NCBI GenBank assembly: GCA_003141835.1
Contig: PLNR01000002.1
Coordinates: forward strand, 14,026-78,025
DNA: 64,000 nt
Direction: 5' to 3'
Source: Candidatus Omnitrophota bacterium
GTDB taxonomy: Bacteria > Omnitrophota > Gorgyraeia > Pluralincolimonadales > Pluralincolimonadaceae
Shown: positions 1 to 64,000 of the stretch, one piece after another
Layout: each line of letters starts with the position of its first letter
Position numbering within the stretch: position 1 is the stretch's first letter
Notes under the pieces: generated by a model
The model's database searches: none
Told to the model about the DNA's origin: nothing
What the model saw: only the letters and a program-made list of their open reading frames with translations
Position numbers and translations under genes: made by a program

Positions 1-186
1 GCCTTTTGCGATAGCTTCTTTTACCCTGCCGTATACAGCGGTTTCTTTGTCATAATCCCTCTGTATCTCGTCCATGCTCCCGCCGACCTGCATAAGCGTC
101 CCAATGTTATAGGCGCGGCATGGTAGTTGTGGGTCAACTACCACCAAAAATACCGCCAAACCCAAAAGGATAAAATATCTTTTCAT
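1..186 (-). CDS. partial (C-terminal part beyond window start) secreted hypothetical protein; starts MKRYFILLGLAVFLVVV...
   Basis: Minus-strand ATG at 184-186 followed by a hydrophobic signal-peptide-like N-terminus. The ORF runs off the window start. It sits directly downstream of the Cache protein on the same strand. Confidence 0.35.
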   Translation of the reverse strand, partial: MKRYFILLGLAVFLVVVDPQLPCRAYNIGTLMQVGGSMDEIQRDYDKETAVYGRVKEAIAKG

Positions 187-189
187 GTC

Positions 190-1428
190 TTAGTCCGGAT
201 AATAGCCTGTGCCTACGACCCACCCGAAAGGCTTGAAGAGAAGGCTGTATCCCCTCTTTTTCAAGGGTTCGGCCGAGCCGGGCTTCGGGAACCAGTAATC
301 GGTATAACCGCCGCCCGGCTGCTTGCCGTGCGTGATTATCTCGCGGACATAATTTACGCCGTTTATGTTCGCGTCCAACCGGTTCTTGCCTTCGACTTTC
401 TTGTCACCGTACAAGACAACGTTGACGCCGGCGACCGTATCGGCCCAGAAATACCCCTTGCCGTCGTCGCCGTAGCGCATCTCCCTCAACAGGTTCGCGC
501 CCGTCTCCTTCGCCTGGTCAAGGGTCATGTTATCTTTTTTGGACCTGTCATATACCGCCTGGAGCGTGCTGACCGCCTGCTGCGTGGCGTTCTTTATGAC
601 CGCGTCCTGTTTATCGTTCGCCGAGAACTCTTTTGTCGCCACGACCAGCCGCCACTCGGTGCCGTGCAGGGCAATGGTAGTCCAGACTGCATTCTTCTTG
701 ACGGGTTTAGTGGTCCCCAGGTCGTAAAAATTGTACGAGCCCGAACCTGTCCTGTCCGCGGCGATCTTCCTGCCGAACGCTACCGTATCCGGGAACGGCT
801 CATAAAGAGGATCGCTGAATAACATCCTTCCTATCTGGTCCGGGTCCGGATCATAAAGAATGCGCCCGTCCTTCTGCATCACCCATACATACAGGGAGGA
901 GTCATTCGTCACCGACTTTATCACGGCCGAGAGCAGGTCTTCCGGCTTAAAAAGCAGGCTGACCGACCCGGCGAAATCTCCCCGGGCCGAAAAGACCGGC
1001 TCTTCTATGTCCGAGGCGTAAAAACCCTCGACCGACTTGAATGCGTCGCCCATGACAGGCCTGCGGGTCTTCTGGAGGCGGATCATCTGTTCCTGGCCGC
1101 TGACGTCCGAACCTTCGTATTTTTTGTATTCCCCCGGCTCGACGATCATCATTATCCCCTTGGCGTCGATGAACGAGCAATCGACCGTATAAGGGCTCGA
1201 TGCGGCGAGGCCGGCGATCGCCTTGCGCGCGTAATCGCCTCCGGCGCCTTCCTTCTGGACCTCCCTGACGGCGAAAAGGGCGTCGGAATCCATTTTAGCG
1301 AGGGTGTCGTTTATCTTGTCCTGGAGTTTCAGGATGATCTTCAGCGAAGCGTCATTTTCTGCGGCCTGCGCGGCGGCCAAAAGGAAGAATAAGAACACAA
1401 AACTGCACGCTAATATTGTCTTTTTCAT
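190..1428 (-). CDS. secreted single-Cache (sCache_2-like) ligand-binding protein with no output domain
   Basis: Signal peptide MKKTILACSFVFLFFLLAAAQA. The C-terminal block GYFWADT..NVVLYGD..GKN..D.NG..Y..EII..GKQPGGGYTDYWFPKPG...KRGYSLLFKPFGWVVGTGYY is typical of a Cache sensor fold. The likely start is the MKK codon at 1428 rather than the track start at 1479. Confidence 0.6.
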   Translation of the reverse strand: MKKTILACSFVFLFFLLAAAQAAENDASLKIILKLQDKINDTLAKMDSDALFAVREVQKEGAGGDYARKAIAGLAASSPYTVDCSFIDAKGIMMIVEPGEYKKYEGSDVSGQEQMIRLQKTRRPVMGDAFKSVEGFYASDIEEPVFSARGDFAGSVSLLFKPEDLLSAVIKSVTNDSSLYVWVMQKDGRILYDPDPDQIGRMLFSDPLYEPFPDTVAFGRKIAADRTGSGSYNFYDLGTTKPVKKNAVWTTIALHGTEWRLVVATKEFSANDKQDAVIKNATQQAVSTLQAVYDRSKKDNMTLDQAKETGANLLREMRYGDDGKGYFWADTVAGVNVVLYGDKKVEGKNRLDANINGVNYVREIITHGKQPGGGYTDYWFPKPGSAEPLKKRGYSLLFKPFGWVVGTGYYPD

Positions 1429-1501
1429 TTTTACCTCCGGGATATTAAGAAGTTTACCACCGTCGAAATGGATAGTCAATGGTAGAGCGGGATCTCTACC
1501 G

Positions 1502-1870
1502 CTAATAAGTGCCGGACCTTTTCATGTGCTCGTCCGAGATGCCGAAATAATGGGCGATCTCATGGATCACCGTGCGCCTGATAGCTTCTTTTATGTCGTC
1601 ATCGGTGCGGCAGGCGCGCTCGATGTTGTTCCTGAATATCGTTATCTTGTCGGGAAGGACGCTGCCGTAATAATGCGTCCTCTTCGATAGCGGGACGCCC
1701 TGGTACAGCCCCAGGAGGAATACGCTCTTCTTTTCGCCGGAACTCCTTATCTGCTCGATCGTCGGCTCTTCCTCTATGACTATGTCTATATTCTCGAGTT
1801 TTACCTGGAATTCCTCAGGCAGGCTCTCGGCCGCCTCGACGACAAGGGCCTCAAAGGATTTCGCGTCCAT
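1502..1870 (-). CDS. minimal zinc metallopeptidase-like protein (Zincin_1/DUF1025-type, HEIAHYFG motif)
   Basis: 122 aa with a single HExxH motif (VIHEIAHYFGISDEHM) in a small acidic protein. Confidence 0.55.
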   Translation of the reverse strand: MDAKSFEALVVEAAESLPEEFQVKLENIDIVIEEEPTIEQIRSSGEKKSVFLLGLYQGVPLSKRTHYYGSVLPDKITIFRNNIERACRTDDDIKEAIRRTVIHEIAHYFGISDEHMKRSGTY

Positions 1871-1873
1871 ATC

Positions 1874-2281
1874 TTACTTGCCGCTTTCCTTTTGGCTCAT
1901 TGCCTTCAACTCGTTCACTTCTTTCTTGAGCTCGTTGATCGATTCCGCGGTCTCCTTAGCGAGCTTATCGAGCGTTTCGGCCAGTTTAGCGATGCGCGCT
2001 TCCAATTCGTCAAATCTCCTCGCCGCATACGAATCCAATCCCTCGGTGATGACGGTCCCGTCCATCTTGTAGACCCTCATCCCCTGCGGCACCATCAGGT
2101 CCATCCCGCCGACCTTTATGTTCTGCATCCCCGGGTTGCCTGACGGAGCGCCGGTGATCGGATGCGACTGGTAAAAATCATAAGACCCTACGTGCTGGGA
2201 ATCGTAAGTTTCCTGGGCATAAATATGTCCCGCCGGTAAAACTAAAAATAAAACCGCGGCGAACGCGTATATTAGCTTCAT
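1874..2281 (-). CDS. small secreted protein with C-terminal coiled-coil (hypothetical)
   Basis: Only the C-terminal 135 aa of the track ORF 1874..2854 look genuine: signal peptide MKLIYAFAAVLFLVLPAGHIYAQ and a KLAETLDKLAKETAESINELKKEVNELK coiled-coil. The start ATG at 2279-2281 overlaps the upstream gene's TGA (ATGA). Confidence 0.5.
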   Translation of the reverse strand: MKLIYAFAAVLFLVLPAGHIYAQETYDSQHVGSYDFYQSHPITGAPSGNPGMQNIKVGGMDLMVPQGMRVYKMDGTVITEGLDSYAARRFDELEARIAKLAETLDKLAKETAESINELKKEVNELKAMSQKESGK

Positions 2282-2991
2282 TTGGCCTCTCCCTGCGGAT
2301 GCAGCTTCTTCCATCTGTCGAGGAACAGGAAGTATACGCCCGGGCCGAAGGAAAGGAGCATTACTGAGATCCCAAGCGCTATGCCTATGAAAGTCGAAAA
2401 TCCCGCGCAGCAGTAATCCCTGCTCCTGGCGATGATATGCGTCGGGACCGCGACGAGTAATTCGAGGATGCTCCCCTTGAACATAAGCCTGCATTTCCGC
2501 TCCACGAAATTCCCGGGTTCGTATTTCTTGCTCCACCTGTAAAAGACCGCACCCCAGAGAAACCATACGGCAATAAACGAGATTATATATATCTGGACCG
2601 GCAGTATGGTCATCCACTTTTTGGCCTCGGAAATGTTTAAGCCGAGGATGAGCCAGGAGTAACCCTCCGGGCCTTTCATCACGGTTTCGGCGATAGCCGC
2701 ATAAATGCCGACGGCAAGCCCGGTCATTACAAAACTTATCGCAATAATAGAATAGATCACGGAGCGTTTCCTTACCGGGCGGCCGCTCCCCGTCTCGATC
2801 GGGATGCCCAATAACGCCGCCTGGCAGATGAGCATTACCGCGAACAACACCCAATACCTCAAGGATTCGATCACCTCAACCGCATTATTATAGGTAAGCG
2901 CGGGATAAAAAGCCGCGAGGATGACCGGCACGGTCAGGATGAATAGGATAACGCCGTAAAGCAGGACAACGATGATCGCGAAACGCTTCAT
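2278..2991 (-). CDS. polytopic membrane protein (hypothetical)
   Basis: Multiple hydrophobic helices. The start MKRFAIIVVLLYG at 2989-2991 overlaps the SemiSWEET stop (ATGA). Confidence 0.55.
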   Translation of the reverse strand: MKRFAIIVVLLYGVILFILTVPVILAAFYPALTYNNAVEVIESLRYWVLFAVMLICQAALLGIPIETGSGRPVRKRSVIYSIIAISFVMTGLAVGIYAAIAETVMKGPEGYSWLILGLNISEAKKWMTILPVQIYIISFIAVWFLWGAVFYRWSKKYEPGNFVERKCRLMFKGSILELLVAVPTHIIARSRDYCCAGFSTFIGIALGISVMLLSFGPGVYFLFLDRWKKLHPQGEAK

Positions 2992-3254
2992 GTCTTGCCT
3001 CCTCTGTTTTTTACCATCACCGCCAGAATATATATGCAAAAAACAATGGTCACTGCGTTCGCGCAGATTATCGGGAGATTATTTATAATGATACCATAAA
3101 CCAGCCACAATAATATACCGATTGAAAATATCACATACATCGGCATCGACAGGTCGCGCGTATGGTGAGTCTTGTAGACCTTATACGCCTGCGGAAAGAA
3201 TGCGAATGTTGTGCACGCGGCGGCAGCGAGGCCGAGTATGGTTACGGTGTCCAT
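2988..3254 (-). CDS. SemiSWEET / PQ-loop sugar transporter (bacterial 3-TM half-SWEET)
   Basis: 88 aa with FFPQAYKVYKTHHTRDLS...MY...LWLVYGI...LPIICANAVT, matching the SemiSWEET PQ-loop signature and triple-helix-bundle size. Confidence 0.8.
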   Translation of the reverse strand: MDTVTILGLAAAACTTFAFFPQAYKVYKTHHTRDLSMPMYVIFSIGILLWLVYGIIINNLPIICANAVTIVFCIYILAVMVKNRGGKT

Positions 3255-3260
3255 AGATTC

Positions 3261-3920
3261 TTATTCCTGATTTTTGTTCCCCACTGCAAACCGAGCACCT
3301 ATCTTAAAGGCTTTTTGGCAATCTTTGGAAAATACTTCTTTCCGTCTTTTTAGCTTCGCTTCAGGGTCGAACCGCGTCGCGACATACTTGGAATAGTCGT
3401 CGAACTGGTAGGTGTCAAAGCTCAAGAGCGTCTCGCTTGAACCGAAGATCCTTGTTAGGAAGTTTTCCGTGATCGCGAAACGCTGTTTATAACCTACTTC
3501 GTTCATCACCTTTTCGGTAACGCCCATCGTATAAATGAACCCTGTAGGGATCTTTTTGGGAAAAAGTGACTGCGGGGGATTGGTATACGTCAGGTACGGA
3601 AAGACCAGCCGCTCCATGAATGACTGCATCTCTCCGGTAATGCTTCCCAGGTATATGGGCGAGCCGAAGATAACGGCATCGGACTCCTCGACCCTTTTGA
3701 AGACGGGCTTAAGGACGTCATTAATTACGCATCTGCCGTAGCTTTTCCCGCCCTTTTCTTTGCAGGCAAAACAACTGATGCAGCCCTTATAGTCCAGGTC
3801 GTAGAGATGTATGAGCTCGGTCCCGGCGCCTTTCGATGCCGCGCCCTCAAGCGCCTTCTTAAGCAAGGTCGCCGTGTTCCATTCTTTTCTCGGGCTGCCG
3901 TTAAATGCGATAATTTTCAT
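3261..3920 (-). CDS. flavodoxin-fold NAD(P)H-dependent FMN reductase-like protein with a compact Cys cluster (iron-sulfur flavoprotein-like)
   Basis: MKIIAFNGSPRKEWNT..., a flavodoxin-like N-terminus. Cys motif CISCFACKEKGGKSYGRC. The start is chosen at MKII (index 43 of the track ORF). Confidence 0.6.
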   Translation of the reverse strand: MKIIAFNGSPRKEWNTATLLKKALEGAASKGAGTELIHLYDLDYKGCISCFACKEKGGKSYGRCVINDVLKPVFKRVEESDAVIFGSPIYLGSITGEMQSFMERLVFPYLTYTNPPQSLFPKKIPTGFIYTMGVTEKVMNEVGYKQRFAITENFLTRIFGSSETLLSFDTYQFDDYSKYVATRFDPEAKLKRRKEVFSKDCQKAFKIGARFAVGNKNQE

Positions 3921-3928
3921 AGATATTA

Positions 3929-4144
3929 TTAGTCCCTCCAGAAATACAGCGCCGCGGTGAGGACGATACCGATAAGGTATGTGGCCAGCGATCCCGAGAA
4001 GAAATACGGATACGCCATTAGCGCGATCCCGATAGTCATTGTGCGCCACAGCGTATTCTTTTTGCCGTAAACGAACGCGACAAAACCTATCGCGCCGAAG
4101 ATAGAACAGGCGGCAATTTTGGCGAAATTAAAATCTCCGAACAT
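3929..4144 (-). CDS. small 2-TM membrane protein (hypothetical)
   Basis: 71-aa hydrophobic ORF immediately upstream of the flavoprotein gene on the same strand. Confidence 0.4.
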   Translation of the reverse strand: MFGDFNFAKIAACSIFGAIGFVAFVYGKKNTLWRTMTIGIALMAYPYFFSGSLATYLIGIVLTAALYFWRD

Positions 4145-4257
4145 AGCAATGCCTCTATCTCGTTCTACCTACATAACTTTAGCATCATCCTATAATTATA
4201 ATAGTACACTACTTACAGGATGGCATCTTTTAAGCCTCTAACTAATAGATTGAAAAA

Positions 4258-4968
4258 TTATATTGGCGTCGATACTTTCCAACGGCCATTAAACATTGCT
4301 AACATGCTCTGTCTAACGTCTTCTCCGAGCAACACTATAAAACTTTCTTTATTACCTAAAAAATTTAAACTATTTCCAGATAACCAAAAATGTTTCTCAT
4401 CAATTATATAACGATCATGCAATTCGCTACAATTATATATTTTGATTTCCACATTAAAACCCTCGGAATTAATATGGGCTAACTGTCTTTTAATTATCCC
4501 TGGAGGTTTATTATCGAGTCGCGCTGTAAGTAGTCTAATAGAGGCGGCCTTTTTAAAATTCCTGAAAATAACATCAAGTGTACCTATATCTACGTAAGGA
4601 TCGCATATAGAAACTTCTTTATACTTATCATCCAATATTTCTTTAATATTGTTTTTGGCAGAAAAAGGCTGATTGGCAGTAATAAATTGGATTTTCTTTT
4701 TTTGAATGACCTTTGCCAGTTCGTCTCTCCCCTTCTCCATTAATTTCCAACCGTCCTTATTCTTGTTACACATACCCTTATTTTTTTGAAGGACATAATC
4801 AACGGCCTGACGTGAAGTATCAAAATGAGCTTTTTCTATAAGGAAAGACGCGATTTCGGCAGATGAATATCTATCTTTTTTAGGGGTGGCTAAATACTCA
4901 ATAGCTTTATAAGCCTTCAGAGCTAACTCATCTATTCCATTAATTATACGTACTACATTATCTTCCAT
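4258..4968 (-). CDS. island protein: N-terminal winged-helix-like region + C-terminal domain with degenerate PLD/HKD-like motif (HDRYIIDEKHFWLSGNSLN); putative nuclease-like effector
   Basis: AT-rich coding sequence. The motif HxRxxxD(x6-7)G-N-S-x-N resembles the PLD-family HxKxxxxD...GSxN but is not canonical. There is one copy only, so it would need to dimerise. Confidence 0.5.
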   Translation of the reverse strand: MEDNVVRIINGIDELALKAYKAIEYLATPKKDRYSSAEIASFLIEKAHFDTSRQAVDYVLQKNKGMCNKNKDGWKLMEKGRDELAKVIQKKKIQFITANQPFSAKNNIKEILDDKYKEVSICDPYVDIGTLDVIFRNFKKAASIRLLTARLDNKPPGIIKRQLAHINSEGFNVEIKIYNCSELHDRYIIDEKHFWLSGNSLNFLGNKESFIVLLGEDVRQSMLAMFNGRWKVSTPI

Positions 4969-4998
4969 AGCTCTATTGATACCCCAATGTTCCTCTTA

Positions 4999-5370
4999 TT
5001 ATTTTAAATTGTTAATGACTTCCCGAATCTTTAGATTAGGAATTTCATATTTAACCTTACCTATAAGTAGCCCTCTGTCTCGAAGCTTCTTAAAAAGAGG
5101 ATCTATGGTCCCTTTTTTTATGCGCGTTGCTTCATGAAACTCCTGAGCAGTGATCATTTCATCCTTAATCAGATTTTTAGCCTTAAGGAGTTTTTTTGCT
5201 AATCCATAAACCAATATTTTCTGCTCCGCTGTTAACTTTGTATCCTTAAAATAAATACTATTGTTCGCCTTCTGAATAGTTATATGAGGCCGAAGCGCCT
5301 CAACCACCTCGGATTCACTAAAGGGACCGTTATCAGAGAATAAATCAGTTATCGTTAGTTTTTCAGCCAT
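4999..5370 (-). CDS. island small winged-helix-like protein, paralog 3 of 3
   Basis: Start MAEKLT is preceded by GGAGGAGG. The C-terminal ~85 aa align with the two neighbouring genes (LAKKLL...ITAQEFHEATRIKKGTIDPLFKKLRDRGLL). Confidence 0.6.
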   Translation of the reverse strand: MAEKLTITDLFSDNGPFSESEVVEALRPHITIQKANNSIYFKDTKLTAEQKILVYGLAKKLLKAKNLIKDEMITAQEFHEATRIKKGTIDPLFKKLRDRGLLIGKVKYEIPNLKIREVINNLK

Positions 5371-5473
5371 GACCTCCTCCTTAAATTTATTATTAATTTT
5401 TTCATATATCATTGCACTTAATCAACGCCATCCCATTTGCTATAGCCCTCTAATTAAAGAATTATCTTGCGAG

Positions 5474-5860
5474 CTATTCATTTATTTTTAGTAACTGTAT
5501 TGCTTTAGTTACTGCTTCTAAGGGAATAAAGTATTCTTTGCTATCTTTTAAAACAATATATTCCTTTCCCAGTGTCGTAAGCTGAGAAGCAACGGAAACC
5601 TGTTTTGCTGAAATCATCCTGGCTAATTCTTTATAATCAATAGTTTCTTTTTCTATGAGCCCCAAAATTAGGGAGGCTTTCTTGGCAAGCAAAGAGGCTA
5701 TTATTTTCTTTTTTATGTCTAACTTATTGCCTATTTCCGTCCATTGAATTCGACCTGTTTTTTCCTCAATTTGTAATAAGGGTTGAAGTGTCTTAGTCAA
5801 AAGCTCTTTATTCAAATCTTCTGTTTTTACTAAAAGTTTCTTTAAAGGCTCATTTTCCAT
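5474..5860 (-). CDS. island small winged-helix-like protein, paralog 2 of 3
   Basis: 128 aa. The conserved core LLAKKASLILGLIEKETIDYKELARMISAKQVSVASQLTTLGKEYIVL aligns with paralogs 1 and 3. Confidence 0.6.
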   Translation of the reverse strand: MENEPLKKLLVKTEDLNKELLTKTLQPLLQIEEKTGRIQWTEIGNKLDIKKKIIASLLAKKASLILGLIEKETIDYKELARMISAKQVSVASQLTTLGKEYIVLKDSKEYFIPLEAVTKAIQLLKINE

Positions 5861-5880
5861 TTCGATTTTCCTTTCATTAT

Positions 5881-6288
5881 TTAAATTTTTAATTTTCCTC
5901 TAATTGCTCTCACAAAATCTTGCATTTTCGCCAAACGGACTTTGTAAGAGCCGCGCGTCGTAGACTCTAATAATCCTTCATCTTTTAAAACAGAGGCATA
6001 GGCGGAAATTTTTTTAGCTTCAATTCCTAATCTTTTTTCCAATTCTTTCCAAGATACCTCAGAAGAAACATTCTCGTCAATATGCGCTAATAGAAATTGG
6101 CCTAGGCAATAAAGCGCTATTTGTTCTTTATCTGTTAATCTCGAGGTAAATTCGATTCGCACTTCTCTATTCTCCGGATCTATTTTTAGAACTCCCCGGC
6201 ATAGCTGTATTAGTTCTTTTGTAAGCGCCCCCCCTGTTTCCACTAAAGTAGACTCGATTAAATTCCTAATTTCATCTTTATTATCCAT
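5881..6288 (-). CDS. island small winged-helix-like protein, paralog 1 of 3
   Basis: Start MDNKDE is preceded by AGGGAG. Core LGQFLLAHIDENVSSEVSWKELEKRLGIEAKKISAYASVLKDEGLLE. Confidence 0.6.
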   Translation of the reverse strand: MDNKDEIRNLIESTLVETGGALTKELIQLCRGVLKIDPENREVRIEFTSRLTDKEQIALYCLGQFLLAHIDENVSSEVSWKELEKRLGIEAKKISAYASVLKDEGLLESTTRGSYKVRLAKMQDFVRAIRGKLKI

Positions 6289-6507
6289 TTTCCACTCCCT
6301 TTTAAAATTAACTATACCACATATAATCAATTTGTCAAGAAAATTTTTTAAAACTACTTTCTTCGACTAAGAGTTGTTAAATTGTAAGTTGAAAAAATTT
6401 ATACTAGGGTAACAAAAAATGCCCCTCAGAAATGGTTTAGTGCCGTCTTATTTGACATCCCCTCGTGATTAAAACGGGCTATCACCTTGCAGGATGCATA
6501 GCTATTT

Positions 6508-7104
6508 TTATTTCTTTCTCCTTTTCATAAAAGCATCGAATTTCTTACTCAAAACAAATACATAATCACAAATTGCATTTGTAAAATCCAGGAGATCGCG
6601 AGAGTCTTCTCGGGATATCTTCTCTTCGGTTGCATGCGCTCCTATGTTTCTATGCAATCTTAGGGCATCTGACCACTCAAAGATCTTCTTATCAATAATT
6701 CCTTTTTTAAGTAACTCCTTTAGTCCTCCATGCAGCGCTTTTTCTTTAGTTTTATATTCTGAGCATATACATTCTAACGCCCTGCCGCACATTACAGCAC
6801 AAGCATTATATGCCTTTGATTTATAGCATAGATTTGCTTCTTCTATGGCCGCCTGAACAGGACCAGGGATACTCCAATCTAAGTATTTTTTGGGATCTGG
6901 CCATACTCTAGTTGCATCATCCCACTCCCATTTTTCTGAACTGATCTGAACAAATTCTTGACAACCAATTAAAGAACGTTTACAAGCAGGACATTCTACA
7001 AATGATATTTTATATCGAAACTCATCTTGCGGATCAACTTCTTCGTGCTGAGCTAATATTTTTGCATCTACTTTTGCTTCGCAATAATTGCATTCTATAA
7101 TCAT
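6508..7104 (-). CDS. zinc-ribbon + DUF4145 (HEPN-superfamily-like, Rx4H motif) protein; putative RNase-type toxin/abortive-infection effector
   Basis: N-terminal CNYC...CPAC zinc ribbon. The C-terminal ...ALECICSEY...LRLHRNIGAHATEEK...NAICDYVF matches the DUF4145 pattern with R-N-I-G-A-H (Rx4H). The start MIIECNYC is preceded by GGAGGG, and a TATAAT-like -10 lies upstream. Confidence 0.6.
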   Translation of the reverse strand: MIIECNYCEAKVDAKILAQHEEVDPQDEFRYKISFVECPACKRSLIGCQEFVQISSEKWEWDDATRVWPDPKKYLDWSIPGPVQAAIEEANLCYKSKAYNACAVMCGRALECICSEYKTKEKALHGGLKELLKKGIIDKKIFEWSDALRLHRNIGAHATEEKISREDSRDLLDFTNAICDYVFVLSKKFDAFMKRRKK

Positions 7105-7122
7105 ATTTCCCTCCGTTACATT

Positions 7123-7151
7123 ATTATACTCTTTGTGCACTTATCTGCGAA
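7123..7151 (-). promoter_or_regulatory. candidate sigma70-type promoter for the DUF4145 gene (-35 TTCGCA, 17-nt spacer, -10 TATAAT)
   Basis: The minus-strand sequence TTCGCAgataagtgcacaaagagTATAATaatgtaacGGAGGGaaatATG was read directly. Confidence 0.3.
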
Positions 7152-7344
7152 TCGAGAATACGTTATTCTTCCCCATTTAAAGACAATAAAAAGCCATAAC
7201 TGATTATTTATCAAGTTATGGCTTCATCTGGTGCGTAACCAGTCGTTTTGATGCTTCATTCCTTGTCTAGACGCTCGAAATTAATATAATAATTTCGAGC
7301 AGACAAGGGATGATTCATTACTCCCTAAAATATTGAGGAATTCA

Positions 7345-7423
7345 TGGCGAGCCCGGAGGGATTTGAACCCTCGGTCTTCAGATCGACAATCTGACGTGCT
7401 AGACCAGACTGCACCACGGGCCC
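7345..7423 (-). tRNA. tRNA-Asp (anticodon GUC), CCA encoded
   Basis: The reverse complement folds as a cloverleaf: acceptor GGGCCCG/CGGGCUC (one G-U pair), D-stem GUGC/GCAC, anticodon stem UCAGA/UCUGA with loop UUGUCGA, T-arm GAGGG-UUCAAAU-CCCUC, discriminator G, then CCA. Confidence 0.8.
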
Positions 7424-7438
7424 GCGTATATTTCAGAA

Positions 7439-7515
7439 TGGTGGGCGCTAGAGGACTTGAACCTCTGACCTGTAGAATGTAAATCTACCGCTCTAACCAG
7501 CTGAGCCAAGCGCCC
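7439..7515 (-). tRNA. tRNA-Val (anticodon UAC), CCA encoded
   Basis: The reverse complement folds as acceptor GGGCGCU/AGCGCCC, D-arm GCUC-AGCUGGUUA-GAGC, anticodon stem GUAGA/UCUAC with loop UUUACAU, and T-arm AGAGG-UUCAAGU-CCUCU, then ACCA. Confidence 0.8.
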
Positions 7516-8185
7516 CTATATCCGACCACTTCTTCATGCCTTCGATCCAACCTTTTATCCTGCATTGAAGACGTGTATCGGAAATCACTATCTTAAATGT
7601 TCCTAGCGGCAGTGTATCTCTTTTGTTTTTGCTTGCCCTGCTGACGGCTAGATGCGCTTTATGAAATTGGTCTAAAGGTATGCCGCTGATTTGTGACCAA
7701 AATTTTTCGGCTTTTTCTTTATTTAAGTGCGGATGGATATGAACTCCACCGCGAAATTTAGCATCGTTTACTTTACAGATATCTTTAAAAAATTTCATCA
7801 TCAAGCGCACCATATGCGGGTCTGAATTAGTGAAAATTACCGTATTATTTCCTGCTTTCGACCCTTCTCCCCAATATAGCGCGCTGCCGACCGCTTTTAA
7901 GAGAGTATTCGAACATTCCGATGGGATTTCCTTGGTCGCGGAATTTTTAATATCTTTCCGGATTTTTCCCCACTTTTGCTTGGGGCTATTCGGGTGGTTC
8001 GCCGCAACTGCTCTTCCCTTATCCTGGTTCGATTTAAGCTTAGCTATCTGATCTTCGGTAAGGGGGATATCTTCAATCCACCTGCTGACAGCACCTTTCG
8101 AGCATTTGACGCGTTTCGTTATGGCTCGAAGCGACCAACCTTGCCTGCGAAGCTCTCTTGCAAGCTTTCTTTCTTCTGCTTTCAT
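7493..8185 (-). CDS. HTH-domain protein with LAGLIDADG-like motif (ALYWGEGSK); possible homing-endonuclease-like or DNA-binding protein
   Basis: N-terminal helix-turn-helix (LARELRRQGWSLRAITKRVKCSKGAVSRWI). The motif LLKAVGSALYWGEGSKAGNNTVIFTNSD resembles a LAGLIDADG block. The 3' end overlaps tRNA-Val by 23 nt. Confidence 0.4.
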   Translation of the reverse strand: MKAEERKLARELRRQGWSLRAITKRVKCSKGAVSRWIEDIPLTEDQIAKLKSNQDKGRAVAANHPNSPKQKWGKIRKDIKNSATKEIPSECSNTLLKAVGSALYWGEGSKAGNNTVIFTNSDPHMVRLMMKFFKDICKVNDAKFRGGVHIHPHLNKEKAEKFWSQISGIPLDQFHKAHLAVSRASKNKRDTLPLGTFKIVISDTRLQCRIKGWIEGMKKWSDIGALGSAG

Positions 8186-8343
8186 TAGCGAACCTCAATG
8201 TTTTGAACTAATTACCAACATTACACCGGTTCGCTATTGTCAAGGAGCTATCCGTCTGGAAAGCCAAGCGGTGAGTGTATAAATTACCATAATTCCCAGG
8301 GGGTGTCAACCCCGCACTTTTGACAAAGTGCGGGACTTCGGCG

Positions 8344-9480
8344 CTACGCGCCTTGCCGCAATATCTTGTATGATTCCGCCGCCTTCAAACGCTTGCCTAT
8401 CGGCGGGTGGTCGTAGAGGAATATCTCGATGAGCCGGTTCGGCTCCCTGTCGGCGAGGTTCTGGTCGCCGAGCTTGCCCATCATCGAGATGAAAGCATCC
8501 GGATTACCTATCATTTCGAGGGCAAAACGGTCCGCCTCCCGCTCGAATTTCCTGCTCAGGCCGTTCTGGACCGGCATCATTATTAGCGCGAAGAAGAAAA
8601 ATATCAGTAAAAGGAACGGGAACCCCGCCAGGTCGGATACCCCGCGCAGGTTCAGGCGCCACGAGAGGGCGTTGAAGACCAGGCTCGCTATATAGAACCC
8701 GATGAAGTTCGCCGCCGCGCCGAATACAAGCAGCTTCATTATATGGCCCTTCTTGTGGTGCCCCAGCTCGTGGGCGAGGACCGCTTCTATCTCGTCGTGG
8801 CTGTATTCCTTGAGCATCGTATCGCCCAAGAGTACCCTCCTCGTCTTCCCGAGGCCTGCCAAAGCCGCGTTCGCCTTGACCGTCTTCTTGCTCAGGTCTA
8901 TTTCGAAGACGCCGTTGACCTTCGAGCCGCATTTCTCCGCGAGGTTCATCAGGCGCGCGCGCAGGTCATCGTCGGCAAGCGGTTTTACCTTGAAAAAAAG
9001 CGGCAGGATGACGACCGGGGCTACCCTGCTCAAGACTATCGTGAAGATTATCCAGAAGATGGCGGTCCATATCCACCACGTCGCGGCGAAATTCCGCAGG
9101 AAGAGGTAAAGCACCTGGATGAGGATGAAGAATATCGTCCCGCCGACTAGCAATTTCTTGGAATAATCGAGGAGCCACCCGGAGAACGCCTGCGTCGAGA
9201 GCGAGAATTTTTTTTCCAGCGAGAAACCCTGGTACATATCAAGGGTGAACGTCACGGCCGCGTATACCGCCGCGAATACGAGGAAATAGACGGTAGTTTG
9301 GACCCACGGGTTGCGCGAGGAAGCCTCGGCAAAATTGCGTATCCACACGGACGGGCCCTGCGTGGCCATTATATAGAGGAACAAAAGCGTCAGGACCAGC
9401 TCGACGCCGAACAGGATGTTCTTTATCTGCGAGTATTTTTTCGCCTCGCCTGACCCGCTTCCTGAAAACCGTTCTATCAT
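8344..9480 (-). CDS. M48-family zinc metalloprotease (Ste24/HtpX-like membrane protease)
   Basis: Multi-TM N-terminus, HELGHH (HExxH), and a C-terminal EREADRFA region typical of M48. Confidence 0.75.
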   Translation of the reverse strand: MIERFSGSGSGEAKKYSQIKNILFGVELVLTLLFLYIMATQGPSVWIRNFAEASSRNPWVQTTVYFLVFAAVYAAVTFTLDMYQGFSLEKKFSLSTQAFSGWLLDYSKKLLVGGTIFFILIQVLYLFLRNFAATWWIWTAIFWIIFTIVLSRVAPVVILPLFFKVKPLADDDLRARLMNLAEKCGSKVNGVFEIDLSKKTVKANAALAGLGKTRRVLLGDTMLKEYSHDEIEAVLAHELGHHKKGHIMKLLVFGAAANFIGFYIASLVFNALSWRLNLRGVSDLAGFPFLLLIFFFFALIMMPVQNGLSRKFEREADRFALEMIGNPDAFISMMGKLGDQNLADREPNRLIEIFLYDHPPIGKRLKAAESYKILRQGA

Positions 9481-10007
9481 TTCGAATGCTGCAGGTATAT
9501 CTTGCGGATCTCGTTAAAGATGTCGACGTATTCCTTCGTCTGGTAATCGCGGTACGTCCATTCCCACGGCTGGAACGACCTGTCGATGAAGCGGAGGGTT
9601 ATCTCGGCGAAGACGCCTCCGTAGAGGTATACCCTGTGCGCGTTGTCCTTGGTCGTGGCGAGGATAAGTTTCGCGTCGGTGATGTATCCGGGGTCGATGT
9701 TTATCCTGCGCGACGGCTTGCCGCGCTCCCTGCTCTTCCCCAGCTCAAGCTTGTTCGTGTAATGTTTTATCTTCGGCAGGACCTCGGGATTGACGAGTTT
9801 CCTGAAGGAAATGAACTGCCTCTTCAAATTCTGCCCCATCTCAGGCGCGTAATAATCCGTATACGCGAAATCCAGCAATGAGGTCCTGAAATCTATCTTC
9901 CCGAATTTCCACTCCAGTGTCTTCTCCATCTTCATTATCAGGTCCGGGTCGTTCGATATCATCCCGATGATGAGCTTGACCGGCTTATGCTGCTTTGCTA
10001 CTCCCAT
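9477..10007 (-). CDS. conserved hypothetical protein (possibly DUF4416-like)
   Basis: 176-aa ORF overlapping the M48 start, with a GGAGG RBS. There are no recognisable catalytic motifs. The family assignment is from memory only. Confidence 0.4.
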   Translation of the reverse strand: MGVAKQHKPVKLIIGMISNDPDLIMKMEKTLEWKFGKIDFRTSLLDFAYTDYYAPEMGQNLKRQFISFRKLVNPEVLPKIKHYTNKLELGKSRERGKPSRRINIDPGYITDAKLILATTKDNAHRVYLYGGVFAEITLRFIDRSFQPWEWTYRDYQTKEYVDIFNEIRKIYLQHSK

Positions 10008-10051
10008 TTAATCCTCCTGAATTAGATTCCCGCTTGCGCGGGAATGACAAA

Positions 10052-10732
10052 TTATTTACCTTTGCACGTCTTTACGCAGATCCCGCAGATCGAATGGCCT
10101 ATTCCCGCCTTGTTGGCAAAGGCTTTCAACAGTTCGCGGCAGGCTTCCAGGTCCATATCTTTCGCGTCTTTTTTTATGGCTTTGGCCGGGCAGGCGGCGA
10201 CGCACGCGGCGCACTCGCCGCAGGTAATATCCACCGGCTTGTCTAATTTGAGGGGCATATCGGTGAGGACCGTCGCGTACCTTACCGCCGCGCCGTATTC
10301 CGGGTTGATGAGCAGGCCCGAGCGGCCTATGAACCCGTTCCCTGCAAGGCGGCCGATCTCCTTGTGCGAGAGCGCCCCGCGCATCATGCCCCAATCCTCG
10401 ACGTAGCTCGCCGGGATCGGCAGCGCGGAATAGCCGCCCTTCTGGATATGATTTGACAGCTTAAGGGCTATCTCGTCGACCAGCGAGTTGACCCTTTTGT
10501 AATGGAAGGCGTAGATCTTTGACGGCTTATTCGCGATAGTCTCGATTATCCTGCCTGCGAGGCGCACGCCTATCGAGACGCCGTAATCGAGCCCGCTAAG
10601 GACGGATTTCGGCTCGACAAAAAATCCGTCTTTTATCAACGACACGTCGGCAACGCCGAAGAGCGAAGCGCCTTCGGCCTCGGCGGCTGCTTTCAATTTT
10701 TCGTAATTACTTAAAGAGTCTGTTGCCTGCAT
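10052..10732 (-). CDS. short QueG-like (epoxyqueuosine reductase family) protein with two 4Fe-4S motifs
   Basis: HKEIGRLAGNGFIGRSGLLINPEYGAAVRYATVLTDMPL...CGECAACVAACPAKAI resembles the QueG core. There is a second Cys cluster, CGICVKTC. At about 225 aa it is shorter than canonical QueG. Confidence 0.45.
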   Translation of the reverse strand: MQATDSLSNYEKLKAAAEAEGASLFGVADVSLIKDGFFVEPKSVLSGLDYGVSIGVRLAGRIIETIANKPSKIYAFHYKRVNSLVDEIALKLSNHIQKGGYSALPIPASYVEDWGMMRGALSHKEIGRLAGNGFIGRSGLLINPEYGAAVRYATVLTDMPLKLDKPVDITCGECAACVAACPAKAIKKDAKDMDLEACRELLKAFANKAGIGHSICGICVKTCKGK

Positions 10733-11480
10733 CTGATAATATCTCAAGGTCCTTATAATCGGTCATGTCATAGTGCAGCGGCGTTATCGAGATGTAGCCG
10801 TCGCGGACCGCGACCGCGTCTACGAGCCCGTCGCCTTTTACCTGCGCCCTGTAACTGCACAGCCAGTAATACAGGTGCCCGTTCGGGTCCTCGCGCCTGT
10901 CGTAATCTTCCTTGTAAAAGGTAGACATCCCCTGCCGCGTTATCTTTACGCCCTTTATCTTCGCCTTCGGCAGCGCCGGGACGTTGACGTTGAGCAGCGT
11001 ATTGACCGGAAGCTTCTTTTCGAGCATGAGTTTTGCCAACTTATGCGAAAAATCGACCGCCGCCTCGAACTTCTCCCATCTAAACGACGCCAGCGACACG
11101 GCGAACGACGGCACGCCGAGTATCGCCCCCTCTGTCGCGCCTGAGACCGTCCCGGAATATAAGACGTTTATCCCGAGGTTAGGCCCGCGGTTGATGCCTG
11201 ATATGATGAGGTCCGGCTTTTTCTTCTTCATTATGTTCATCAGCCCGATCTTTACGCAGTCGGCAGGCGTACCGGATATTGCGTATCCGAAATATTTCCC
11301 GTCGCGGCGCGCCTCGTTCACTCGGAGCGGCACAGAGAGTGTTATCGCGTGCCCCTGCGCCGAGCGCTCGGCGTCAGGCGCCACGACAGTCACTTCAGCT
11401 ATCGACCTTAATTTCTTGTACAGGGCCGATATCCCGGCTGAATATGTCCCGTCATCGTTGGTAAGCAGTATTCTCTTCAT
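10707..11480 (-). CDS. surE: 5'/3'-nucleotidase SurE
   Basis: MKRILLTNDDGTYSAGI...ISGINRGPNLG...YSGTVSGA, hallmark SurE motifs. Confidence 0.85.
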   Translation of the reverse strand: MKRILLTNDDGTYSAGISALYKKLRSIAEVTVVAPDAERSAQGHAITLSVPLRVNEARRDGKYFGYAISGTPADCVKIGLMNIMKKKKPDLIISGINRGPNLGINVLYSGTVSGATEGAILGVPSFAVSLASFRWEKFEAAVDFSHKLAKLMLEKKLPVNTLLNVNVPALPKAKIKGVKITRQGMSTFYKEDYDRREDPNGHLYYWLCSYRAQVKGDGLVDAVAVRDGYISITPLHYDMTDYKDLEILSDAGNRLFK

Positions 11481-12550
11481 TTCATCTCTACCAATTCGTA
11501 ATCCATGCTCCCGAGGCCTATCTTCTTGCCGTACCTGAGCTGCGCCTCCCAATCGATATGCGGCCATATCTTTTTGAAAGCATCAGCTTTGAAGGCGCCG
11601 TTCACGACGTCGGCTGAGGCTTTGTCTATCGCGACCGGGTCTGTCGAGGCGAATATCCCGACGTCAGGCGCTACTGCCGGGTCGTCCTGGGCGAGGCAGT
11701 CGCATTCCTTCGTTATCTTCATCGCGTAACTCAGGAATAATATCTTCCCCTCTTTATCCTTCATCACGCCGAGCGCGAATTCGGCCATCTTCTCCTGCAC
11801 GTTATTGCTCGATTCGCCCCATGATATGTCGATGGCATCGCTTCTGCATGCCACGAGGCAGTCGGCGCAGCCGATGCATTTTTTTTCGTCTATATATGCG
11901 GTCCCGCCTTTCATCTCTATCGCCCCGGTCGGGCAATGGATGACGCACAATCCGCAGCCGATGCAGGCTTTCGCGTTGATAGTCGGCTTTATCGCAGAAT
12001 GCTGCATCAGTTTCCCGGCGCGCGTCGCGAAGCCCATTCCTATATTTTTCACCGCAGAGGCGAAACCCGTGACCATATGGCCCGTGACGTGCGAGAGGAC
12101 AACGACAGCGTCCGCGTCTGCGCACGCCTTCGCTATCTTCACGGATTTAAAATGTTTCCCGTTTATCTTCACCTCAAAATCTTCGCCCGACCTCAGCCCG
12201 TCCGCGATGACGACCGGCGCGCCGCAGATCTCCCGGGTATACCCGTGATCGAAAGCGATATTCGTGTGGTCGACCGCGTTCGACCTCGACCCTTTATACA
12301 GCGTATTCGAGTCGGTAAAGAACGGTTTGCCTTTGAGCGCCGATATCTCGTCGACGACAAACCTCGCGTGGCGCGCGTCGACGTGTCCGGTGTTGCCTTT
12401 GTCGCCGAAAGTCAATTTTATTGCGGTGAGCGCGTCTTTTTTGACTATATTCCTTAGGCCGGCCCTCTCCAGCAGCCAGCACGTCTTTTCGCGCATCGAA
12501 TCGAGCGGTTCGTCCCTTTTAGCTTTTACAAAAAATACCTTGGATTTCAC
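11477..12550 (-). CDS. DUF362-domain protein with two 4Fe-4S ferredoxin motifs
   Basis: CIGCGLCVIHCP and CIGCADCLVAC motifs. The overall layout is like DUF362/ferredoxin fusion proteins. Confidence 0.65.
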   Translation of the reverse strand: MKSKVFFVKAKRDEPLDSMREKTCWLLERAGLRNIVKKDALTAIKLTFGDKGNTGHVDARHARFVVDEISALKGKPFFTDSNTLYKGSRSNAVDHTNIAFDHGYTREICGAPVVIADGLRSGEDFEVKINGKHFKSVKIAKACADADAVVVLSHVTGHMVTGFASAVKNIGMGFATRAGKLMQHSAIKPTINAKACIGCGLCVIHCPTGAIEMKGGTAYIDEKKCIGCADCLVACRSDAIDISWGESSNNVQEKMAEFALGVMKDKEGKILFLSYAMKITKECDCLAQDDPAVAPDVGIFASTDPVAIDKASADVVNGAFKADAFKKIWPHIDWEAQLRYGKKIGLGSMDYELVEMK

Positions 12551-13038
12551 ACGAGCTCCACTATTTTCGCTTCCATCGTCTTCAAGTCTACTATCGCGAC
12601 CGTCGATTTGCCGGTCGTCCAGCCGCCGGTCTCGCCGGGGTTGACCAAAAGGGCGTTTCCTACCTTCTTTATCTCGGGCTTGTGCGTGTGGCCGTAGATA
12701 AGGAGATGCAATTCCTGGTTCTCTATCAGGCCCATGATACCGGGGACGTCCTCTATCTCATGGGTAATTATCATCTTTATGTTCGAAAGGTCATACCTGT
12801 AAGGATGGTCTACTATCAGGCCGTTCGACTTGATGGACAGGGCCTTTTTGTCGCCGTCGTTATTCCCGTAGACTCCCAGCCATTTGCATTTCAATTTGTC
12901 GAGTGGCGTGAGCGCGAACGGCGCGCAATAGTCGCCGGCATGGATGACCAGGTCGCATCCTTCCGCGTTGAATACCTCTACCGCCTTCCTCACCATAGGC
13001 ACGTTGTCATGCGAATCAGCCATCACTCCGAGCTTCAT
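12547..13038 (-). CDS. YfcE/MJ0936-family metallophosphoesterase
   Basis: MKLGVMADSHDN...HAGD...GNND...GHTH, calcineurin-like phosphoesterase motifs. Confidence 0.8.
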   Translation of the reverse strand: MKLGVMADSHDNVPMVRKAVEVFNAEGCDLVIHAGDYCAPFALTPLDKLKCKWLGVYGNNDGDKKALSIKSNGLIVDHPYRYDLSNIKMIITHEIEDVPGIMGLIENQELHLLIYGHTHKPEIKKVGNALLVNPGETGGWTTGKSTVAIVDLKTMEAKIVELV

Positions 13039-13051
13039 CCATTCCTCCGTA

Positions 13052-13714
13052 TTATTTTAACATTATCACCGAGAGCATCCTCCCGGCCTTTTCTTTTTCT
13101 TTCCTGAATGAGAAGAATTCGCCGTTCCTGCAGGCGGTGCATATCCCGCAGTCGAAAATATTTTTCGCGCTTATGCCGGCAGCTATAAGCTGCATGGCAT
13201 TCTCACCTACCAGGTCAAAATAATGCTTATGCGCCATTTTAACAACCGAATCGGGAAAATGCACCAAAAATTCGCTGTTCACTTCGTAACAGCACTGCCT
13301 GAGCGCCGGCCCCATCCCGACAAGCAGCCTTGACGGGGCTGACTTGTAATTCGCCTTCATCGCTTCGACGACGTTATTGGATATCCTCTCCTTCGTGCTC
13401 TTCCATCCCGCGTGTGCGATGCCACAGCAATGGTGCTCGGGGTCGTAGAAGAGTATCGGCAGGCAATCCGCCGTCCTGACGGACAACGCTATCCCTTTCA
13501 CGTTCGTTATCGCCCCGTCGGCCCCGGCGATCTCCCCTGACAAGTCGGTCTTTGCGTCTATCTTCACGACCTTCCCGCCGTGCACCTGTTCAAGGCGCGC
13601 GAGTCCCTCGGGGACGATCCCCAGCCTCTTGAGGAAATCCCCATGGCTTATCTTCCGGTCGGAGATGCCGTGCAAGACAGGAAAATTTTCCAGTTCCTTA
13701 AGCGCTATTATCAT
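13052..13714 (-). CDS. pgeF: PgeF/YfiH family (laccase-domain, purine nucleoside phosphorylase-like) protein
   Basis: VRTADCLPILFYDP...CCGIAHAGW...GPALRQCCYEV motifs of DUF152/YfiH. Confidence 0.75.
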   Translation of the reverse strand: MIIALKELENFPVLHGISDRKISHGDFLKRLGIVPEGLARLEQVHGGKVVKIDAKTDLSGEIAGADGAITNVKGIALSVRTADCLPILFYDPEHHCCGIAHAGWKSTKERISNNVVEAMKANYKSAPSRLLVGMGPALRQCCYEVNSEFLVHFPDSVVKMAHKHYFDLVGENAMQLIAAGISAKNIFDCGICTACRNGEFFSFRKEKEKAGRMLSVIMLK

Positions 13715-15672
13715 CAGAACGGCAGTCCCACGTCGAACATGAATCTCGGCACCTGGCTCTCCTTGTTCGTATTAAGCGGATAGGCGAGGTCGAAGCGCAG
13801 GACGGTCCATTTCGTCCTGAAGCGGATCCCGCCGCCGATGGAATTCTGGAGCTCGGCCGGGAAGCGCACTTTGTTAAAGCTTCTCCAATCCCCGCCCACA
13901 TCATAAAATATTGCGCCGTTGAACCATCTGTATATTGGGAACCTCATCTCCGCGTTGCCCAGCAGCATCACCGTGCCCCACAACGGCCTGTTGTCAGCGT
14001 CCTTGGGCCCTATTGAGTTGACTTTATACCCGCGCACCGTATCTATGCCTCCCAGCATGAACCTTTCGAAGAACGGGACGTCTTTCGCTTCGCCGTACGT
14101 GTCCATCCATCCGCCCATGCCCCTGAGCGCGAAAGTTATCTTCGGGTAAGGCAGGGTGAAATACCATCTCCCCTCGCCTGTGGCCCTCATGAAATTATAA
14201 TCGCCTCCGAGGCCCTTCGCTGCGACGCCGAAGCCGGCGTGGTAATACGAGCCGTCCGTAGGGTAGAGCTTATCGTCAAATGTATTCCTCTCCCAATGGA
14301 AAGAGAGCGTCGATACGCTGCTTTTGCCTTTGTTGAGCTGGAATTCCTGGGGAGCCGAAACAGGCACCTCATCGACATTCACGGCCTCGTATGTATATTT
14401 TAGGAACCCGTGGGTATGCTCGGTAATGCGGCCCCCGAATATGATGTCCCCGCCGGCATCGCGCATGCGGTGGCGGTCATCCTCGGATGCGCGCCAGAGC
14501 GCCTCGGCCCCGCCGAAATATCCCGTGCCGAGAAGGTCTTCCCTGATGACGCCTGCGCTGATGTCCCTGTACCTGTTGTTAGTGCCGACCTTTATCTTGT
14601 AGTTTGTCTCATTGCCGATGTATTTCCCCGCGTCTATCGAAAAATTCGATACCGGGGATTCGGGATAGTACGACGGCCCGATCCTTTTGGCTTTTTCCCT
14701 GTCTACCAGCTCGGCGTAAAAGAATTGGAATGTCTTTATTTTAGCGTAGCCCATCGTGAAGAGCGAAGTGAAATGGCCCGACGGTATCCAGATTATCTCC
14801 GGTTTGTTAAGCGCCTGCCACAACTGGTCGGTGCTCTCGCGCGGGATCGCGGTATCGAAATACGCGTTCACCATCAGGACGGGCTTTCCCTTGCACCTGT
14901 CCGCGAAAGCCAGCGGGTCTATTATCCATAACCTCTTCTCCAGTTCCTGCTCTGAAGCTATTCCTTCCTCTTCCAGGCATTTCTTGAAAGTCTTTGTCGT
15001 GAAGCTGTTCCATACTATCTTGCCCATATTGCCGCCGCCGAGGATTATGGCCATCGAGCACGGCCTTTGGTCCACCCCTGTGACGATCGGCACCATTATC
15101 CCGCCCAGGCTCAGGCCCATTATGCCGATCTTGTCCTTTTCCACTTTGGGTTGCGCCTCAAGCCAGTCTATCCCGCGCCGCGCCTCGATGACTATCTGCC
15201 GGAATAGCTGGACTATCGCGTCCGAGCCGCATTGTTTGATATTCGCGTCGAGCCATTCGCGGCTGAATTTATAATCCTTCTGATACGCGGTCTGGACCAG
15301 CAATACCGCTATGCCGTTGGAGGCGAGGTCGCGGCAAAAATCCCCTTCGATCTGCGGCACTCCCCCGGCTATATGGCTCAGGAATATTACCGCCGGATAT
15401 TTTTCCTTGCCCTTCGGCTCATAAAAATCCAGGTATACCGTATTGTTAGGGTAATCGGTCTGCAGGGCCGAGGGATAACTGAAAGAGTAATGCTCGTATT
15501 CGCCGGTCTTCTCTTTCGATTCGAGCGTGCAAACAGGTACGCCTTTTGGATAATCGTAGAATTTGGCCGGATCAGCCTCTTCTCCGCGTGCCGGGGTGGA
15601 AAAAACCGGGCTCCCGGTGAAAAACATCACGAGAAAGAACGCGAACCGCCATTTCATCTTTTTTTCATCCAC
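13714..15672 (-). CDS. secreted alpha/beta-hydrolase (GLSLGG) fused to C-terminal Omp85/BamA-type (Bac_surface_Ag) beta-barrel
   Basis: Signal peptide. Dienelactone-hydrolase/esterase-like N-terminal half with GxSxG. The C-terminus has ERFMLGGIDTVRGY, GAIFYDVGG, GGGIRFRT..LRFDLAYPL and a terminal F, as in Omp85 barrels. Confidence 0.7.
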   Translation of the reverse strand: MDEKKMKWRFAFFLVMFFTGSPVFSTPARGEEADPAKFYDYPKGVPVCTLESKEKTGEYEHYSFSYPSALQTDYPNNTVYLDFYEPKGKEKYPAVIFLSHIAGGVPQIEGDFCRDLASNGIAVLLVQTAYQKDYKFSREWLDANIKQCGSDAIVQLFRQIVIEARRGIDWLEAQPKVEKDKIGIMGLSLGGIMVPIVTGVDQRPCSMAIILGGGNMGKIVWNSFTTKTFKKCLEEEGIASEQELEKRLWIIDPLAFADRCKGKPVLMVNAYFDTAIPRESTDQLWQALNKPEIIWIPSGHFTSLFTMGYAKIKTFQFFYAELVDREKAKRIGPSYYPESPVSNFSIDAGKYIGNETNYKIKVGTNNRYRDISAGVIREDLLGTGYFGGAEALWRASEDDRHRMRDAGGDIIFGGRITEHTHGFLKYTYEAVNVDEVPVSAPQEFQLNKGKSSVSTLSFHWERNTFDDKLYPTDGSYYHAGFGVAAKGLGGDYNFMRATGEGRWYFTLPYPKITFALRGMGGWMDTYGEAKDVPFFERFMLGGIDTVRGYKVNSIGPKDADNRPLWGTVMLLGNAEMRFPIYRWFNGAIFYDVGGDWRSFNKVRFPAELQNSIGGGIRFRTKWTVLRFDLAYPLNTNKESQVPRFMFDVGLPF

Positions 15673-16448
15673 TTACTGTCTTTTGAGGCGCCCCATTTAG
15701 TACTTTCATTCCGGTCCGGCGCGGCCTCCTTCGTCTCCGACGGCATATCGCCCAGGACCGGCGTGACAAGCGTCGCGGCTATATCGTAGCTGTTGCCCTT
15801 CGGGGTCTTGGTCAGCACGATCAGCTTCTTCCCCCAGTATTCGCGGAGCGGCATAATTATCCTGCCGTTCGGCAGGAGTTGGTTGACCGCCTGCTGCGGC
15901 GCGAAATCTATCGGATTGGTTATAACGATGACATCATAAGGCGCGAATTCCGCCCACCCGGCATCTATCCTGCCGGTCTTTACCTTTATGTTCTTATAAC
16001 CGAGCGCCTTAAGCCTTTCTTCGGCCTGCAGGGCGACCCCTTGCGACGGCTCGACGCAATATACTTCCTTGGAGAGTTCCGCCAGGACAGCGGCCTGGTA
16101 ACCGGATTCTACGCCCAATTCCAGGACCCTCTCTCCCCCTTTAAGCCCGGCCAGTTGGGCGACCAGCGAGACGAAATACGCCGGCGGGACCGCCTCGTCT
16201 CCGCCTATGGGCAGCGATATGTCATCGTAGGCGTATTGCCTCATGCCTTCCGGGACGAACTGGTGCCGCTCTATCCTGCCTATGACATCGAGGATCTTTT
16301 TGTCCTTGATACCGCGCGCTGCGACCTGGGAATCGACCATCATCTGCCGTTGGCGGGCATAATCGGTCCCTTCCGCGGCGCAAACGGAGGACGATACCAG
16401 AAAAACAGAAAGGAAGAACGCGCAGGGCCTTGGCAAACTCATCTTCAC
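15654..16448 (-). CDS. pcm: protein-L-isoaspartate O-methyltransferase with predicted signal peptide
   Basis: VLELGVESGYQAAVLAEL (AdoMet motif I) and AYDDISLPIGGDEAV, in the PCMT family. The N-terminus MKMSLPRPCAFFLSVFLVSSSVCAA is signal-like. Confidence 0.8.
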   Translation of the reverse strand: MKMSLPRPCAFFLSVFLVSSSVCAAEGTDYARQRQMMVDSQVAARGIKDKKILDVIGRIERHQFVPEGMRQYAYDDISLPIGGDEAVPPAYFVSLVAQLAGLKGGERVLELGVESGYQAAVLAELSKEVYCVEPSQGVALQAEERLKALGYKNIKVKTGRIDAGWAEFAPYDVIVITNPIDFAPQQAVNQLLPNGRIIMPLREYWGKKLIVLTKTPKGNSYDIAATLVTPVLGDMPSETKEAAPDRNESTKWGASKDSKWMKKR

Positions 16449-17272
16449 GCCCTCTTGGCTATCCAGTCGAGGATGTAATCCGTTATCTCATGCCTCTTCG
16501 TCTCGCGCAATAACTCGTGATAGAGGCCGTCGTACAATTTGATCTCTTTGTCCGCGAAAGTAACTTTTTGAAAAAATTCTTTTGCCCCGGAAGGCGCCAC
16601 GACTTTATCGTCCGTGCCTTGCAGCAACAGGAGCGGCACTTTTACCGCCGCCGCGTTCTCGAGGACATACGCCGAGGCCCTTTTCGATTCACTGAAGAGC
16701 CTGAAAGATATCACCCTCTGGGAGTGCTTGTCGTCCTTCGTCTTGCTGATCAGCTCCCTGTCATGCGAGAGGTATTCGAAAGGCACGTGGTTCGGCGTCG
16801 TGATCTTAGGGCACAAAAATGACAATATCTCGGCTATGCCGGTCACTATACCGCTGGGCGGGCTTGCGAAACGCAGCGCCGGCGCGCAGACGGCCGTGCC
16901 TTTTATCATGCCGCCGTACTTTAAGGAAAAAAGCAGCGAGGTCAACCCTCCCATGCTGAGTCCCACGATAAAGGCCTCATCGCATAATGATCCTATCTTG
17001 GCTATCTCGACAAATTGGCGCAGGTCTTCCACGAAATCGTCGAAGGCGTCGACATGGCACCTGGGGCCGTCGGAGTGGCCGTGTCCGCGCTGGTCATGCG
17101 CGAAGAAAGCCATCCCTCTCTTGAAAATATCGTCGCCGAAATGGCTGTATTTTGCAGAATGTTCCCCGAGCCCGTGGACGAGGATCACGGCGGCCTTCGG
17201 TTTTTCCGGGATGAACGCCCTGTAGAATATGTTTTGGGCGTCTTTATTCTTGAACGAACCTTCCGTCTTCAT
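16445..17272 (-). CDS. alpha/beta hydrolase (lysophospholipase / monoacylglycerol-lipase-like)
   Basis: HGLGEHS...GHGHSDG...VGLSMGG nucleophile elbow; the C-terminal histidine region is consistent. Confidence 0.7.
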   Translation of the reverse strand: MKTEGSFKNKDAQNIFYRAFIPEKPKAAVILVHGLGEHSAKYSHFGDDIFKRGMAFFAHDQRGHGHSDGPRCHVDAFDDFVEDLRQFVEIAKIGSLCDEAFIVGLSMGGLTSLLFSLKYGGMIKGTAVCAPALRFASPPSGIVTGIAEILSFLCPKITTPNHVPFEYLSHDRELISKTKDDKHSQRVISFRLFSESKRASAYVLENAAAVKVPLLLLQGTDDKVVAPSGAKEFFQKVTFADKEIKLYDGLYHELLRETKRHEITDYILDWIAKRA

Positions 17273-17281
17273 GGCACCGCC

Positions 17282-19078
17282 TTAAGATTGGTACATCCCG
17301 TCGAAAATGCTCTTGTACTTCTCCGCGACGACCTTACGCTTGACCTTCAACGTCGGCGTTATCTCGCCGCCCTCTATCGTCAGCTTATTTTCCAGCAGGG
17401 TGAACTTCTTGATCTTCTCGTAACTGGACAGGTCCTTCTGCCTTTGCTCTATCCTCTCAGTGATGAATTCCAGCACGCGCGGATGCCTGACCAGCTCCTC
17501 GGGCTTTATATACGGTATGCCCTGCCTCATCGCCAGGCCTTTAAGCGCGTCGAAGTTCGGGACTATGAGGGCTGTCAGGTAAGGCCTCCTGTCGCCGTGC
17601 AGGATGACTTCGAGTATATAGGAATCGGCCTTGATAAGGTTCTCTATGTTCTGCGGCGCGATATTCTTGCCGCCGGCGGTTATTATGATATCCTTCTTGC
17701 GGTCGGTAATATAGAGGAACCCTTCCTCGTCGAGATAACCGATATCCCCGGTGCGGAACCGCCCGTCGGCGTCAAAGGCCTCTTTTGTCGCGTCCTCTTT
17801 TCTGTAATATTCCTTCATCACGCCGGGGCCGCTGACAAGTATCTCCCCATCCGGGGCTATCACGACCTCTGTATTATGGATGGGCTTGCCTACCGAACCG
17901 AACTTGAACGCCTTAAAAGTATTGACGGTGACGACCGGTGAGGTCTCGGTCAGGCCGTATCCCTCGAATATGAGTATGCCGACGGAATAGAAAAATTCCC
18001 CGAGTTCTTTCGAAAGCGGCGCGCCGCCGGATATGAAAAATTTTATCCTGCCTCCGACAGCGTTCCTGAGTTTCGATAAGATGAAGGCCTTCATCAATTG
18101 GTACCTGAGCCAGATGACCGGCCCGACGTCGAGCTTGTTCAGCCTGGCATCGGCATATCTTTTTGCCAGCGTGACGGACCTTTCCAGGATCTTTTTCTTG
18201 ATTTCGGAGCTGTGCGCTATCGAATCCGTTATTGTCTCCTGCATCTTTTCGTAAAACCGCGGTACGGCGCAGGCGTAAGTCGGCCTTATCTCCTTGAGGT
18301 CCTGCGCCACGGATTCGATGCTGTCCGCATAGGCGATCGTCCCGCCGATAAACATCGTAAAATAATAACTGGCCATCCTCTCGAAGACGTGCGAAAGCGG
18401 AAGGAACGAGAGGCATGTGTCGTCTTCCCCGAGAGGCAGCAGGTCGACCGAAGACCTGCAGTTAGAAAGGAAATTGTCGTGCGTCAGGCATACGCCCTTC
18501 GCAGGGCCGGTCGTGCCTGACGTGTAGATTATCGAGGCTAGATCATCCTTGCCCGCGGAATTGAGCCGCGATTCGAATTCGGCCCTTGTCTCCGCGGCTT
18601 TATCCGCTCCGGTTTTCAGGACAGATTCGAATGAAATGACATCGGCGCCTTTTATCTTCCCGGGCGGGTCCATGATTATTATCTTCCTTAACGCCGGAAG
18701 TTTCGGTTTTATCGAGATTATTTTGTCCAGCTGCTCCTGCGTCGAGACTATCACCATCGCGGAACCGGAATCCTGGAGGATATATTCCATCTGGTGCGGG
18801 ACGTCGGTGGGATAAAGCGGGACATCGGCGCATCCTAAGGAAAGGACGGCGAGGTCTGAATAGGCCCATTCAGGGCGGTTCTCCGAAAGCAGGCCGACCC
18901 TCTCTCCCGGCTTAAGCCCGAGCGATATAAGCCCGGAAGCGAGGTCTTTTACCCTGCCTTCGGCCTCGGCCCAGCTTATGTCGCGATATTTTCCTCCGGA
19001 CTTAGCCCTGAGGGCGCACTTTCCGCCGTACTTGTTCGCCCTTGAGAAAAACATTAAAGGAACAGTCTCTTCGCGCAT
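17282..19078 (-). CDS. long-chain fatty-acid--CoA ligase (AMP-binding enzyme)
   Basis: YTSGTTGPAKGV AMP-binding motif. About 600 aa, with ...GYGLTETSP... and a C-terminal GEITPTLKVKR. Confidence 0.85.
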   Translation of the reverse strand: MREETVPLMFFSRANKYGGKCALRAKSGGKYRDISWAEAEGRVKDLASGLISLGLKPGERVGLLSENRPEWAYSDLAVLSLGCADVPLYPTDVPHQMEYILQDSGSAMVIVSTQEQLDKIISIKPKLPALRKIIIMDPPGKIKGADVISFESVLKTGADKAAETRAEFESRLNSAGKDDLASIIYTSGTTGPAKGVCLTHDNFLSNCRSSVDLLPLGEDDTCLSFLPLSHVFERMASYYFTMFIGGTIAYADSIESVAQDLKEIRPTYACAVPRFYEKMQETITDSIAHSSEIKKKILERSVTLAKRYADARLNKLDVGPVIWLRYQLMKAFILSKLRNAVGGRIKFFISGGAPLSKELGEFFYSVGILIFEGYGLTETSPVVTVNTFKAFKFGSVGKPIHNTEVVIAPDGEILVSGPGVMKEYYRKEDATKEAFDADGRFRTGDIGYLDEEGFLYITDRKKDIIITAGGKNIAPQNIENLIKADSYILEVILHGDRRPYLTALIVPNFDALKGLAMRQGIPYIKPEELVRHPRVLEFITERIEQRQKDLSSYEKIKKFTLLENKLTIEGGEITPTLKVKRKVVAEKYKSIFDGMYQS

Positions 19079-19090
19079 TAAAATATCTTT

Positions 19091-20401
19091 CTAGAACATC
19101 ACTTTGCGCGCGCGATTCATCCCGATAGCCAGCTTGAGGAGATTCACCCTCTTGAGGCCCTTCCCTATCACAGCCATCCTCGACTTGCCTTTCGGCGTCT
19201 CGGATACGGTGAAGAAGTCCTCGGCCAGTTCCACCAGCAGCTCCGGATATTCCTTGAAAAATTCGGGATGCTTCGTCGCGAAATTTGAAATGCCCTTGTA
19301 ACGCTTCAGGTCCTTGAATACGAAAGAATTTTCCAGGCGCTCGCGGTATCCCGCAAGCCCTTTCTCGGAGAAATCGTTATTCTTCTTCGCATCTATTATC
19401 GCCTCGGCCGCGTACAGGCCCGACGCCATCGCCAGGTTGGAACCCTCATGGAACATCGGGTTCATGTTGACGAAACCGGCCGCGTCGCCGGCGATCAAAA
19501 GCCCGTCCATCGTGAGCTTCGGGAGATGGTCGTAACCGAACTCCGGTATCAAATGCGCCGCATATTCCAGGAGCTTGCCGCCTTTTACCAGGCGCCTTAT
19601 CGACGGGTGTTCCTTGAAATTCTCGATGAGGTCGTTCGGCGTCAATTTGTTGTATTTGAGGTCCCTGGTCGAGACGCCGATGCCGACGGAGAGCGTATCC
19701 TTATTGGTATAGATAAAGGCTGAGCCGACCATCCCCTTTACCGAGCCCCCGAAATATTCCAGCGAGACGCCTTCTTCGCCTTCGAGGTTGAACCTCTCCT
19801 CGATGACTTCCTTCGGCAGCGAGATCACTTCCTTGCAGCAGGTGACCATATGCTCCGGGACGTGCCTTTCCCTTAATCCAAGCCTTTCGGACAGGAGCGA
19901 ACCGACCCCTTCCGCTATGACGATAGTGTCCGCGAAGAGGTCCCCGTCCTCGAGGCGCGTCTTTACCCCGACCGCCTTTTTGCCTTCGGTGATCACCTTA
20001 TCCACGACAGCCTGGTTCAATACCATTACGCCCGCTTCTTCCGCCTTCTTGGCGTACCAGGCGTCGAATTTCCCGCGCAGGACCGTGAAAGTGTTATTGA
20101 ACGGCGGTTTATTGAAACCTTCGAACCTCATGCCCATCTGCAATTCCGAATCGGCGGACAATACGGAAAATACTTTTTTCACGACGCGCCGTTCCACAGG
20201 CGCCTCTTCCCAGAAATTCGGTATGACCTTATTGAGTATCGTCGAATATAATATCCCGCCCATCACGTTCTTCGAGCCGGGCGCTTCCCCGCGCTCGAGC
20301 AATACGACGCTCAGGCCCGCCTTCGCCAGCGTATACGCGCACGTCGTCCCTGCCGGGCCGGCGCCCACTACAATACAATCGAACTTCTCGCCGCTTGCCA
20401 T
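19091..20401 (-). CDS. fixC: FixC-family FAD-dependent oxidoreductase (ETF-quinone oxidoreductase-like)
   Basis: FDCIVVGAGPAGTTCAYTLAKAG...SKNVMGG...VLRGKFDAW...IAGDAAGFVNM. Strong overall resemblance to FixC. Confidence 0.75.
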   Translation of the reverse strand: MASGEKFDCIVVGAGPAGTTCAYTLAKAGLSVVLLERGEAPGSKNVMGGILYSTILNKVIPNFWEEAPVERRVVKKVFSVLSADSELQMGMRFEGFNKPPFNNTFTVLRGKFDAWYAKKAEEAGVMVLNQAVVDKVITEGKKAVGVKTRLEDGDLFADTIVIAEGVGSLLSERLGLRERHVPEHMVTCCKEVISLPKEVIEERFNLEGEEGVSLEYFGGSVKGMVGSAFIYTNKDTLSVGIGVSTRDLKYNKLTPNDLIENFKEHPSIRRLVKGGKLLEYAAHLIPEFGYDHLPKLTMDGLLIAGDAAGFVNMNPMFHEGSNLAMASGLYAAEAIIDAKKNNDFSEKGLAGYRERLENSFVFKDLKRYKGISNFATKHPEFFKEYPELLVELAEDFFTVSETPKGKSRMAVIGKGLKRVNLLKLAIGMNRARKVMF

Positions 20402-20425
20402 CAGTTCATCTCCTTGTCCGGATCA

Positions 20426-22531
20426 TTATTCCTCTATCAATGCCTTTATCTGCGGGAGCATCCTCTCGGTTTCCTGCTCCCCGCGCCTTATCAGCGCCTC
20501 TACCTTATACAATTCGAACCACGCCGCGTTCGGCAGGACCGGGTGTATGACGCAATCCGCGTCCTTGGACGAGGCCTCGGCGAATACATACTGCATCGCC
20601 AGCGAGGTGCTCATTATCACGTCGAATACGTTAGGCGCGAATGTCCGGCGGGCCCATCTGCGGAATTTATAGGCGAGCCGCGAAAATACCGTGCGCTGCG
20701 ACAGCCTTATCTCTTCGCTCCTTCGCATCTCCTCGAATTCCTTGAAAGCCTTCATCATCTCTTCCTGGCTGGGCAGGCAATTTACGGCTATTATCTTCTT
20801 TGCGCCGTATTTCGCCAGGACGTCTATCGGGACAGGGTCGAGGGTGCCGCCGTCTATGAGGAAGTCATCCCCGTATCTTACGGGTTTTATAAATGCCGGG
20901 ATAGAACATGAAGCCCTGAGCGCGTCGACAAGGCTGCCCTCCTCAAGAATTATGTTCTCGCGGGAACGGAGCGTATTCGCGACGATCTTTAGCGGTATAT
21001 GCGTATCGTGGAATGTTTTCCTGCCGAGGTATTCGCGGAAAAACCTCTTGAAGTTATTACCGTTCATGAAGCCGCGCAGCGGCAGGAGCGAGAAATCCGC
21101 CAGCGAAAAGACCACGTCTTTCCTCTTGAACCTTAGCGCTATCTTTTCGAGCTCCTCGGCCTCTATTCCGGTCACCCAGAAAGCGGCGACGACAGCGCCG
21201 ATCGACGTGCCGGCGATAAAATCTATCGGAATCTTCTCCCTCTCAAGGACCTTCAGCACGCCGATATGCACCAGCCCGAGGGCCGCTCCTGAGCCGAGCG
21301 CGAGGCCGACGAGGATCTTCCCGATCTCGCGGGCGATCCTCCTTACCGACCTCGAATAGAGGCTCTCCGGTACGGCCAATACCGGCGGCAATCCCGCGGA
21401 CATCATCCCGGCCAATAACCCCAGGTCCGGCAGGACCGCGTAAGCCTTGTGGCCCAGCAATTTGACCTCTTCTTCGAAAGTATCGGTCTGCACGAATTCG
21501 TTTATTATCGCCTTGACCGTGTTGTCGGGATCCGGCACCACTTTTTTGAGTTCGTTGATCAGTTTACCGGTGGCTTTCAGGTTATGCGCATTGCAGTCGC
21601 TGACGACATGTATGAGGTCGGACTGCGCGAGAAGCGAATAGGTCGGTTTGTCTATCTCCGGCGGCATGTCGACAACGATATAATTGAACTCCGACGCCAG
21701 GGAACTCAGGAATGAGATGATGTGCGCGGGTTCGATCTTGCTGTGGTCGTCGCAGCCCAGGTTAAGCAGGTATATGCCCCCGGCTTCGTATTTCGTTATG
21801 AGGGGCTTGGCCTCTTCGTAATTCATGCTGTGGCGCTTCAGGTCGATGCATTTGAGCTCTCCCATCTGCAGCATCGCGGAACATTCGTTCCCTGAGTGGC
21901 TCATATCGAGGAGTATGACCTTCTTGCGCGTCTCGTAGGAGAGCGCTATCGCAAGGTTGACCGCGTACATCGTCCGCCCGGATTTCTTGGCGAGCCCGAA
22001 GACGGATATTATCGAGGACTCGAAGATCGTCCTCTGTTTCGACTGTTCCTTCTGCAGGCGGCGCGAGAGGGCCTCGGTGAGCTTCAAGGCAAGCTGCGGC
22101 ACTTCCTTGAGCAGGCTATCGAAATTCTTTTTGTCTATGCGGAGGATAAGCGAATCGTTTATTATGCGGACAGATGCGGAATGCGGCTCGTTGGTAAGAA
22201 GCGAGATTATGCCTACGTAATCGCCGCGGTGCAGGTGGACAAGCGTCTTCTCTTCCCCGGACGGCGTCCTGACGAATACCTTCGCCCTGCCGGTTATCAT
22301 GCAATAAAAAGAATCTCCCTTCGCGCCTTCGCGGTAGAGGATATGGTTCTTCCTATATTCGGCCACGTAGGAATTATCCTCTATCAGCTTTTGGGCCGCG
22401 CCGGGGAGGCCCGAGAAGATAGGTATCCTTCTTATTATAGACGCTTTATCGATGCTTGGGTTGGCAGGGTTCATCCCTTGTATTATATAGACTTGGGATG
22501 AAAAAGTCAAAAAAAACGCCAACGGCTCCAA
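20426..22531 (-). CDS. tri-domain protein: cyclic-nucleotide-binding domain + ParA/MinD-like domain with degenerate Walker A + patatin-like phospholipase
   Basis: cNMP-binding beta-barrel (GDSFYCMITGRAKV...GDYVGIISLL). Middle domain VFGLAKKSGRTMYAVNLAIAL in place of KGGVGKT. C-terminus has GLALGSGAALGLVHIGVL (Gly-rich), GTSIGA (GxSxG) and DGG. The true start is probably MNPANPSID (~22474). Confidence 0.7.
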   Translation of the reverse strand: MEPLAFFLTFSSQVYIIQGMNPANPSIDKASIIRRIPIFSGLPGAAQKLIEDNSYVAEYRKNHILYREGAKGDSFYCMITGRAKVFVRTPSGEEKTLVHLHRGDYVGIISLLTNEPHSASVRIINDSLILRIDKKNFDSLLKEVPQLALKLTEALSRRLQKEQSKQRTIFESSIISVFGLAKKSGRTMYAVNLAIALSYETRKKVILLDMSHSGNECSAMLQMGELKCIDLKRHSMNYEEAKPLITKYEAGGIYLLNLGCDDHSKIEPAHIISFLSSLASEFNYIVVDMPPEIDKPTYSLLAQSDLIHVVSDCNAHNLKATGKLINELKKVVPDPDNTVKAIINEFVQTDTFEEEVKLLGHKAYAVLPDLGLLAGMMSAGLPPVLAVPESLYSRSVRRIAREIGKILVGLALGSGAALGLVHIGVLKVLEREKIPIDFIAGTSIGAVVAAFWVTGIEAEELEKIALRFKRKDVVFSLADFSLLPLRGFMNGNNFKRFFREYLGRKTFHDTHIPLKIVANTLRSRENIILEEGSLVDALRASCSIPAFIKPVRYGDDFLIDGGTLDPVPIDVLAKYGAKKIIAVNCLPSQEEMMKAFKEFEEMRRSEEIRLSQRTVFSRLAYKFRRWARRTFAPNVFDVIMSTSLAMQYVFAEASSKDADCVIHPVLPNAAWFELYKVEALIRRGEQETERMLPQIKALIEE

Positions 22532-22864
22532 ACCATTTCACTGCTGCTTGCTGCGGTGCTGCCGCTTGTTTCTCGGATCCAACTAGCCGTTGGCAATCAT
22601 TATCAGTTGACCGATAAGGGGGCAACCTACGCCTTTGACCTTTTCTCCAGTTTCGGCAACCTGTCGGCCTTGTCCCATGACCTCGGGATTTAGGCTTGAG
22701 GTTTTGCGTCCCGCCCTTTCGGTGCCGACTGATGCGGCATCAGTGTGCTTTGGCTTATTCACACTGAGCGGCTTTGCCCTCTTCGGTCGATTGAAGTATG
22801 CCATATTCCGGGTAAAATACAAGGGGCAAAATTACGCATGGATAGCGCCGATGCGCTACCATTG

Positions 22865-23761
22865 TTACGCATAGCCGAGCATTTTCAGCGCATTCGGGTC
22901 CTTGCGCCAGTTCTCATGGACCTTGACCCACAGCTCGATGTAGGCGTGGCGGTTCAGGAATTTCTGGATGTCCCTTCTCGCGGATTCGCCGATGGATTTC
23001 AGCATCTGGCCCCTATGGCCGACCAGTATCTTCTTCTGCGAATGGCGCTCGACGTATATCACCGCCCTTATATAGACAAGTTTCTTCGGGCGGTCGGTAA
23101 ATTCCTCTATAAGCACAGCCAGGGAATGCGGCACCTCCTCATGCGTCAGCTCGAGGGCCTTCTCGCGGATCATTTCTGCGACCATGAACTTTTCGGTCTT
23201 GTCGGTAAATTGGCTGTCGGGGAAATGCTTCGGCCCTTCGGGAAGGTACTCGATGACCTTCTTAAGCAGGGCGTCCATGTTGTCGCCGTTTGACGCGGAC
23301 GTCGGTATTATATCCCTGAAAGCGTAGAGCCTGGCCCCCTCTTCGATAAGCGGCAGGGCGAGCGACTTGCTCCTTAGGTCTATCTTGTTTATCAATAATA
23401 TGGCCGGCTTGTTCGCGGCCTTCACCAGGTTGAATATCAGCATGTCTTCGTGGGTTATGCCTTTTGTCACGTCCAGGACGAACACGATAAGGTCCACTTC
23501 AAGCAGGACGTCCTTCGCGACCTGGGTTATCTGTTTCCCGAGCAGGTTCTTGGGCTTATGTATCCCGGGCGTGTCGACGAATACCACCTGGGCGTCGTCG
23601 CGCGTCAGGATGCCCTGGATCTTGTTGCGGGTGGTCTCGGGTTTTTGCGTCACGATGGCGACCTTCTCGCCGACAAGGCGGTTGAGGACCGTCGACTTGC
23701 CGACGTTCGGCCTGCCTATTATCGCCACAAACCCGGATTTGAATGTTTTTTTATCCGCCAT
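22865..23761 (-). CDS. era: GTPase Era
   Basis: GFVAIIGRPNVGKSTVLN (G1), DTPG (G3), NKID (G4), and a C-terminal KH domain. Confidence 0.9.
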   Translation of the reverse strand: MADKKTFKSGFVAIIGRPNVGKSTVLNRLVGEKVAIVTQKPETTRNKIQGILTRDDAQVVFVDTPGIHKPKNLLGKQITQVAKDVLLEVDLIVFVLDVTKGITHEDMLIFNLVKAANKPAILLINKIDLRSKSLALPLIEEGARLYAFRDIIPTSASNGDNMDALLKKVIEYLPEGPKHFPDSQFTDKTEKFMVAEMIREKALELTHEEVPHSLAVLIEEFTDRPKKLVYIRAVIYVERHSQKKILVGHRGQMLKSIGESARRDIQKFLNRHAYIELWVKVHENWRKDPNALKMLGYA

Positions 23762-23762
23762 A

Positions 23763-24932
23763 TCAGTAGAGGCTGCCTTTATTTAATTCGCTGAGCCAGC
23801 GTTTTTCGAATTCTTTCATGGATACGTTAAATTTCCTTTTCATGACCTGCTCGAACGTTTCCCCCTCGCCGATGTCTTTCAGTATCTCGCGGATAGTGTA
23901 TTTGTTATACCTCTTCATCATGTAAGCCCCGATGGTATACGACTCCTCGCACGCGAGCCAGTATTGGTTCTGGCCGCCGGACGACTGCAGCACCGGATCG
24001 ATGCCGTCGAGCGGTATCAATCGGTTCTTATTTACCGCGGCCTTCAGCAAACCCATATTCTTCTTCATATACCTGAATCCTTCGTAATATGCAAGACCTT
24101 CGTTCAGCCATGCCGGCGCCCTCCCCTTCGAAAGGTCCTCCACCAGCAGGTGCGTATATTCATGCCAGACGATCCCGCGTATATGGTCAGGCGTGTAATC
24201 CGCGCCTATGAGCGGAAGCCGTATCTTGCCGTCGTATACCCCCTGCGTCCCGGCCGGCCATTTGTCCAGCGAGTCGAACTGCTCCCTGTTGGATATCAGC
24301 ACGACCATCTTGTAATCCGGGCGGCAATCGAAATCCTGCCCGAGCAGCCTGTAGGCTTCCTGCAGGTAATACCTTACATTATAGCTTAACCTCGCCCCCT
24401 CGTGCGCGTATTTTATCTCGAACCGGTCCATCCCCGTCGAGCCGTAATCATCCTCGAACTTCGCTTCCTTGTTCAGTTTCGCTATTTTTCCCTCGATGTC
24501 CTTTTTATATTCATAATCCGGGGCTACCGCCAGCACTTTTTCCCAAAGCGATTTCGCTTCAGCCATCTTTTGCGACAGGTATTTAATATCGCCCAGCAGG
24601 ACGAGCGAATTCAGGTTATCCGGATCGAGCTTAAGCGCCGCCTCGAAATACCCCTCCGCGCCGGAAAGGTCTTTCTTGTTGTAACTTATCTCGCCCTGTT
24701 TAGCATAAGCGGCGGCAAGATTCTTCTTGATCACCTTATCCGAGGGGTTAAGGTTATAAGCCTCTTCGAGGTAGGATATCGAGGCTGCCATCGCGCTGTC
24801 ATTATAGGCCTTGACGCCCATCTCGTTATACATCGCGGCACCCGTGGGGTCGTTCCTCGCGCTGCAATGCGCCGGCGCCGCCGCGGTGATGACTAAAATG
24901 GCCACAAAAATTTTGAGGATCTTCGATTTCAT
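23763..24932 (-). CDS. secreted TPR-repeat protein with C-terminal peptidase-MA-like domain (HEYTH ... NEGLA)
   Basis: Signal peptide MKSKILKIFVAILVITAAAPA. TPR-like repeats (AYNLNP, ALKLDPDN, VLAVAPD). HExxH plus a downstream NEGLAYYEG. Confidence 0.6.
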   Translation of the reverse strand: MKSKILKIFVAILVITAAAPAHCSARNDPTGAAMYNEMGVKAYNDSAMAASISYLEEAYNLNPSDKVIKKNLAAAYAKQGEISYNKKDLSGAEGYFEAALKLDPDNLNSLVLLGDIKYLSQKMAEAKSLWEKVLAVAPDYEYKKDIEGKIAKLNKEAKFEDDYGSTGMDRFEIKYAHEGARLSYNVRYYLQEAYRLLGQDFDCRPDYKMVVLISNREQFDSLDKWPAGTQGVYDGKIRLPLIGADYTPDHIRGIVWHEYTHLLVEDLSKGRAPAWLNEGLAYYEGFRYMKKNMGLLKAAVNKNRLIPLDGIDPVLQSSGGQNQYWLACEESYTIGAYMMKRYNKYTIREILKDIGEGETFEQVMKRKFNVSMKEFEKRWLSELNKGSLY

Positions 24933-24971
24933 GTTATAATCAGTATACCTTAACCGGAAACGCATGTCCAT

Positions 24972-25742
24972 ATGAGCATAAAATCATTCGAAAAACTTGT
25001 CGGGATAATGGCGCGCCTGCGCGCAAAGGACGGCTGTCCGTGGGACAAAGCACAGACGCACGCCTCTTTGAAAAAACACATCATCGAGGAGGCTTACGAG
25101 CTTTGCGACGCGATAGATTCCAGGGACCCTGAAAAATTAAAGGACGAGCTCGGGGATTTCCTCTTCCAGGTCATCTTCCAGGCCCAGATCGCGAAAGAAC
25201 GCGGAGCCTTCGACATCGACGATGTCCTGCGTACGTCTGCGAAAAAGATGCTCAACCGCCATCCTCACGTCTTCGGGAAACACAGGGCCAAGGACGAGGA
25301 CGACGCATATAAGCACTGGCAGTCGCGCAAAGAACGGGAAAAGTCCTATAAGGACAGGAAGAGCATCTTAGACGGCGTCCCGAAAACCCTTCCGGCTCTG
25401 ATAAAAGCCCAGAAGGTCTCTAAGCGGGCGGCCCACCGGGGATTTGACTGGCCGGACGTGAAATTCGTCGTAGATAAGGTCCACGAAGAGCTTGAAGAAG
25501 TGAAAGCGGAGATAAAAAGCGGCAACAAGCGCCGCCTCGCCGAGGAGATCGGCGATCTTTTGTTCGTTATCGTGATACTCTCCCGCTTCGGCGGCATCGA
25601 CGCCGAGGAATCTCTCCATAACGCCACCAAAAAATTCGCCAAGCGGTTCGGGAATATGGAGCGCGCGTTAAAAAAGCGGAATAAAAAATTTACTGAATGC
25701 ACTTTCGAAGAACTATACAGGTTGTGGCGGAAAAACCGTTAA
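24972..25742 (+). CDS. mazG: nucleoside triphosphate pyrophosphohydrolase MazG
   Basis: RLRAKDGCPWDKAQTHASLKKHIIEEAYEL...ELGDFLFQV and a duplicated EEIGDLLFVIV motif. Confidence 0.85.
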   Translation: MSIKSFEKLVGIMARLRAKDGCPWDKAQTHASLKKHIIEEAYELCDAIDSRDPEKLKDELGDFLFQVIFQAQIAKERGAFDIDDVLRTSAKKMLNRHPHVFGKHRAKDEDDAYKHWQSRKEREKSYKDRKSILDGVPKTLPALIKAQKVSKRAAHRGFDWPDVKFVVDKVHEELEEVKAEIKSGNKRRLAEEIGDLLFVIVILSRFGGIDAEESLHNATKKFAKRFGNMERALKKRNKKFTECTFEELYRLWRKNR

Positions 25743-26851
25743 TATTTATAGCGTTGCGGTTTAAATACGAATAGAAGAACCAGCCCGGCGATCCACAAGA
25801 TGACAAGGAACGGCGTAGATCCGGCCAGTGAGTCTAAGTAATTAGGGATCCGGCTTTCAGCGGGGTGGAATTTCGCCGCTAGCAACACCGCCTGCGAAAC
25901 TCCTATCCCGAACAACATCCCGAATATTCCGGCAATGTTTATGATGTTGCCTTGTCCTGCCTTCCAAAGGCTTCCGATAAAACACCCGTCTGCAAAGATA
26001 AAACCGAAACCCATTAAAAATGACCCGGCCATCAGATAACCCGCCCCGGAGATATTTTTTTCGACTTCGATCGGGCCGAACAGGGACATCTTCATCCCTA
26101 TCTGGTAGAATAAAGCGAGGCACATGACGGTAAATAAAACGCTGCGCCAGACATACGAGGAACGCGAGATGAACCATTCCTTAAGCATGCTCGACATGCA
26201 TATCGTCCCTCTTTCAGCGACCGCGCCGAATACGAGAAGGAATAATACGGCGAAAACAAAACTTATCTTTCCCTGTGCGCCCAATTTTGAGAATGCCAGT
26301 ATCGCGGCGACAAAAAAAGCGAATAACCCTAAAGCCGCGTAAAAAACGGCCCTTTGGACGCCCTTATCCGCCAGCTCTCCGGGAATGAAAAAATCCTTCT
26401 TTACCATTGCCGTCTTCAAGGTGAGGAATTTCAACAGTTTTGACCCGAAAAATCCGCCCATCACCATGAAAACGGCGTATATCCAGCCCTTTGTTATCAT
26501 GAACGCCGTCAGGTTGAATATCCCGGCGAGGTTGAACAGCACGATCGAATAGACCGACATCGCGGCGACGGTCGCCCCGACGCCCATTATGAGCCCTCCG
26601 GCCAGCCCGTATATCAACGGCTCATAGGTAAGCGGCGTCTTTATCCCGAATTCGCCGAAGATAAAAGCGCTTACGAACGCGCCGAGAATGACAAACCCGA
26701 ATGTCAGGATCGGGTTTTCCAGCAATAAAACGACTGCGCTTTTCTTGTCGGCCAGGTAACTCTGGTTGAAATACCAGAAGACGATAAGCAATACCGCCAA
26801 TACGGGCCCGGTTATTGCATACGGCCAATGCCTAGCGTGATTTTTTCTCAT
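25739..26851 (-). CDS. YeeE/YedE-family membrane protein (thiosulfate/sulfur-compound transporter-like)
   Basis: Two internal repeats, each with a conserved Cys in a Gly-rich loop (AERGTICMSS; FADGCFIGSLWKAG). About 10 TM. Confidence 0.6.
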   Translation of the reverse strand: MRKNHARHWPYAITGPVLAVLLIVFWYFNQSYLADKKSAVVLLLENPILTFGFVILGAFVSAFIFGEFGIKTPLTYEPLIYGLAGGLIMGVGATVAAMSVYSIVLFNLAGIFNLTAFMITKGWIYAVFMVMGGFFGSKLLKFLTLKTAMVKKDFFIPGELADKGVQRAVFYAALGLFAFFVAAILAFSKLGAQGKISFVFAVLFLLVFGAVAERGTICMSSMLKEWFISRSSYVWRSVLFTVMCLALFYQIGMKMSLFGPIEVEKNISGAGYLMAGSFLMGFGFIFADGCFIGSLWKAGQGNIINIAGIFGMLFGIGVSQAVLLAAKFHPAESRIPNYLDSLAGSTPFLVILWIAGLVLLFVFKPQRYKY

Positions 26852-27686
26852 ATTCCTCTACGGCCTCCGGAATGGCCTTTATGAATTCCGAGATCTGGGT
26901 AGCCGGCGTACACCCGATCCTCTCCCCGATAAGGCGGTTGATCGTAAGCGCCTTAAGATCAGCGTCCGGGTCGCCTTTAAACCTCAGGGCCGAGAGCATC
27001 CCTGTTATGGTATCGCCTGTCCCGCCTATCGCTTCCATTGCCGGTATGTTAGGGCCGGTAACTTCATTTACCTTCGCGCCATCGCGATAAATGTAATCAA
27101 TGGCCCCTTTTATCACAGTCGTCTTTGCGGTATTTTTGTTATTATACGCCAGTCCGGCCAGTGATGCGACCGTCAAATTCTTATTTGCGATCTCTTCCCT
27201 TACGTAAAGCGGGTGGGGAGCCATTTCATCCGCGAGAAAATACAATTCACCCTGGTCCGGGGTAAATACGTCGAACTTATCCGCCAGTTTCGTGGTCTTC
27301 ATCAAATACATCCCGCCGGCATCGGCGATAAGCTGCGGCCTCTTCTTAAGCGAGTCGACTTTGGCAATAAACGGCCCGCCGTATCCCACTTTCGGGAACA
27401 TATAATGCAGGGTCACGACATCCGGGTCGTACTTATCGAGATTTTCGAAGACCTCATGGAACATCATGTTGGTGCCGACGCCATCTCCCGAATCCGCGCC
27501 GAATATGCATAGCGGCTTTTGGAGGCCGTAGAATTCGCATATCATGGCTGCAGATGCAGCCATCGCGGCCGTCCCTCTTTCTACGGGAAACTCAGTATCC
27601 CCTATCTTCAGGTTACCGCCGACGGCAGACGCGCTGCCGATATGCAGGCCTGATTTATTAGGTACGGTGCCGATGAGGACGAGCAT
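26832..27686 (-). CDS. YjeF_C-like carbohydrate-kinase-fold protein (NAD(P)HX-dehydratase family-like)
   Basis: VFTPDQGELYFL (compare TPHxGE) and KGAIDYIY.DG...AIGGTGDTITGMLSAL (compare GGSGDvLtG). Confidence 0.45.
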   Translation of the reverse strand: MLVLIGTVPNKSGLHIGSASAVGGNLKIGDTEFPVERGTAAMAASAAMICEFYGLQKPLCIFGADSGDGVGTNMMFHEVFENLDKYDPDVVTLHYMFPKVGYGGPFIAKVDSLKKRPQLIADAGGMYLMKTTKLADKFDVFTPDQGELYFLADEMAPHPLYVREEIANKNLTVASLAGLAYNNKNTAKTTVIKGAIDYIYRDGAKVNEVTGPNIPAMEAIGGTGDTITGMLSALRFKGDPDADLKALTINRLIGERIGCTPATQISEFIKAIPEAVEEYEKKSR

Positions 27687-28226
27687 CTATCCTTTTACCT
27701 TATTTTTTAACGCGTCGAAAGATATCTGAAGCATGTAAGAACAAAGGCTGTTGCCTAATTTTATCGGGTCTTCCGCCTCTTCGATCCTCCGGCCGTAGAG
27801 CTTTTCGGCCACATATGGGATATCAGGGCATCCCCCGCCCGAGATATTGACGATCTTGTGGCCCTTCTTCTCTATGGTTATCTTCATGTTGCCGGCCTTG
27901 CACATTACATATCCGTCGATTTCCGTAAAAGTCGACCTCTTCAGGATATCCGGCAGCATCTCTTTCGCGGAAACGATATTGTAATTCTGCGCTACAGGCT
28001 GCACTTTTATCGTGTTCTCGACCGCCTCCTGTTCGATAAGGTCGAACTCGACGGCGAGGTCGCAGCCTATCCTGAATTCCGGCGGCGGGGCGACAAGCCT
28101 GACAAGGAATCCTTTATCTTCGAGCATCTTATGGGTCTGGATGACCGCCTGGACGCTCCCGTAAAGGATGATCCCCTTAGGCTTGACGTAATTGGGTTCA
28201 AATATTTTTTTCAGCCAATTTGCCAT
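27687..28226 (-). CDS. DUF3343-domain (putative S/Se carrier-like) protein with C-terminal extension
   Basis: GIILYGSVQAVIQTHKMLEDKGFLVRLVAPPPEFRIGCDLAVEF resembles DUF3343. The pairing with YeeE is typical of this family. Confidence 0.5.
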   Translation of the reverse strand: MANWLKKIFEPNYVKPKGIILYGSVQAVIQTHKMLEDKGFLVRLVAPPPEFRIGCDLAVEFDLIEQEAVENTIKVQPVAQNYNIVSAKEMLPDILKRSTFTEIDGYVMCKAGNMKITIEKKGHKIVNISGGGCPDIPYVAEKLYGRRIEEAEDPIKLGNSLCSYMLQISFDALKNKVKG

Positions 28227-28228
28227 AT

Positions 28229-29089
28229 TTACCTGACCAGGTTAAAACCGAGACCTATTATACAATAAGCCAGGAAGGTATACCCCAGATAATAAAGGTA
28301 AAGCCTCCGCTTCAGGATCCTGTTTAATACCAACGCCGAAGGAAAACTTATCCCAGCGCCGGACATCATGAACGTCATCACGACCGCGCTGTTCATTCCC
28401 TTATCCGCCAGCGAGAAGCATATCGGCGCCAGGACGAGTATGTTCGAATATAACGGGAACCCGATAAGCGCGACCAGGGGTATCGCCAGCCATACGGGAA
28501 ACCCGTTGAAGCGCTCAATGAATTTTACCGGTACATAATTATGGATAAAACCGGCGATCACTGCGCCTAATACAAGCGGGACTATCAGGTTCTTCAATAA
28601 AGTGACGGAAAATTTCGCGGCATCCTTGCAGGCATTGCCGCTTTCGAGGCTGCCTTCTTTTGCCTTCTCCCTTATCCCGTCCTCCATCCCCAGCTTCGGG
28701 ACCAGGATGCCCCCCAACGTAGCGGCGAACAGTATCGAGGCCGTAAAATACACGGCGAATTTCCACCCGAAGAGAAAATATATCAATATTACCGCCGAAA
28801 TGTTGAGCAGGGGCGACGAAAAAAGGAACGCCATGGCCGGCCCGGTCTTGAGGCCCGTCTGTACCATGCCGGTAAAGACCGGTATCGTCGTGCAGACGCA
28901 GAAAGGCGTCACCGCCCCGATGACCGCCGAAATGAAATTGCTCACGACCGTCCCGCTCCCCTGCAGCCTGATAAATAACCTGTCCAGCGGCATCTTTCTC
29001 ATCGCGATCCGCGAGACGAACGAGACCGCGAAGAACATCACCACCAGGACCGCGAGAAACTCTATCATATTCTTCAGGATGCTGCTCAT
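28229..29089 (-). CDS. ArsP/DUF318-type permease (TPFCxC motif)
   Basis: GAVTPFCVCTTIP motif. About 8 TM. A two-repeat permease architecture. Confidence 0.55.
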   Translation of the reverse strand: MSSILKNMIEFLAVLVVMFFAVSFVSRIAMRKMPLDRLFIRLQGSGTVVSNFISAVIGAVTPFCVCTTIPVFTGMVQTGLKTGPAMAFLFSSPLLNISAVILIYFLFGWKFAVYFTASILFAATLGGILVPKLGMEDGIREKAKEGSLESGNACKDAAKFSVTLLKNLIVPLVLGAVIAGFIHNYVPVKFIERFNGFPVWLAIPLVALIGFPLYSNILVLAPICFSLADKGMNSAVVMTFMMSGAGISFPSALVLNRILKRRLYLYYLGYTFLAYCIIGLGFNLVR

Positions 29090-30471
29090 TTGCGCCTGTC
29101 CCGGTATATATTATTATAAACGCAGAAAGGGATAAGCTTGCCGTCGGGCTGTATGACGTGTATGCAGCACTTCATCGCCCTTTTTACGTCGAAAGTATAA
29201 GCGTCCATGAACGGTTTTACGACGATCCTGAAGACGTTGTCCTTGAGATGTTCAAGGGCGTCTTTATTGAACGGTATCCCGCAGACGCAGACAAAGTCCT
29301 TTAAGACGCTTGCCGAGTTAAAAGTCGCCGATGCCGACCACAGGCCTTCCAGGGCTTTCCTTAAAACAGGCGCCGGCGTGGTGATCAGCGTATTGCTGAA
29401 ATAATCCAGGTATTTTTCTATGTCAACCTTCCTTGTTATCGGCGTGACTCTACCGTCTTTTATAAATGCGTAGGTCAGGCTGCAGCACGTCGGATAAGGG
29501 CACGGCAGCGGTATGAAATCTGATACTTTAAAGAGCGACTTCGTCTGCTTATCTATCTCCTTGATGACATCCGGCAGCGTCAACCTGTCCATCGGGTCGA
29601 ATTCGATCTTTTCGTTCACGTATATCATCGGCTGGAATGTCACGCCCTTGACGAACTTGTTTTTCAGGCCGTAATTTATTATCTCCCCGACCTGGTTTTC
29701 GTTCAATCCCTTGGCGAGCGTCGCGACAAGCGTCGTCGGGATATTGTATTTTGAAATGTTCTCCAGGGCGCGCTGTTTCAACTTAAAGACTTCCTTGCTG
29801 CCGCGCAGGACCTCGTATATGCGCGGCTCAAAACCGTCAAATTGGAAATAAAGTTCAACGTTGCAATCGGCCAGTCTCCTTGCCAGATCCTCATCTTCGG
29901 CCAGCCTCACTCCGTTAGTGTTGATCATGAGGTGCTTTATCTTCTTGGAATGGGCCATCTCGATTATCTTGAACAGGTCGGGGTGGAGCGTCGGCTCTCC
30001 GCCGCTTATCTGCAGGACCTCAGGGCTCCCCTCGCACCTGACATAGCTATCGAGCATGAAATCTATCGTTTTCAGGTCGAGGTATTTGCTTCCGGTCGCT
30101 TTAGCGAAACAGGATGTGCAGCAGAGGTTGCAGCCGTCGGTTATCTCGAGAAGCGCCACGCAGGTATGCTGCTGGTGGTCCGGGCAGAGCCCGCAATCCT
30201 CAGGACAACCGTGCTTTACTTCGGAACCGTATTCGAGCGGCACCCTTCCCGGCTTATTGAATGCCAGGCTGTGCCTGTACATATTGACGTCGGAAGATAT
30301 CAACCCCTCGAACTCTCCGTGCTCGGCGCAGCGCTTGAACATATACACCTTCTCACCCCTGACCCTCACCTGCGCGTCCACGGTCTTCTTGCATACCGGG
30401 CAGATGCTCCGCGTCAGCTCGAGGAAGATGTAATCTTTTTCAAGTCGGCTTGTTTTCAGAAAATTTTTCAT
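29086..30471 (-). CDS. radical SAM protein with N-terminal zinc-ribbon and Cys-rich C-terminal (auxiliary-cluster-like) extension
   Basis: CNLCCTSC (CxxxCxxC), ISGGEPTLHPD and NTNG. N-terminal CPVCKK...C..HG. C-terminal PCPYPTCC, CVCG and CCIHV cysteines. Confidence 0.7.
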   Translation of the reverse strand: MKNFLKTSRLEKDYIFLELTRSICPVCKKTVDAQVRVRGEKVYMFKRCAEHGEFEGLISSDVNMYRHSLAFNKPGRVPLEYGSEVKHGCPEDCGLCPDHQQHTCVALLEITDGCNLCCTSCFAKATGSKYLDLKTIDFMLDSYVRCEGSPEVLQISGGEPTLHPDLFKIIEMAHSKKIKHLMINTNGVRLAEDEDLARRLADCNVELYFQFDGFEPRIYEVLRGSKEVFKLKQRALENISKYNIPTTLVATLAKGLNENQVGEIINYGLKNKFVKGVTFQPMIYVNEKIEFDPMDRLTLPDVIKEIDKQTKSLFKVSDFIPLPCPYPTCCSLTYAFIKDGRVTPITRKVDIEKYLDYFSNTLITTPAPVLRKALEGLWSASATFNSASVLKDFVCVCGIPFNKDALEHLKDNVFRIVVKPFMDAYTFDVKRAMKCCIHVIQPDGKLIPFCVYNNIYRDRRK

Positions 30472-30758
30472 TATCTAAAAAACATTCCTCTTAGTTGCAT
30501 GCCGAAAGCCGTTAACCCGCAGCCTCCGAAGACAGAAACCGGTATCAGGACTATAATCAATAAAAGGGCTATCATGACCCCTTTCAGCCCTTTGCCCCTG
30601 GCGGACCTAACGACCATGACAAGCCCTATCAGGAAGAATGCGCCGACAGATAACCACGAAAGAAGCATGGCGGCGCTTGAGTTCAAAAATCCGACAATGA
30701 ACGCAAATATCATAAAAATTGGGGCAATCTTTAAAACGAAGTTTTTGTCCATCTCCAT
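30471..30758 (-). CDS. small membrane protein (hypothetical)
   Basis: 95-aa ORF with three hydrophobic helices, wedged between the ICMT-like and radical SAM genes. Confidence 0.4.
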   Translation of the reverse strand: MEMDKNFVLKIAPIFMIFAFIVGFLNSSAAMLLSWLSVGAFFLIGLVMVVRSARGKGLKGVMIALLLIIVLIPVSVFGGCGLTAFGMQLRGMFFR

Positions 30759-30766
30759 CCTCCTTT

Positions 30767-31324
30767 TTAGAATATCCCCGGTACCAGCATTTTTACGCTT
30801 TTTATGTAACCGATATATTGCGGGAATTCTTCCTCCAACATCTCCTCTTCCTTCTTCGCCCTGAAATAATACGCAATGCCTACAACGGGTGAAAACAGCA
30901 GTATCATGTAATTAGATATAAGAAGTCCGGAGCCGACCAGGACGAGCATCATGAAGAAATACATCGGATGCCTGACGAACCTGTAAGGGCCGTTCATGAC
31001 CAGGGTGTGCCCCTCTTTTATCTCCGCCGAAATGGACCAGTTGCGCCGGAGAGTGAGCAAAGCCCATACATAGCCCGCGACCCCGGTAAACATGAGGATC
31101 GCACCGGCAGTTTCGCTGATGGCATTACCCTCGTACGTCCCTATGCGGCCCCTTACAAAGAACCACCCTAAGGCCACGGCGAAAGCCGCGATGACAAATA
31201 TGTTGTTGCCCGGGCCCGCCTTCTTCTTCGCTTTCCCGGAAAAAATTATCTGCGCCAATACGGCGGCGCCGAGGAGGAAACCCCAGCAAAATTCAAATAT
31301 CATTAACGGTATTTTGTTTGCCAT
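30767..31324 (-). CDS. ICMT/PEMT-family membrane methyltransferase
   Basis: The C-terminal region with RHPMY and a following E-rich segment is typical of the isoprenylcysteine carboxyl / phospholipid methyltransferase family. Confidence 0.6.
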   Translation of the reverse strand: MANKIPLMIFEFCWGFLLGAAVLAQIIFSGKAKKKAGPGNNIFVIAAFAVALGWFFVRGRIGTYEGNAISETAGAILMFTGVAGYVWALLTLRRNWSISAEIKEGHTLVMNGPYRFVRHPMYFFMMLVLVGSGLLISNYMILLFSPVVGIAYYFRAKKEEEMLEEEFPQYIGYIKSVKMLVPGIF

Positions 31325-31401
31325 GATATTTAATTAATGGATCACACCTTTTAATACCAAAATGCACGCGCCGAATAACAACAAGCCGGCTATGGGGATC
31401 G

Positions 31402-31725
31402 CTAGTGCGGTAAAAGTAAACCGCATGCTCCCATAATTAACAATATGGGTATTCCGATCGTGCCGATTATGCCGGAAGCGGCCGCCAACCCGGTAGCAAT
31501 AAATGCCCGCCTTTTACCCGCGTAGACCAGGATCAAGGCGTCGATCACGATCATTACTATTGCGATCACCGCTATGACCATTATTTTATTCCAAAAAGCG
31601 AAATACCAATCCATGGTGATCTTGAGCAAGAACGCAATAAGGGCGATCGCAGCCGGTATGGCTATGAAGCCTATTAGGAAATCTGCGGCTTTTTCTTTCC
31701 AGCTATTATAAATTTTCTTTTCCAT
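31402..31725 (-). CDS. small membrane protein (hypothetical)
   Basis: 107-aa hydrophobic ORF. Confidence 0.4.
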   Translation of the reverse strand: MEKKIYNSWKEKAADFLIGFIAIPAAIALIAFLLKITMDWYFAFWNKIMVIAVIAIVMIVIDALILVYAGKRRAFIATGLAAASGIIGTIGIPILLIMGACGLLLPH

Positions 31726-31798
31726 GTATACACCCTTTCAAATGATACGGCAGCTTCCCAGGATAACAATAAACTCAATAATTTTTCTTATTCCTGAT

Positions 31799-32476
31799 TT
31801 ATGGGTTCCGTTGCTCATCTCTAATAAACCTCCTTTTTAAAAGATATACCGCAACCCAACCAAAAACAACCGCCGATATGATCTGCGCCGAGTCGAGGCC
31901 AAAATAACCGCCCGTAGCGTCGGCGCGGAAAAACTCTATCCAGAACCTGAAGAACGTGTACGCCAGCAAGAAAATCCTGAATAAATCCCCTTCCGTTTTA
32001 ATGCCTGCCCGGATAGACCACAGGTAAAGAAAAAGTCCGAAACAAAACGCCGACTCAATCAACTGCGTCGGAAGGCCGTTTATCCCGTAGCAGCAGCCGT
32101 TAAAATAACAGCCTATCCTCCCTATCGCGATGCCAATAGCCAGGGCCGGGGCAAAGAGGTCACCTGTCGAACGGGTAAACTTAATTATCCTCTTGGTTAT
32201 CACTACTCCGAGATAACCGCCTATCAAGCCGCCGACAAGCGTCTTCCCGCCGATCTGGGGTATGAAAATATGGGACAGGTGCTTGGAAAAATAATCCCAA
32301 TACACAAAAAATACCGAACCCAGCTTGCTGCCTATCAACCCGCCGACAAGCGCCCCGAAGAAGATATAAAGGAGCGGCTCGAGGGATACCTTCTTCCGCC
32401 TTATCTCAAGAAAATACAGGCACAGTCCTGTCGCATACGCTATCGCGCTGAATAAACTATACGCCGGTAGATGCAT
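31799..32476 (-). CDS. Lgt-family (prolipoprotein diacylglyceryl transferase-like) membrane protein
   Basis: LAIGIAIGRIGCYFNGCCYG resembles the Lgt GRIGNFINGELWG signature but with Cys substitutions. 225 aa, polytopic. Confidence 0.5.
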   Translation of the reverse strand: MHLPAYSLFSAIAYATGLCLYFLEIRRKKVSLEPLLYIFFGALVGGLIGSKLGSVFFVYWDYFSKHLSHIFIPQIGGKTLVGGLIGGYLGVVITKRIIKFTRSTGDLFAPALAIGIAIGRIGCYFNGCCYGINGLPTQLIESAFCFGLFLYLWSIRAGIKTEGDLFRIFLLAYTFFRFWIEFFRADATGGYFGLDSAQIISAVVFGWVAVYLLKRRFIRDEQRNP

Positions 32477-34175
32477 CGCCTGTCAGCTCCTTGACCGCAT
32501 TCCTCTTTATCTTCCTCGTCGACGTCTTCGGCAGCTCGTCGAAATAAAGCATAAAATCCGGGATCTTCTTGTATTCGGCCAGGTCGTTACCCAGGCGGCT
32601 GAGTTCCGCCCCGATTTTTTTCTTAATAAGCTCTTTGTCCTTCTTCTCTTCCCCTTCAAACCGCTCGAGGTTTGGGACTATCACTGCAAACACTTCCTCA
32701 GTCCCGGCCTTAAGCCCCTCGGTCGCCTTCTTGCCGAGCACGCAGATCTCTTTAATGTACGGGCTGGCCGACATCACCTCTTCTATCTCCTCGGGAAAAA
32801 CCTTCTTGCCCCCGCCGAGGACTATCAGGTTCCTGATGCGGCCGGTAATATACAAAAACCCGTCTTTATCAAGCCTCCCGATGTCGCCCGTGTGCAGCCA
32901 CCCGTTTTTTATCATTTCGGACGTCTTCCCGGGATTTTTGTAGTATCCTTTCATGATGTGGTCACCGCGGGTCACTATCTCTCCTTCGTCCGTGGAAAAA
33001 GTCCCGTCCGGTTTCATGAGTTTTACTTCCACTCCGGGCAGCGGTTTGCCGACCGAGCCGTATTTGAGTTCTTCTAAAGTGTTTACCGTGATGACCGGGG
33101 ACGTCTCCGTGAGCCCGTAACCCTGGAGGATGTTAAATCCCATTGCGTTGAAATCTATCTCTACCGCCGGGTCGAGCGGCGCCCCGCCCGAGACAAAACC
33201 CCTGAGCATTCCCCCGAACTGGTCGTGCACTTTCCGGAAAAATAATTTCCCCGCCTTGATCTTGAACCGGAGCAAAAACCTGCACAGGTGGAGCATCCCG
33301 AAGAAGAGCTGTTTCCCCGGGAACGGCAATGATTGCGCTTTCTTTATTATCCCGCCGTGGAATATCTTCAGCACGAGCGGCACGGTTATCACGACTGTGG
33401 TGCGCGTTTCGTTCATGAGGGCCATGATATTTGCCGGCTTAAGGCTGTCGCAATAAGTGACCGTGGCGCCGACATAAAGCGGGGAAAGGAGCCCGCCGGT
33501 CATCTCGAGCATGTGGTTCAGCGGCAGCATCGAAAGGAAATTGTCCTCCTCGGAATAATGAACGATCCTGTTCAGCTCCTTCGCCTGGAATATGAGGTTT
33601 TTGTAAGTCAGTTCCACGCCTTTAGCTATGCCGGTCGTGCCCGACGTATACACGATAAGCGCGGTGTCCTCGAGGCCGATGGGAAGATATTTTTTATCCC
33701 CGTACCTTATCTTAAGGTCTTTAAGCTTTATTACGTCTTTACGGTCGGCATCATCCAGGAGAAATATGTGTTTTAGGCCGGGCAGTTTAGGTTTAATAGC
33801 GTCTATGACAGGCAGGTGTTTTTCCGAAACAAATATGAATTTTGCGCCGCTGTCGCTTAGTATGAATTCTATCTCCTTCTCGCTTAGTTTCGCGTCCATC
33901 GGCACCACTATCCCGCCGCATGAGATCACCCCAAAAAGCGCGATCGCCCATTCAGGCCTCGACTCCGAAAGTATCGCGGCCCTGTCACTCTTTTCGATCC
34001 CGAGCTTCAAAAGCGTCGACGAGACATCTACCGCCCTCTCGCCGAGCGGTACATACGACAGGCTGTTCCACCCATCCTTGGTCTTTATCTGGAGGGCGGT
34101 CTTCGAGAACCATCTCCTGTTTATGGATTCCATTATTTCATGTATGGAAAGATCTTCGAAATTAGGTCTGGGCAT
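32457..34175 (-). CDS. second long-chain acyl-CoA ligase (AMP-binding enzyme)
   Basis: YTSGTTGIAKGV, GYGLTETSP and a C-terminal PKTSTRKIKR. Confidence 0.85.
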   Translation of the reverse strand: MPRPNFEDLSIHEIMESINRRWFSKTALQIKTKDGWNSLSYVPLGERAVDVSSTLLKLGIEKSDRAAILSESRPEWAIALFGVISCGGIVVPMDAKLSEKEIEFILSDSGAKFIFVSEKHLPVIDAIKPKLPGLKHIFLLDDADRKDVIKLKDLKIRYGDKKYLPIGLEDTALIVYTSGTTGIAKGVELTYKNLIFQAKELNRIVHYSEEDNFLSMLPLNHMLEMTGGLLSPLYVGATVTYCDSLKPANIMALMNETRTTVVITVPLVLKIFHGGIIKKAQSLPFPGKQLFFGMLHLCRFLLRFKIKAGKLFFRKVHDQFGGMLRGFVSGGAPLDPAVEIDFNAMGFNILQGYGLTETSPVITVNTLEELKYGSVGKPLPGVEVKLMKPDGTFSTDEGEIVTRGDHIMKGYYKNPGKTSEMIKNGWLHTGDIGRLDKDGFLYITGRIRNLIVLGGGKKVFPEEIEEVMSASPYIKEICVLGKKATEGLKAGTEEVFAVIVPNLERFEGEEKKDKELIKKKIGAELSRLGNDLAEYKKIPDFMLYFDELPKTSTRKIKRNAVKELTGDASTGV

Positions 34176-34902
34176 CTTCTTTCGCCTCTTTATGCCTGTT
34201 CCTCACCGATTCCGCCGGTATGCCGTAATATATGTCGCGCGGCTCTACTTTAGTCCCTTTTCTCAATACGGCGCTCGCCCCGATTATGGCACTATCCCCG
34301 ATCTCGCATCCCGGCATTATGGTCGAATGGGAGCCTATGGTAACGTTCTTGCCTATCTTCACTTTCCTTAATTTCAATACTCCACGCTCGACGATGTGGC
34401 CGATGATTATCGCCCCTCCCCCGATTACTGTATTGTCCCCGATCTCAAGAAGGGTAGCGTCGAAAACAAATTTCGAATTTATCTGGACATTCTTGCCCAG
34501 TTTTGCGCCGAGCAGCCGCAAAAAAATGTTCGAGAAAGGCGTGAGGAGGATGAAATCTATGAAAGTAAAATTAACGAGAAGGTAGAGCGCGCTGACGAAC
34601 GCCCATTTGAAAGCCTCGGCTGAAAATAGCGGGTAATTGCCTTCCTTTAGCCGGATAAAAAATACCGTGCGGAAAAGCCCGACCAATAAAATAAGCGTCA
34701 ACCCGAAAAGGAAATATCCGCCGGCCAGAGAAAGTCCCAACAGCAAGTATTTGACGGCCAAGGGCATATTCTGGGCGAATGACCAGGTCTTAAAGAACAG
34801 CGCGATCCCGGGAATAAGCGCTAAACCAAAAAAAACAGTGCCTATCAAATACATTACGACTGAACTCAGCAGTTGGACCAATGACACAAACAACCATTTC
34901 AT
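34162..34902 (-). CDS. membrane-anchored hexapeptide-repeat (left-handed beta-helix) acyl/acetyltransferase
   Basis: N-terminal TM helices. C-terminal IGDNTVIGGGAIIIGHIV...IGKNVTIGSHSTIMPGCEIGDSAIIGASAV hexapeptide repeats. Confidence 0.7.
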   Translation of the reverse strand: MKWLFVSLVQLLSSVVMYLIGTVFFGLALIPGIALFFKTWSFAQNMPLAVKYLLLGLSLAGGYFLFGLTLILLVGLFRTVFFIRLKEGNYPLFSAEAFKWAFVSALYLLVNFTFIDFILLTPFSNIFLRLLGAKLGKNVQINSKFVFDATLLEIGDNTVIGGGAIIIGHIVERGVLKLRKVKIGKNVTIGSHSTIMPGCEIGDSAIIGASAVLRKGTKVEPRDIYYGIPAESVRNRHKEAKEDAQT

Positions 34903-34915
34903 AGGCGATCTCCTT

Positions 34916-35659
34916 TTACAGGGTCTCTTTAAACCAATTCGAGACCAGCTCTTTCATCCTCTCCGGGTACTCCTCGATAAGCCGTTCTGCGTGAAGGCCT
35001 TTGGGAATTATGGCCAGCTTCTTGTCCTTGGCCGTCGCGGCATCATAAAGTTTTTTTGAATGGTAATCCTTTATGACCCAGTCCCTGTCGCCGTGTATGA
35101 ATAACATGGGCACTTTAATACCGGCGATGCGGTCTATCGGCCTGACCTTAGGCAAAAAGATGCTGCCGGGCCTCACGCCTTTGCCTTCCCACTTGCATTC
35201 TAAATTAGCTTTAAGGTCGGAAAGCATGCCGGGTTCCCAAAAATTATAATCCATCCTCCAAAAACCGGTCGGCGCGCTGACAAGTACCAGGCTTTTTACC
35301 TCCGGCCGCCTGGCCGCGATGATTATCGATATCGCCGCGCCTAACGAAAACCCCATCAGGCCGATCTTTTTATACCCCTGGCTTACCGCATAATCCAGTA
35401 CCGCTTCGAGATCTAACGGCTCTTTCGCCGTCCAGGCGAATTTACCGCCGCTCTCGCCGTGCCCGCGGAAATCGAAGATCATCACGTCATGCGAATCCGC
35501 GACAAGCCCGATCGACAGCCTTATGGCGCTGTTACTCTTGCTGTTGAAAAATCCCGGGCAGATGATAACGAGTGAATCGCGGCCGTTCTTGAAATGCTCG
35601 TAGGCGATTTCCACGCCGTCGACCGTAGTCAGCCTGCCGGATAATACGTGGTTCGTCAT
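34916..35659 (-). CDS. alpha/beta hydrolase (GFSLGA nucleophile elbow)
   Basis: RGHGESGG...GFSLGAAISI...HGDRD. Start overlaps the upstream stop (ATGA). Confidence 0.7.
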   Translation of the reverse strand: MTNHVLSGRLTTVDGVEIAYEHFKNGRDSLVIICPGFFNSKSNSAIRLSIGLVADSHDVMIFDFRGHGESGGKFAWTAKEPLDLEAVLDYAVSQGYKKIGLMGFSLGAAISIIIAARRPEVKSLVLVSAPTGFWRMDYNFWEPGMLSDLKANLECKWEGKGVRPGSIFLPKVRPIDRIAGIKVPMLFIHGDRDWVIKDYHSKKLYDAATAKDKKLAIIPKGLHAERLIEEYPERMKELVSNWFKETL

Positions 35660-38469
35660 TTGTCTTTACCTACGTTGTACTTATTATAAAGGAACGAGGT
35701 GACCAGGAATATCGCGCCCAGCGCCATGAAGCTTATGATCTTATAAATTACCGCGACATGCGCCATATCAACCAATATGATCCTGGCAAGGGTGAGGCCG
35801 AAGACCGAGAACCCGCCGATCCTGAAGACTTTATCCTTAGCCGCAATTCCTATCGCGAACATCACCGCGCCTTCGGCGCCCAGGGCAAGGCTGATGAAGT
35901 TCCTGCCGACTTCCCTGAAAAGGATGAACGTTGCGACAAAAGCCGCGATGGCGAAAATGAACGGCGGGATGAGCTTCTCGGATTCCGGCGCTTCTTCCAG
36001 GCCCTTGTACATGAAATATAAGGCCGCGAATAACGCCGTTTCGACGCCGAAAACAAGCCAGTTCGCCGTATCGAAACCCCAGTTTGCGTCGATAAATACC
36101 ATCCGGACCGAGACCATCACCAGCAGGACAAGCGAATAGGCGCGGAAATACACGTCCTTTACCGCGCGGCCCGCAAAGAATAACGCGGCCATCTCAAAAG
36201 CCCACGCCAGGCTGAGCCAGCGCAGCGGTACGCAGTCCCAGAGGAAGAGGGTAAGATACGCGGCCCCTAACGCAGAATAAGCCTTGGCCAGCGAATATTC
36301 ACCGGGGAACTCATCCTTTCCCTTGAGGCGCCTGTTAAAATAATCGCATAGGAACATGGCGGCGAGGCCGGCAAACAGGATTATCCTCTTCCATGTTATC
36401 GTGCTCTCGAAAAACGTTACCGTGTAATAAAGATGGTAATCGAATACCATGGCCTTGATGAATATGACGGCGCTTCCTATAAGCGCGATTATGCGGACCG
36501 GCCTTATCTTATAACCCAGGCCCAGGACCAGTAATACCGGCAGCTGCGCCATGACCCAGATGAAATTGTGGCCGTTCTGCGTAAATACCAAGGCGAACGA
36601 GGCGACGGCCAAAAGTATGTACGAGTATATGCGGAAAGCCGTGTCCTTAAGCCAGAACGCAATAAAAGCGAGGATGAAGACCTCCTCAAAGAGCGCCACC
36701 CCGAGCCACTCTTCCGAGGCCACGCTCCACAGGAACGTGGTCAGGTATATTGTTCCGAAAAACGAATAGGCGTTCGTAAGTAATCTTTCTCCTTCGAACC
36801 GCGCACCGTCGTTTATCCTCCTGGCGATGAGGACCGATAAGAACGAGGAGGCAGCCCCGATGAAGAACATGATATCCTTCCACGCGAAGTAATGGCCGAA
36901 GACCGTAACAACCCTGAAAGTGGAGAAGTCTATCGTTACCATCCTCACGAAAACTACGGCCGCCAGTATAAGGCCGAAGACCCTGAAAGACTTCTTGCCG
37001 AAACGCTGGCCTATATAAATTATGCACGGAAGCTCGACCAGCCATATGACCGTCGTGCTTAACGGGAAGGTCCTGAGCGGCACGGCAAATGTGATAAGCG
37101 AAAGCGCTATGAGCGTATTTACGGTGGATAATACCCCGTTCTTCATCCGTGATGAGACGAGGGCCAGCACGGCATATATGACGCCGAGGCCGAGGACGAA
37201 CGGGAACTTGAAGCCGGGATATTGCGCATATATCCTCGAATAAGCCAGCACGAAGAACAGGAGGAAATTGGAAAAGTTCGCTACTGCGAGCTGTTTCTTT
37301 TCATTCTCGTTCTGGTCCTTGATCAAATATATAGATACGGTGAAGACAAGCCAGTAGAGCGCGACAAAACCGTTATCCAGCCAGAACTGGACCTGCCCCA
37401 CGTCCAGGGCCCCTGCCGGGACGAAAGAAGCGTGCACCTGTTTCACTACCCAGAATATATGCGTAAGGTACGTCAGGGCAATGCCGACGAATATCATCCT
37501 GAGCCACCGCATCCTGTAGACGAGCACCATCGATATGACCGCCAGGAAGAGGCAGCTGGCCAGCGTGAAATAATTGATGTCGCCGAGCGTCGCGGTGAAA
37601 TATCCCACGAAAAGAGCCACCGACGAGACCTCCTGCGACTTGTACTTCAGCGTGTGCACCAGTATCGCTACCGCAACCGCCGCAAGCAATACCAGGTCTA
37701 CGAGCTGGCTCTGGATGATCCGGGATGCCTGGAAATGGTACATCGCGTAAGTGGTAAAATACGTTATCGCCCATCCACCACCCAAAAGGCTGCGCCCGTA
37801 ATAAGTGAGCCCTGCTTTCTTTTCCAGTTTGACGCCTAAGACAAGCAAGCCGGCGCCTATGATATAGCCGGTGAGTATTTTCGCGAACGGGCCAAAATAC
37901 TTAAACGTATAACTTATAAGGAAGGTAACGCCCATAGCCAGGACCAGAATGCCGATTTTATTAAGCCAGTATTTACCCATTTTCTGTTCGAGCCCGACGG
38001 ATCTTTCTGGCGGAACTTCTAGAGCAGGATGCGCGATCAATGGGGCGGGTACCGGCGCTGCCGGCGCCTCTTCCGGTTCAGCGGCTCTTTCCGGCTCAAC
38101 AGGCGCTTCCGGAGGCGCTGCAGGTTCTTGGACGGAAGATTCTTTTAGCATATTTTCTAGGGTTTTTATCCGATAGATGAGATCCGAATAGAGAGTCTTG
38201 ATGCGGTCTAGCTCTATTTTTATCTCCTCTAGCGATAGCGGGCTGCCCGTGATCCGGGCCGAAGGCGCTTCGCTTTTATTGGCCTCGACTTTCGGTAATA
38301 ATGAAATAACGAGCAGGGCGACCGGTCCTCCGATGCATCCCAGGAGGATCCACACTATCGCGCTCCTGTTTTTGGCGGTAGCGGCGATGATAGGACAGGC
38401 AATTATCGAAACTACCCACAAAAAAGAGAATAGTTTAAAGATCGTTTCGATCGTATCAAAGTAATACAT
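35656..38469 (-). CDS. large (937 aa) polytopic membrane protein with N-terminal coiled-coil and Pro/Ala/Glu-rich linker (DUF2339-like)
   Basis: More than 20 hydrophobic segments. EAPVEPERAAEPEEAPAAPVPAP low-complexity linker. Co-operonic with marR. Confidence 0.65.
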   Translation of the reverse strand: MYYFDTIETIFKLFSFLWVVSIIACPIIAATAKNRSAIVWILLGCIGGPVALLVISLLPKVEANKSEAPSARITGSPLSLEEIKIELDRIKTLYSDLIYRIKTLENMLKESSVQEPAAPPEAPVEPERAAEPEEAPAAPVPAPLIAHPALEVPPERSVGLEQKMGKYWLNKIGILVLAMGVTFLISYTFKYFGPFAKILTGYIIGAGLLVLGVKLEKKAGLTYYGRSLLGGGWAITYFTTYAMYHFQASRIIQSQLVDLVLLAAVAVAILVHTLKYKSQEVSSVALFVGYFTATLGDINYFTLASCLFLAVISMVLVYRMRWLRMIFVGIALTYLTHIFWVVKQVHASFVPAGALDVGQVQFWLDNGFVALYWLVFTVSIYLIKDQNENEKKQLAVANFSNFLLFFVLAYSRIYAQYPGFKFPFVLGLGVIYAVLALVSSRMKNGVLSTVNTLIALSLITFAVPLRTFPLSTTVIWLVELPCIIYIGQRFGKKSFRVFGLILAAVVFVRMVTIDFSTFRVVTVFGHYFAWKDIMFFIGAASSFLSVLIARRINDGARFEGERLLTNAYSFFGTIYLTTFLWSVASEEWLGVALFEEVFILAFIAFWLKDTAFRIYSYILLAVASFALVFTQNGHNFIWVMAQLPVLLVLGLGYKIRPVRIIALIGSAVIFIKAMVFDYHLYYTVTFFESTITWKRIILFAGLAAMFLCDYFNRRLKGKDEFPGEYSLAKAYSALGAAYLTLFLWDCVPLRWLSLAWAFEMAALFFAGRAVKDVYFRAYSLVLLVMVSVRMVFIDANWGFDTANWLVFGVETALFAALYFMYKGLEEAPESEKLIPPFIFAIAAFVATFILFREVGRNFISLALGAEGAVMFAIGIAAKDKVFRIGGFSVFGLTLARIILVDMAHVAVIYKIISFMALGAIFLVTSFLYNKYNVGKDK

Positions 38470-38914
38470 CTTCGGCCCTCCTTAAGCCCTTTTCGATCCT
38501 GCTTATTATTTCGGTGAGGTCGCCCTTATCCTTTTCATCCAGGAACCATACGAGCTGCTTGAGGTTATCGAAATATTTCTCCTCGACCCTCTTAATGAGA
38601 TCCTTCCCCTTCTGCGTTATGGCGATGTACTTTACCCTGCGGTCGTCGGTACTGCCTTCCCTTTTCACGAGCCCGAGTTTCTCGAGCCTGTCGATAATGC
38701 CGGTAATGTTCGAGCGGGAAACGACGCGATGGCCGCCCAGGTCGCTCTGCGTCAACCTCTTTTCCGAATACTTAAGTATGACCAGGACGTCGTATTGGGC
38801 GGTCGTGACGCCGTATTTGCTGAAAAACCTGTCGCCTGCCTTGACAAGCGCTTCGGAAATACGCACCACTTTCAGCATAGTGTCGTTATTTAGCATGTCC
38901 AGTTCGGTAGCCAT
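38456..38914 (-). CDS. MarR-family transcriptional regulator
   Basis: LTTAQYDVLVIL...LTQSDLGGHRVVSRSNITGIIDRLEKLGLVKRE...DRR, a MarR wHTH. The start is chosen at MATELD, 7 nt after GGAG. Confidence 0.8.
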   Translation of the reverse strand: MATELDMLNNDTMLKVVRISEALVKAGDRFFSKYGVTTAQYDVLVILKYSEKRLTQSDLGGHRVVSRSNITGIIDRLEKLGLVKREGSTDDRRVKYIAITQKGKDLIKRVEEKYFDNLKQLVWFLDEKDKGDLTEIISRIEKGLRRAEDVLL

Positions 38915-38941
38915 GACCATCTCCTCACATTTGTTATTATG

Positions 38942-38967
38942 ATAATAGTTTATACCATAACTATTAT
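38942..38967 (-). promoter_or_regulatory. palindromic candidate MarR operator (ATAATAGTT-N8-AACTATTAT) overlapping a TTGACA-N17-TAAACT promoter
   Basis: Perfect 9-bp inverted repeat immediately upstream of marR. On the minus strand the -35 and -10 elements bracket it. Confidence 0.35.
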
Positions 38968-39010
38968 GTTGTCAAGTATATTTTTAAAAAAATTTGGTTA
39001 GTTAAAACGG

Positions 39011-39388
39011 CTACTCTATCTTGTATTCCACCGGGCGGGTAAATGCCTTCTTAAAATCAAAAACGTCCTTAAAGTCTCCTATCGAATCCGCCTCTGTCTT
39101 GGCAAGGAGCTTCACTTCTATGAGGTTAAATACGATATTGCCGAAGTCCCCTGTCTTGGTGATGCCCCAGTGTTCGAGGACGTCTTTGGCCATTGGGCCG
39201 AACTGCTCTACCGCGTAAAGCCGCATCCCGTCGGAAAGCTCCTGCCCGGTCACGTGCCGCGGTTTGTCGAGTTTGGCCACCGTAAAATTAAGCCCCCTGA
39301 GGACGAAGAAATACGCCTCCTCGGGATACCCGGGGTCTTTTTTCGCCAGGTCCTCTATTATCCGGATCAGGTTGAATTCGTCTTTCAT
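39011..39388 (-). CDS. hypothetical protein
   Basis: 125-aa ORF overlapping the nudix stop. No motif recognised. Confidence 0.45.
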   Translation of the reverse strand: MKDEFNLIRIIEDLAKKDPGYPEEAYFFVLRGLNFTVAKLDKPRHVTGQELSDGMRLYAVEQFGPMAKDVLEHWGITKTGDFGNIVFNLIEVKLLAKTEADSIGDFKDVFDFKKAFTRPVEYKIE

Positions 39389-39909
39389 CTCTTGCCCGTA
39401 ACAAGCAGGAGCGCGATTATCGTCTTCGCGTCCTTTATCTTGCCTTCCTTTATATACCTTAACGCGTCCGGGAGCTTGACCACCTTTACTTTTATATCTT
39501 CGTCAAAATCAGCCGCAAGCTTTGAAGGCCTGAGGCCCGTCGCCTTGTAGATATCCACGAATTCATCGGTAACGCCGGGCGAAGGATAAAATATGCTGAT
39601 TTTTTCGAATTTCCCGGCGGCGTAACCTATCTCTTCCCGTATCTCCCTCTTCGCGGCAGAGAGCGGCGCTTCGCCTTTGTGCAGCGTGCCGGCAGGTATC
39701 TCAAGGAGCCTTTCGCCGACAGCGTAACGGAATTGCTCGACCAGCACGACCTTGTCTTTAGTGAGGAACGGGATGATCCCGACCGAGCCGATATGGTGGA
39801 CCACCTCCCACCTCGCCTTGCGGCCCCTTATCAGCCCGTCGCTTACTACGAGCCGGACTATCCTGCCGTCGTAGACGAGCGTCTTCTTCTGGAGTTTGAA
39901 TCTTGCCAT
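39385..39909 (-). CDS. NUDIX hydrolase (ADP-ribose pyrophosphatase-like)
   Basis: Nudix box GTLHKGEAPLSAAKREIREEIGY. Confidence 0.8.
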   Translation of the reverse strand: MARFKLQKKTLVYDGRIVRLVVSDGLIRGRKARWEVVHHIGSVGIIPFLTKDKVVLVEQFRYAVGERLLEIPAGTLHKGEAPLSAAKREIREEIGYAAGKFEKISIFYPSPGVTDEFVDIYKATGLRPSKLAADFDEDIKVKVVKLPDALRYIKEGKIKDAKTIIALLLVTGKR

Positions 39910-39949
39910 GGCCGTATTCTACACGTTTATCGGGCAAAAAACAACCCCC

Positions 39950-39993
39950 GGCAATAAGAAAAGGGGCATCTCACTTTTCAGTAAGATGCCCCC
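39950..39993 (-). terminator. candidate intrinsic terminator downstream of cspA
   Basis: On the minus strand, GGGGCATCT-(14-nt loop)-AGATGCCCC is followed by TTTTTCTTATT. Confidence 0.5.
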
Positions 39994-40015
39994 AATTCTT
40001 CTGGTTTCTCTAGGA

Positions 40016-40216
40016 TTAGAGCTTTACTACTTTCGTAGCCTGCTCACCCTTGGGACCTTTTTCGATCTCGAACTCGACTTCCTGTCCCTCGGTTAAAGAT
40101 TTATAACCTTCACCCTGGATCGAGCTGTGATGTACGAATACATCCTTGCCGTTCTCAGGAGTAATGAATCCGTAACCTTTCTGGTCGCTGAACCACTTAA
40201 CTTTACCTTTTGCCAT
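40016..40216 (-). CDS. cspA: cold-shock protein (CspA family)
   Basis: [34 protein letters not shown]1/RNP2 motifs. 66 aa. Confidence 0.9.
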
Positions 40217-40338
40217 TATTTACTAACCTCCTTTCCTCTTGGATTATAGTAAATAATGACAGAAAAAACCCGCAAGGCTAGAATTATCATCAACCGTTGC
40301 GGTATAGGATTTCTAATCTTTTATTTACTACGGAGTTA

Positions 40339-40366
40339 AGTATAACATATATCCGCTTCTTGTCAA
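40339..40366 (-). promoter_or_regulatory. candidate cspA promoter (TTGACA-N16-TATACT) with ~115-nt 5'UTR
   Basis: Read on the minus strand. The long 5'UTR with internal stem-loops is typical of csp genes. Confidence 0.35.
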
Positions 40367-40400
40367 GAATTATTTATGGTTGTTACCAGTATTTATACCT

Positions 40401-40430
40401 TTGACATCTTGGCCATGTATTTTGTATAAT
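40401..40430 (+). promoter_or_regulatory. candidate sigma70 promoter of the nuo operon (TTGACA-N18-TATAAT, TG immediately upstream of -10)
   Basis: tttgacatcttggccatgtattttgTATAAT lies ~60 nt upstream of nuoA. It is divergent from the cspA promoter. Confidence 0.5.
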
Positions 40431-40488
40431 CATACAAGCCAACCATTATCATGGCCAGCAAGACAGTCCAGGAGCCTAAGACCAAATT

Positions 40489-40845
40489 ATGATAGCGGAT
40501 TACGGATACGTAGGGTTATTCCTCCTCTTCGGGATCGCTTTTGTGGCCGGGGCATTTGTCGTATCCTGGTTCCTGCGCCCGCGCGACCCCAATCCCGCCA
40601 AAAAATCATGTTACGAGTGCGGCGAAGTGGTAAAGGGCAGTTCGTGGATACAGTTTAACGTCCGGTACTACCTTATAGCCCTTATATTCGTCGTCTTCGA
40701 CGTCGAAGTCCTCTTCCTCGTGCCCTGGGCGGTCGTCCTCCGCGAGCTGGGGATCGTCGCCTTCGTTGAGATGATTGTCTTCATAGCCATCCTTATGGCC
40801 GGCCTAGCATACGCCTGGAAGAAAGGAGCCCTCGAATGGCAGTGA
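40489..40845 (+). CDS. nuoA: NADH-quinone oxidoreductase subunit A
   Basis: 118-aa 3-TM protein with a CYECG motif, at the head of the nuo cluster. Confidence 0.8.
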
Positions 40846-41348
40846 TCGAGAAGATCCCGGCTTCGGGGCTTATCGAGAAGTTCCCGGGCGGCGGGATCAT
40901 CCTAACTACCGGGGAGAGCGTCCTTAAATGGAGCAAGGCCTCCTCGCTCTGGCCGCTTACCTTCGGCCTCGCCTGCTGCGCCATCGAGATGATAAGCACG
41001 GGCGCCCCCAGGTTCGACATAGACAGGTTCGGCGCAGGGGTATTCCGCGCCTCCCCGAGGCAATGCGACGTGATGATCGTTGCCGGGACTATCTGCGTCA
41101 AGATGGGCGATTGCATGAAACGCCTCTACGCTCAGATGCCCGAGCCGAAATACGTCATCGCGATGGGCAATTGCGCTGTCTCAGGCGGGATCTTCTACCA
41201 TGATACCTATTCTGTCGTCAAAGGCACCGAGGCGCTCGGGATACCGGTCGATGTCCATATACCGGGCTGCCCGCCGCGTCCCGAGAATCTCCTCTTCGGC
41301 CTGATGAAACTCCAGGAAAAAATAAGGAACGAAAAACGTGGCAGTTGA
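40836..41348 (+). CDS. nuoB: NADH-quinone oxidoreductase subunit B
   Basis: LACCAIEM...GTICVKMG...PGCPP, the N2-cluster Cys motifs. Confidence 0.9.
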
Positions 41349-41736
41349 CGCTCCCGAAAAACAGGTAGAGATACAAAAAGAAGCCCTGTTGGAGGCGGCG
41401 CGCCGCCTTTTTAGCGAAGGATTCGATAACCTCCATTGCGTTACCGCGGTAGATAAGAACGATAGCATCGAGCTTGTCTACATCTTCTATTCTATGGGCA
41501 GTCGCGCCTGCACGATATTAAAGACACGGCTTGCGCTTAACGACCTTGCCGTAGAGAGCCTGGCAAATATCTGGAGATCAGCAGACTGGCTCGAGCGCGA
41601 AGTATACGACCTCTTCGGAGTGAAATTCCTGAACCACCCGAATTTAAAAAGAATATTAAATCCGGACGATTGGGACGTCCATCCGCTAAGAAAGAGCTTC
41701 GAGAGGCCGGATATCGTAAAGAAGACGAGATATTGA
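41338..41736 (+). CDS. nuoC: NADH-quinone oxidoreductase subunit C (30-kDa subunit), GTG start
   Basis: ERE.YDLFG..F..HP.L.R.L motif. 132 aa. Confidence 0.8.
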
Positions 41737-41737
41737 T

Positions 41738-42856
41738 ATGGAAGCCGTAAAAGAAAACCTGCAAACCGAAGAATTCTGGGTTAATATGGGCCCGCAGCAT
41801 CCGTCGACGCACGGCGTCCTCTACCTTGAGGTCAAGCTGAGCGGCGAGACTGTCGTCGACCTTATCACCCACATCGGATACCTCCATCGCGGCATGGAGA
41901 AGATCGCCGAGAACCGCACATATACGCAGTTCATACCTTTTACCGACAGGCTGGATTATATCGCCTCTATGGGAAATAACCTCGGCTATGTCCTCGCGGT
42001 CGAAAAATTAATGAAAACTGAAGTTAACGACCGCGCGAAATACATCCGCGTGATAATCGCCGAGCTGCAGAGGGTCGCAAGCCATCTCGTAGGCATCACG
42101 ACCTTCGCGCAGGACCTCGGCGCGTTCGCGACTCCCCTATTTTACGGGTTCCGCGAGCGCGAGAAGATAGTCGAGCTCTTTGACGAGATATGCGGCAACC
42201 GGCTTACCTATAATTACATGAGGATAGGCGGCCTGCAGTTCGACCTTCCGAAAGGCGCGGACGAAAAGATCAGGGCTATAGTCAAATATATGAGGCCGAA
42301 GATAGACGACCTGGAGAGCTTATTCAGCTCGAACGTGATATTTACCGCAAGGACAAAGGGCGTCGGAGTCCTCACTAAAGAAAAAGCAATAAATTACAGT
42401 GTGACCGGCCCGAACCTGCGCGCCTCAGGCGTCAAATGGGACCTGCGCAAGGATGAACCATACCTCTGTTATGACAGGTTCAATTTCGATATCCCGACAG
42501 GCGCCAACGGCGACTCTTGGGACAGGTATAAGGTGAGGATCGAGGAGATGAGGCAAAGTTTGCGCATCGTGGAACAGGCGATAGGCGGCCTGCCGGATGG
42601 CGATCCGACGGTCAAGATAGGCCGTATCATCAAGCCGGAGGCTGGTGCATCATATATGAGAACCGAAGCACCGCGCGGAGAATTAGGCTTCTACATCGTA
42701 AGCGACGGGTCGGCGTATCCTTACCGGATGAAGATCCGCTCCCCTTCTTTTTCAAACCTCGCGGTACTTTCGGAGCTGTCGAAAGGGATAAAGGTCGCCG
42801 ATGTCGTCTGCGTTCTCGGCAGCCTCGATATAGTCATGGGAGACATAGACAGGTGA
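41738..42856 (+). CDS. nuoD: NADH-quinone oxidoreductase subunit D (49-kDa subunit)
   Basis: MGPQHPSTHGVL...RPKIDDLE, ending in ...GSLDIVMGDIDR. Confidence 0.9.
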   Translation: MEAVKENLQTEEFWVNMGPQHPSTHGVLYLEVKLSGETVVDLITHIGYLHRGMEKIAENRTYTQFIPFTDRLDYIASMGNNLGYVLAVEKLMKTEVNDRAKYIRVIIAELQRVASHLVGITTFAQDLGAFATPLFYGFREREKIVELFDEICGNRLTYNYMRIGGLQFDLPKGADEKIRAIVKYMRPKIDDLESLFSSNVIFTARTKGVGVLTKEKAINYSVTGPNLRASGVKWDLRKDEPYLCYDRFNFDIPTGANGDSWDRYKVRIEEMRQSLRIVEQAIGGLPDGDPTVKIGRIIKPEAGASYMRTEAPRGELGFYIVSDGSAYPYRMKIRSPSFSNLAVLSELSKGIKVADVVCVLGSLDIVMGDIDR

Positions 42857-43830
42857 TGGTCTCTATCCTTACTTTCATAGTCATGATAGTCGTCGGCGCG
42901 GTAGTCCTCGGGTTTATCGCGGTATCGGCGATGTTCCTTATATGGTGGGAGCGGAAGGTATCGGCCCATATCCAGACCAGGTACGGCCCGATGCGAGTGG
43001 GCTGGCATGGCGTGCTCCAGTCGGTAGCGGATGTCGTGAAATTGCTCCTTAAGGAAAATATCACCCCGGAGGGGGTAGATAAGCCGGTCTGGTGGCTTGC
43101 GCCGTTCTTCGCCGTCGTCCCGTCGGTCATGGTCTTCGTCTGCATCCCGTTCGGAAACTTGTTCGGGATCAATTTAATAGCGCGCGACCTGAACATCGGC
43201 ATCCTTTATATAATGGCTCTTACCTCTATCTGCGTCCTGGGGATATTCATGGCCGGATGGGGCTCGAATAACAAATATTCGCTGCTCGGCGGCATGCGTT
43301 CGGCCGCGCAGATAGTCAGCTACGAAGTGCCGTTGATAATTTCGATGGTGACCGCGGCCATGTTCGCCGGCACCCTTTCCATGCAGAAGATCGTAGAGGC
43401 GCAAAAGGGAATGTGGTTCGTATTCCAGCCGAATATGGCGCTGGCATTCGTCATATTCGTCATCTCGGCGACGGCGGAGATAAACCGCACGCCGTTCGAT
43501 ATCCCTGAGGCCGAGTCGGAGCTGGTCGCCGGGTTCCATACGGAATATTCCGGGATGAAATTCGCGATGTTCTTCCTCGGAGAATATACGAATCTTTTTA
43601 TTGTATCCGCGTTAGCGGCGACATTATTCTTAGGCGGCTGGCAGGGGCCGTTCTTGTCGCCGGTATTATGGTTTTTGATAAAGACGTACGGCATCATAAC
43701 CGTGCTGATGTGGGTGAGGTGGACTTTCCCGAGGGTGCGCGTAGACCAGTTGATGGGCTTCGCCTGGAAAGTTCTCACGCCGATAGCGTTCGCGAACCTC
43801 GTTGTTGCGGGATGGGTACTACTAAGATGA
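42853..43830 (+). CDS. nuoH: NADH-quinone oxidoreductase subunit H (start GTG 42853 or ATG 42856)
   Basis: WWERKVSAHIQTRYGP... and ...EAESELVAGFHTEYSG motifs. nuoH directly follows nuoD, with no nuoE/F/G between them. Confidence 0.9.
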   Translation: MMVSILTFIVMIVVGAVVLGFIAVSAMFLIWWERKVSAHIQTRYGPMRVGWHGVLQSVADVVKLLLKENITPEGVDKPVWWLAPFFAVVPSVMVFVCIPFGNLFGINLIARDLNIGILYIMALTSICVLGIFMAGWGSNNKYSLLGGMRSAAQIVSYEVPLIISMVTAAMFAGTLSMQKIVEAQKGMWFVFQPNMALAFVIFVISATAEINRTPFDIPEAESELVAGFHTEYSGMKFAMFFLGEYTNLFIVSALAATLFLGGWQGPFLSPVLWFLIKTYGIITVLMWVRWTFPRVRVDQLMGFAWKVLTPIAFANLVVAGWVLLR

Positions 43831-44270
43831 TAAGATACTTTAAAGACATAATCACCGGCGCCTGGAGCCTGATAAAGGGACTCTTCGTCACATTCAAGAA
43901 TTTGTTCTCAAAAGCGGTGACCATACAATACCCGACGCAGAAATTACAGATGACCGAGAGGTATCGCGGCCTCGCGGACCTGCGCGTCGAGAAATGCATC
44001 AAATGTTACATGTGCGTCAAGATATGCCCGACCGGATGCCTGTCGCTGGCGCACAAGGAGAACGCCGAGAAGAAAAAGGAGTTCGAGCATTTCAAGTACA
44101 ACATGGAGCTCTGCTGTTTCTGCGGCATGTGCGAACAGGTATGCCCGACGCAGGCGATATATATGAACAAGATATACGAGATAGCGGTATACGACCGCGA
44201 TAAGATAACGCACATAGACCTTTTAAATGCGGGGAAGTATGATGAGTGGGCCCATCCAACTGTTAAATAA
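43827..44270 (+). CDS. nuoI: NADH-quinone oxidoreductase subunit I (2x[4Fe-4S])
   Basis: CIKCYMCVKICP and CCFCGMCEQVCP. The start ATG at 43827 overlaps the nuoH stop (ATGA). Confidence 0.85.
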   Translation: MIRYFKDIITGAWSLIKGLFVTFKNLFSKAVTIQYPTQKLQMTERYRGLADLRVEKCIKCYMCVKICPTGCLSLAHKENAEKKKEFEHFKYNMELCCFCGMCEQVCPTQAIYMNKIYEIAVYDRDKITHIDLLNAGKYDEWAHPTVK

Positions 44271-44796
44271 CCTGCTTAATAATTACGGGATGCCGCAGGG
44301 CTTCATCGTCCAGGCGTCGTTCTATGTAATCGCGGCGTTCGCGGTCATATCCGCGCTCGGCGTCGTGGTTTCGCGTAATATCTTCCATTGCGCCATATTT
44401 CTGGCCCTCTCCCTCTTCTGTGTCGCCGGTATCTATTTATTCCTTAGCGCGGAATTCCTGGCAGTTGTCCAGGTCCTTATATACGTAGGCGCGATAGTGA
44501 CCCTGTTCCTCTTCGCGATAATGCTGACAGCGAACATCGGCGACAGGTCGATCAGGCACACGAACAGGCAGGTCCTGGCAGGCGGCGTGGTCGCGATAAT
44601 AATATCTATCTTCTTCATATTCGTGATAATAGGCGAGCCGTGGAAGAAAGCGCTCGTACAGGCCCGGCCGTTGACCCTCCAGGAGATCGGCAAGTCGCTC
44701 ATGTCGGCGTACGCGTTGCCGTTCGAGGTCATATCGCTTATCCTGCTAGCCGCCCTCGTCGGGGCGATAGTGATAGGAAAGGTGAGGAAAGAATGA
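44227..44796 (+). CDS. nuoJ: NADH-quinone oxidoreductase subunit J
   Basis: Hydrophobic, about 180 aa, in the position between I and K. Confidence 0.75.
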   Translation: MRGSMMSGPIQLLNNLLNNYGMPQGFIVQASFYVIAAFAVISALGVVVSRNIFHCAIFLALSLFCVAGIYLFLSAEFLAVVQVLIYVGAIVTLFLFAIMLTANIGDRSIRHTNRQVLAGGVVAIIISIFFIFVIIGEPWKKALVQARPLTLQEIGKSLMSAYALPFEVISLILLAALVGAIVIGKVRKE

Positions 44797-45101
44797 TACC
44801 CCAGAGCCATTTTCTTATATTGGGCGCCGTACTCTTCGCGATAGGGCTTTACGGCGCGCTGACCCGCAGGACCGCCATCGGCATACTGATGTCGATCGAG
44901 CTCATCCTTAACGCGGCGAACATAAACCTTATCACCTTCAATAAATTCCTGGGCAGCCCCGACGGGCTCGGCCAGATATTCGCGTTATTCGTCATCGCTA
45001 TTGCCGCCGCATCGGCCGTGGTCGGCCTTGTGCTCGTCATAGCCGTATACAGGAACATGAAGACAATATTCACCGAAAAGATGAACATGCTCAAATGGTA
45101 A
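44793..45101 (+). CDS. nuoK: NADH-quinone oxidoreductase subunit K
   Basis: MIPQSHFLILGAVLFAIGLYGALTRR...SIELILNAANINL. 102 aa. Confidence 0.85.
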   Translation: MIPQSHFLILGAVLFAIGLYGALTRRTAIGILMSIELILNAANINLITFNKFLGSPDGLGQIFALFVIAIAAASAVVGLVLVIAVYRNMKTIFTEKMNMLKW

Positions 45102-46975
45102 AATACGCGCACCTTATACCGCTATTCCCGTTCATGGCTTTCGCCATAAACATCTTCTTCGGGCGCAGGCTCAAAAAGGCGAGCGCGTTCGTTTCCATAG
45201 CCGCTTCCTCTATTGCCCTGCTTATTGCGGCCGTAACCTTCATCGGGAATTCAAACGGCGAGGGCTCATACAGCGTAGTGAAATGGGTATTCTTAAACGG
45301 CGTCCCGCTCGATTTCGGGGTCACGATAGATCCGCTCACCTGCATGATGCTGCTGGTCGTCACTATCGTAGGGACGCTGATACAGATATATTCCATGGGG
45401 TATATGCATGACGACGCGAGGTTCTCGAGGTTCTTCGCGTACATGTCGCTCTTTATGGGCTCGATGCTCGGCTTATTGCTGGCCGATAATTTCGTCATGC
45501 TCTATATATTCTGGGAGGGCGTCGGCCTTTGCTCATATCTTTTGATATCGTTCTGGTTCGAGAAGCCGGCGGCAGCGAAGGCCGGCATGAAAGCGTTCAT
45601 AACGACCAGGATAGGCGACACCGGGCTCCTGATAGGCATACTGCTCCTCTTCTTCTCGACAAAAACCCTGTATTTCAGGGACTTGGCAGGCCTCGCGATA
45701 AACGATACCACGATCACGGCCGTCGGCATCCTCATATTCTGCGGCGCAATAGGAAAATCTGCGCAATTCCCCCTGCATGTCTGGCTGCCTGACGCGATGG
45801 AAGGCCCGACGCCGGTCTCGGCGTTGATACACGCGGCTACGATGGTCGCGGCAGGCGTATACCTTATCGCGCGCTGCTACGGGCTGTTCATCTCCCACCA
45901 CGCCGCCCTTGTTACGGTCGCCTATGTCGGCGCGATAACCGCATTCATGGCCGCCTCGATCGCATTGGTAAACAACGACATAAAACGCATACTCGCTTAC
46001 TCGACGATAAGCCAATTAGGGCTCATGATGCTGGGCCTCGGCGTCGGCGGTCTCGAGGCAGGCACTTTCCATCTAATGACGCACGCGTTCTTCAAGGCCC
46101 TGCTCTTCCTTTGCGCCGGAAGCATCATACATTCGATACACGTGGATGATGACCCGGCGATACATACCCAGGACATACGCAAGATGGGCGGGCTCTTCCC
46201 GAAAATGAGGATAACGGGCACGACGTTTATAATCGCCGGCCTGGCTATCGCAGGAATACCTCCGTTATCCGGCTTCTGGTCTAAGGATGAACTCCTCTCC
46301 GAGATAATAAATACCGGCCATCCGGTGTTGTTTGCCGTCGCATCGCTTACAAGCCTGATGACGGCGTTCTATATCTTCCGCCTTATCTTCCTCGTCCTCT
46401 TCGGTAAGATGAGGCCCGGCGTGCGCGTCCATGAATCGCCGTATGTGATGACGGTCCCCTTAAGCGTCCTCGCGGTATTTTCCGTGGTTGCCGGATTTTT
46501 CAGGCCGATGCGCCCTGACTTCCTCACTATGGGAGTATCAACGGCGGTAGCCGTCATCGGGATAGGCCTCGCCTATTCTTTTTACATACTCAACAACAAG
46601 ATACTCTCGGCCGACATACGCTCCAGGTTCGCTTTCCTTTACAGGCTGCTCTCTAATAAATATTATATAGACGAGATATACGAGGCGGTATTCATAAAAC
46701 CCTGCTTCCGGATCGCGGAGTCGGCCGCCAGGTTCGACCTGGGCGTGGTGGACGGGGCGGTGAACCTCACGGCGCGCATCTCCGTCGTCGCGAGCAAGAT
46801 ACAGTCCTGGTTCGACCTCTATATCGTCGACGGGATAGTGAACATGATCGCGAATATCACGTGGCTCTGCTCCGCAATATTCCGCAGGCTCCAGACCGGC
46901 CTCGTGCAAAATTACATACTGATAGCGTTCTTCGGACTGGCAATAATAATACTGATAAAATTGATAGGAGGTTAG
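45095..46975 (+). CDS. nuoL: NADH-quinone oxidoreductase subunit L
   Basis: 626 aa, antiporter-like, with a C-terminal amphipathic arm. Confidence 0.85.
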   Translation: MVKYAHLIPLFPFMAFAINIFFGRRLKKASAFVSIAASSIALLIAAVTFIGNSNGEGSYSVVKWVFLNGVPLDFGVTIDPLTCMMLLVVTIVGTLIQIYSMGYMHDDARFSRFFAYMSLFMGSMLGLLLADNFVMLYIFWEGVGLCSYLLISFWFEKPAAAKAGMKAFITTRIGDTGLLIGILLLFFSTKTLYFRDLAGLAINDTTITAVGILIFCGAIGKSAQFPLHVWLPDAMEGPTPVSALIHAATMVAAGVYLIARCYGLFISHHAALVTVAYVGAITAFMAASIALVNNDIKRILAYSTISQLGLMMLGLGVGGLEAGTFHLMTHAFFKALLFLCAGSIIHSIHVDDDPAIHTQDIRKMGGLFPKMRITGTTFIIAGLAIAGIPPLSGFWSKDELLSEIINTGHPVLFAVASLTSLMTAFYIFRLIFLVLFGKMRPGVRVHESPYVMTVPLSVLAVFSVVAGFFRPMRPDFLTMGVSTAVAVIGIGLAYSFYILNNKILSADIRSRFAFLYRLLSNKYYIDEIYEAVFIKPCFRIAESAARFDLGVVDGAVNLTARISVVASKIQSWFDLYIVDGIVNMIANITWLCSAIFRRLQTGLVQNYILIAFFGLAIIILIKLIGG

Positions 46976-46976
46976 A

Positions 46977-48461
46977 ATGCCCTTTCCCTTATTGACGTCG
47001 ATAATCTTCCTGCCGCTCCTCGGCGGCCTGCTCATACTATTTACGCCGAAAGAGAGGACCGGGACGATCAAGGCGATAGCCACGGCTGCCACGGGACTGG
47101 CCCTGCTTTTGGCCGTTGCCCTGGTCCTGAAATTCGATTGCGGGAATACGGCTATGCAGTTTTCCGAGAAGATGCCATGGATAAATGCTGGACAGATGAA
47201 CGTAAATTACCACCTCGGCGTCGACGGGATAAGCATCGGCCTTGTATTCCTGTCCGCGCTCCTGGGTTTCTTCGCCTGCATCGGCTCCTACGGGATAAAA
47301 GAACGCCAGAAGGAATACTATTTCCTGTACCTCCTGCTGAATACCGGCCTGCTCGGGACGTTTTTGGCGCTCGACCTCTTCCTCTTCTATGTATTCTGGG
47401 AGATAGTCCTGGTGCCGATGTATTTCCTGATAGGGATATGGGGAGGGCCGAGGAAAGAATACGCGGCGATCAAGTTCTTCATATATACCCTGGCCGGTTC
47501 GGTATTCATGCTCCTTTCGATACTGGCGCTTTATTTCACGTCGAACCCCCACACATTCAGCATGCTCGAGCTCGCAAATAGCGGAAGTACGCTGGCAAGG
47601 GGTTTCCAGATAGCGTTATTCGTCGGATTTTACCTGGCTTTTGCCATCAAGGTCCCGGTCTTCCCGTTCCATACGTGGTTGCCTGACGCGCATGTCGAGG
47701 CGCCTACGCCGATAAGCGTACTGCTTGCCGGCGTCCTCCTTAAGATGGGCGGGTACGGCTTTTTCAGGATAAGCTTCCCGATATTAAAGGACGCGGCGAT
47801 ATACTTCGCGCTTCCCTTTGCAATACTCGGGCTGATAAATATCGTTTACGGCGCGTTCGTGGCCATGGCGCAGACGGATTTCAAGAAGATGGTCGCGTAT
47901 TCGTCGGTAAGCCACATGGGTTTCGTGATGCTCGGCCTCGCAAGCATGACCGTTACCGGGTTTAACGGCGCGCTGATGCAGATGTTCAACCACGGCGTGA
48001 TAACCGGCGGCATGTTCCTCCTCGTCGGCGTCCTCTACGACCGGGCGCACACCAGGGACCTCGACAAGTTCGGCGGGCTAGGCGTAAAAATGCCGGTCTA
48101 CGCGGGCATCCTTACGGTCTTTACGCTCGCCTCGCTCGGCCTGCCCGGGTTGAGCGGTTTCGTGAGCGAGTTCATGTCGTTGATGGGCGGCTTCGCCGCG
48201 TTCAGGCTGATAACCATAATATCGGTCCTCGGGATGGTAATAACCGCCGGATATTTCCTCTATATGATACAGCGCGTATTATTGGGGCCGTTTAACCAGA
48301 AATGGTCGAATATAACCGACATAAGCAGGCGCGAGGTATTCACGCTCGCCCCGCTGATGACCTTGATGATAGCTATCGGCGTATATCCCCTGCTGATACT
48401 TAACTTCCAGTCCCCGGCGATAATCAATCTGATACAGCATATCGGAGGAAAGTTATTTTGA
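46977..48461 (+). CDS. nuoM: NADH-quinone oxidoreductase subunit M
   Basis: 494 aa, antiporter-like (FPFHTWLPDAH). Confidence 0.85.
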   Translation: MPFPLLTSIIFLPLLGGLLILFTPKERTGTIKAIATAATGLALLLAVALVLKFDCGNTAMQFSEKMPWINAGQMNVNYHLGVDGISIGLVFLSALLGFFACIGSYGIKERQKEYYFLYLLLNTGLLGTFLALDLFLFYVFWEIVLVPMYFLIGIWGGPRKEYAAIKFFIYTLAGSVFMLLSILALYFTSNPHTFSMLELANSGSTLARGFQIALFVGFYLAFAIKVPVFPFHTWLPDAHVEAPTPISVLLAGVLLKMGGYGFFRISFPILKDAAIYFALPFAILGLINIVYGAFVAMAQTDFKKMVAYSSVSHMGFVMLGLASMTVTGFNGALMQMFNHGVITGGMFLLVGVLYDRAHTRDLDKFGGLGVKMPVYAGILTVFTLASLGLPGLSGFVSEFMSLMGGFAAFRLITIISVLGMVITAGYFLYMIQRVLLGPFNQKWSNITDISRREVFTLAPLMTLMIAIGVYPLLILNFQSPAIINLIQHIGGKLF

Positions 48462-49903
48462 GCGTGTTACTCAGCGTAAAATATTTTTTGCCTGAAATAG
48501 CGTTGACCGGGTTCGCTGTCGCTGTCCTCCTCCTGGGTCTTTTTATAAAAAAGAGGATGGTCCTCGGCCCGTTCTGCCTGCTCGGGATATTGTGCGCGGT
48601 CCTGCTCATGCCGCAAAGCTACAAGGCGACATCGCCTCTCTTCTCAGGCATGCTCATCAACGACTCGTTCTCCGAGTTCTTCAAGGAGATCGTATTTCTC
48701 GTCGCCGGCCTCGTCATCCTCGTCTCGATGGGGTACAGGGTGTTTTCCGACGAGGACGCCGGAGAGTACTATTTCCTCCTCCTCGCCGTATCCGTGGCGA
48801 TGATGATAGCCGCCTCGTCGAATAACCTCATGATGATATATATCGCCCTCGAAGCGGTCTCGCTCATATCTTATATCCTCGTCGGCTTCCTGAAGAGGGA
48901 CCGGCATTCGAGCGAAGCGGGCCTGAAATATTTCCTCTTCGGCGCTCTCGCGACCGGCGTGATGCTTTACGGCATATCTTTCATATACGGCCTCTTCGGC
49001 ACGACCGACCTAGCGGTCATAAGCCAGCTCCTGGCAGCAGGAAATGTTAATATTTTCGCTTCGACGATATCTTTACTGTTGATACTCGCGGGGTTGAGTT
49101 TCAAATGCGCCCTCGTGCCGTTCCATATGTGGGTGCCGGACGCTTATCAGGGCGCGCCGACGCCCATAACCGCGTTCATATCAGCCGGGCCGAAGGCGAT
49201 AGGTTTCGCGATACTCATACGCGTATTCCTCAAGAATTTTTTCCCGCTATTCCCGGCATGGTCCGAGTTGGTCTCCGTCATCGCGATAATAACGATGACC
49301 GCGGGAAATATCCTCGCAATAAACCAGGAGGATATAAAGAGGATGCTGGCGTACTCGTCCATAGCCCAGGCCGGATACATATTGATCGGGTTTGTCGTCG
49401 GGACGGCTCTCGGCATACAGGGCATGATGTTCTACATACTCGCTTACGTATTGATGAACATCGGCGCGTTCGGCTGCGTGGTACTCATATCGAACGGCCT
49501 AAAGAGCGACCGTATCGAAGAATACTCCGGCCTCTCGAAACGGGAACCGGTCCTGGCATTCCTCCTGGCCGTCTTCCTCCTCTCGCTTGCAGGGATCCCG
49601 CCGCTGGCGGGCTTCTTCGGGAAATTCCTCGTTTTTGCGGCCGCGATACAATCCAGGTATTACATCCTGGCAATAGCGGCCGTGGCAAACAGCGTCCTGG
49701 CGGTCTATTATTACGTCAAAGTCATCAAATTCATGTATCTCGATGAGCCGCGCGCGGGAACACCCGTATCTGCACGGCCTGTTTTCGGCGCAACCGGGTC
49801 CATGGCCGTAAAACTCGCCCTGATAATAGCCCTTGCCGGGATACTTGTCGCAGGCCTATTCCCCGGCCTTTTCATCGGATGGATATCAGCGTCGTTACTT
49901 TAG
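48458..49903 (+). CDS. nuoN: NADH-quinone oxidoreductase subunit N (TTG/GTG start)
   Basis: 481 aa, antiporter-like (VPFHMWVPDAYQG). Confidence 0.8.
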   Translation: MSVLLSVKYFLPEIALTGFAVAVLLLGLFIKKRMVLGPFCLLGILCAVLLMPQSYKATSPLFSGMLINDSFSEFFKEIVFLVAGLVILVSMGYRVFSDEDAGEYYFLLLAVSVAMMIAASSNNLMMIYIALEAVSLISYILVGFLKRDRHSSEAGLKYFLFGALATGVMLYGISFIYGLFGTTDLAVISQLLAAGNVNIFASTISLLLILAGLSFKCALVPFHMWVPDAYQGAPTPITAFISAGPKAIGFAILIRVFLKNFFPLFPAWSELVSVIAIITMTAGNILAINQEDIKRMLAYSSIAQAGYILIGFVVGTALGIQGMMFYILAYVLMNIGAFGCVVLISNGLKSDRIEEYSGLSKREPVLAFLLAVFLLSLAGIPPLAGFFGKFLVFAAAIQSRYYILAIAAVANSVLAVYYYVKVIKFMYLDEPRAGTPVSARPVFGATGSMAVKLALIIALAGILVAGLFPGLFIGWISASLL

Positions 49904-49911
49904 GAGATGCA

Positions 49912-51042
49912 ATGAAGAAAGCGTGCCTTTTTGTCCTCCTTCTTCTCGCTACGGCCTGGCTTCCCCTGCCTGCGGGCGCGGATACCGTTAAACTTAAGAA
50001 AGACGGTAATCTCACCGGCATTATCAAGCAGGAAGACGAGACCTCGATCACCCTGCAAATAGGCATGGGCACGATGAGGATACAAAAAAGCGAAATAGAG
50101 TCTATCCATAAAGCCGGTGAAAAAGAGAACGATATCCTGGAAGGCTCCTTCAGGAAGGCCGCCATAGAAAGGGGGACTTTCGTGCCGCAGGGGCTGGAGG
50201 CAATGGCGGAAAAATTAAAGGATATAGCCGGCAACAGGAGGAGTGTCGACGGCGCCAAGTCCAGGCTCGAGTCCCTGAGGCAAAAGCTCGACGACGATAC
50301 CGATAAATTCAGGTCGCTCAGGGCCGATTTCGACAAAAAGAATGCGGAAGTGCACGGGATGGACCCGAAAAGCGACGTCACGCAGTATAACGGCCTTATT
50401 ACCGAGCTTAACATGGCGAGCGTCAGGATCTCTGCGCTCTCGGAAGAGCTGAACAAGATAAACCCGAAGGTCTCGGAATACCAGGCTGCATACTGGAAGG
50501 CGATAACCGAGTACGGCAACGAGATCGGGGACCTCGAAATATACATCGATAAGACGGATGAAACCCTCAAAAAGCGCGGGATGGCCGACGACGAATCCCT
50601 TTACATCGAAACCGTGAGGAAATCGCTCGCTGACCTGCAGAGGACCTTGAACAGGGACACGGTCGCGGTCTCAAAAACCGACCACGGCATGACGGTAAAA
50701 GCGGTGCTTAACGGCGAGGTCACGTGCCTTTTGGCCGTCGATACAGGCGCGGCCGTAGTTGTGATAACTAAATCGCTCGCAGACAGGCTTGAGATAAATC
50801 CCAACGATTCGCAGGAAGACGTGCAATTCATGCTTGCCGACGGCAGTATCATAAAAAGCAAGGTTGTCAAGATAAAGAGCGTAAGGGTCGGTAACTCCAC
50901 GATACATGATGTCGCGGCGGCTGTCACGGATAAGGCGCCCGGCGCGGGAGTGGACGGGCTCTTGGGCATGTCCTTCCTGGGCAACTTCAACATCAAGATG
51001 GATGTCGCGAACGGGCAGCTGGTGCTGGAAACGATAAAATAA
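49912..51042 (+). CDS. secreted protein with C-terminal retropepsin-like (clan AA, DTG) aspartyl protease domain
   Basis: Signal peptide MKKACLFVLLLLATAWLPLPAGA. A central coiled-coil. The C-terminus has LLAVDTGAAVVVI...GVDGLLGMSFLGNFNIKMD. Confidence 0.65.
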   Translation: MKKACLFVLLLLATAWLPLPAGADTVKLKKDGNLTGIIKQEDETSITLQIGMGTMRIQKSEIESIHKAGEKENDILEGSFRKAAIERGTFVPQGLEAMAEKLKDIAGNRRSVDGAKSRLESLRQKLDDDTDKFRSLRADFDKKNAEVHGMDPKSDVTQYNGLITELNMASVRISALSEELNKINPKVSEYQAAYWKAITEYGNEIGDLEIYIDKTDETLKKRGMADDESLYIETVRKSLADLQRTLNRDTVAVSKTDHGMTVKAVLNGEVTCLLAVDTGAAVVVITKSLADRLEINPNDSQEDVQFMLADGSIIKSKVVKIKSVRVGNSTIHDVAAAVTDKAPGAGVDGLLGMSFLGNFNIKMDVANGQLVLETIK

Positions 51043-51079
51043 CCGTCGGTTGAAAATGTCCTTTCCAATGTGATATAAT

Positions 51080-51346
51080 ATGCATACTGAAGACAGGAAA
51101 AAGGCGGATTTTTACAAGTGGACGAAGATATGGGGGCTTATTTCCTTTGTGCCCGTCGTCCTGGCCGCAGGACCTCTCGCAGGATACTTCCTGGGTGACT
51201 ATTTAGAGAAGAAGATCGGGCACGCGCCTTACCTGTCCCTCGTCTGCTTGGCGCTCGGTTTTTTCACGAGCATAAGGGAGATAATAAAAATATTGAAGCT
51301 CGTCCAGAAGACGGACGCGAAGCCGGATAAACCCGAAAAACCGTAA
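51080..51346 (+). CDS. atpZ: AtpZ/AtpI-like small membrane protein preceding the ATP synthase operon
   Basis: 88-aa, two-TM protein immediately upstream of atpB. Confidence 0.55.
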   Translation: MHTEDRKKADFYKWTKIWGLISFVPVVLAAGPLAGYFLGDYLEKKIGHAPYLSLVCLALGFFTSIREIIKILKLVQKTDAKPDKPEKP

Positions 51347-52098
51347 TGATAGAGACGCACGCAGCACAACCCGAACTGCAAAACTTCATCGGCCTTCTCG
51401 CGGAGAAGCTCGAGGGCACCCCTTTTGCGCATTTCCTCCTTATCTGGGAGAATGTGATATTCTCGCTGATAATAGTGGCGATCATATCCCTGCTCGCCTA
51501 TTTCGCCTCGAGAAAGAGCTCGATGATCCCGGGCAGGCTGCAGCTCTTCATGGAATTGCTCGTAGGCGGGCTCGATGATTTTGTCTGCGGAATACTCGGC
51601 CCCGACGGGAAAAGGTTCACCCCGTTCATCGGGACATTGTTTATATATATCCTCTTCATGAACCTCTTCGGGCTCATCCCGTTCTTCAAATCGTCGACGG
51701 CAAACCTTTCGACGACGGTCGCGCTCGCGCTCTGCGTATTCCTCTACGTCCAATATACCGCGGTAAAAGAGAACGGCGTGCTCGGGTATATAGACCACCT
51801 TATGGGCAACCCGCGCGGGATAATCGCCTTTACCGTCTTCATACCGGTGCTCCTCTTCTTTATTCATATAATATCCGAACTTGTAAAACCCTTGAGCCTG
51901 GCGTTACGTCTCCGCAGCAATATCTGGGCAGAGGATATGCTGCTTGCCGTATCGGCGCAATTCGGGATCGGCGGGGTGCCGTTATTCCTGTTCAACATGC
52001 TCTTAGTCATATTAAGCGGTATCATGCAGGCGGTAGTCTTCAGCCTCCTGACCACCGTTTATTTCGCGTTAGTACTGCCGCACCACGAAGAAACATAA
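51346..52098 (+). CDS. atpB: F0F1 ATP synthase subunit a
   Basis: ...LSLALRLRSNIWAEDML..., a conserved Arg-containing helix. 250 aa. Confidence 0.8.
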   Translation: MIETHAAQPELQNFIGLLAEKLEGTPFAHFLLIWENVIFSLIIVAIISLLAYFASRKSSMIPGRLQLFMELLVGGLDDFVCGILGPDGKRFTPFIGTLFIYILFMNLFGLIPFFKSSTANLSTTVALALCVFLYVQYTAVKENGVLGYIDHLMGNPRGIIAFTVFIPVLLFFIHIISELVKPLSLALRLRSNIWAEDMLLAVSAQFGIGGVPLFLFNMLLVILSGIMQAVVFSLLTTVYFALVLPHHEET

Positions 52099-52120
52099 TA
52101 CCTAAACAAGGAGGAAACAA

Positions 52121-52351
52121 ATGGACTACAAGGCAATGCTTTCGATCTCGGTCCCGATAGGGCTGGCGATCGCGGCATTCGGTTCCGCCATCGCGCTCGG
52201 AAGGGCCGTAGCTGCGGCCATGGAAGCGACTGCGAGGCAACCTGAGGCGTCGATGAAGATACTCATCAACATGATCGCGGGTTGCGCGCTTATAGAGGCC
52301 CTCACGATCTACGCTTTAGTGCTCTCTTTCTCTCTTCTCGGAAAGATATGA
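52121..52351 (+). CDS. atpE: F0F1 ATP synthase subunit c
   Basis: 76-aa hairpin with ...ALGRAVAAAMEATARQPE... and the carboxylate in MIAGCALIEALTIYAL. Confidence 0.85.
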   Translation: MDYKAMLSISVPIGLAIAAFGSAIALGRAVAAAMEATARQPEASMKILINMIAGCALIEALTIYALVLSFSLLGKI

Positions 52352-52362
52352 TAGATTAAGAG

Positions 52363-52872
52363 ATGGACCTACTAAAGCTGCTCACGACCAATGAGATAGT
52401 CGCGCAGATAATAAGCTTCCTTCTGCTTATGGCCCTTTTGCGCGTATTCGCCTGGAAGAAGCTCCTTAACCTGCTCGACGAAAGGCGGGCCAGGATAGCC
52501 TCGGAATTCAAGAAGATCGAGGATGCCCAGGCTGCGATCGAGCGGATGAGGGTTGACTACGACAAGAAACTCGCCGGTATCGAGGCTGAGTCCCGCGCCA
52601 GGATACAGGAGGCGATCAACGAGGGGAAACAGGTCTCGCAGGAGATCAGGGAGAACGCGCGGCAGGAAGCCCGCTCCATCCTCGATAAGGCGCAGGAGAA
52701 CATAGAGAACGAGCTCACCAAGGCCAAGCATGAGCTGAAACAAAGGGTCGTCGAACTGACTCTCGGCACGACCGAAAAACTCCTCAAAGAGAAGATATCC
52801 GGAGATAAGGACAAGCAGCTCGCCTCTGATTTCCTCGATGAGCTGGAGAAGGTCAAAGGAGGCGAAGGATGA
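52363..52872 (+). CDS. atpF: F0F1 ATP synthase subunit b
   Basis: N-terminal TM followed by a long charged helix. Confidence 0.75.
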   Translation: MDLLKLLTTNEIVAQIISFLLLMALLRVFAWKKLLNLLDERRARIASEFKKIEDAQAAIERMRVDYDKKLAGIEAESRARIQEAINEGKQVSQEIRENARQEARSILDKAQENIENELTKAKHELKQRVVELTLGTTEKLLKEKISGDKDKQLASDFLDELEKVKGGEG

Positions 52873-53417
52873 GCGACAGGGCCGTCGCGAGAAGATATGC
52901 CGAAGGGTTCCTGGCCTTCTCAAAAGAGACGATTGGCACGAAAAAAGGCCTCGAGGAGATAATCTCTTTCGGCGAGGCCCTGGATAAAAACCCGGAGCTT
53001 TTGAGGTTCATGGAGAATCCGGAGATAACCTATGCCGAAAAATCCGGGTTCGTGGATGCGGCCTTCAAGTCCATCCTCTCTGACGAGACGCGGGGATTCA
53101 TAAAATTGATAATCGAGAAACGCCGCAGCGAAGAAGCGCCCGACATCACGGATGAGGCGAAGATGCTGTACCGCCGCGAAATGGGGATAGAAAAGGCTAT
53201 CATAAAAAGCGCGAAACCGCTGCCGCAGGATATCCTGAAGATGATCAAGGATAAGCTCGAAAGCAAATCGGGCAAGAAGCTCGAATTCGAGATAGCGATA
53301 GACCCCGGCCTCCTCGGCGGCGTGCAGGCGACCGTAGGAAATGTCGTCATAGACGGCTCGGTAAAGAGGAAACTTTCGGAATTGAAGGAATATCTAATGG
53401 AGAGCAAGGTAGACTAA
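52869..53417 (+). CDS. atpH: F0F1 ATP synthase subunit delta (OSCP)
   Basis: Position and size (182 aa). OSCP-like C-terminus. Confidence 0.7.
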
Positions 53418-53418
53418 T

Positions 53419-54954
53419 ATGGCGCTGAGACCCGAAGAAGTCGCTTCAGTTATCAAACAGGAATTGGAAAAATTCAAGTCGAAGATGAAGATGGAGTCTG
53501 TCGGCACGGTCCTCCAGGTCGGCGACGGCATCGCCCGCGTATACGGCCTCGACGACGTGATGGCTGGCGAGCTCGTCGAGCTGCCCGGCGGGATCATGGG
53601 TATGGTCCTAAACCTCGAGGAAGAGAGCGTCGGCATGGTCATCTTCGGCTCGGACGAGAACATAAAGGACGGCGACACGGTCAAGAGGACCGGGAAGATC
53701 GTGCAGGTGCCGGTAGGCAAGGCCCTTATCGGGCGCGTCGTCGACGCATTGGGAAACCCCATAGACGATAAAGGCCCTGTCGTGACAGATAAATTCAGGC
53801 CCGTAGAAGGGCATTCCCCAAACGTCATCCAGCGCCAGCCGGTCAAGGAACCCCTGCAGACTGGGATAAAAGCCATCGATTCGATGATACCCATAGGCCG
53901 CGGCCAGCGCGAACTTATAATCGGAGACAGGCAGATCGGCAAGACCGCGATCGCCATCGATACGATAATCAACCAGAAGGGCAAGGACGTATACTGCATA
54001 TACGTCGCCATAGGGCAAAAGCTTTCCACTATAGTTTCGGTGGCTGAGACACTGGCTAAATACGGTGCCATGGATTATACGGTTATCGTAAGCGCGCCGG
54101 CCGAAGCCCCTGCCCCGCTGCAATACCTGGCCCCGTACGCCGGATGCGCGATGGGCGAGGAGTTCATGTATAATGGCAAACACGCGCTCGTGATATATGA
54201 CGACCTTTCAAAGCACGCGCAGGCGTACAGGCAGCTCTCGCTTTTGTTGAGGCGCCCGCCGGGCCGCGAGGCGTATCCCGGCGACATCTTCTACCTCCAC
54301 TCAAGGCTGCTCGAGCGCGCGGCAAAACTTTCGGATGAACTCGGCGGCGGTTCGCTTACGGCCCTGCCGTTCATCGAGACGCAGGCCGGAGACATAACCA
54401 GCTATATCCCGACGAACGTCATCTCCATCACCGACGGACAGATCTACCTTGAGACCGACCTCTTCTACGCCGGAGTAAGGCCTGCCATAAACGTCGGGCT
54501 TTCGGTATCGCGCGTCGGAGGCAAGGCGCAAACGAAGGCGATGAAAGGCGTCGCCGGAAGGCTGAGGATAGACCTCGCGCAATACCGCGAACTCGTGGCG
54601 TTCGCCCAGTTCGGCTCGGAACTCGACAAGGTGACCCAGGCGCAGCTCACGCGCGGGGAAAGGATGACCGAGATCCTGAAGCAGGGCCAGTACGAGCCCC
54701 TCCCCTTATCAAAGCAGGTCATGATAATCTACGCGGGGACAAAAGGCTATTTCGACGAGATGCCGCTCGACTGGCTGAAGAAATTCGAATCGGATTTCTA
54801 TAAGTTCATGGAACAGAAATACCCTGACGTCGAGCATGAGATAGAGACCAAGAAGGAACTTAGCGACGCGCTGACGAAAAAACTCGATAAGGCAATAATA
54901 GAGTTCAAGAACGAGTTCGTCGAGCCGCTGGTAAAAAATGATACTGTCACTTAG
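53419..54954 (+). CDS. atpA: F0F1 ATP synthase subunit alpha
   Basis: [16 protein letters not shown]-loop. 511 aa. Confidence 0.95.
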
Positions 54955-55843
54955 GCAGATAAAAAGACGGATAAAGAGCGTCGAGAGCACCAAGAAGATA
55001 ACGCGCGCGATGCAGATGGTCTCCACGGCCAAATTCAAGCGCAGTGAGGACGTGCTCTATGTCGGCAGGCCATATTACCTTAAGCTCGATTCGATACTCA
55101 AAAGGCTCATAACCAGCCTTAATCCGGAAGAGCTGAGCATGCATCCGCTCCTCGAGGAAAGGGCCGAGAAGAAAAATATCGCCGTCTGCGTCATAACATC
55201 GGACAGCGGGCTGTGCAGCGTATACAATAATAACATTATCCGCTTAACCGAAGATTTCATAGCGCAGCACGGGAAGGAAAAGGTAAAACTCGTCGCCATC
55301 GGGCGCAAGGGTTTCGCGTATTTCGCCAAACGGGGGGTGAAGATCGCGAAGAGTTACGTCGGGCTCCACGGCCGGTACTCCCCGGAGACCGCCGACGAGA
55401 TCGCCGACGCCCTCGTCGGGATGTTCCTGAGCGGCGAAATTGATGAGATATACATCGCGCATACGCATTTCGGCGCAACGATGAGGTATTACACGAGGGT
55501 GAGGAAATTCCTGAATATAGTCCCAGCCCCCGCCGGAGTCAGGACGGTGGAACCGAAGGAGCCCTCCGAAAAAGAAGGCGGCGTAGAGTTCATCGCCGAG
55601 CCGAGCATAGAAAGAATATTAAAAGACCTCATACCCCGGTATATTTCAGTCAAGATGAGGTTGATACTTCTCGACGCTTTTACTTCCGAGCATTCGGCGA
55701 GGATGATGGCCATGCAGACGGCGACCGATAATGCCGTCGAATTGATCGACAGCCTAACCATGCTGAGGAACAAGGCGCGGCAGGCCTCAATAACCGGCGA
55801 AGTTCTGCAGGTCGCCACGACAGCTGAAGCCTTGAAAGGCTGA
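54938..55843 (+). CDS. atpG: F0F1 ATP synthase subunit gamma
   Basis: [27 protein letters not shown]-terminal helix. Confidence 0.85.
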
Positions 55844-57274
<1,431 letters not shown>

Positions 57275-57280
57275 CGACCG

Positions 57281-57547
57281 ATGGCCGAAAGATTATTTAA
57301 AATAAGCATATCTACGCCTGAAAAAACGATATTCGAAGGCGAGATATCGTCGCTTGTGGCGCCGGGCGAGGAGGGTTATTTCGGGGTGCTGGTCGACCAC
57401 GCCCCGCTCATCGCTAACTTAGTACCCGGAAAGATAACTATCAAGGACGGGGGACTTCCTACTATATTCAAGTGTAAAAGTACCGGCATACTCGAAGTCC
57501 TCAAGAACAACGTCAATATCCTGGTGGATTCCGCGGAGCGCGCATGA
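57281..57547 (+). CDS. atpC: F0F1 ATP synthase subunit epsilon, short form (88 aa; beta-sandwich only)
   Basis: The N-terminal beta-sandwich motif is present, but the ORF ends after ~88 aa at a TGA that overlaps the next ATG. Confidence 0.75.
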   Translation: MAERLFKISISTPEKTIFEGEISSLVAPGEEGYFGVLVDHAPLIANLVPGKITIKDGGLPTIFKCKSTGILEVLKNNVNILVDSAERA

Positions 57548-58776
57548 ATACATTACTCCAACTATTCCTGGTTTTAAGCATTATAGTCGCTGTGGCGAAA
57601 ATAGCCGGACACCTGAGCACAAAGATCGGCCAGCCGCCGGTATTCGGAAAGATCCTCGCCGGGCTTATTTTGGGGCCGAGCCTCCTGAATATGCTCGGAT
57701 GGCCGGTATTCCGATCTTCCCAGGCAGAAACAGCCCTTTTATTACCTGAATTGGTCCATTATCTCGCCGAGATAGGCGTAATACTTCTTATGTTTATCGC
57801 AGGGCTCGAGACCGACATAAAAGGGATTATCAAGGTCGGTAATAACGCTTTCTGGGCCGCGGCAGGCGGCGTTATCCTCCCTATGGGCATCGGCACCTGG
57901 TTCTCGCGAAGCATGGGATTCTCGCTAAACGAATCCTTGTTCATAGGAACTATACTCACCGCGACATCGGTTTCTATAACCGCGCAGACGCTGATGGAGA
58001 TCGGGGCGCTTAAATCAAAAGAAGGCTCGACTATACTCGGCGCGGCCGTTATAGACGACGTGATGGGAATAATAGCCCTCTCCCTGGTAGTCGCCTTCTC
58101 CTTGAATCCGGCCTCGGGCCCGTCTTCTCAGTCCGGCTTCTCTTCCATAGGCCTGCTGCTTGTCCGGATAGCCGCATTTTTCGCGGTTTCGGTAATAATG
58201 GGTATCAAATTCTTTGAGCCGATCCTTAAATACGCCGAAAAACTCTCTACGACAAAGGCGGTGTTCGCGGCCGCGCTTGTAGTATGCTTCATCTACGCAT
58301 GGGCTGCCGAATACTTCGGAAAGGTCGCGGCGATAACCGGCTCTTACATGGCGGGCGTGCTTTTTACGAGGACGTCCTTTTTTAAAAAGATAGGGGAATC
58401 GGCAAAGACATTCGCTTACTCTTTTTTTGTCCCCATATTCCTCCTCGACATCGGATTAAGGGCGAATGCGCGCGAGCTCGGCGGCAATATTACGTTTACC
58501 GTAATAATAATTGCCATCGCGGTCCTGGCCAAGGTTGGAGGATGTCTGCTGGGTTCGCTGGCTACCGGCTTTAATATGAAAGAATCTGTCCGCGTAGGTA
58601 TCGGGATGATATCGCGGGGAGAGGTAGGATTGATAGTCGCTAGCTACGGGCTTACACATGCGATCATCAAAAGGGATATTTTTTCCGCAATGGTGCTCAT
58701 GGTCCTGGTCACTACCCTCATCACCCCGGTGCTCCTCCGTTTCGTATTTCCCAAGAAACATCTCATCGAAACTTAA
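57544..58776 (+). CDS. CPA2-family cation/proton antiporter (Kef/NapA-like)
   Basis: 410 aa, ~12 TM. The N-terminus is Na+/H+-exchanger-like. Translationally coupled to atpC (ATGA). Confidence 0.7.
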   Translation: MNTLLQLFLVLSIIVAVAKIAGHLSTKIGQPPVFGKILAGLILGPSLLNMLGWPVFRSSQAETALLLPELVHYLAEIGVILLMFIAGLETDIKGIIKVGNNAFWAAAGGVILPMGIGTWFSRSMGFSLNESLFIGTILTATSVSITAQTLMEIGALKSKEGSTILGAAVIDDVMGIIALSLVVAFSLNPASGPSSQSGFSSIGLLLVRIAAFFAVSVIMGIKFFEPILKYAEKLSTTKAVFAAALVVCFIYAWAAEYFGKVAAITGSYMAGVLFTRTSFFKKIGESAKTFAYSFFVPIFLLDIGLRANARELGGNITFTVIIIAIAVLAKVGGCLLGSLATGFNMKESVRVGIGMISRGEVGLIVASYGLTHAIIKRDIFSAMVLMVLVTTLITPVLLRFVFPKKHLIET

Positions 58777-58781
58777 AATAA

Positions 58782-59351
58782 TTATTTTTTGCTTCCCGGC
58801 TTGATGATGGGCTTTCCGGCCTTGCAGAGCGGGCAGTCTTCCGGCTGGAATGTCTCGATCTCCAATTGGGCGAGGGATTCGAAGGGTACGCTGAATTTTG
58901 CCTTGCCGCCTGACCTGTCTATTATCGCGCCGACCCCTATTATTTCCGCGCCGAGACTTTTCGCGAGGTCGACGACTTCCTGCGCAGAGCCGCCGGTAGT
59001 GGTGACATCTTCTATGACCAGGACTTTTTCTCCGGGCTCAAGTTTGAACCCGCGCCTCAATATCATCTTCCCGTCTTCCCTTTCGGAAAATATGCCCCTG
59101 GCGCCGAGGGCGCGCGCGACTTCGTAGGCCGCGGTGATCCCGCCGACCGCGGGCCCGATCACGACATCTATCTTTTCGCCCTTGAACTTGCCGCCAAGTT
59201 CTTTGCATAATATTGCGGCAATCTTTGGGTCGGCCAGGACGAGCGCGCACTGCAGGTAATATTCGCTGTGGAGCCCGCTGGATAGCTTGAAATGGCCTTT
59301 GTGGAACGCGCCCTGTTCCTCGAATATCTTCATTACCGATCCCTGGTTCAA
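58782..59351 (-). CDS. pyrE: orotate phosphoribosyltransferase
   Basis: PRPP-binding VLVIEDVTTTGGS motif. Confidence 0.9.
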   Translation of the reverse strand: MNQGSVMKIFEEQGAFHKGHFKLSSGLHSEYYLQCALVLADPKIAAILCKELGGKFKGEKIDVVIGPAVGGITAAYEVARALGARGIFSEREDGKMILRRGFKLEPGEKVLVIEDVTTTGGSAQEVVDLAKSLGAEIIGVGAIIDRSGGKAKFSVPFESLAQLEIETFQPEDCPLCKAGKPIIKPGSKK

Positions 59352-60058
59352 GCTTCCATCTCCTTTATTATCTTTTTCGCCGCCGCGAGCGGGTCTTTTG
59401 TCTCGGTTATAGGGCGGCCGACTACGATATAATCGGCCCCGGTCCTGACGGCATCTGCCGGGGTCATCACCCTCTTCTGGTCGCCCTTTTCCGCGCCTGC
59501 CGGGCGTATCCCCGGCGTCACGATGATGAAATCTTTTCCGAGATTTTTCCTTATAAGGCCGGTTTCGTTAGGCGAAACTACGACCCCGTCAAGTCCGGAC
59601 TCTTTTCCGAGACGCGCAAGCGTGACGACTTCTTCCTCTATCTTCTTTTCTATACCGACTTCTCCTATCGAAGATTGGTCCATGCTCGTAAGCACCGTAA
59701 CGCCCAGGAGTTTCGGTTTCTTATCCGATTCCCGCGCCGCCTCGACCGCTCTCATCATCATCTCCGAGCCGCCGAGCGCGTGCACATTCATCATGAATAC
59801 GCCCAGTTTCGCGGCCGACCTTACTGCGTGCGCGACCGTATTCGGGATGTCGTGGAATTTAAGGTCGAGGAATACCTTCGCGCCGTTGTCGTGGACGAGC
59901 TTTACCGCGTCAGGGCCGCACAGGGTGAAGAGGCCTATCCCGACCTTGAATATCCGCACCTCCGGGCTTAATTTCCTGACCATTTCTTTGGCGTCTGAAA
60001 ATGTTTTTATATCCAACGCCACTATAAGTCTTTCGGCCGCTTTTATGTCCTGAGGCAT
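59348..60058 (-). CDS. pyrF: orotidine-5'-phosphate decarboxylase
   Basis: LIVALD...FLDLKFHDIPNTV, OMPdecase motifs. Confidence 0.9.
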   Translation of the reverse strand: MPQDIKAAERLIVALDIKTFSDAKEMVRKLSPEVRIFKVGIGLFTLCGPDAVKLVHDNGAKVFLDLKFHDIPNTVAHAVRSAAKLGVFMMNVHALGGSEMMMRAVEAARESDKKPKLLGVTVLTSMDQSSIGEVGIEKKIEEEVVTLARLGKESGLDGVVVSPNETGLIRKNLGKDFIIVTPGIRPAGAEKGDQKRVMTPADAVRTGADYIVVGRPITETKDPLAAAKKIIKEMEA

Positions 60059-60957
60059 CCGGTGAGTTCCTTTATATTTTTTATCTTCTCCTGCAGCATA
60101 TATTTTTCTATTCCGGCGATAATATCCGCCGCGGCTTTCGGATTTACGAAATTTGCGGTCCCGATCTCGACGGCAGATGCGCCGGCTATAATAAATTCCA
60201 GGGCATCCTCATAGCCCATAATGCCGCCCATGCCGATAACCGGTATCTTGATTTTCTTAGCAGTCTCCCATACCATGCGCAGGGCGATCGGCTTGATCGC
60301 CGGTCCGCTCAGGCCTCCGACGATATTGCCCAGGACCGGCCGCTTCGCGCATATATCTATCGCCATCCCGGTAAAGGTATTGACGAGCGAGACCGCATCC
60401 GAGCCGGCGTCTTCCGCAGCCATGGCTATTTCGGTTATATCTTTTACGTTGGGGGATAATTTCGTTATTAACGGCTTCTTAGAGGCCGCCCTGACCTTCG
60501 CGACCACTGCGGCCGCAGACCCCGGCTCCCTGGCGAACTCAAGCCCGCCTTTTACGTTGGGGCAGGATATATTTATCTCTATCGCATCGACCTTTTTTAT
60601 CCTATCGAGCTTTCCGGCGATCTCCGCATAATCATTAACGCTGTGCGCGGCTATCGAAACAATGACTGCCGTCTTGACTTTGCTTAAGAACGGCATTTTA
60701 TCTTTTATAAAGGCGTCTACTCCGTCATTCTGCAGCCCGATGGAGTTGAGCATGCCTGACGGGGTCTCGACGACGCGCGGAGGCGGATTTCCCTCACTTG
60801 GCCTCAGGGTTACCGACTTGGTCACGATGGCCCCGAGGCTGCCAAGGTCTGTGAGATCCTTGTATTCCTCGCCTGAGCCGAACGTCCCGGAGGCAGCGAT
60901 CACGGGATTCCTCAGTTCGAGCCCGCCTATCTTCACTTTAAGGTTTGGTTTTACCAT
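60043..60957 (-). CDS. pyrD: dihydroorotate dehydrogenase catalytic subunit (class 1B)
   Basis: Start MVKPNLKVKIGGLELRNPVIAASGTFG. Paired with pyrK. Confidence 0.85.
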   Translation of the reverse strand: MVKPNLKVKIGGLELRNPVIAASGTFGSGEEYKDLTDLGSLGAIVTKSVTLRPSEGNPPPRVVETPSGMLNSIGLQNDGVDAFIKDKMPFLSKVKTAVIVSIAAHSVNDYAEIAGKLDRIKKVDAIEINISCPNVKGGLEFAREPGSAAAVVAKVRAASKKPLITKLSPNVKDITEIAMAAEDAGSDAVSLVNTFTGMAIDICAKRPVLGNIVGGLSGPAIKPIALRMVWETAKKIKIPVIGMGGIMGYEDALEFIIAGASAVEIGTANFVNPKAAADIIAGIEKYMLQEKIKNIKELTGCLRT

Positions 60958-61724
60958 ATTATCTCTTTTGCGTTGAATACGGGTCCGTCCTTGCAGACGA
61001 GCTTGTATCCCGACCTCGTCTTTATCGCGCATCCCAGGCACGCGCCGACCCCGCAGGCAATATTCTCCTCTAAAGAGACATGACATTCAAGCCCGCGTTT
61101 CTTCGAGATATGCGCGGCCGCCTTTAACATCGGCCCTGGCCCGCAGGCGAATATGACCGGACGCAACCGCTGTTTTGCCTCTAAAAAATCATTTAGAACA
61201 TCGGTTGCGAAGCACTTCTTCCCGCAGGTGCCGTCGTCGGTGGCGACGAGTGTCCTGATGCCGATATTTTTGAAGTGGCCTTCGCAGAGGAGGGCCTTTT
61301 CGCTCCTTGCGCCTATTATAGCGCAGACTTCCGCTTTCTTTATTCTTACCAGGGATTCGGCCAGGGATGCGAGCGGCGCCACGCCCATGCCGCCGGCTAA
61401 TATTACAAAATCCTTCTTCCCTCTGGGGATCGCGAACCCGTTGCCGAGCGGACCGAGGACGTCAATCTCATCACCGGGCTTCAACCCCGACAGGAAGGCC
61501 GTGCCTTTGCCTATCCTTTCGTATAAGATCTCGAACCCGGAAGCGCTTATCCTGTGGAAACCGAATGGTCTTCTAAGCAAAGGCGTCGTACCATTACCAC
61601 ACCTGATCGTCAGGAACTGCCCGGGTTTCGCTTTTTTCGCGACGGCCGGGCACTTCACCGCCATAAGGTAATAGCCGGGCTTGACACTCCTGTTGGATAT
61701 TACCTTTCCCGCGCTCTGTATCAT
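60951..61724 (-). CDS. pyrK: dihydroorotate dehydrogenase electron-transfer subunit (FAD/[2Fe-2S])
   Basis: Ferredoxin-reductase-like fold. C-terminal CGVGACLGC cluster motif. Confidence 0.8.
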   Translation of the reverse strand: MIQSAGKVISNRSVKPGYYLMAVKCPAVAKKAKPGQFLTIRCGNGTTPLLRRPFGFHRISASGFEILYERIGKGTAFLSGLKPGDEIDVLGPLGNGFAIPRGKKDFVILAGGMGVAPLASLAESLVRIKKAEVCAIIGARSEKALLCEGHFKNIGIRTLVATDDGTCGKKCFATDVLNDFLEAKQRLRPVIFACGPGPMLKAAAHISKKRGLECHVSLEENIACGVGACLGCAIKTRSGYKLVCKDGPVFNAKEIIW

Positions 61725-64000
61725 ATGGCGGCGTGCCATTCCTTTAATGGCCTGACCCCGATAGAATGTTTTTTTATCGCCTCTATCCCCTTGGTCGCGG
61801 CGTCCGCGCCCGGTATAGTCGTGACGCACGGGACGCCCAGCGAGACGGCCAGCGACCTTATCTTTATCTCGTCCTCCCTCGGCTTCTTGCCGGAAGGGGT
61901 GTTTATGATAAATTTAATCTTTCCTTCCCTCATGTGGTCGAGTATATTCGGCGTCCCTTCGCTTATCCTGTGGATGCCGGTAGCCGCGATCCCTGCTTCT
62001 TTGAGTATCATAGCGGTGCCTGCCGTGGCAATTATCTCGAACCCCAATTCCGTGAGTTTTTTCGCTATCGGGACTATTTTCGCCTTATGCGCGTCCTGGA
62101 CGCTCACGAAGACCGTGCCTTCGGTCGGGAGGGCGCTGTTTGCCGCCATCTGCGACTTCGCGAACGCGCGTCCGAAATCGACGTCTATACCCATCACCTC
62201 GCCGGTCGACCTCATCTCAGGCCCGAGGATTATGTCTATTCCCGGGAATTTTACGAACGGGAATACGGATTCCTTAACCGATATCTGCGGAGGAGTTATC
62301 TCTTTCGTGAAACCGAGGTCTTTTAATTTCTTCCCGGCCATGACTTTTGCCGCGAGCTTCGCGAGCGGCACCCCGATCGCCTTGCTGACGAACGGTATCG
62401 TCCTCGAGGCGCGCGGGTTTACCTCCAATATATAAACGACCCCTTTCTGGACGGCAAATTGCACGTTCATAAGGCCGATAACGTTCAGGTCCTTCGCCAT
62501 GGCGAACGTCGTCTGCCTGATCTCATCTATGACCTTCTTGTCCAACGTATGCGGGGGAAGGACCATCGCGGCGTCACCGGAATGGACCCCTGCCTCCTCT
62601 ATATGCTCCATTATCCCGCCTATCACGAACGTCTCGCCGTCGCCTATCATATCGACGTCGACCTCGATCGCGTCCTCGAGAAACTTATCTATCAACACGG
62701 GGAATTCCGGGGAGGCCTTGACCGCATGCGTCATATAATATTCGAGGGATTCGTCGTCATAGACTATCTCCATCGCGCGCCCGCCCAGCACATAAGAAGG
62801 CCTGACCATGATCGGGTAGCCTATCCGCTTCGATACTGCCACCGCACCTTTTACATCTATGGCAGTACCATTTATGGGCTGCCTCAACCCCAATCTCTCA
62901 ACAAGGAGTTTGAACTTCTCCCTGTCCTCGGCTATATCTATCGCCTCAGGGGTCGTCCCGATTATTTTAAGCCCGGCTTTCTTTAGCGCTACGGCAAGAT
63001 TTAAAGGCGTCTGGCCTCCGAACTGGACTATCGTGCCGTCAGGTTTCTCTTTATCGGCTATATTAAGGACGTCCTCTATGGTAAGCGGCTCGAAATATAA
63101 CTTGTCCGAGGTGTCGTAATCCGTAGAAACTGTCTCGGGGTTGGAATTCACCATTATCGTCTCGTAGCCGATCTCTTTGAGCGCGAAAGCTGCGTGGACA
63201 CAGCAATAATCGAATTCTATGCCCTGGCCTATCCTGTTCGGGCCGCCGCCGAGTATCATTATCTTCTTCCTGCCCGAGGACCTGGTCTCGTCCTCCTCTT
63301 CGTATGTCGAGTAGAAATAAGGCGTATACGCCTCGAATTCCGCGGCGCAGGTGTCGACCAGCTTATAGACTGCGCTTGTCCCGTCTTTTATCCTCGACTT
63401 CCTTACTCCCATCTCGTCGGACTTGCGCAGAAATGAGATCTGTTTATCCGAGAACCCGTACTGTTTGGCTTTCAGGAGGAGCCCGGCCGTCATCTCGGAG
63501 CTCCTTATCTCGTCCTCGACCGCGATTATCTCCTTTATGTTCTGGAGGAACCACGGGTCTATCTTCGTCAACTCATATATCTTCTCTATCGTAAATCCTT
63601 CTTTCAGGGCATACCTGATATAAAAGAGCCTGTCCTGGTTCGGCGTCCTTAATTTCTCGGTTATCTCCTCTTTGAAATCGGGGCTCTTCGACCTTGCCTC
63701 GTATTCATCCTTCGGGTCAGAGCCGAGGCCGAACCTCCCTATCTCAAGCGACCTTATCCCTTTCTGCAGCGCCTCTTTGAATGTCCTGCCTATCGCCATC
63801 GTCTCGCCGACCGATTTCATCTGTATGGTCAGCCTCTGGTCGGCCTTCGGGAATTTCTCGAAAGCCCACCTCGGTATCTTCACTACGCAATAATCTATCG
63901 TCGGCTCGAATGAGGCCGGGGTCTCTTTGGTTATGTCGTTGGGTATCTCATCGAGCGAGTAGCCGACCGCGAGTTTTGCCGCGATCTTGGCTATCGGGAA
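61721..64000 (-). CDS. carB: carbamoyl-phosphate synthase large subunit (partial; N-terminus beyond window end)
   Basis: ATP-grasp and MGS-like domain motifs. The ORF continues past position 64000. Confidence 0.9.
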   Translation of the reverse strand, partial: FPIAKIAAKLAVGYSLDEIPNDITKETPASFEPTIDYCVVKIPRWAFEKFPKADQRLTIQMKSVGETMAIGRTFKEALQKGIRSLEIGRFGLGSDPKDEYEARSKSPDFKEEITEKLRTPNQDRLFYIRYALKEGFTIEKIYELTKIDPWFLQNIKEIIAVEDEIRSSEMTAGLLLKAKQYGFSDKQISFLRKSDEMGVRKSRIKDGTSAVYKLVDTCAAEFEAYTPYFYSTYEEEDETRSSGRKKIMILGGGPNRIGQGIEFDYCCVHAAFALKEIGYETIMVNSNPETVSTDYDTSDKLYFEPLTIEDVLNIADKEKPDGTIVQFGGQTPLNLAVALKKAGLKIIGTTPEAIDIAEDREKFKLLVERLGLRQPINGTAIDVKGAVAVSKRIGYPIMVRPSYVLGGRAMEIVYDDESLEYYMTHAVKASPEFPVLIDKFLEDAIEVDVDMIGDGETFVIGGIMEHIEEAGVHSGDAAMVLPPHTLDKKVIDEIRQTTFAMAKDLNVIGLMNVQFAVQKGVVYILEVNPRASRTIPFVSKAIGVPLAKLAAKVMAGKKLKDLGFTKEITPPQISVKESVFPFVKFPGIDIILGPEMRSTGEVMGIDVDFGRAFAKSQMAANSALPTEGTVFVSVQDAHKAKIVPIAKKLTELGFEIIATAGTAMILKEAGIAATGIHRISEGTPNILDHMREGKIKFIINTPSGKKPREDEIKIRSLAVSLGVPCVTTIPGADAATKGIEAIKKHSIGVRPLKEWHAAI

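Follow-up and report, generated by a model that had tools for sequence, protein, structure and literature searches.

Radical SAM enzymes of the Tes family form a bond between a lipid carbon and a sulfide of an auxiliary 4Fe-4S cluster. The Tes mechanism passes via this lipid C-S(cluster) intermediate, the cluster sulfide being a transient handle (PMC13459092), and bacterial homologues of Tes were proposed as makers of membrane-spanning lipids (PMC8941075). In a second type of locus, present in dozens of anaerobes, a DUF3343-DUF8182 protein and the ribokinase-fold protein CarbK are encoded between YedE/YedF, a transporter of selenium, and a selenocysteine-containing SelD. The locus analyzed here combines relatives of both. 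A preliminary description had not recognized the combination as a described pathway and, likewise, no published description was found in our literature search, the coverage of which did not include the TrsS-defining paper.

The window, i.e. the whole analyzed stretch of 64,000 nucleotides, belongs to an Omnitrophota genome. Five ORFs were confirmed on the minus strand at 25739-30471, and Pfam agreed with the families first assigned to them. In order of transcription, they encode a radical SAM enzyme of 461 aa (29086..30471; Radical_SAM and Zn_ribbon_HMPTM), an ArsP_1-family permease of 286 aa (28229..29089; ArsP_1, 150 bits), a two-domain Cys carrier of 179 aa (27687..28226; DUF3343 by Pfam Se_S_carrier, DUF8182 by precomputed annotation of orthologues), CarbK as a putative ATP-dependent enzyme of the NnrD/YjeF_C-like type with 284 aa (26832..27686; Carb_kinase, 36 bits), and a YeeE/YedE-like membrane channel of 370 aa, designated W-type (25739..26851; Sulf_transp, 67 bits). 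Successive genes overlap by 4 nt, lie 2 nt and then 0 nt apart, and overlap again by 20 nt, so the reported co-operonic arrangement with overlapping or adjacent stop and start codons holds, and translational coupling is evident.

These genes are linked, but as a unit the interval was drawn too narrowly, and the reading as a stand-alone operon was dropped. They form the 3′ half of one conserved membrane-centered system, whose gene block extends upstream of 30471 to 32476 and adds, also on the minus strand, a small membrane peptide of 95 aa (30471..30758; from the ORF list and the C-terminal pattern of its paralogues), an ICMT/PEMT-family integral-membrane SAM methyltransferase (30767..31324; ICMT 56 bits, PEMT 48 bits), a second membrane peptide of 107 aa (31402..31725; from the ORF list, with family members in Omnitrophota loci), a candidate third mini-peptide of 30 aa, MRFTFTALAIPIAGLLLFGACILVLKGVIH, found by pattern scan and translation (31334..31426), and a divergent Lgt-like paralogue from the prolipoprotein diacylglyceryl transferase family, with the Cys-rich signature GRIGCYFNGCCYG (31799..32476; LGT, 118 bits). 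Further upstream on this strand, Pfam and NCBIfam identified an overlap-coupled, Omnitrophota-specific flank (32457..35659) of a long-chain-fatty-acid-CoA-ligase-like enzyme (32457-34175), a hexapeptide acyltransferase (34162-34902) and an alpha/beta hydrolase (34916-35659), members of which also adjoin the cluster in L001, L010, L094 and L097. The operon probably reaches to about 38920, beyond the conserved block; its probable head (35656..38975), with overlapping gene junctions, consists of a DUF2339 membrane protein (35656-38469) and a MarR regulator (38456-38920), both assigned by Pfam, and a promoter-like site (38975-38947), the best sigma-70-like minus-strand match of a consensus scan only. 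None of these three head elements is conserved in the other cluster loci.

Among the checks suggested initially were one of neighborhood conservation and one of HMM family assignment. The former revealed a core of radical SAM enzyme, Lgt-like, ICMT-like, Cys-peptide, DUF3343-DUF8182, CarbK and YeeE-like genes in 12/12 loci, these being all cluster loci with at least 5 kb of upstream sequence. Three gene orders under three phylum labels were distinguished: order A in Omnitrophota (the window, L001-L004, L010-L012, L090-L094, L097, L100), order B in Chloroflexia-labelled contigs with rSAM-Lgt-peptide-ICMT-DUF-CarbK-YeeE (L047, L098, L101-L103, L107, L109, L115), and order C in Firmicutes with peptide-rSAM-Lgt-ArsP-DUF-CarbK-YeeE::ICMT (L035, L123). 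Unbiased all-vs-all clustering recovered exactly the same families across the three orders. In other Omnitrophota contigs the order is unchanged at 50-86% protein identity despite differing flanks, and CarbK directly precedes the W-type YeeE gene in all 28 metagenome loci having upstream sequence, the only context in which this YeeE subtype was seen; therefore, the five-gene arrangement is far beyond chance. In order C, the YeeE-like and ICMT-like proteins are fused, as a single protein of 484 aa in L035 and likewise in L123.

The DUF3343-DUF8182 protein and CarbK are orthologous to the pair from the YedE-YedF-SelD(Sec) loci, a selenium link previously unremarked, which gives strong further support to the proposal that ties YeeE and DUF3343 with S/Se trafficking. 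Among 74 other CarbK loci, DUF3343/DUF8182 adjoins CarbK in 72, and Se-type YedE (TIGR04112, 487 bits in L007), TusA/YedF and SelD occur in 62, 56 and 20, respectively; all 18 SelD genes examined there read through UGA at GxGU. The carrier's cysteines fall in the motifs GCDL, SGGGCPD and LCxY, which are common to the Omnitrophota and the SelD-linked versions; no NCBIfam model matched it, and its AlphaFold model (pLDDT 83) had no significant PDB neighbor. CarbK, of which species-representative genomes hold at least 579 relatives, has the invariant motifs GGTGDTITG, IADAGxMY and FTPDxGE; it scores 36 bits against TIGR00196, below the cut-off of 130, and its AlphaFold model (pLDDT 94) best matches TM0922 NnrD and EF1790 (TM ~0.6). 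The Carb_kinase/YjeF_C-like family given at first was thus correct, while the name kinase says too much for a distant NnrD-like protein whose kinase role is putative. The YeeE-like protein stayed below the cut-offs of YedE/FdhT (64.5 bits), TsuA (47.3 bits) and seleno_YedE (28.4 bits), showed no similarity by BLAST to the Se-type YedE of L007 or L009, and is by sequence a different subtype from the latter; of the three relay cysteines in Spirochaeta YeeE, two have counterparts in it (C218 and C290, matching C22 and C91 in the 6LEO alignment). Since neither the window nor a 10-kb range at any cluster locus contained a SelD, YedF/TusA, SelA/B or tRNA-Sec gene, sulfur is as likely as selenium for the cluster.

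We tentatively propose, with a probability of about 0.4, that one membrane system supplies reduced selenium or sulfur for reactions of the radical SAM, Lgt-like and ICMT-like enzymes on a lipid or on the Cys of the peptides. The YeeE-like channel would take up a selenium or sulfur species, which the carrier and CarbK would convert to a protein-bound reduced chalcogen and pass to the membrane enzymes, bypassing SelD. Building on the Tes-family trait, the radical SAM enzyme would create or exploit a carbon-S/Se bond in a lipid chain; the Lgt-like protein would move diacylglycerol onto a thiol or selenol, for which the co-encoded peptides' Cys is the most plausible candidate, and the ICMT-like protein would methylate the product. 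Counting against this proposal, the active site of Lgt faces the outer leaflet and that of ICMT the cytosol, so that a flip would be needed for both to act on one Cys.

The radical SAM enzyme carries an N-terminal Cys/His ribbon, a CX3CX2C motif and further conserved cysteines, 16 Cys being invariant throughout the subfamily. Its nearest named family is TrsS (366 bits, below the cut-off of 490); the Tes model gave 336.5 bits, below the cut-off of 450. Alignment to GDGT-MAS (PDB 7TOL; E 1e-75) retains all cluster cysteines, and on this sequence evidence we place the enzyme in the Tes/GDGT-MAS family. ArsS was rejected as an identity, as TIGR04167, which we take to be the ArsS model, was absent from the best 25 of 52 NCBIfam matches. 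Conserved auxiliary-cluster cysteines on a Tes-family fold, together with the transient use of cluster sulfide in Tes, would also suit an unlikely scheme in which the carrier, CarbK and YeeE-like trio serves only to assemble or mend the auxiliary Fe-S (or Fe-Se) cluster, while the other three enzymes (radical SAM, Lgt-like, ICMT-like) yield an all-carbon product lacking S or Se, e.g. a membrane lipid or lipoprotein anchor that is macrocyclic or coupled tail to tail. The membrane-spanning lipids proposed for bacterial homologues and the ligase, acyltransferase and hydrolase flanking the cluster in Omnitrophota fit such a product. However, sulfide is not consumed in Tes, so no dedicated supply is expected, thousands of same-subfamily homologues with identical Cys motifs function without such a module, and in the YeeE::ICMT fusion the partner of the chalcogen channel is the methyltransferase instead of the radical SAM enzyme. 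Outside the cluster, relatives of the enzyme neighbor thiol/selenol genes (DVU_1556/ArsM-like methyltransferase, thioredoxin, DsbD, an OsmC-related (seleno)protein) and not lipid-synthesis genes. Within the cluster, the radical SAM enzymes of order B fall among ordinary Chloroflexi homologues, apart from orders A and C; the radical SAM partner is therefore exchangeable, or its recruitment happened repeatedly.

The methyltransferase pairings of the relatives outside the cluster, and the radical SAM plus methyltransferase logic known from ArsS/ArsM and ArsL/ArsM, would favor a reading close to that of the preliminary description, namely detoxification of Se, Te or As. Cys proteins would bind the toxic element, the ICMT-family enzyme would methylate it (cf. 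MddA on thiols) and the radical SAM enzyme would alkylate it (cf. ArsS and ArsL on arsenic), with ArsP and/or YeeE as the route of expulsion. The family and motif reported for ArsP stand: the ArsP_1 permease carries a vicinal Cys pair (TPFCVC), scores below the cut-offs of the SO_0444 and SaoE models, and has no solved structural relative that we found. Yet it occurs in orders A and C and is missing from B, and thus it is an accessory component, which weakens the export and arsenic parts of the earlier suggestion; synthesis and export of an organo-sulfur, -selenium or -arsenic compound may still take place. The ICMT-like protein is far nearer to ICMT (92 bits for the NCBIfam isoprenylcysteine methyltransferase model, cut-off 160; E 2e-18 to M. 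acetivorans ICMT 4A2N over the catalytic half) than to MddA (a weak match of 19 bits). A true ars island, comprising ArsM (360 bits), ArsF, ArsG, Acr3 and ArsC, lies directly upstream in L001, although ars neighbors occur in one lineage only and ArsR, ArsC and ArsM are absent from the core. With the radical SAM enzyme outside the ArsS family and the Lgt-like protein and conserved Cys peptides left without a role, we regard detoxification as improbable. In the proposed chalcogen-delivery system, the CxC permease would move a thiophilic substrate or by-product in two of the three orders.

The Lgt-like, ICMT-like and peptide genes speak for chemistry on membrane lipids or lipopeptides more than for a small soluble molecule. 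Lgt-like and ICMT-like genes belong to the core in all three orders. The Lgt-like protein (87 bits to TIGR00544, cut-off 119) retains R143, Y235, R239 and E243 of E. coli Lgt (5AZB), with H103 replaced by V, N146 by C and E151 by C; since these three residues are missing in two gene orders, its activity may differ from diacylglyceryl transfer. The peptides, one to four per locus, share a K/R patch, a largely hydrophobic stretch (mostly 19-23 residues, 13-31 overall), small residues and a Cys in 15/15 loci of the three orders, with tails of 1-17 aa after the Cys; in one L109 peptide, Arg replaces it. Their last helix thereby resembles the signal peptide of a lipoprotein, with a conserved Cys at its end. 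In the 95-aa peptide, which has no Pfam or NCBIfam match, a K/R-rich stretch, about 20 hydrophobic residues and FGGC precede a 16-aa tail, and paralogues with this C-terminal pattern occur in every cluster locus. The 107-aa peptide ends in GKRRAF-(hydrophobic stretch)-LIMGAC-GLLLPH, and its family's N-terminus is conserved in Omnitrophota loci (M-x-KK-I/V-Y...KEK..DF). The 30-aa candidate overlaps the end of this ORF in another frame; in its LFGAC motif and ...IH end it is similar to the 96-aa and 65-aa peptides of L010/L092. Our search revealed no selenocysteine version, either of the peptides or of the radical SAM enzyme.

The n-region, h-region and small-residue-Cys layout of paralogous peptides, the Lgt-family gene adjacent in every locus and a Ste24-like CaaX protease elsewhere in the window (8344-9480) would accord with RiPP-like precursors, in which the Cys is lipidated by the Lgt-like protein and cleavage of the signal-peptidase type releases a very small lipopeptide (e.g. 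diacylglyceryl-Cys-Phe in the Firmicutes type), with tailoring by the radical SAM and ICMT-like enzymes, export or immunity by the two permeases, and modification of the Cys sulfur by DUF3343-DUF8182/CarbK. We consider this doubtful, as the peptides have 65-120 aa and conserved N-terminal halves instead of a leader and hypervariable core, the tails after the Cys are not conserved, and the conserved core holds neither a peptidase nor an ABC exporter. The radical SAM enzyme, moreover, showed no SPASM/RiPP-recognition architecture in the NCBIfam profile comparison, SPASM-family models aligning to its core only (residues ~100-270).

That a lipid-modifying set (radical SAM, Lgt, ICMT) merely lies beside an ordinary Se/S uptake set is very improbable, for although every family is individually explained elsewhere and the DUF/CarbK pair acts together with SelD in the majority of genomes, the co-occurrence in 12/12 loci with differing flanks, the YeeE::ICMT fusion, the start/stop overlaps in the window and the restriction of the YeeE subtype to a position beside CarbK (28/28) argue for one unit.

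The five genes that the preliminary description had read as co-operonic were all found, at exactly the positions it named, as adjoining or overlapping minus-strand open reading frames (ORFs), and Pfam agreed with each of its family calls, including the N-terminal zinc ribbon (PF23545) of the radical SAM protein. In reading direction, these are the genes for the radical SAM protein (29086-30471), an ArsP_1 permease (28229-29089), a DUF3343 protein (27687-28226), a Carb_kinase/YjeF_C-like protein (26832-27686; hereafter CarbK), and a YeeE/YedE-like protein (25739-26851), all assigned from ORFs and Pfam. At the first and the last of the four junctions, the genes overlap by 4 nt and 20 nt, respectively; the second has a gap of 2 nt and the third none. 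The TPFCVC motif attributed to the permease is visible in the translated ORF. Four more minus-strand genes lie tightly spaced upstream, encoding a divergent Lgt-family protein (31799-32476), a membrane peptide of 107 aa (31402-31725), an ICMT/PEMT-family membrane methyltransferase (30767-31324), and a membrane peptide of 95 aa (30471-30758). The whole block from the Lgt-like to the YeeE-like gene is kept in two Omnitrophota genomes, with radical SAM proteins 75% and 66% identical to that of the window and with unrelated flanks. Among named homologues, those nearest to the radical SAM protein (74-75% identical) and to CarbK (80-86% identical) are from Omnitrophota MAGs, and the closest genome locus is likewise from Omnitrophota.

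The block is preceded in the window by five genes with overlapping junctions, encoding a fatty-acid-CoA-ligase-like protein, a hexapeptide acyltransferase, an alpha/beta hydrolase, a DUF2339 membrane protein, and a MarR regulator; the best minus-strand sigma-70-like site, a match to the consensus only, is located just upstream of the MarR gene. Members of the hydrolase-acyltransferase-ligase trio are also found beside the cluster at four further loci (L001, L010, L094, and L097), and the trio is missing from the two other gene orders described below. No DVU_155x-type model matched the ligase, acyltransferase, or hydrolase flanking the cluster in the window. Also, no riboswitch or other RNA element was detected in the 64-kb window, only two tRNAs.

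Conservation of the neighborhood, proposed earlier as a check, was found in other genomes, in three gene orders and beyond the five genes. An alignment of W-type YeeE-like proteins was used to scan metagenome contigs, yielding 33 loci. The CarbK gene directly precedes the YeeE-like gene in all 28 loci having upstream sequence, and a DUF3343-DUF8182 gene precedes CarbK wherever the contig extends far enough. Genes for radical SAM, Lgt-like, and ICMT-like proteins are present in 12 of the 12 loci with at least 5 kb of upstream sequence. Order A, in Omnitrophota, reads Lgt, peptides, ICMT, peptide, radical SAM, ArsP, DUF, CarbK, YeeE. Order B, in MAG L047, which is labelled Chloroflexia, and in several contigs from metagenomes, reads radical SAM, Lgt, peptide, ICMT, DUF, CarbK, YeeE and has no ArsP gene. 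Order C, in Firmicutes HGW-14 (L035) and in locus L123, reads peptide, radical SAM, Lgt, ArsP, DUF, CarbK, YeeE::ICMT, the last two domains being joined in a single fusion protein of 484 aa. An unbiased all-against-all clustering of every ORF of the loci found exactly these families common to the three orders, with ArsP common to A and C only. There is a conserved multi-gene system with a core of radical SAM, Lgt-like, ICMT-like, Cys-peptide, DUF3343-DUF8182, CarbK, and YeeE-like genes, which occurs in three gene orders and with two members fused in one lineage. In a neighbor-joining tree, the radical SAM proteins of orders A and C group together and those of order B nest among Chloroflexi homologues; by contrast, for CarbK, DUF, and YeeE the order B proteins have their greatest similarity to those of Omnitrophota. 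This disagreement suggests a transfer of the module between phyla and a radical SAM partner that is swappable. In L047, Carb_kinase (10001-10868) is split into two ORFs of 173 aa and 83 aa, possibly by a frameshift, as a pseudogene, or by an assembly error.

Distant CarbK homologues (43-46% identity) occur in the order LysR, porin, YedE, TusA/YedF, DUF3343-DUF8182, Carb_kinase, SelD. The SelD gene calls there start late, and reading upstream gives GSGU/GAGU, i.e. selenocysteine (Sec). An alignment scan with one genome per species gave at least 579 relatives in the CarbK family, of which the best 80 loci were annotated with our own ORF calls and phmmer; counts refer to the 74 outside the radical SAM type. 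DUF3343-DUF8182 adjoins CarbK in 72 of these 74 loci, a selenium-type YedE is near CarbK in 62 (TIGR04112, 487 bits in locus L007), TusA/YedF in 56, and SelD lies within the locus in 20. Sec was present in all 18 SelD genes amenable to checking. These loci come from Desulfobacterota, Nitrospirota, Dehalococcoidia, Firmicutes, and a single Bathyarchaeia MAG. The pair of DUF3343-DUF8182 and CarbK is a near-constant member of YedE-YedF-SelD(Sec) loci in many anaerobes (L007 6095-9983; L008, L009, L014-L089), and two proteins of the cluster are orthologues of this pair, which is otherwise tied to YedE/YedF and Sec-containing SelD. In four Dehalococcoidia loci (L032, L046, L049, L057), two tandem copies of the DUF3343/Carb_kinase module were seen in one locus, one accompanied by a complete YedE plus two YedF-like genes, the second by a short DUF3343 and a YedE-like ORF of half size.

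YedE, YedF, and DUF3343 have been proposed as selenium genes (PMC5322559). With the YedE-YedF-(DUF3343)-SelD loci of that work (Lin et al. 2015, PMC5322559), the cluster shares an orthologous DUF3343(-DUF8182) carrier, an adjoining CarbK, and a channel of the YedE/YeeE superfamily in the same local order; unlike them, it has neither SelD nor YedF/TusA, and its consumer, in place of SelD, would be the set of radical SAM, Lgt, and ICMT proteins. The CarbK partner is unmentioned in that paper. A full-text literature search found no paper tying the kinase-like gene to selenium, and there is no curated NCBIfam model for DUF3343-DUF8182 or CarbK. The carrier of the window matches PF11823 (DUF3343) with 43 bits and is 37% identical to the SelD-linked versions, having every Cys motif in common with them. 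No tblastn match to SelD or TusA and no tRNA-Sec was found in the window, and phmmer gave no match to SelD or TusA/YedF in any locus of the cluster.

Structure prediction places the SGGGCPD loop of DUF3343-DUF8182 between a strand and the N-terminus of a helix (model pLDDT 83), and no significant solved structural neighbor was retrieved for this protein. For CarbK, the model (pLDDT 94) predicts a ribokinase fold closest to NnrD, with TM0922 and EF1790 as top Foldseek matches (probability 1.0, TM 0.6). The sequence GGTGDTITG, corresponding to the GGxGD nucleotide/anion-hole motif, is invariant in the family. A profile of the family matched TM0922 with an E value of 5e-4; on the NnrD model TIGR00196, CarbK scored 36.2 bits, below the cut-off of 129.85.

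The radical SAM protein (PF23545 and PF04055) belongs to the Tes/GDGT-MAS family; it aligned to the archaeal tetraether synthase of that name (PDB 7TOL) over residues 19-458 with an E value of 1e-75, and 16 cysteines are invariant in its subfamily, with the CX3CX2C motif and the auxiliary-cluster cysteines present. Its best-scoring curated model, matched over the full length, is TrsS (NF045646) with 366.3 bits against a cut-off of 490, and on Tes (NF045702) it reached 336.5 bits against 450; since it remains below both cut-offs, it is a member of neither curated family. The cluster-linked proteins of L035 and L047 scored 351 and 374 bits on TrsS. With Tes/GDGT-MAS, the protein shares the subfamily architecture, namely the N-terminal Cys/His ribbon, CX3CX2C, and the C-terminal cluster cysteines. 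Unlike these, it occurs in a bacterial host next to sulfur/selenium-trafficking, Lgt-like, and ICMT-like genes instead of archaeal lipid genes. In Tes chemistry, a lipid radical bonds to the sulfide of the auxiliary cluster (PMC13459092), and bacterial Tes homologues have been proposed, without verification, as makers of branched tetraethers and are used as genomic markers of producers (PMC8941075, PMC11868695). TrsS (Haft & Tolstoy 2025, cited in PMC13188914) is likewise a Tes-like radical SAM (seleno)protein with a selenium connection. No UGA/Sec codon was seen in the radical SAM gene of the window or its orthologues; the short Omnitrophota orthologues P0029 and P0052, which had been considered as Sec candidates, are explained by a contig end and a run of N.

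An identity with ArsS/ArsL was rejected, as the best 25 of 52 NCBIfam matches were only Tes-type or generic radical SAM models and not TIGR04167, which we take from its RefSeq product name to be the ArsS family. Also, no family link to the protein of the window was found in the ArsS literature. Any likeness to the ArsS/ArsM and ArsL/ArsM pairs would lie in the logic only, i.e. a radical SAM enzyme, a SAM methyltransferase, and the supply of a soft nucleophile, and the same holds for LipA, BioB, and MiaB, which are sacrificial-cluster sulfur insertases. All of these belong to other radical SAM families, and the methyltransferase of the cluster, unlike theirs, is of the integral-membrane ICMT type. 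The architecture of radical SAM/SPASM maturases of RiPPs is lacking: SPASM-family models cover only the core (residues ~100-270, 35-53 bits), and neither a SPASM/twitch C-terminal domain nor a peptide-recognition element was found.

A search for residues specific to the cluster-linked radical SAM proteins gave none that were convincing; the 16 conserved cysteines, and all Cys motifs, are also present in ~50% identical homologues without sulfur/selenium genes. These homologues have a second recurrent neighborhood, in which a Chloroflexi-type radical SAM gene is coupled to a DVU_1556/ArsM-like class I methyltransferase gene (L005 7001-10800, L006 7358-10700, L125 3558-9242). In all three homologues examined, the neighbors are this methyltransferase, DUF3179, and a thioredoxin/redoxin or DsbD gene, with an OsmC-related (seleno)protein in addition at L006. 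A search for DVU_1556 gave no result.

The channel of the cluster is of a different subtype from the YedE of the selenium loci: the YeeE-like protein of the window gave no BLAST match to selenium-type YedE, remained below every curated cut-off, and reached 28.4 bits on TIGR04112 (selenium-type threshold at least 200) compared with 487 for the YedE of L007. It belongs to the same fold family as YeeE of the YeeE/YeeD thiosulfate uptake system (TsuA/TsuB; PDB 6LEO, 8J4C) and scored 47 bits on TsuA models against a cut-off of 400. Two of the three relay cysteines are kept, corresponding to C22 and C91 in the YeeE of Spirochaeta; unlike in TsuA/TsuB, the third (C293 equivalent) is missing, the repeat order is seemingly swapped in the alignment, and the cluster has no YeeD/TusA partner.

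CxC permeases of the ArsP family comprise exporters of organoarsenicals, of Cu/Zn, and of the SAO system. The permease of the window belongs to the same Pfam family as ArsP, SaoE, and SO_0444 (ArsP_1, 150 bits) and has the conserved intramembrane CxC pair; it differs in remaining below the curated cut-offs of both SaoE and SO_0444 and in having neither ars nor SAO context in the window. Since order B has no ArsP, this permease is dispensable for the cluster and was ruled out as its core exporter. The earlier suggestion that the genes synthesize and export an organo-sulfur, -selenium, or -arsenic compound is supported in part: the link to sulfur or selenium is strengthened by the DUF3343/CarbK orthologues, in addition to the family calls, and the role of ArsP as core exporter was not sustained. 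In the window, the cluster has no ars genes at its flanks. Such context is confined to the L001 lineage of Omnitrophota, where a complete arsenic island (ArsP-like permease, ArsM, ArsF, ArsG, Acr3, ArsC; L001 155-5087) is located immediately upstream, in the same orientation as the cluster.

The Lgt-like protein scored 87.2 bits on TIGR00544 against a cut-off of 118.9 (66.9 in L035, 103.8 in L047). For E. coli Lgt, we take the catalytic/signature residues from the 5AZB work to be H103, R143, N146, E151, G154, Y235, R239, and E243. The protein of the window keeps R143, G154, Y235, R239, and E243, and has V, C, and C in place of H103, N146, and E151, respectively. These three residues are lost in orders A and C, where the signature is GRIGC-x-x-(N/G)-GCC-x-G; order B has GR(L/V)GNFLAGDAYG, with N146 kept and D at position 151. 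The ICMT-like protein matched PF04140 with 56 bits (cut-off 24) and the NCBIfam equivalog with 92 (cut-off 160), and its residues 76-183 match the catalytic half of M. acetivorans ICMT (4A2N) with an E value of 2e-18.

One to four peptides of 65-120 aa are encoded in each of the 15 loci with enough sequence. The last segment of these peptides consists of a K/R patch, 13-31 (mostly 19-23) largely hydrophobic residues, small residues followed by Cys, and a tail of 1-17 residues, the end at Cys reading ...L-x-G-[TSAG]-C... in order A, ...G-[VFI]-T-C-F... in order B, and ...(L/M)-C-F-COOH in order C. This layout is that of a lipoprotein signal peptide (n-region, h-region, lipobox-like), except that it stands at the C-terminus of a small polytopic protein. 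Co-location and sequence pattern suggest that the Lgt-like enzyme uses the peptides as substrates. In L109, the Cys of one peptide is replaced by Arg, and a UGA-aware pattern scan found no Sec versions. In the window, a 30-aa ORF (31334-31426, minus strand) with LFGAC as in the cluster peptides runs, in a different frame, across the 3' end of the 107-aa ORF and could be a third peptide or a remnant. Some Omnitrophota clusters contain an extra gene, of which the window has no copy, for a 163-174-aa product with its own N-terminal lipobox (…ASGC / …ATGC; L003 6590-7102, L094 3852-4343).

Lgt-family and ICMT-family enzymes together with candidate substrates bearing a signal-peptide-like helix that ends in small residues and Cys recall bacterial lipoprotein maturation (Lgt-LspA-Lnt) and eukaryotic CaaX processing (prenylation, Ste24/Rce1, ICMT). 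However, the Lgt-like protein stays under the family cut-off with an altered signature, the Cys of the peptides is C-terminal, and LspA, Lnt, and a CaaX protease are all missing from the cluster core. A pathway that pairs Lgt with ICMT has not been described. The active sites of Lgt and ICMT are expected on opposite sides of the membrane, which makes it difficult for the two to act on one Cys. At a distance of ~21 kb from the ICMT-like gene, the window encodes a Ste24-type M48 protease with a CAAX prenyl protease N-terminal domain (8344-9480, minus strand), which is suggestive given the theme of ICMT and Cys-peptides.

The cluster is real and conserved and couples a selenium/sulfur-trafficking module to a radical SAM enzyme and lipid/thiol-modifying membrane enzymes; it is apparently undescribed, and any function assigned to it is hypothetical. 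Each gene resembles a known family, and most fail the curated threshold or the context test. No published description of the combination was found in the literature, a prior mention in the paper defining TrsS being possible. The YeeE-like channel, the DUF3343-DUF8182 carrier, and CarbK may supply a reduced chalcogen, for which the three membrane enzymes here would be the consumers. Tes-type chemistry (PMC13459092) would be the likely point where sulfur or selenium meets carbon, and the acceptor could be the Cys of the peptides or a lipid. The most far-reaching reading, to which we give as a whole a probability of roughly one in four, is an undescribed bacterial pathway that places selenium (or sulfur) in a membrane lipid or a diacylglyceryl-modified mini-protein. 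In it, the Tes-type radical SAM enzyme would form a carbon-chalcogen bond, the Lgt paralogue would lipidate, and the ICMT paralogue would methylate; the DUF3343-DUF8182/NnrD-like pair would be the missing, widely conserved step by which YedE-type channels pass reduced selenium on to its consumers, SelD among them. The proposed supply of a chalcogen to the membrane enzymes is weakened by the absence of SelD and YedF, the different YeeE subtype, the lack of Sec forms in our searches, and the sidedness of Lgt and ICMT.

The route of selenium from YedE/YedF uptake to SelD is an open question, and the pair sits exactly there in many Sec-using anaerobes. A branch of Tes homologues wired to thiol/selenol genes instead of lipid-synthesis genes calls for caution in the use of such homologues as brGDGT markers and offers a concrete test system; if the proposed pathway is true, many bacterial 'Tes homologues' counted as such markers do something else. 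Likewise, the Lgt paralogue, the ICMT paralogue, and the Cys-ended mini-proteins would, if functional, represent a novel type of protein or lipid modification in bacteria.

Further features were noted elsewhere in the window. A low-GC stretch at 4000-8200 (35-39% vs ~53%), beside tRNA-Asp and tRNA-Val (7345-7515), contains small ORFs without assignment, a DUF4145 protein, and an HTH protein, and may be an integrated element. Two minus-strand genes encode multidomain proteins, one a 652-aa protein with an alpha/beta (dienelactone) hydrolase domain and an Omp85 outer-membrane barrel (13714-15672), the other a protein of 701 aa in which a cyclic-nucleotide-binding domain is fused with a ParA/MinD-like AAA_31 domain and with a patatin phospholipase (20426-22531). 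Downstream of the head of the cluster's operon, complex I genes are located on the plus strand at 40836-44270 (annotated up to 44270), namely NuoB-like (40836-41348), NuoD-like (41738-42856), NuoH-like (42853-43830), and NuoI-like (43668-44270).
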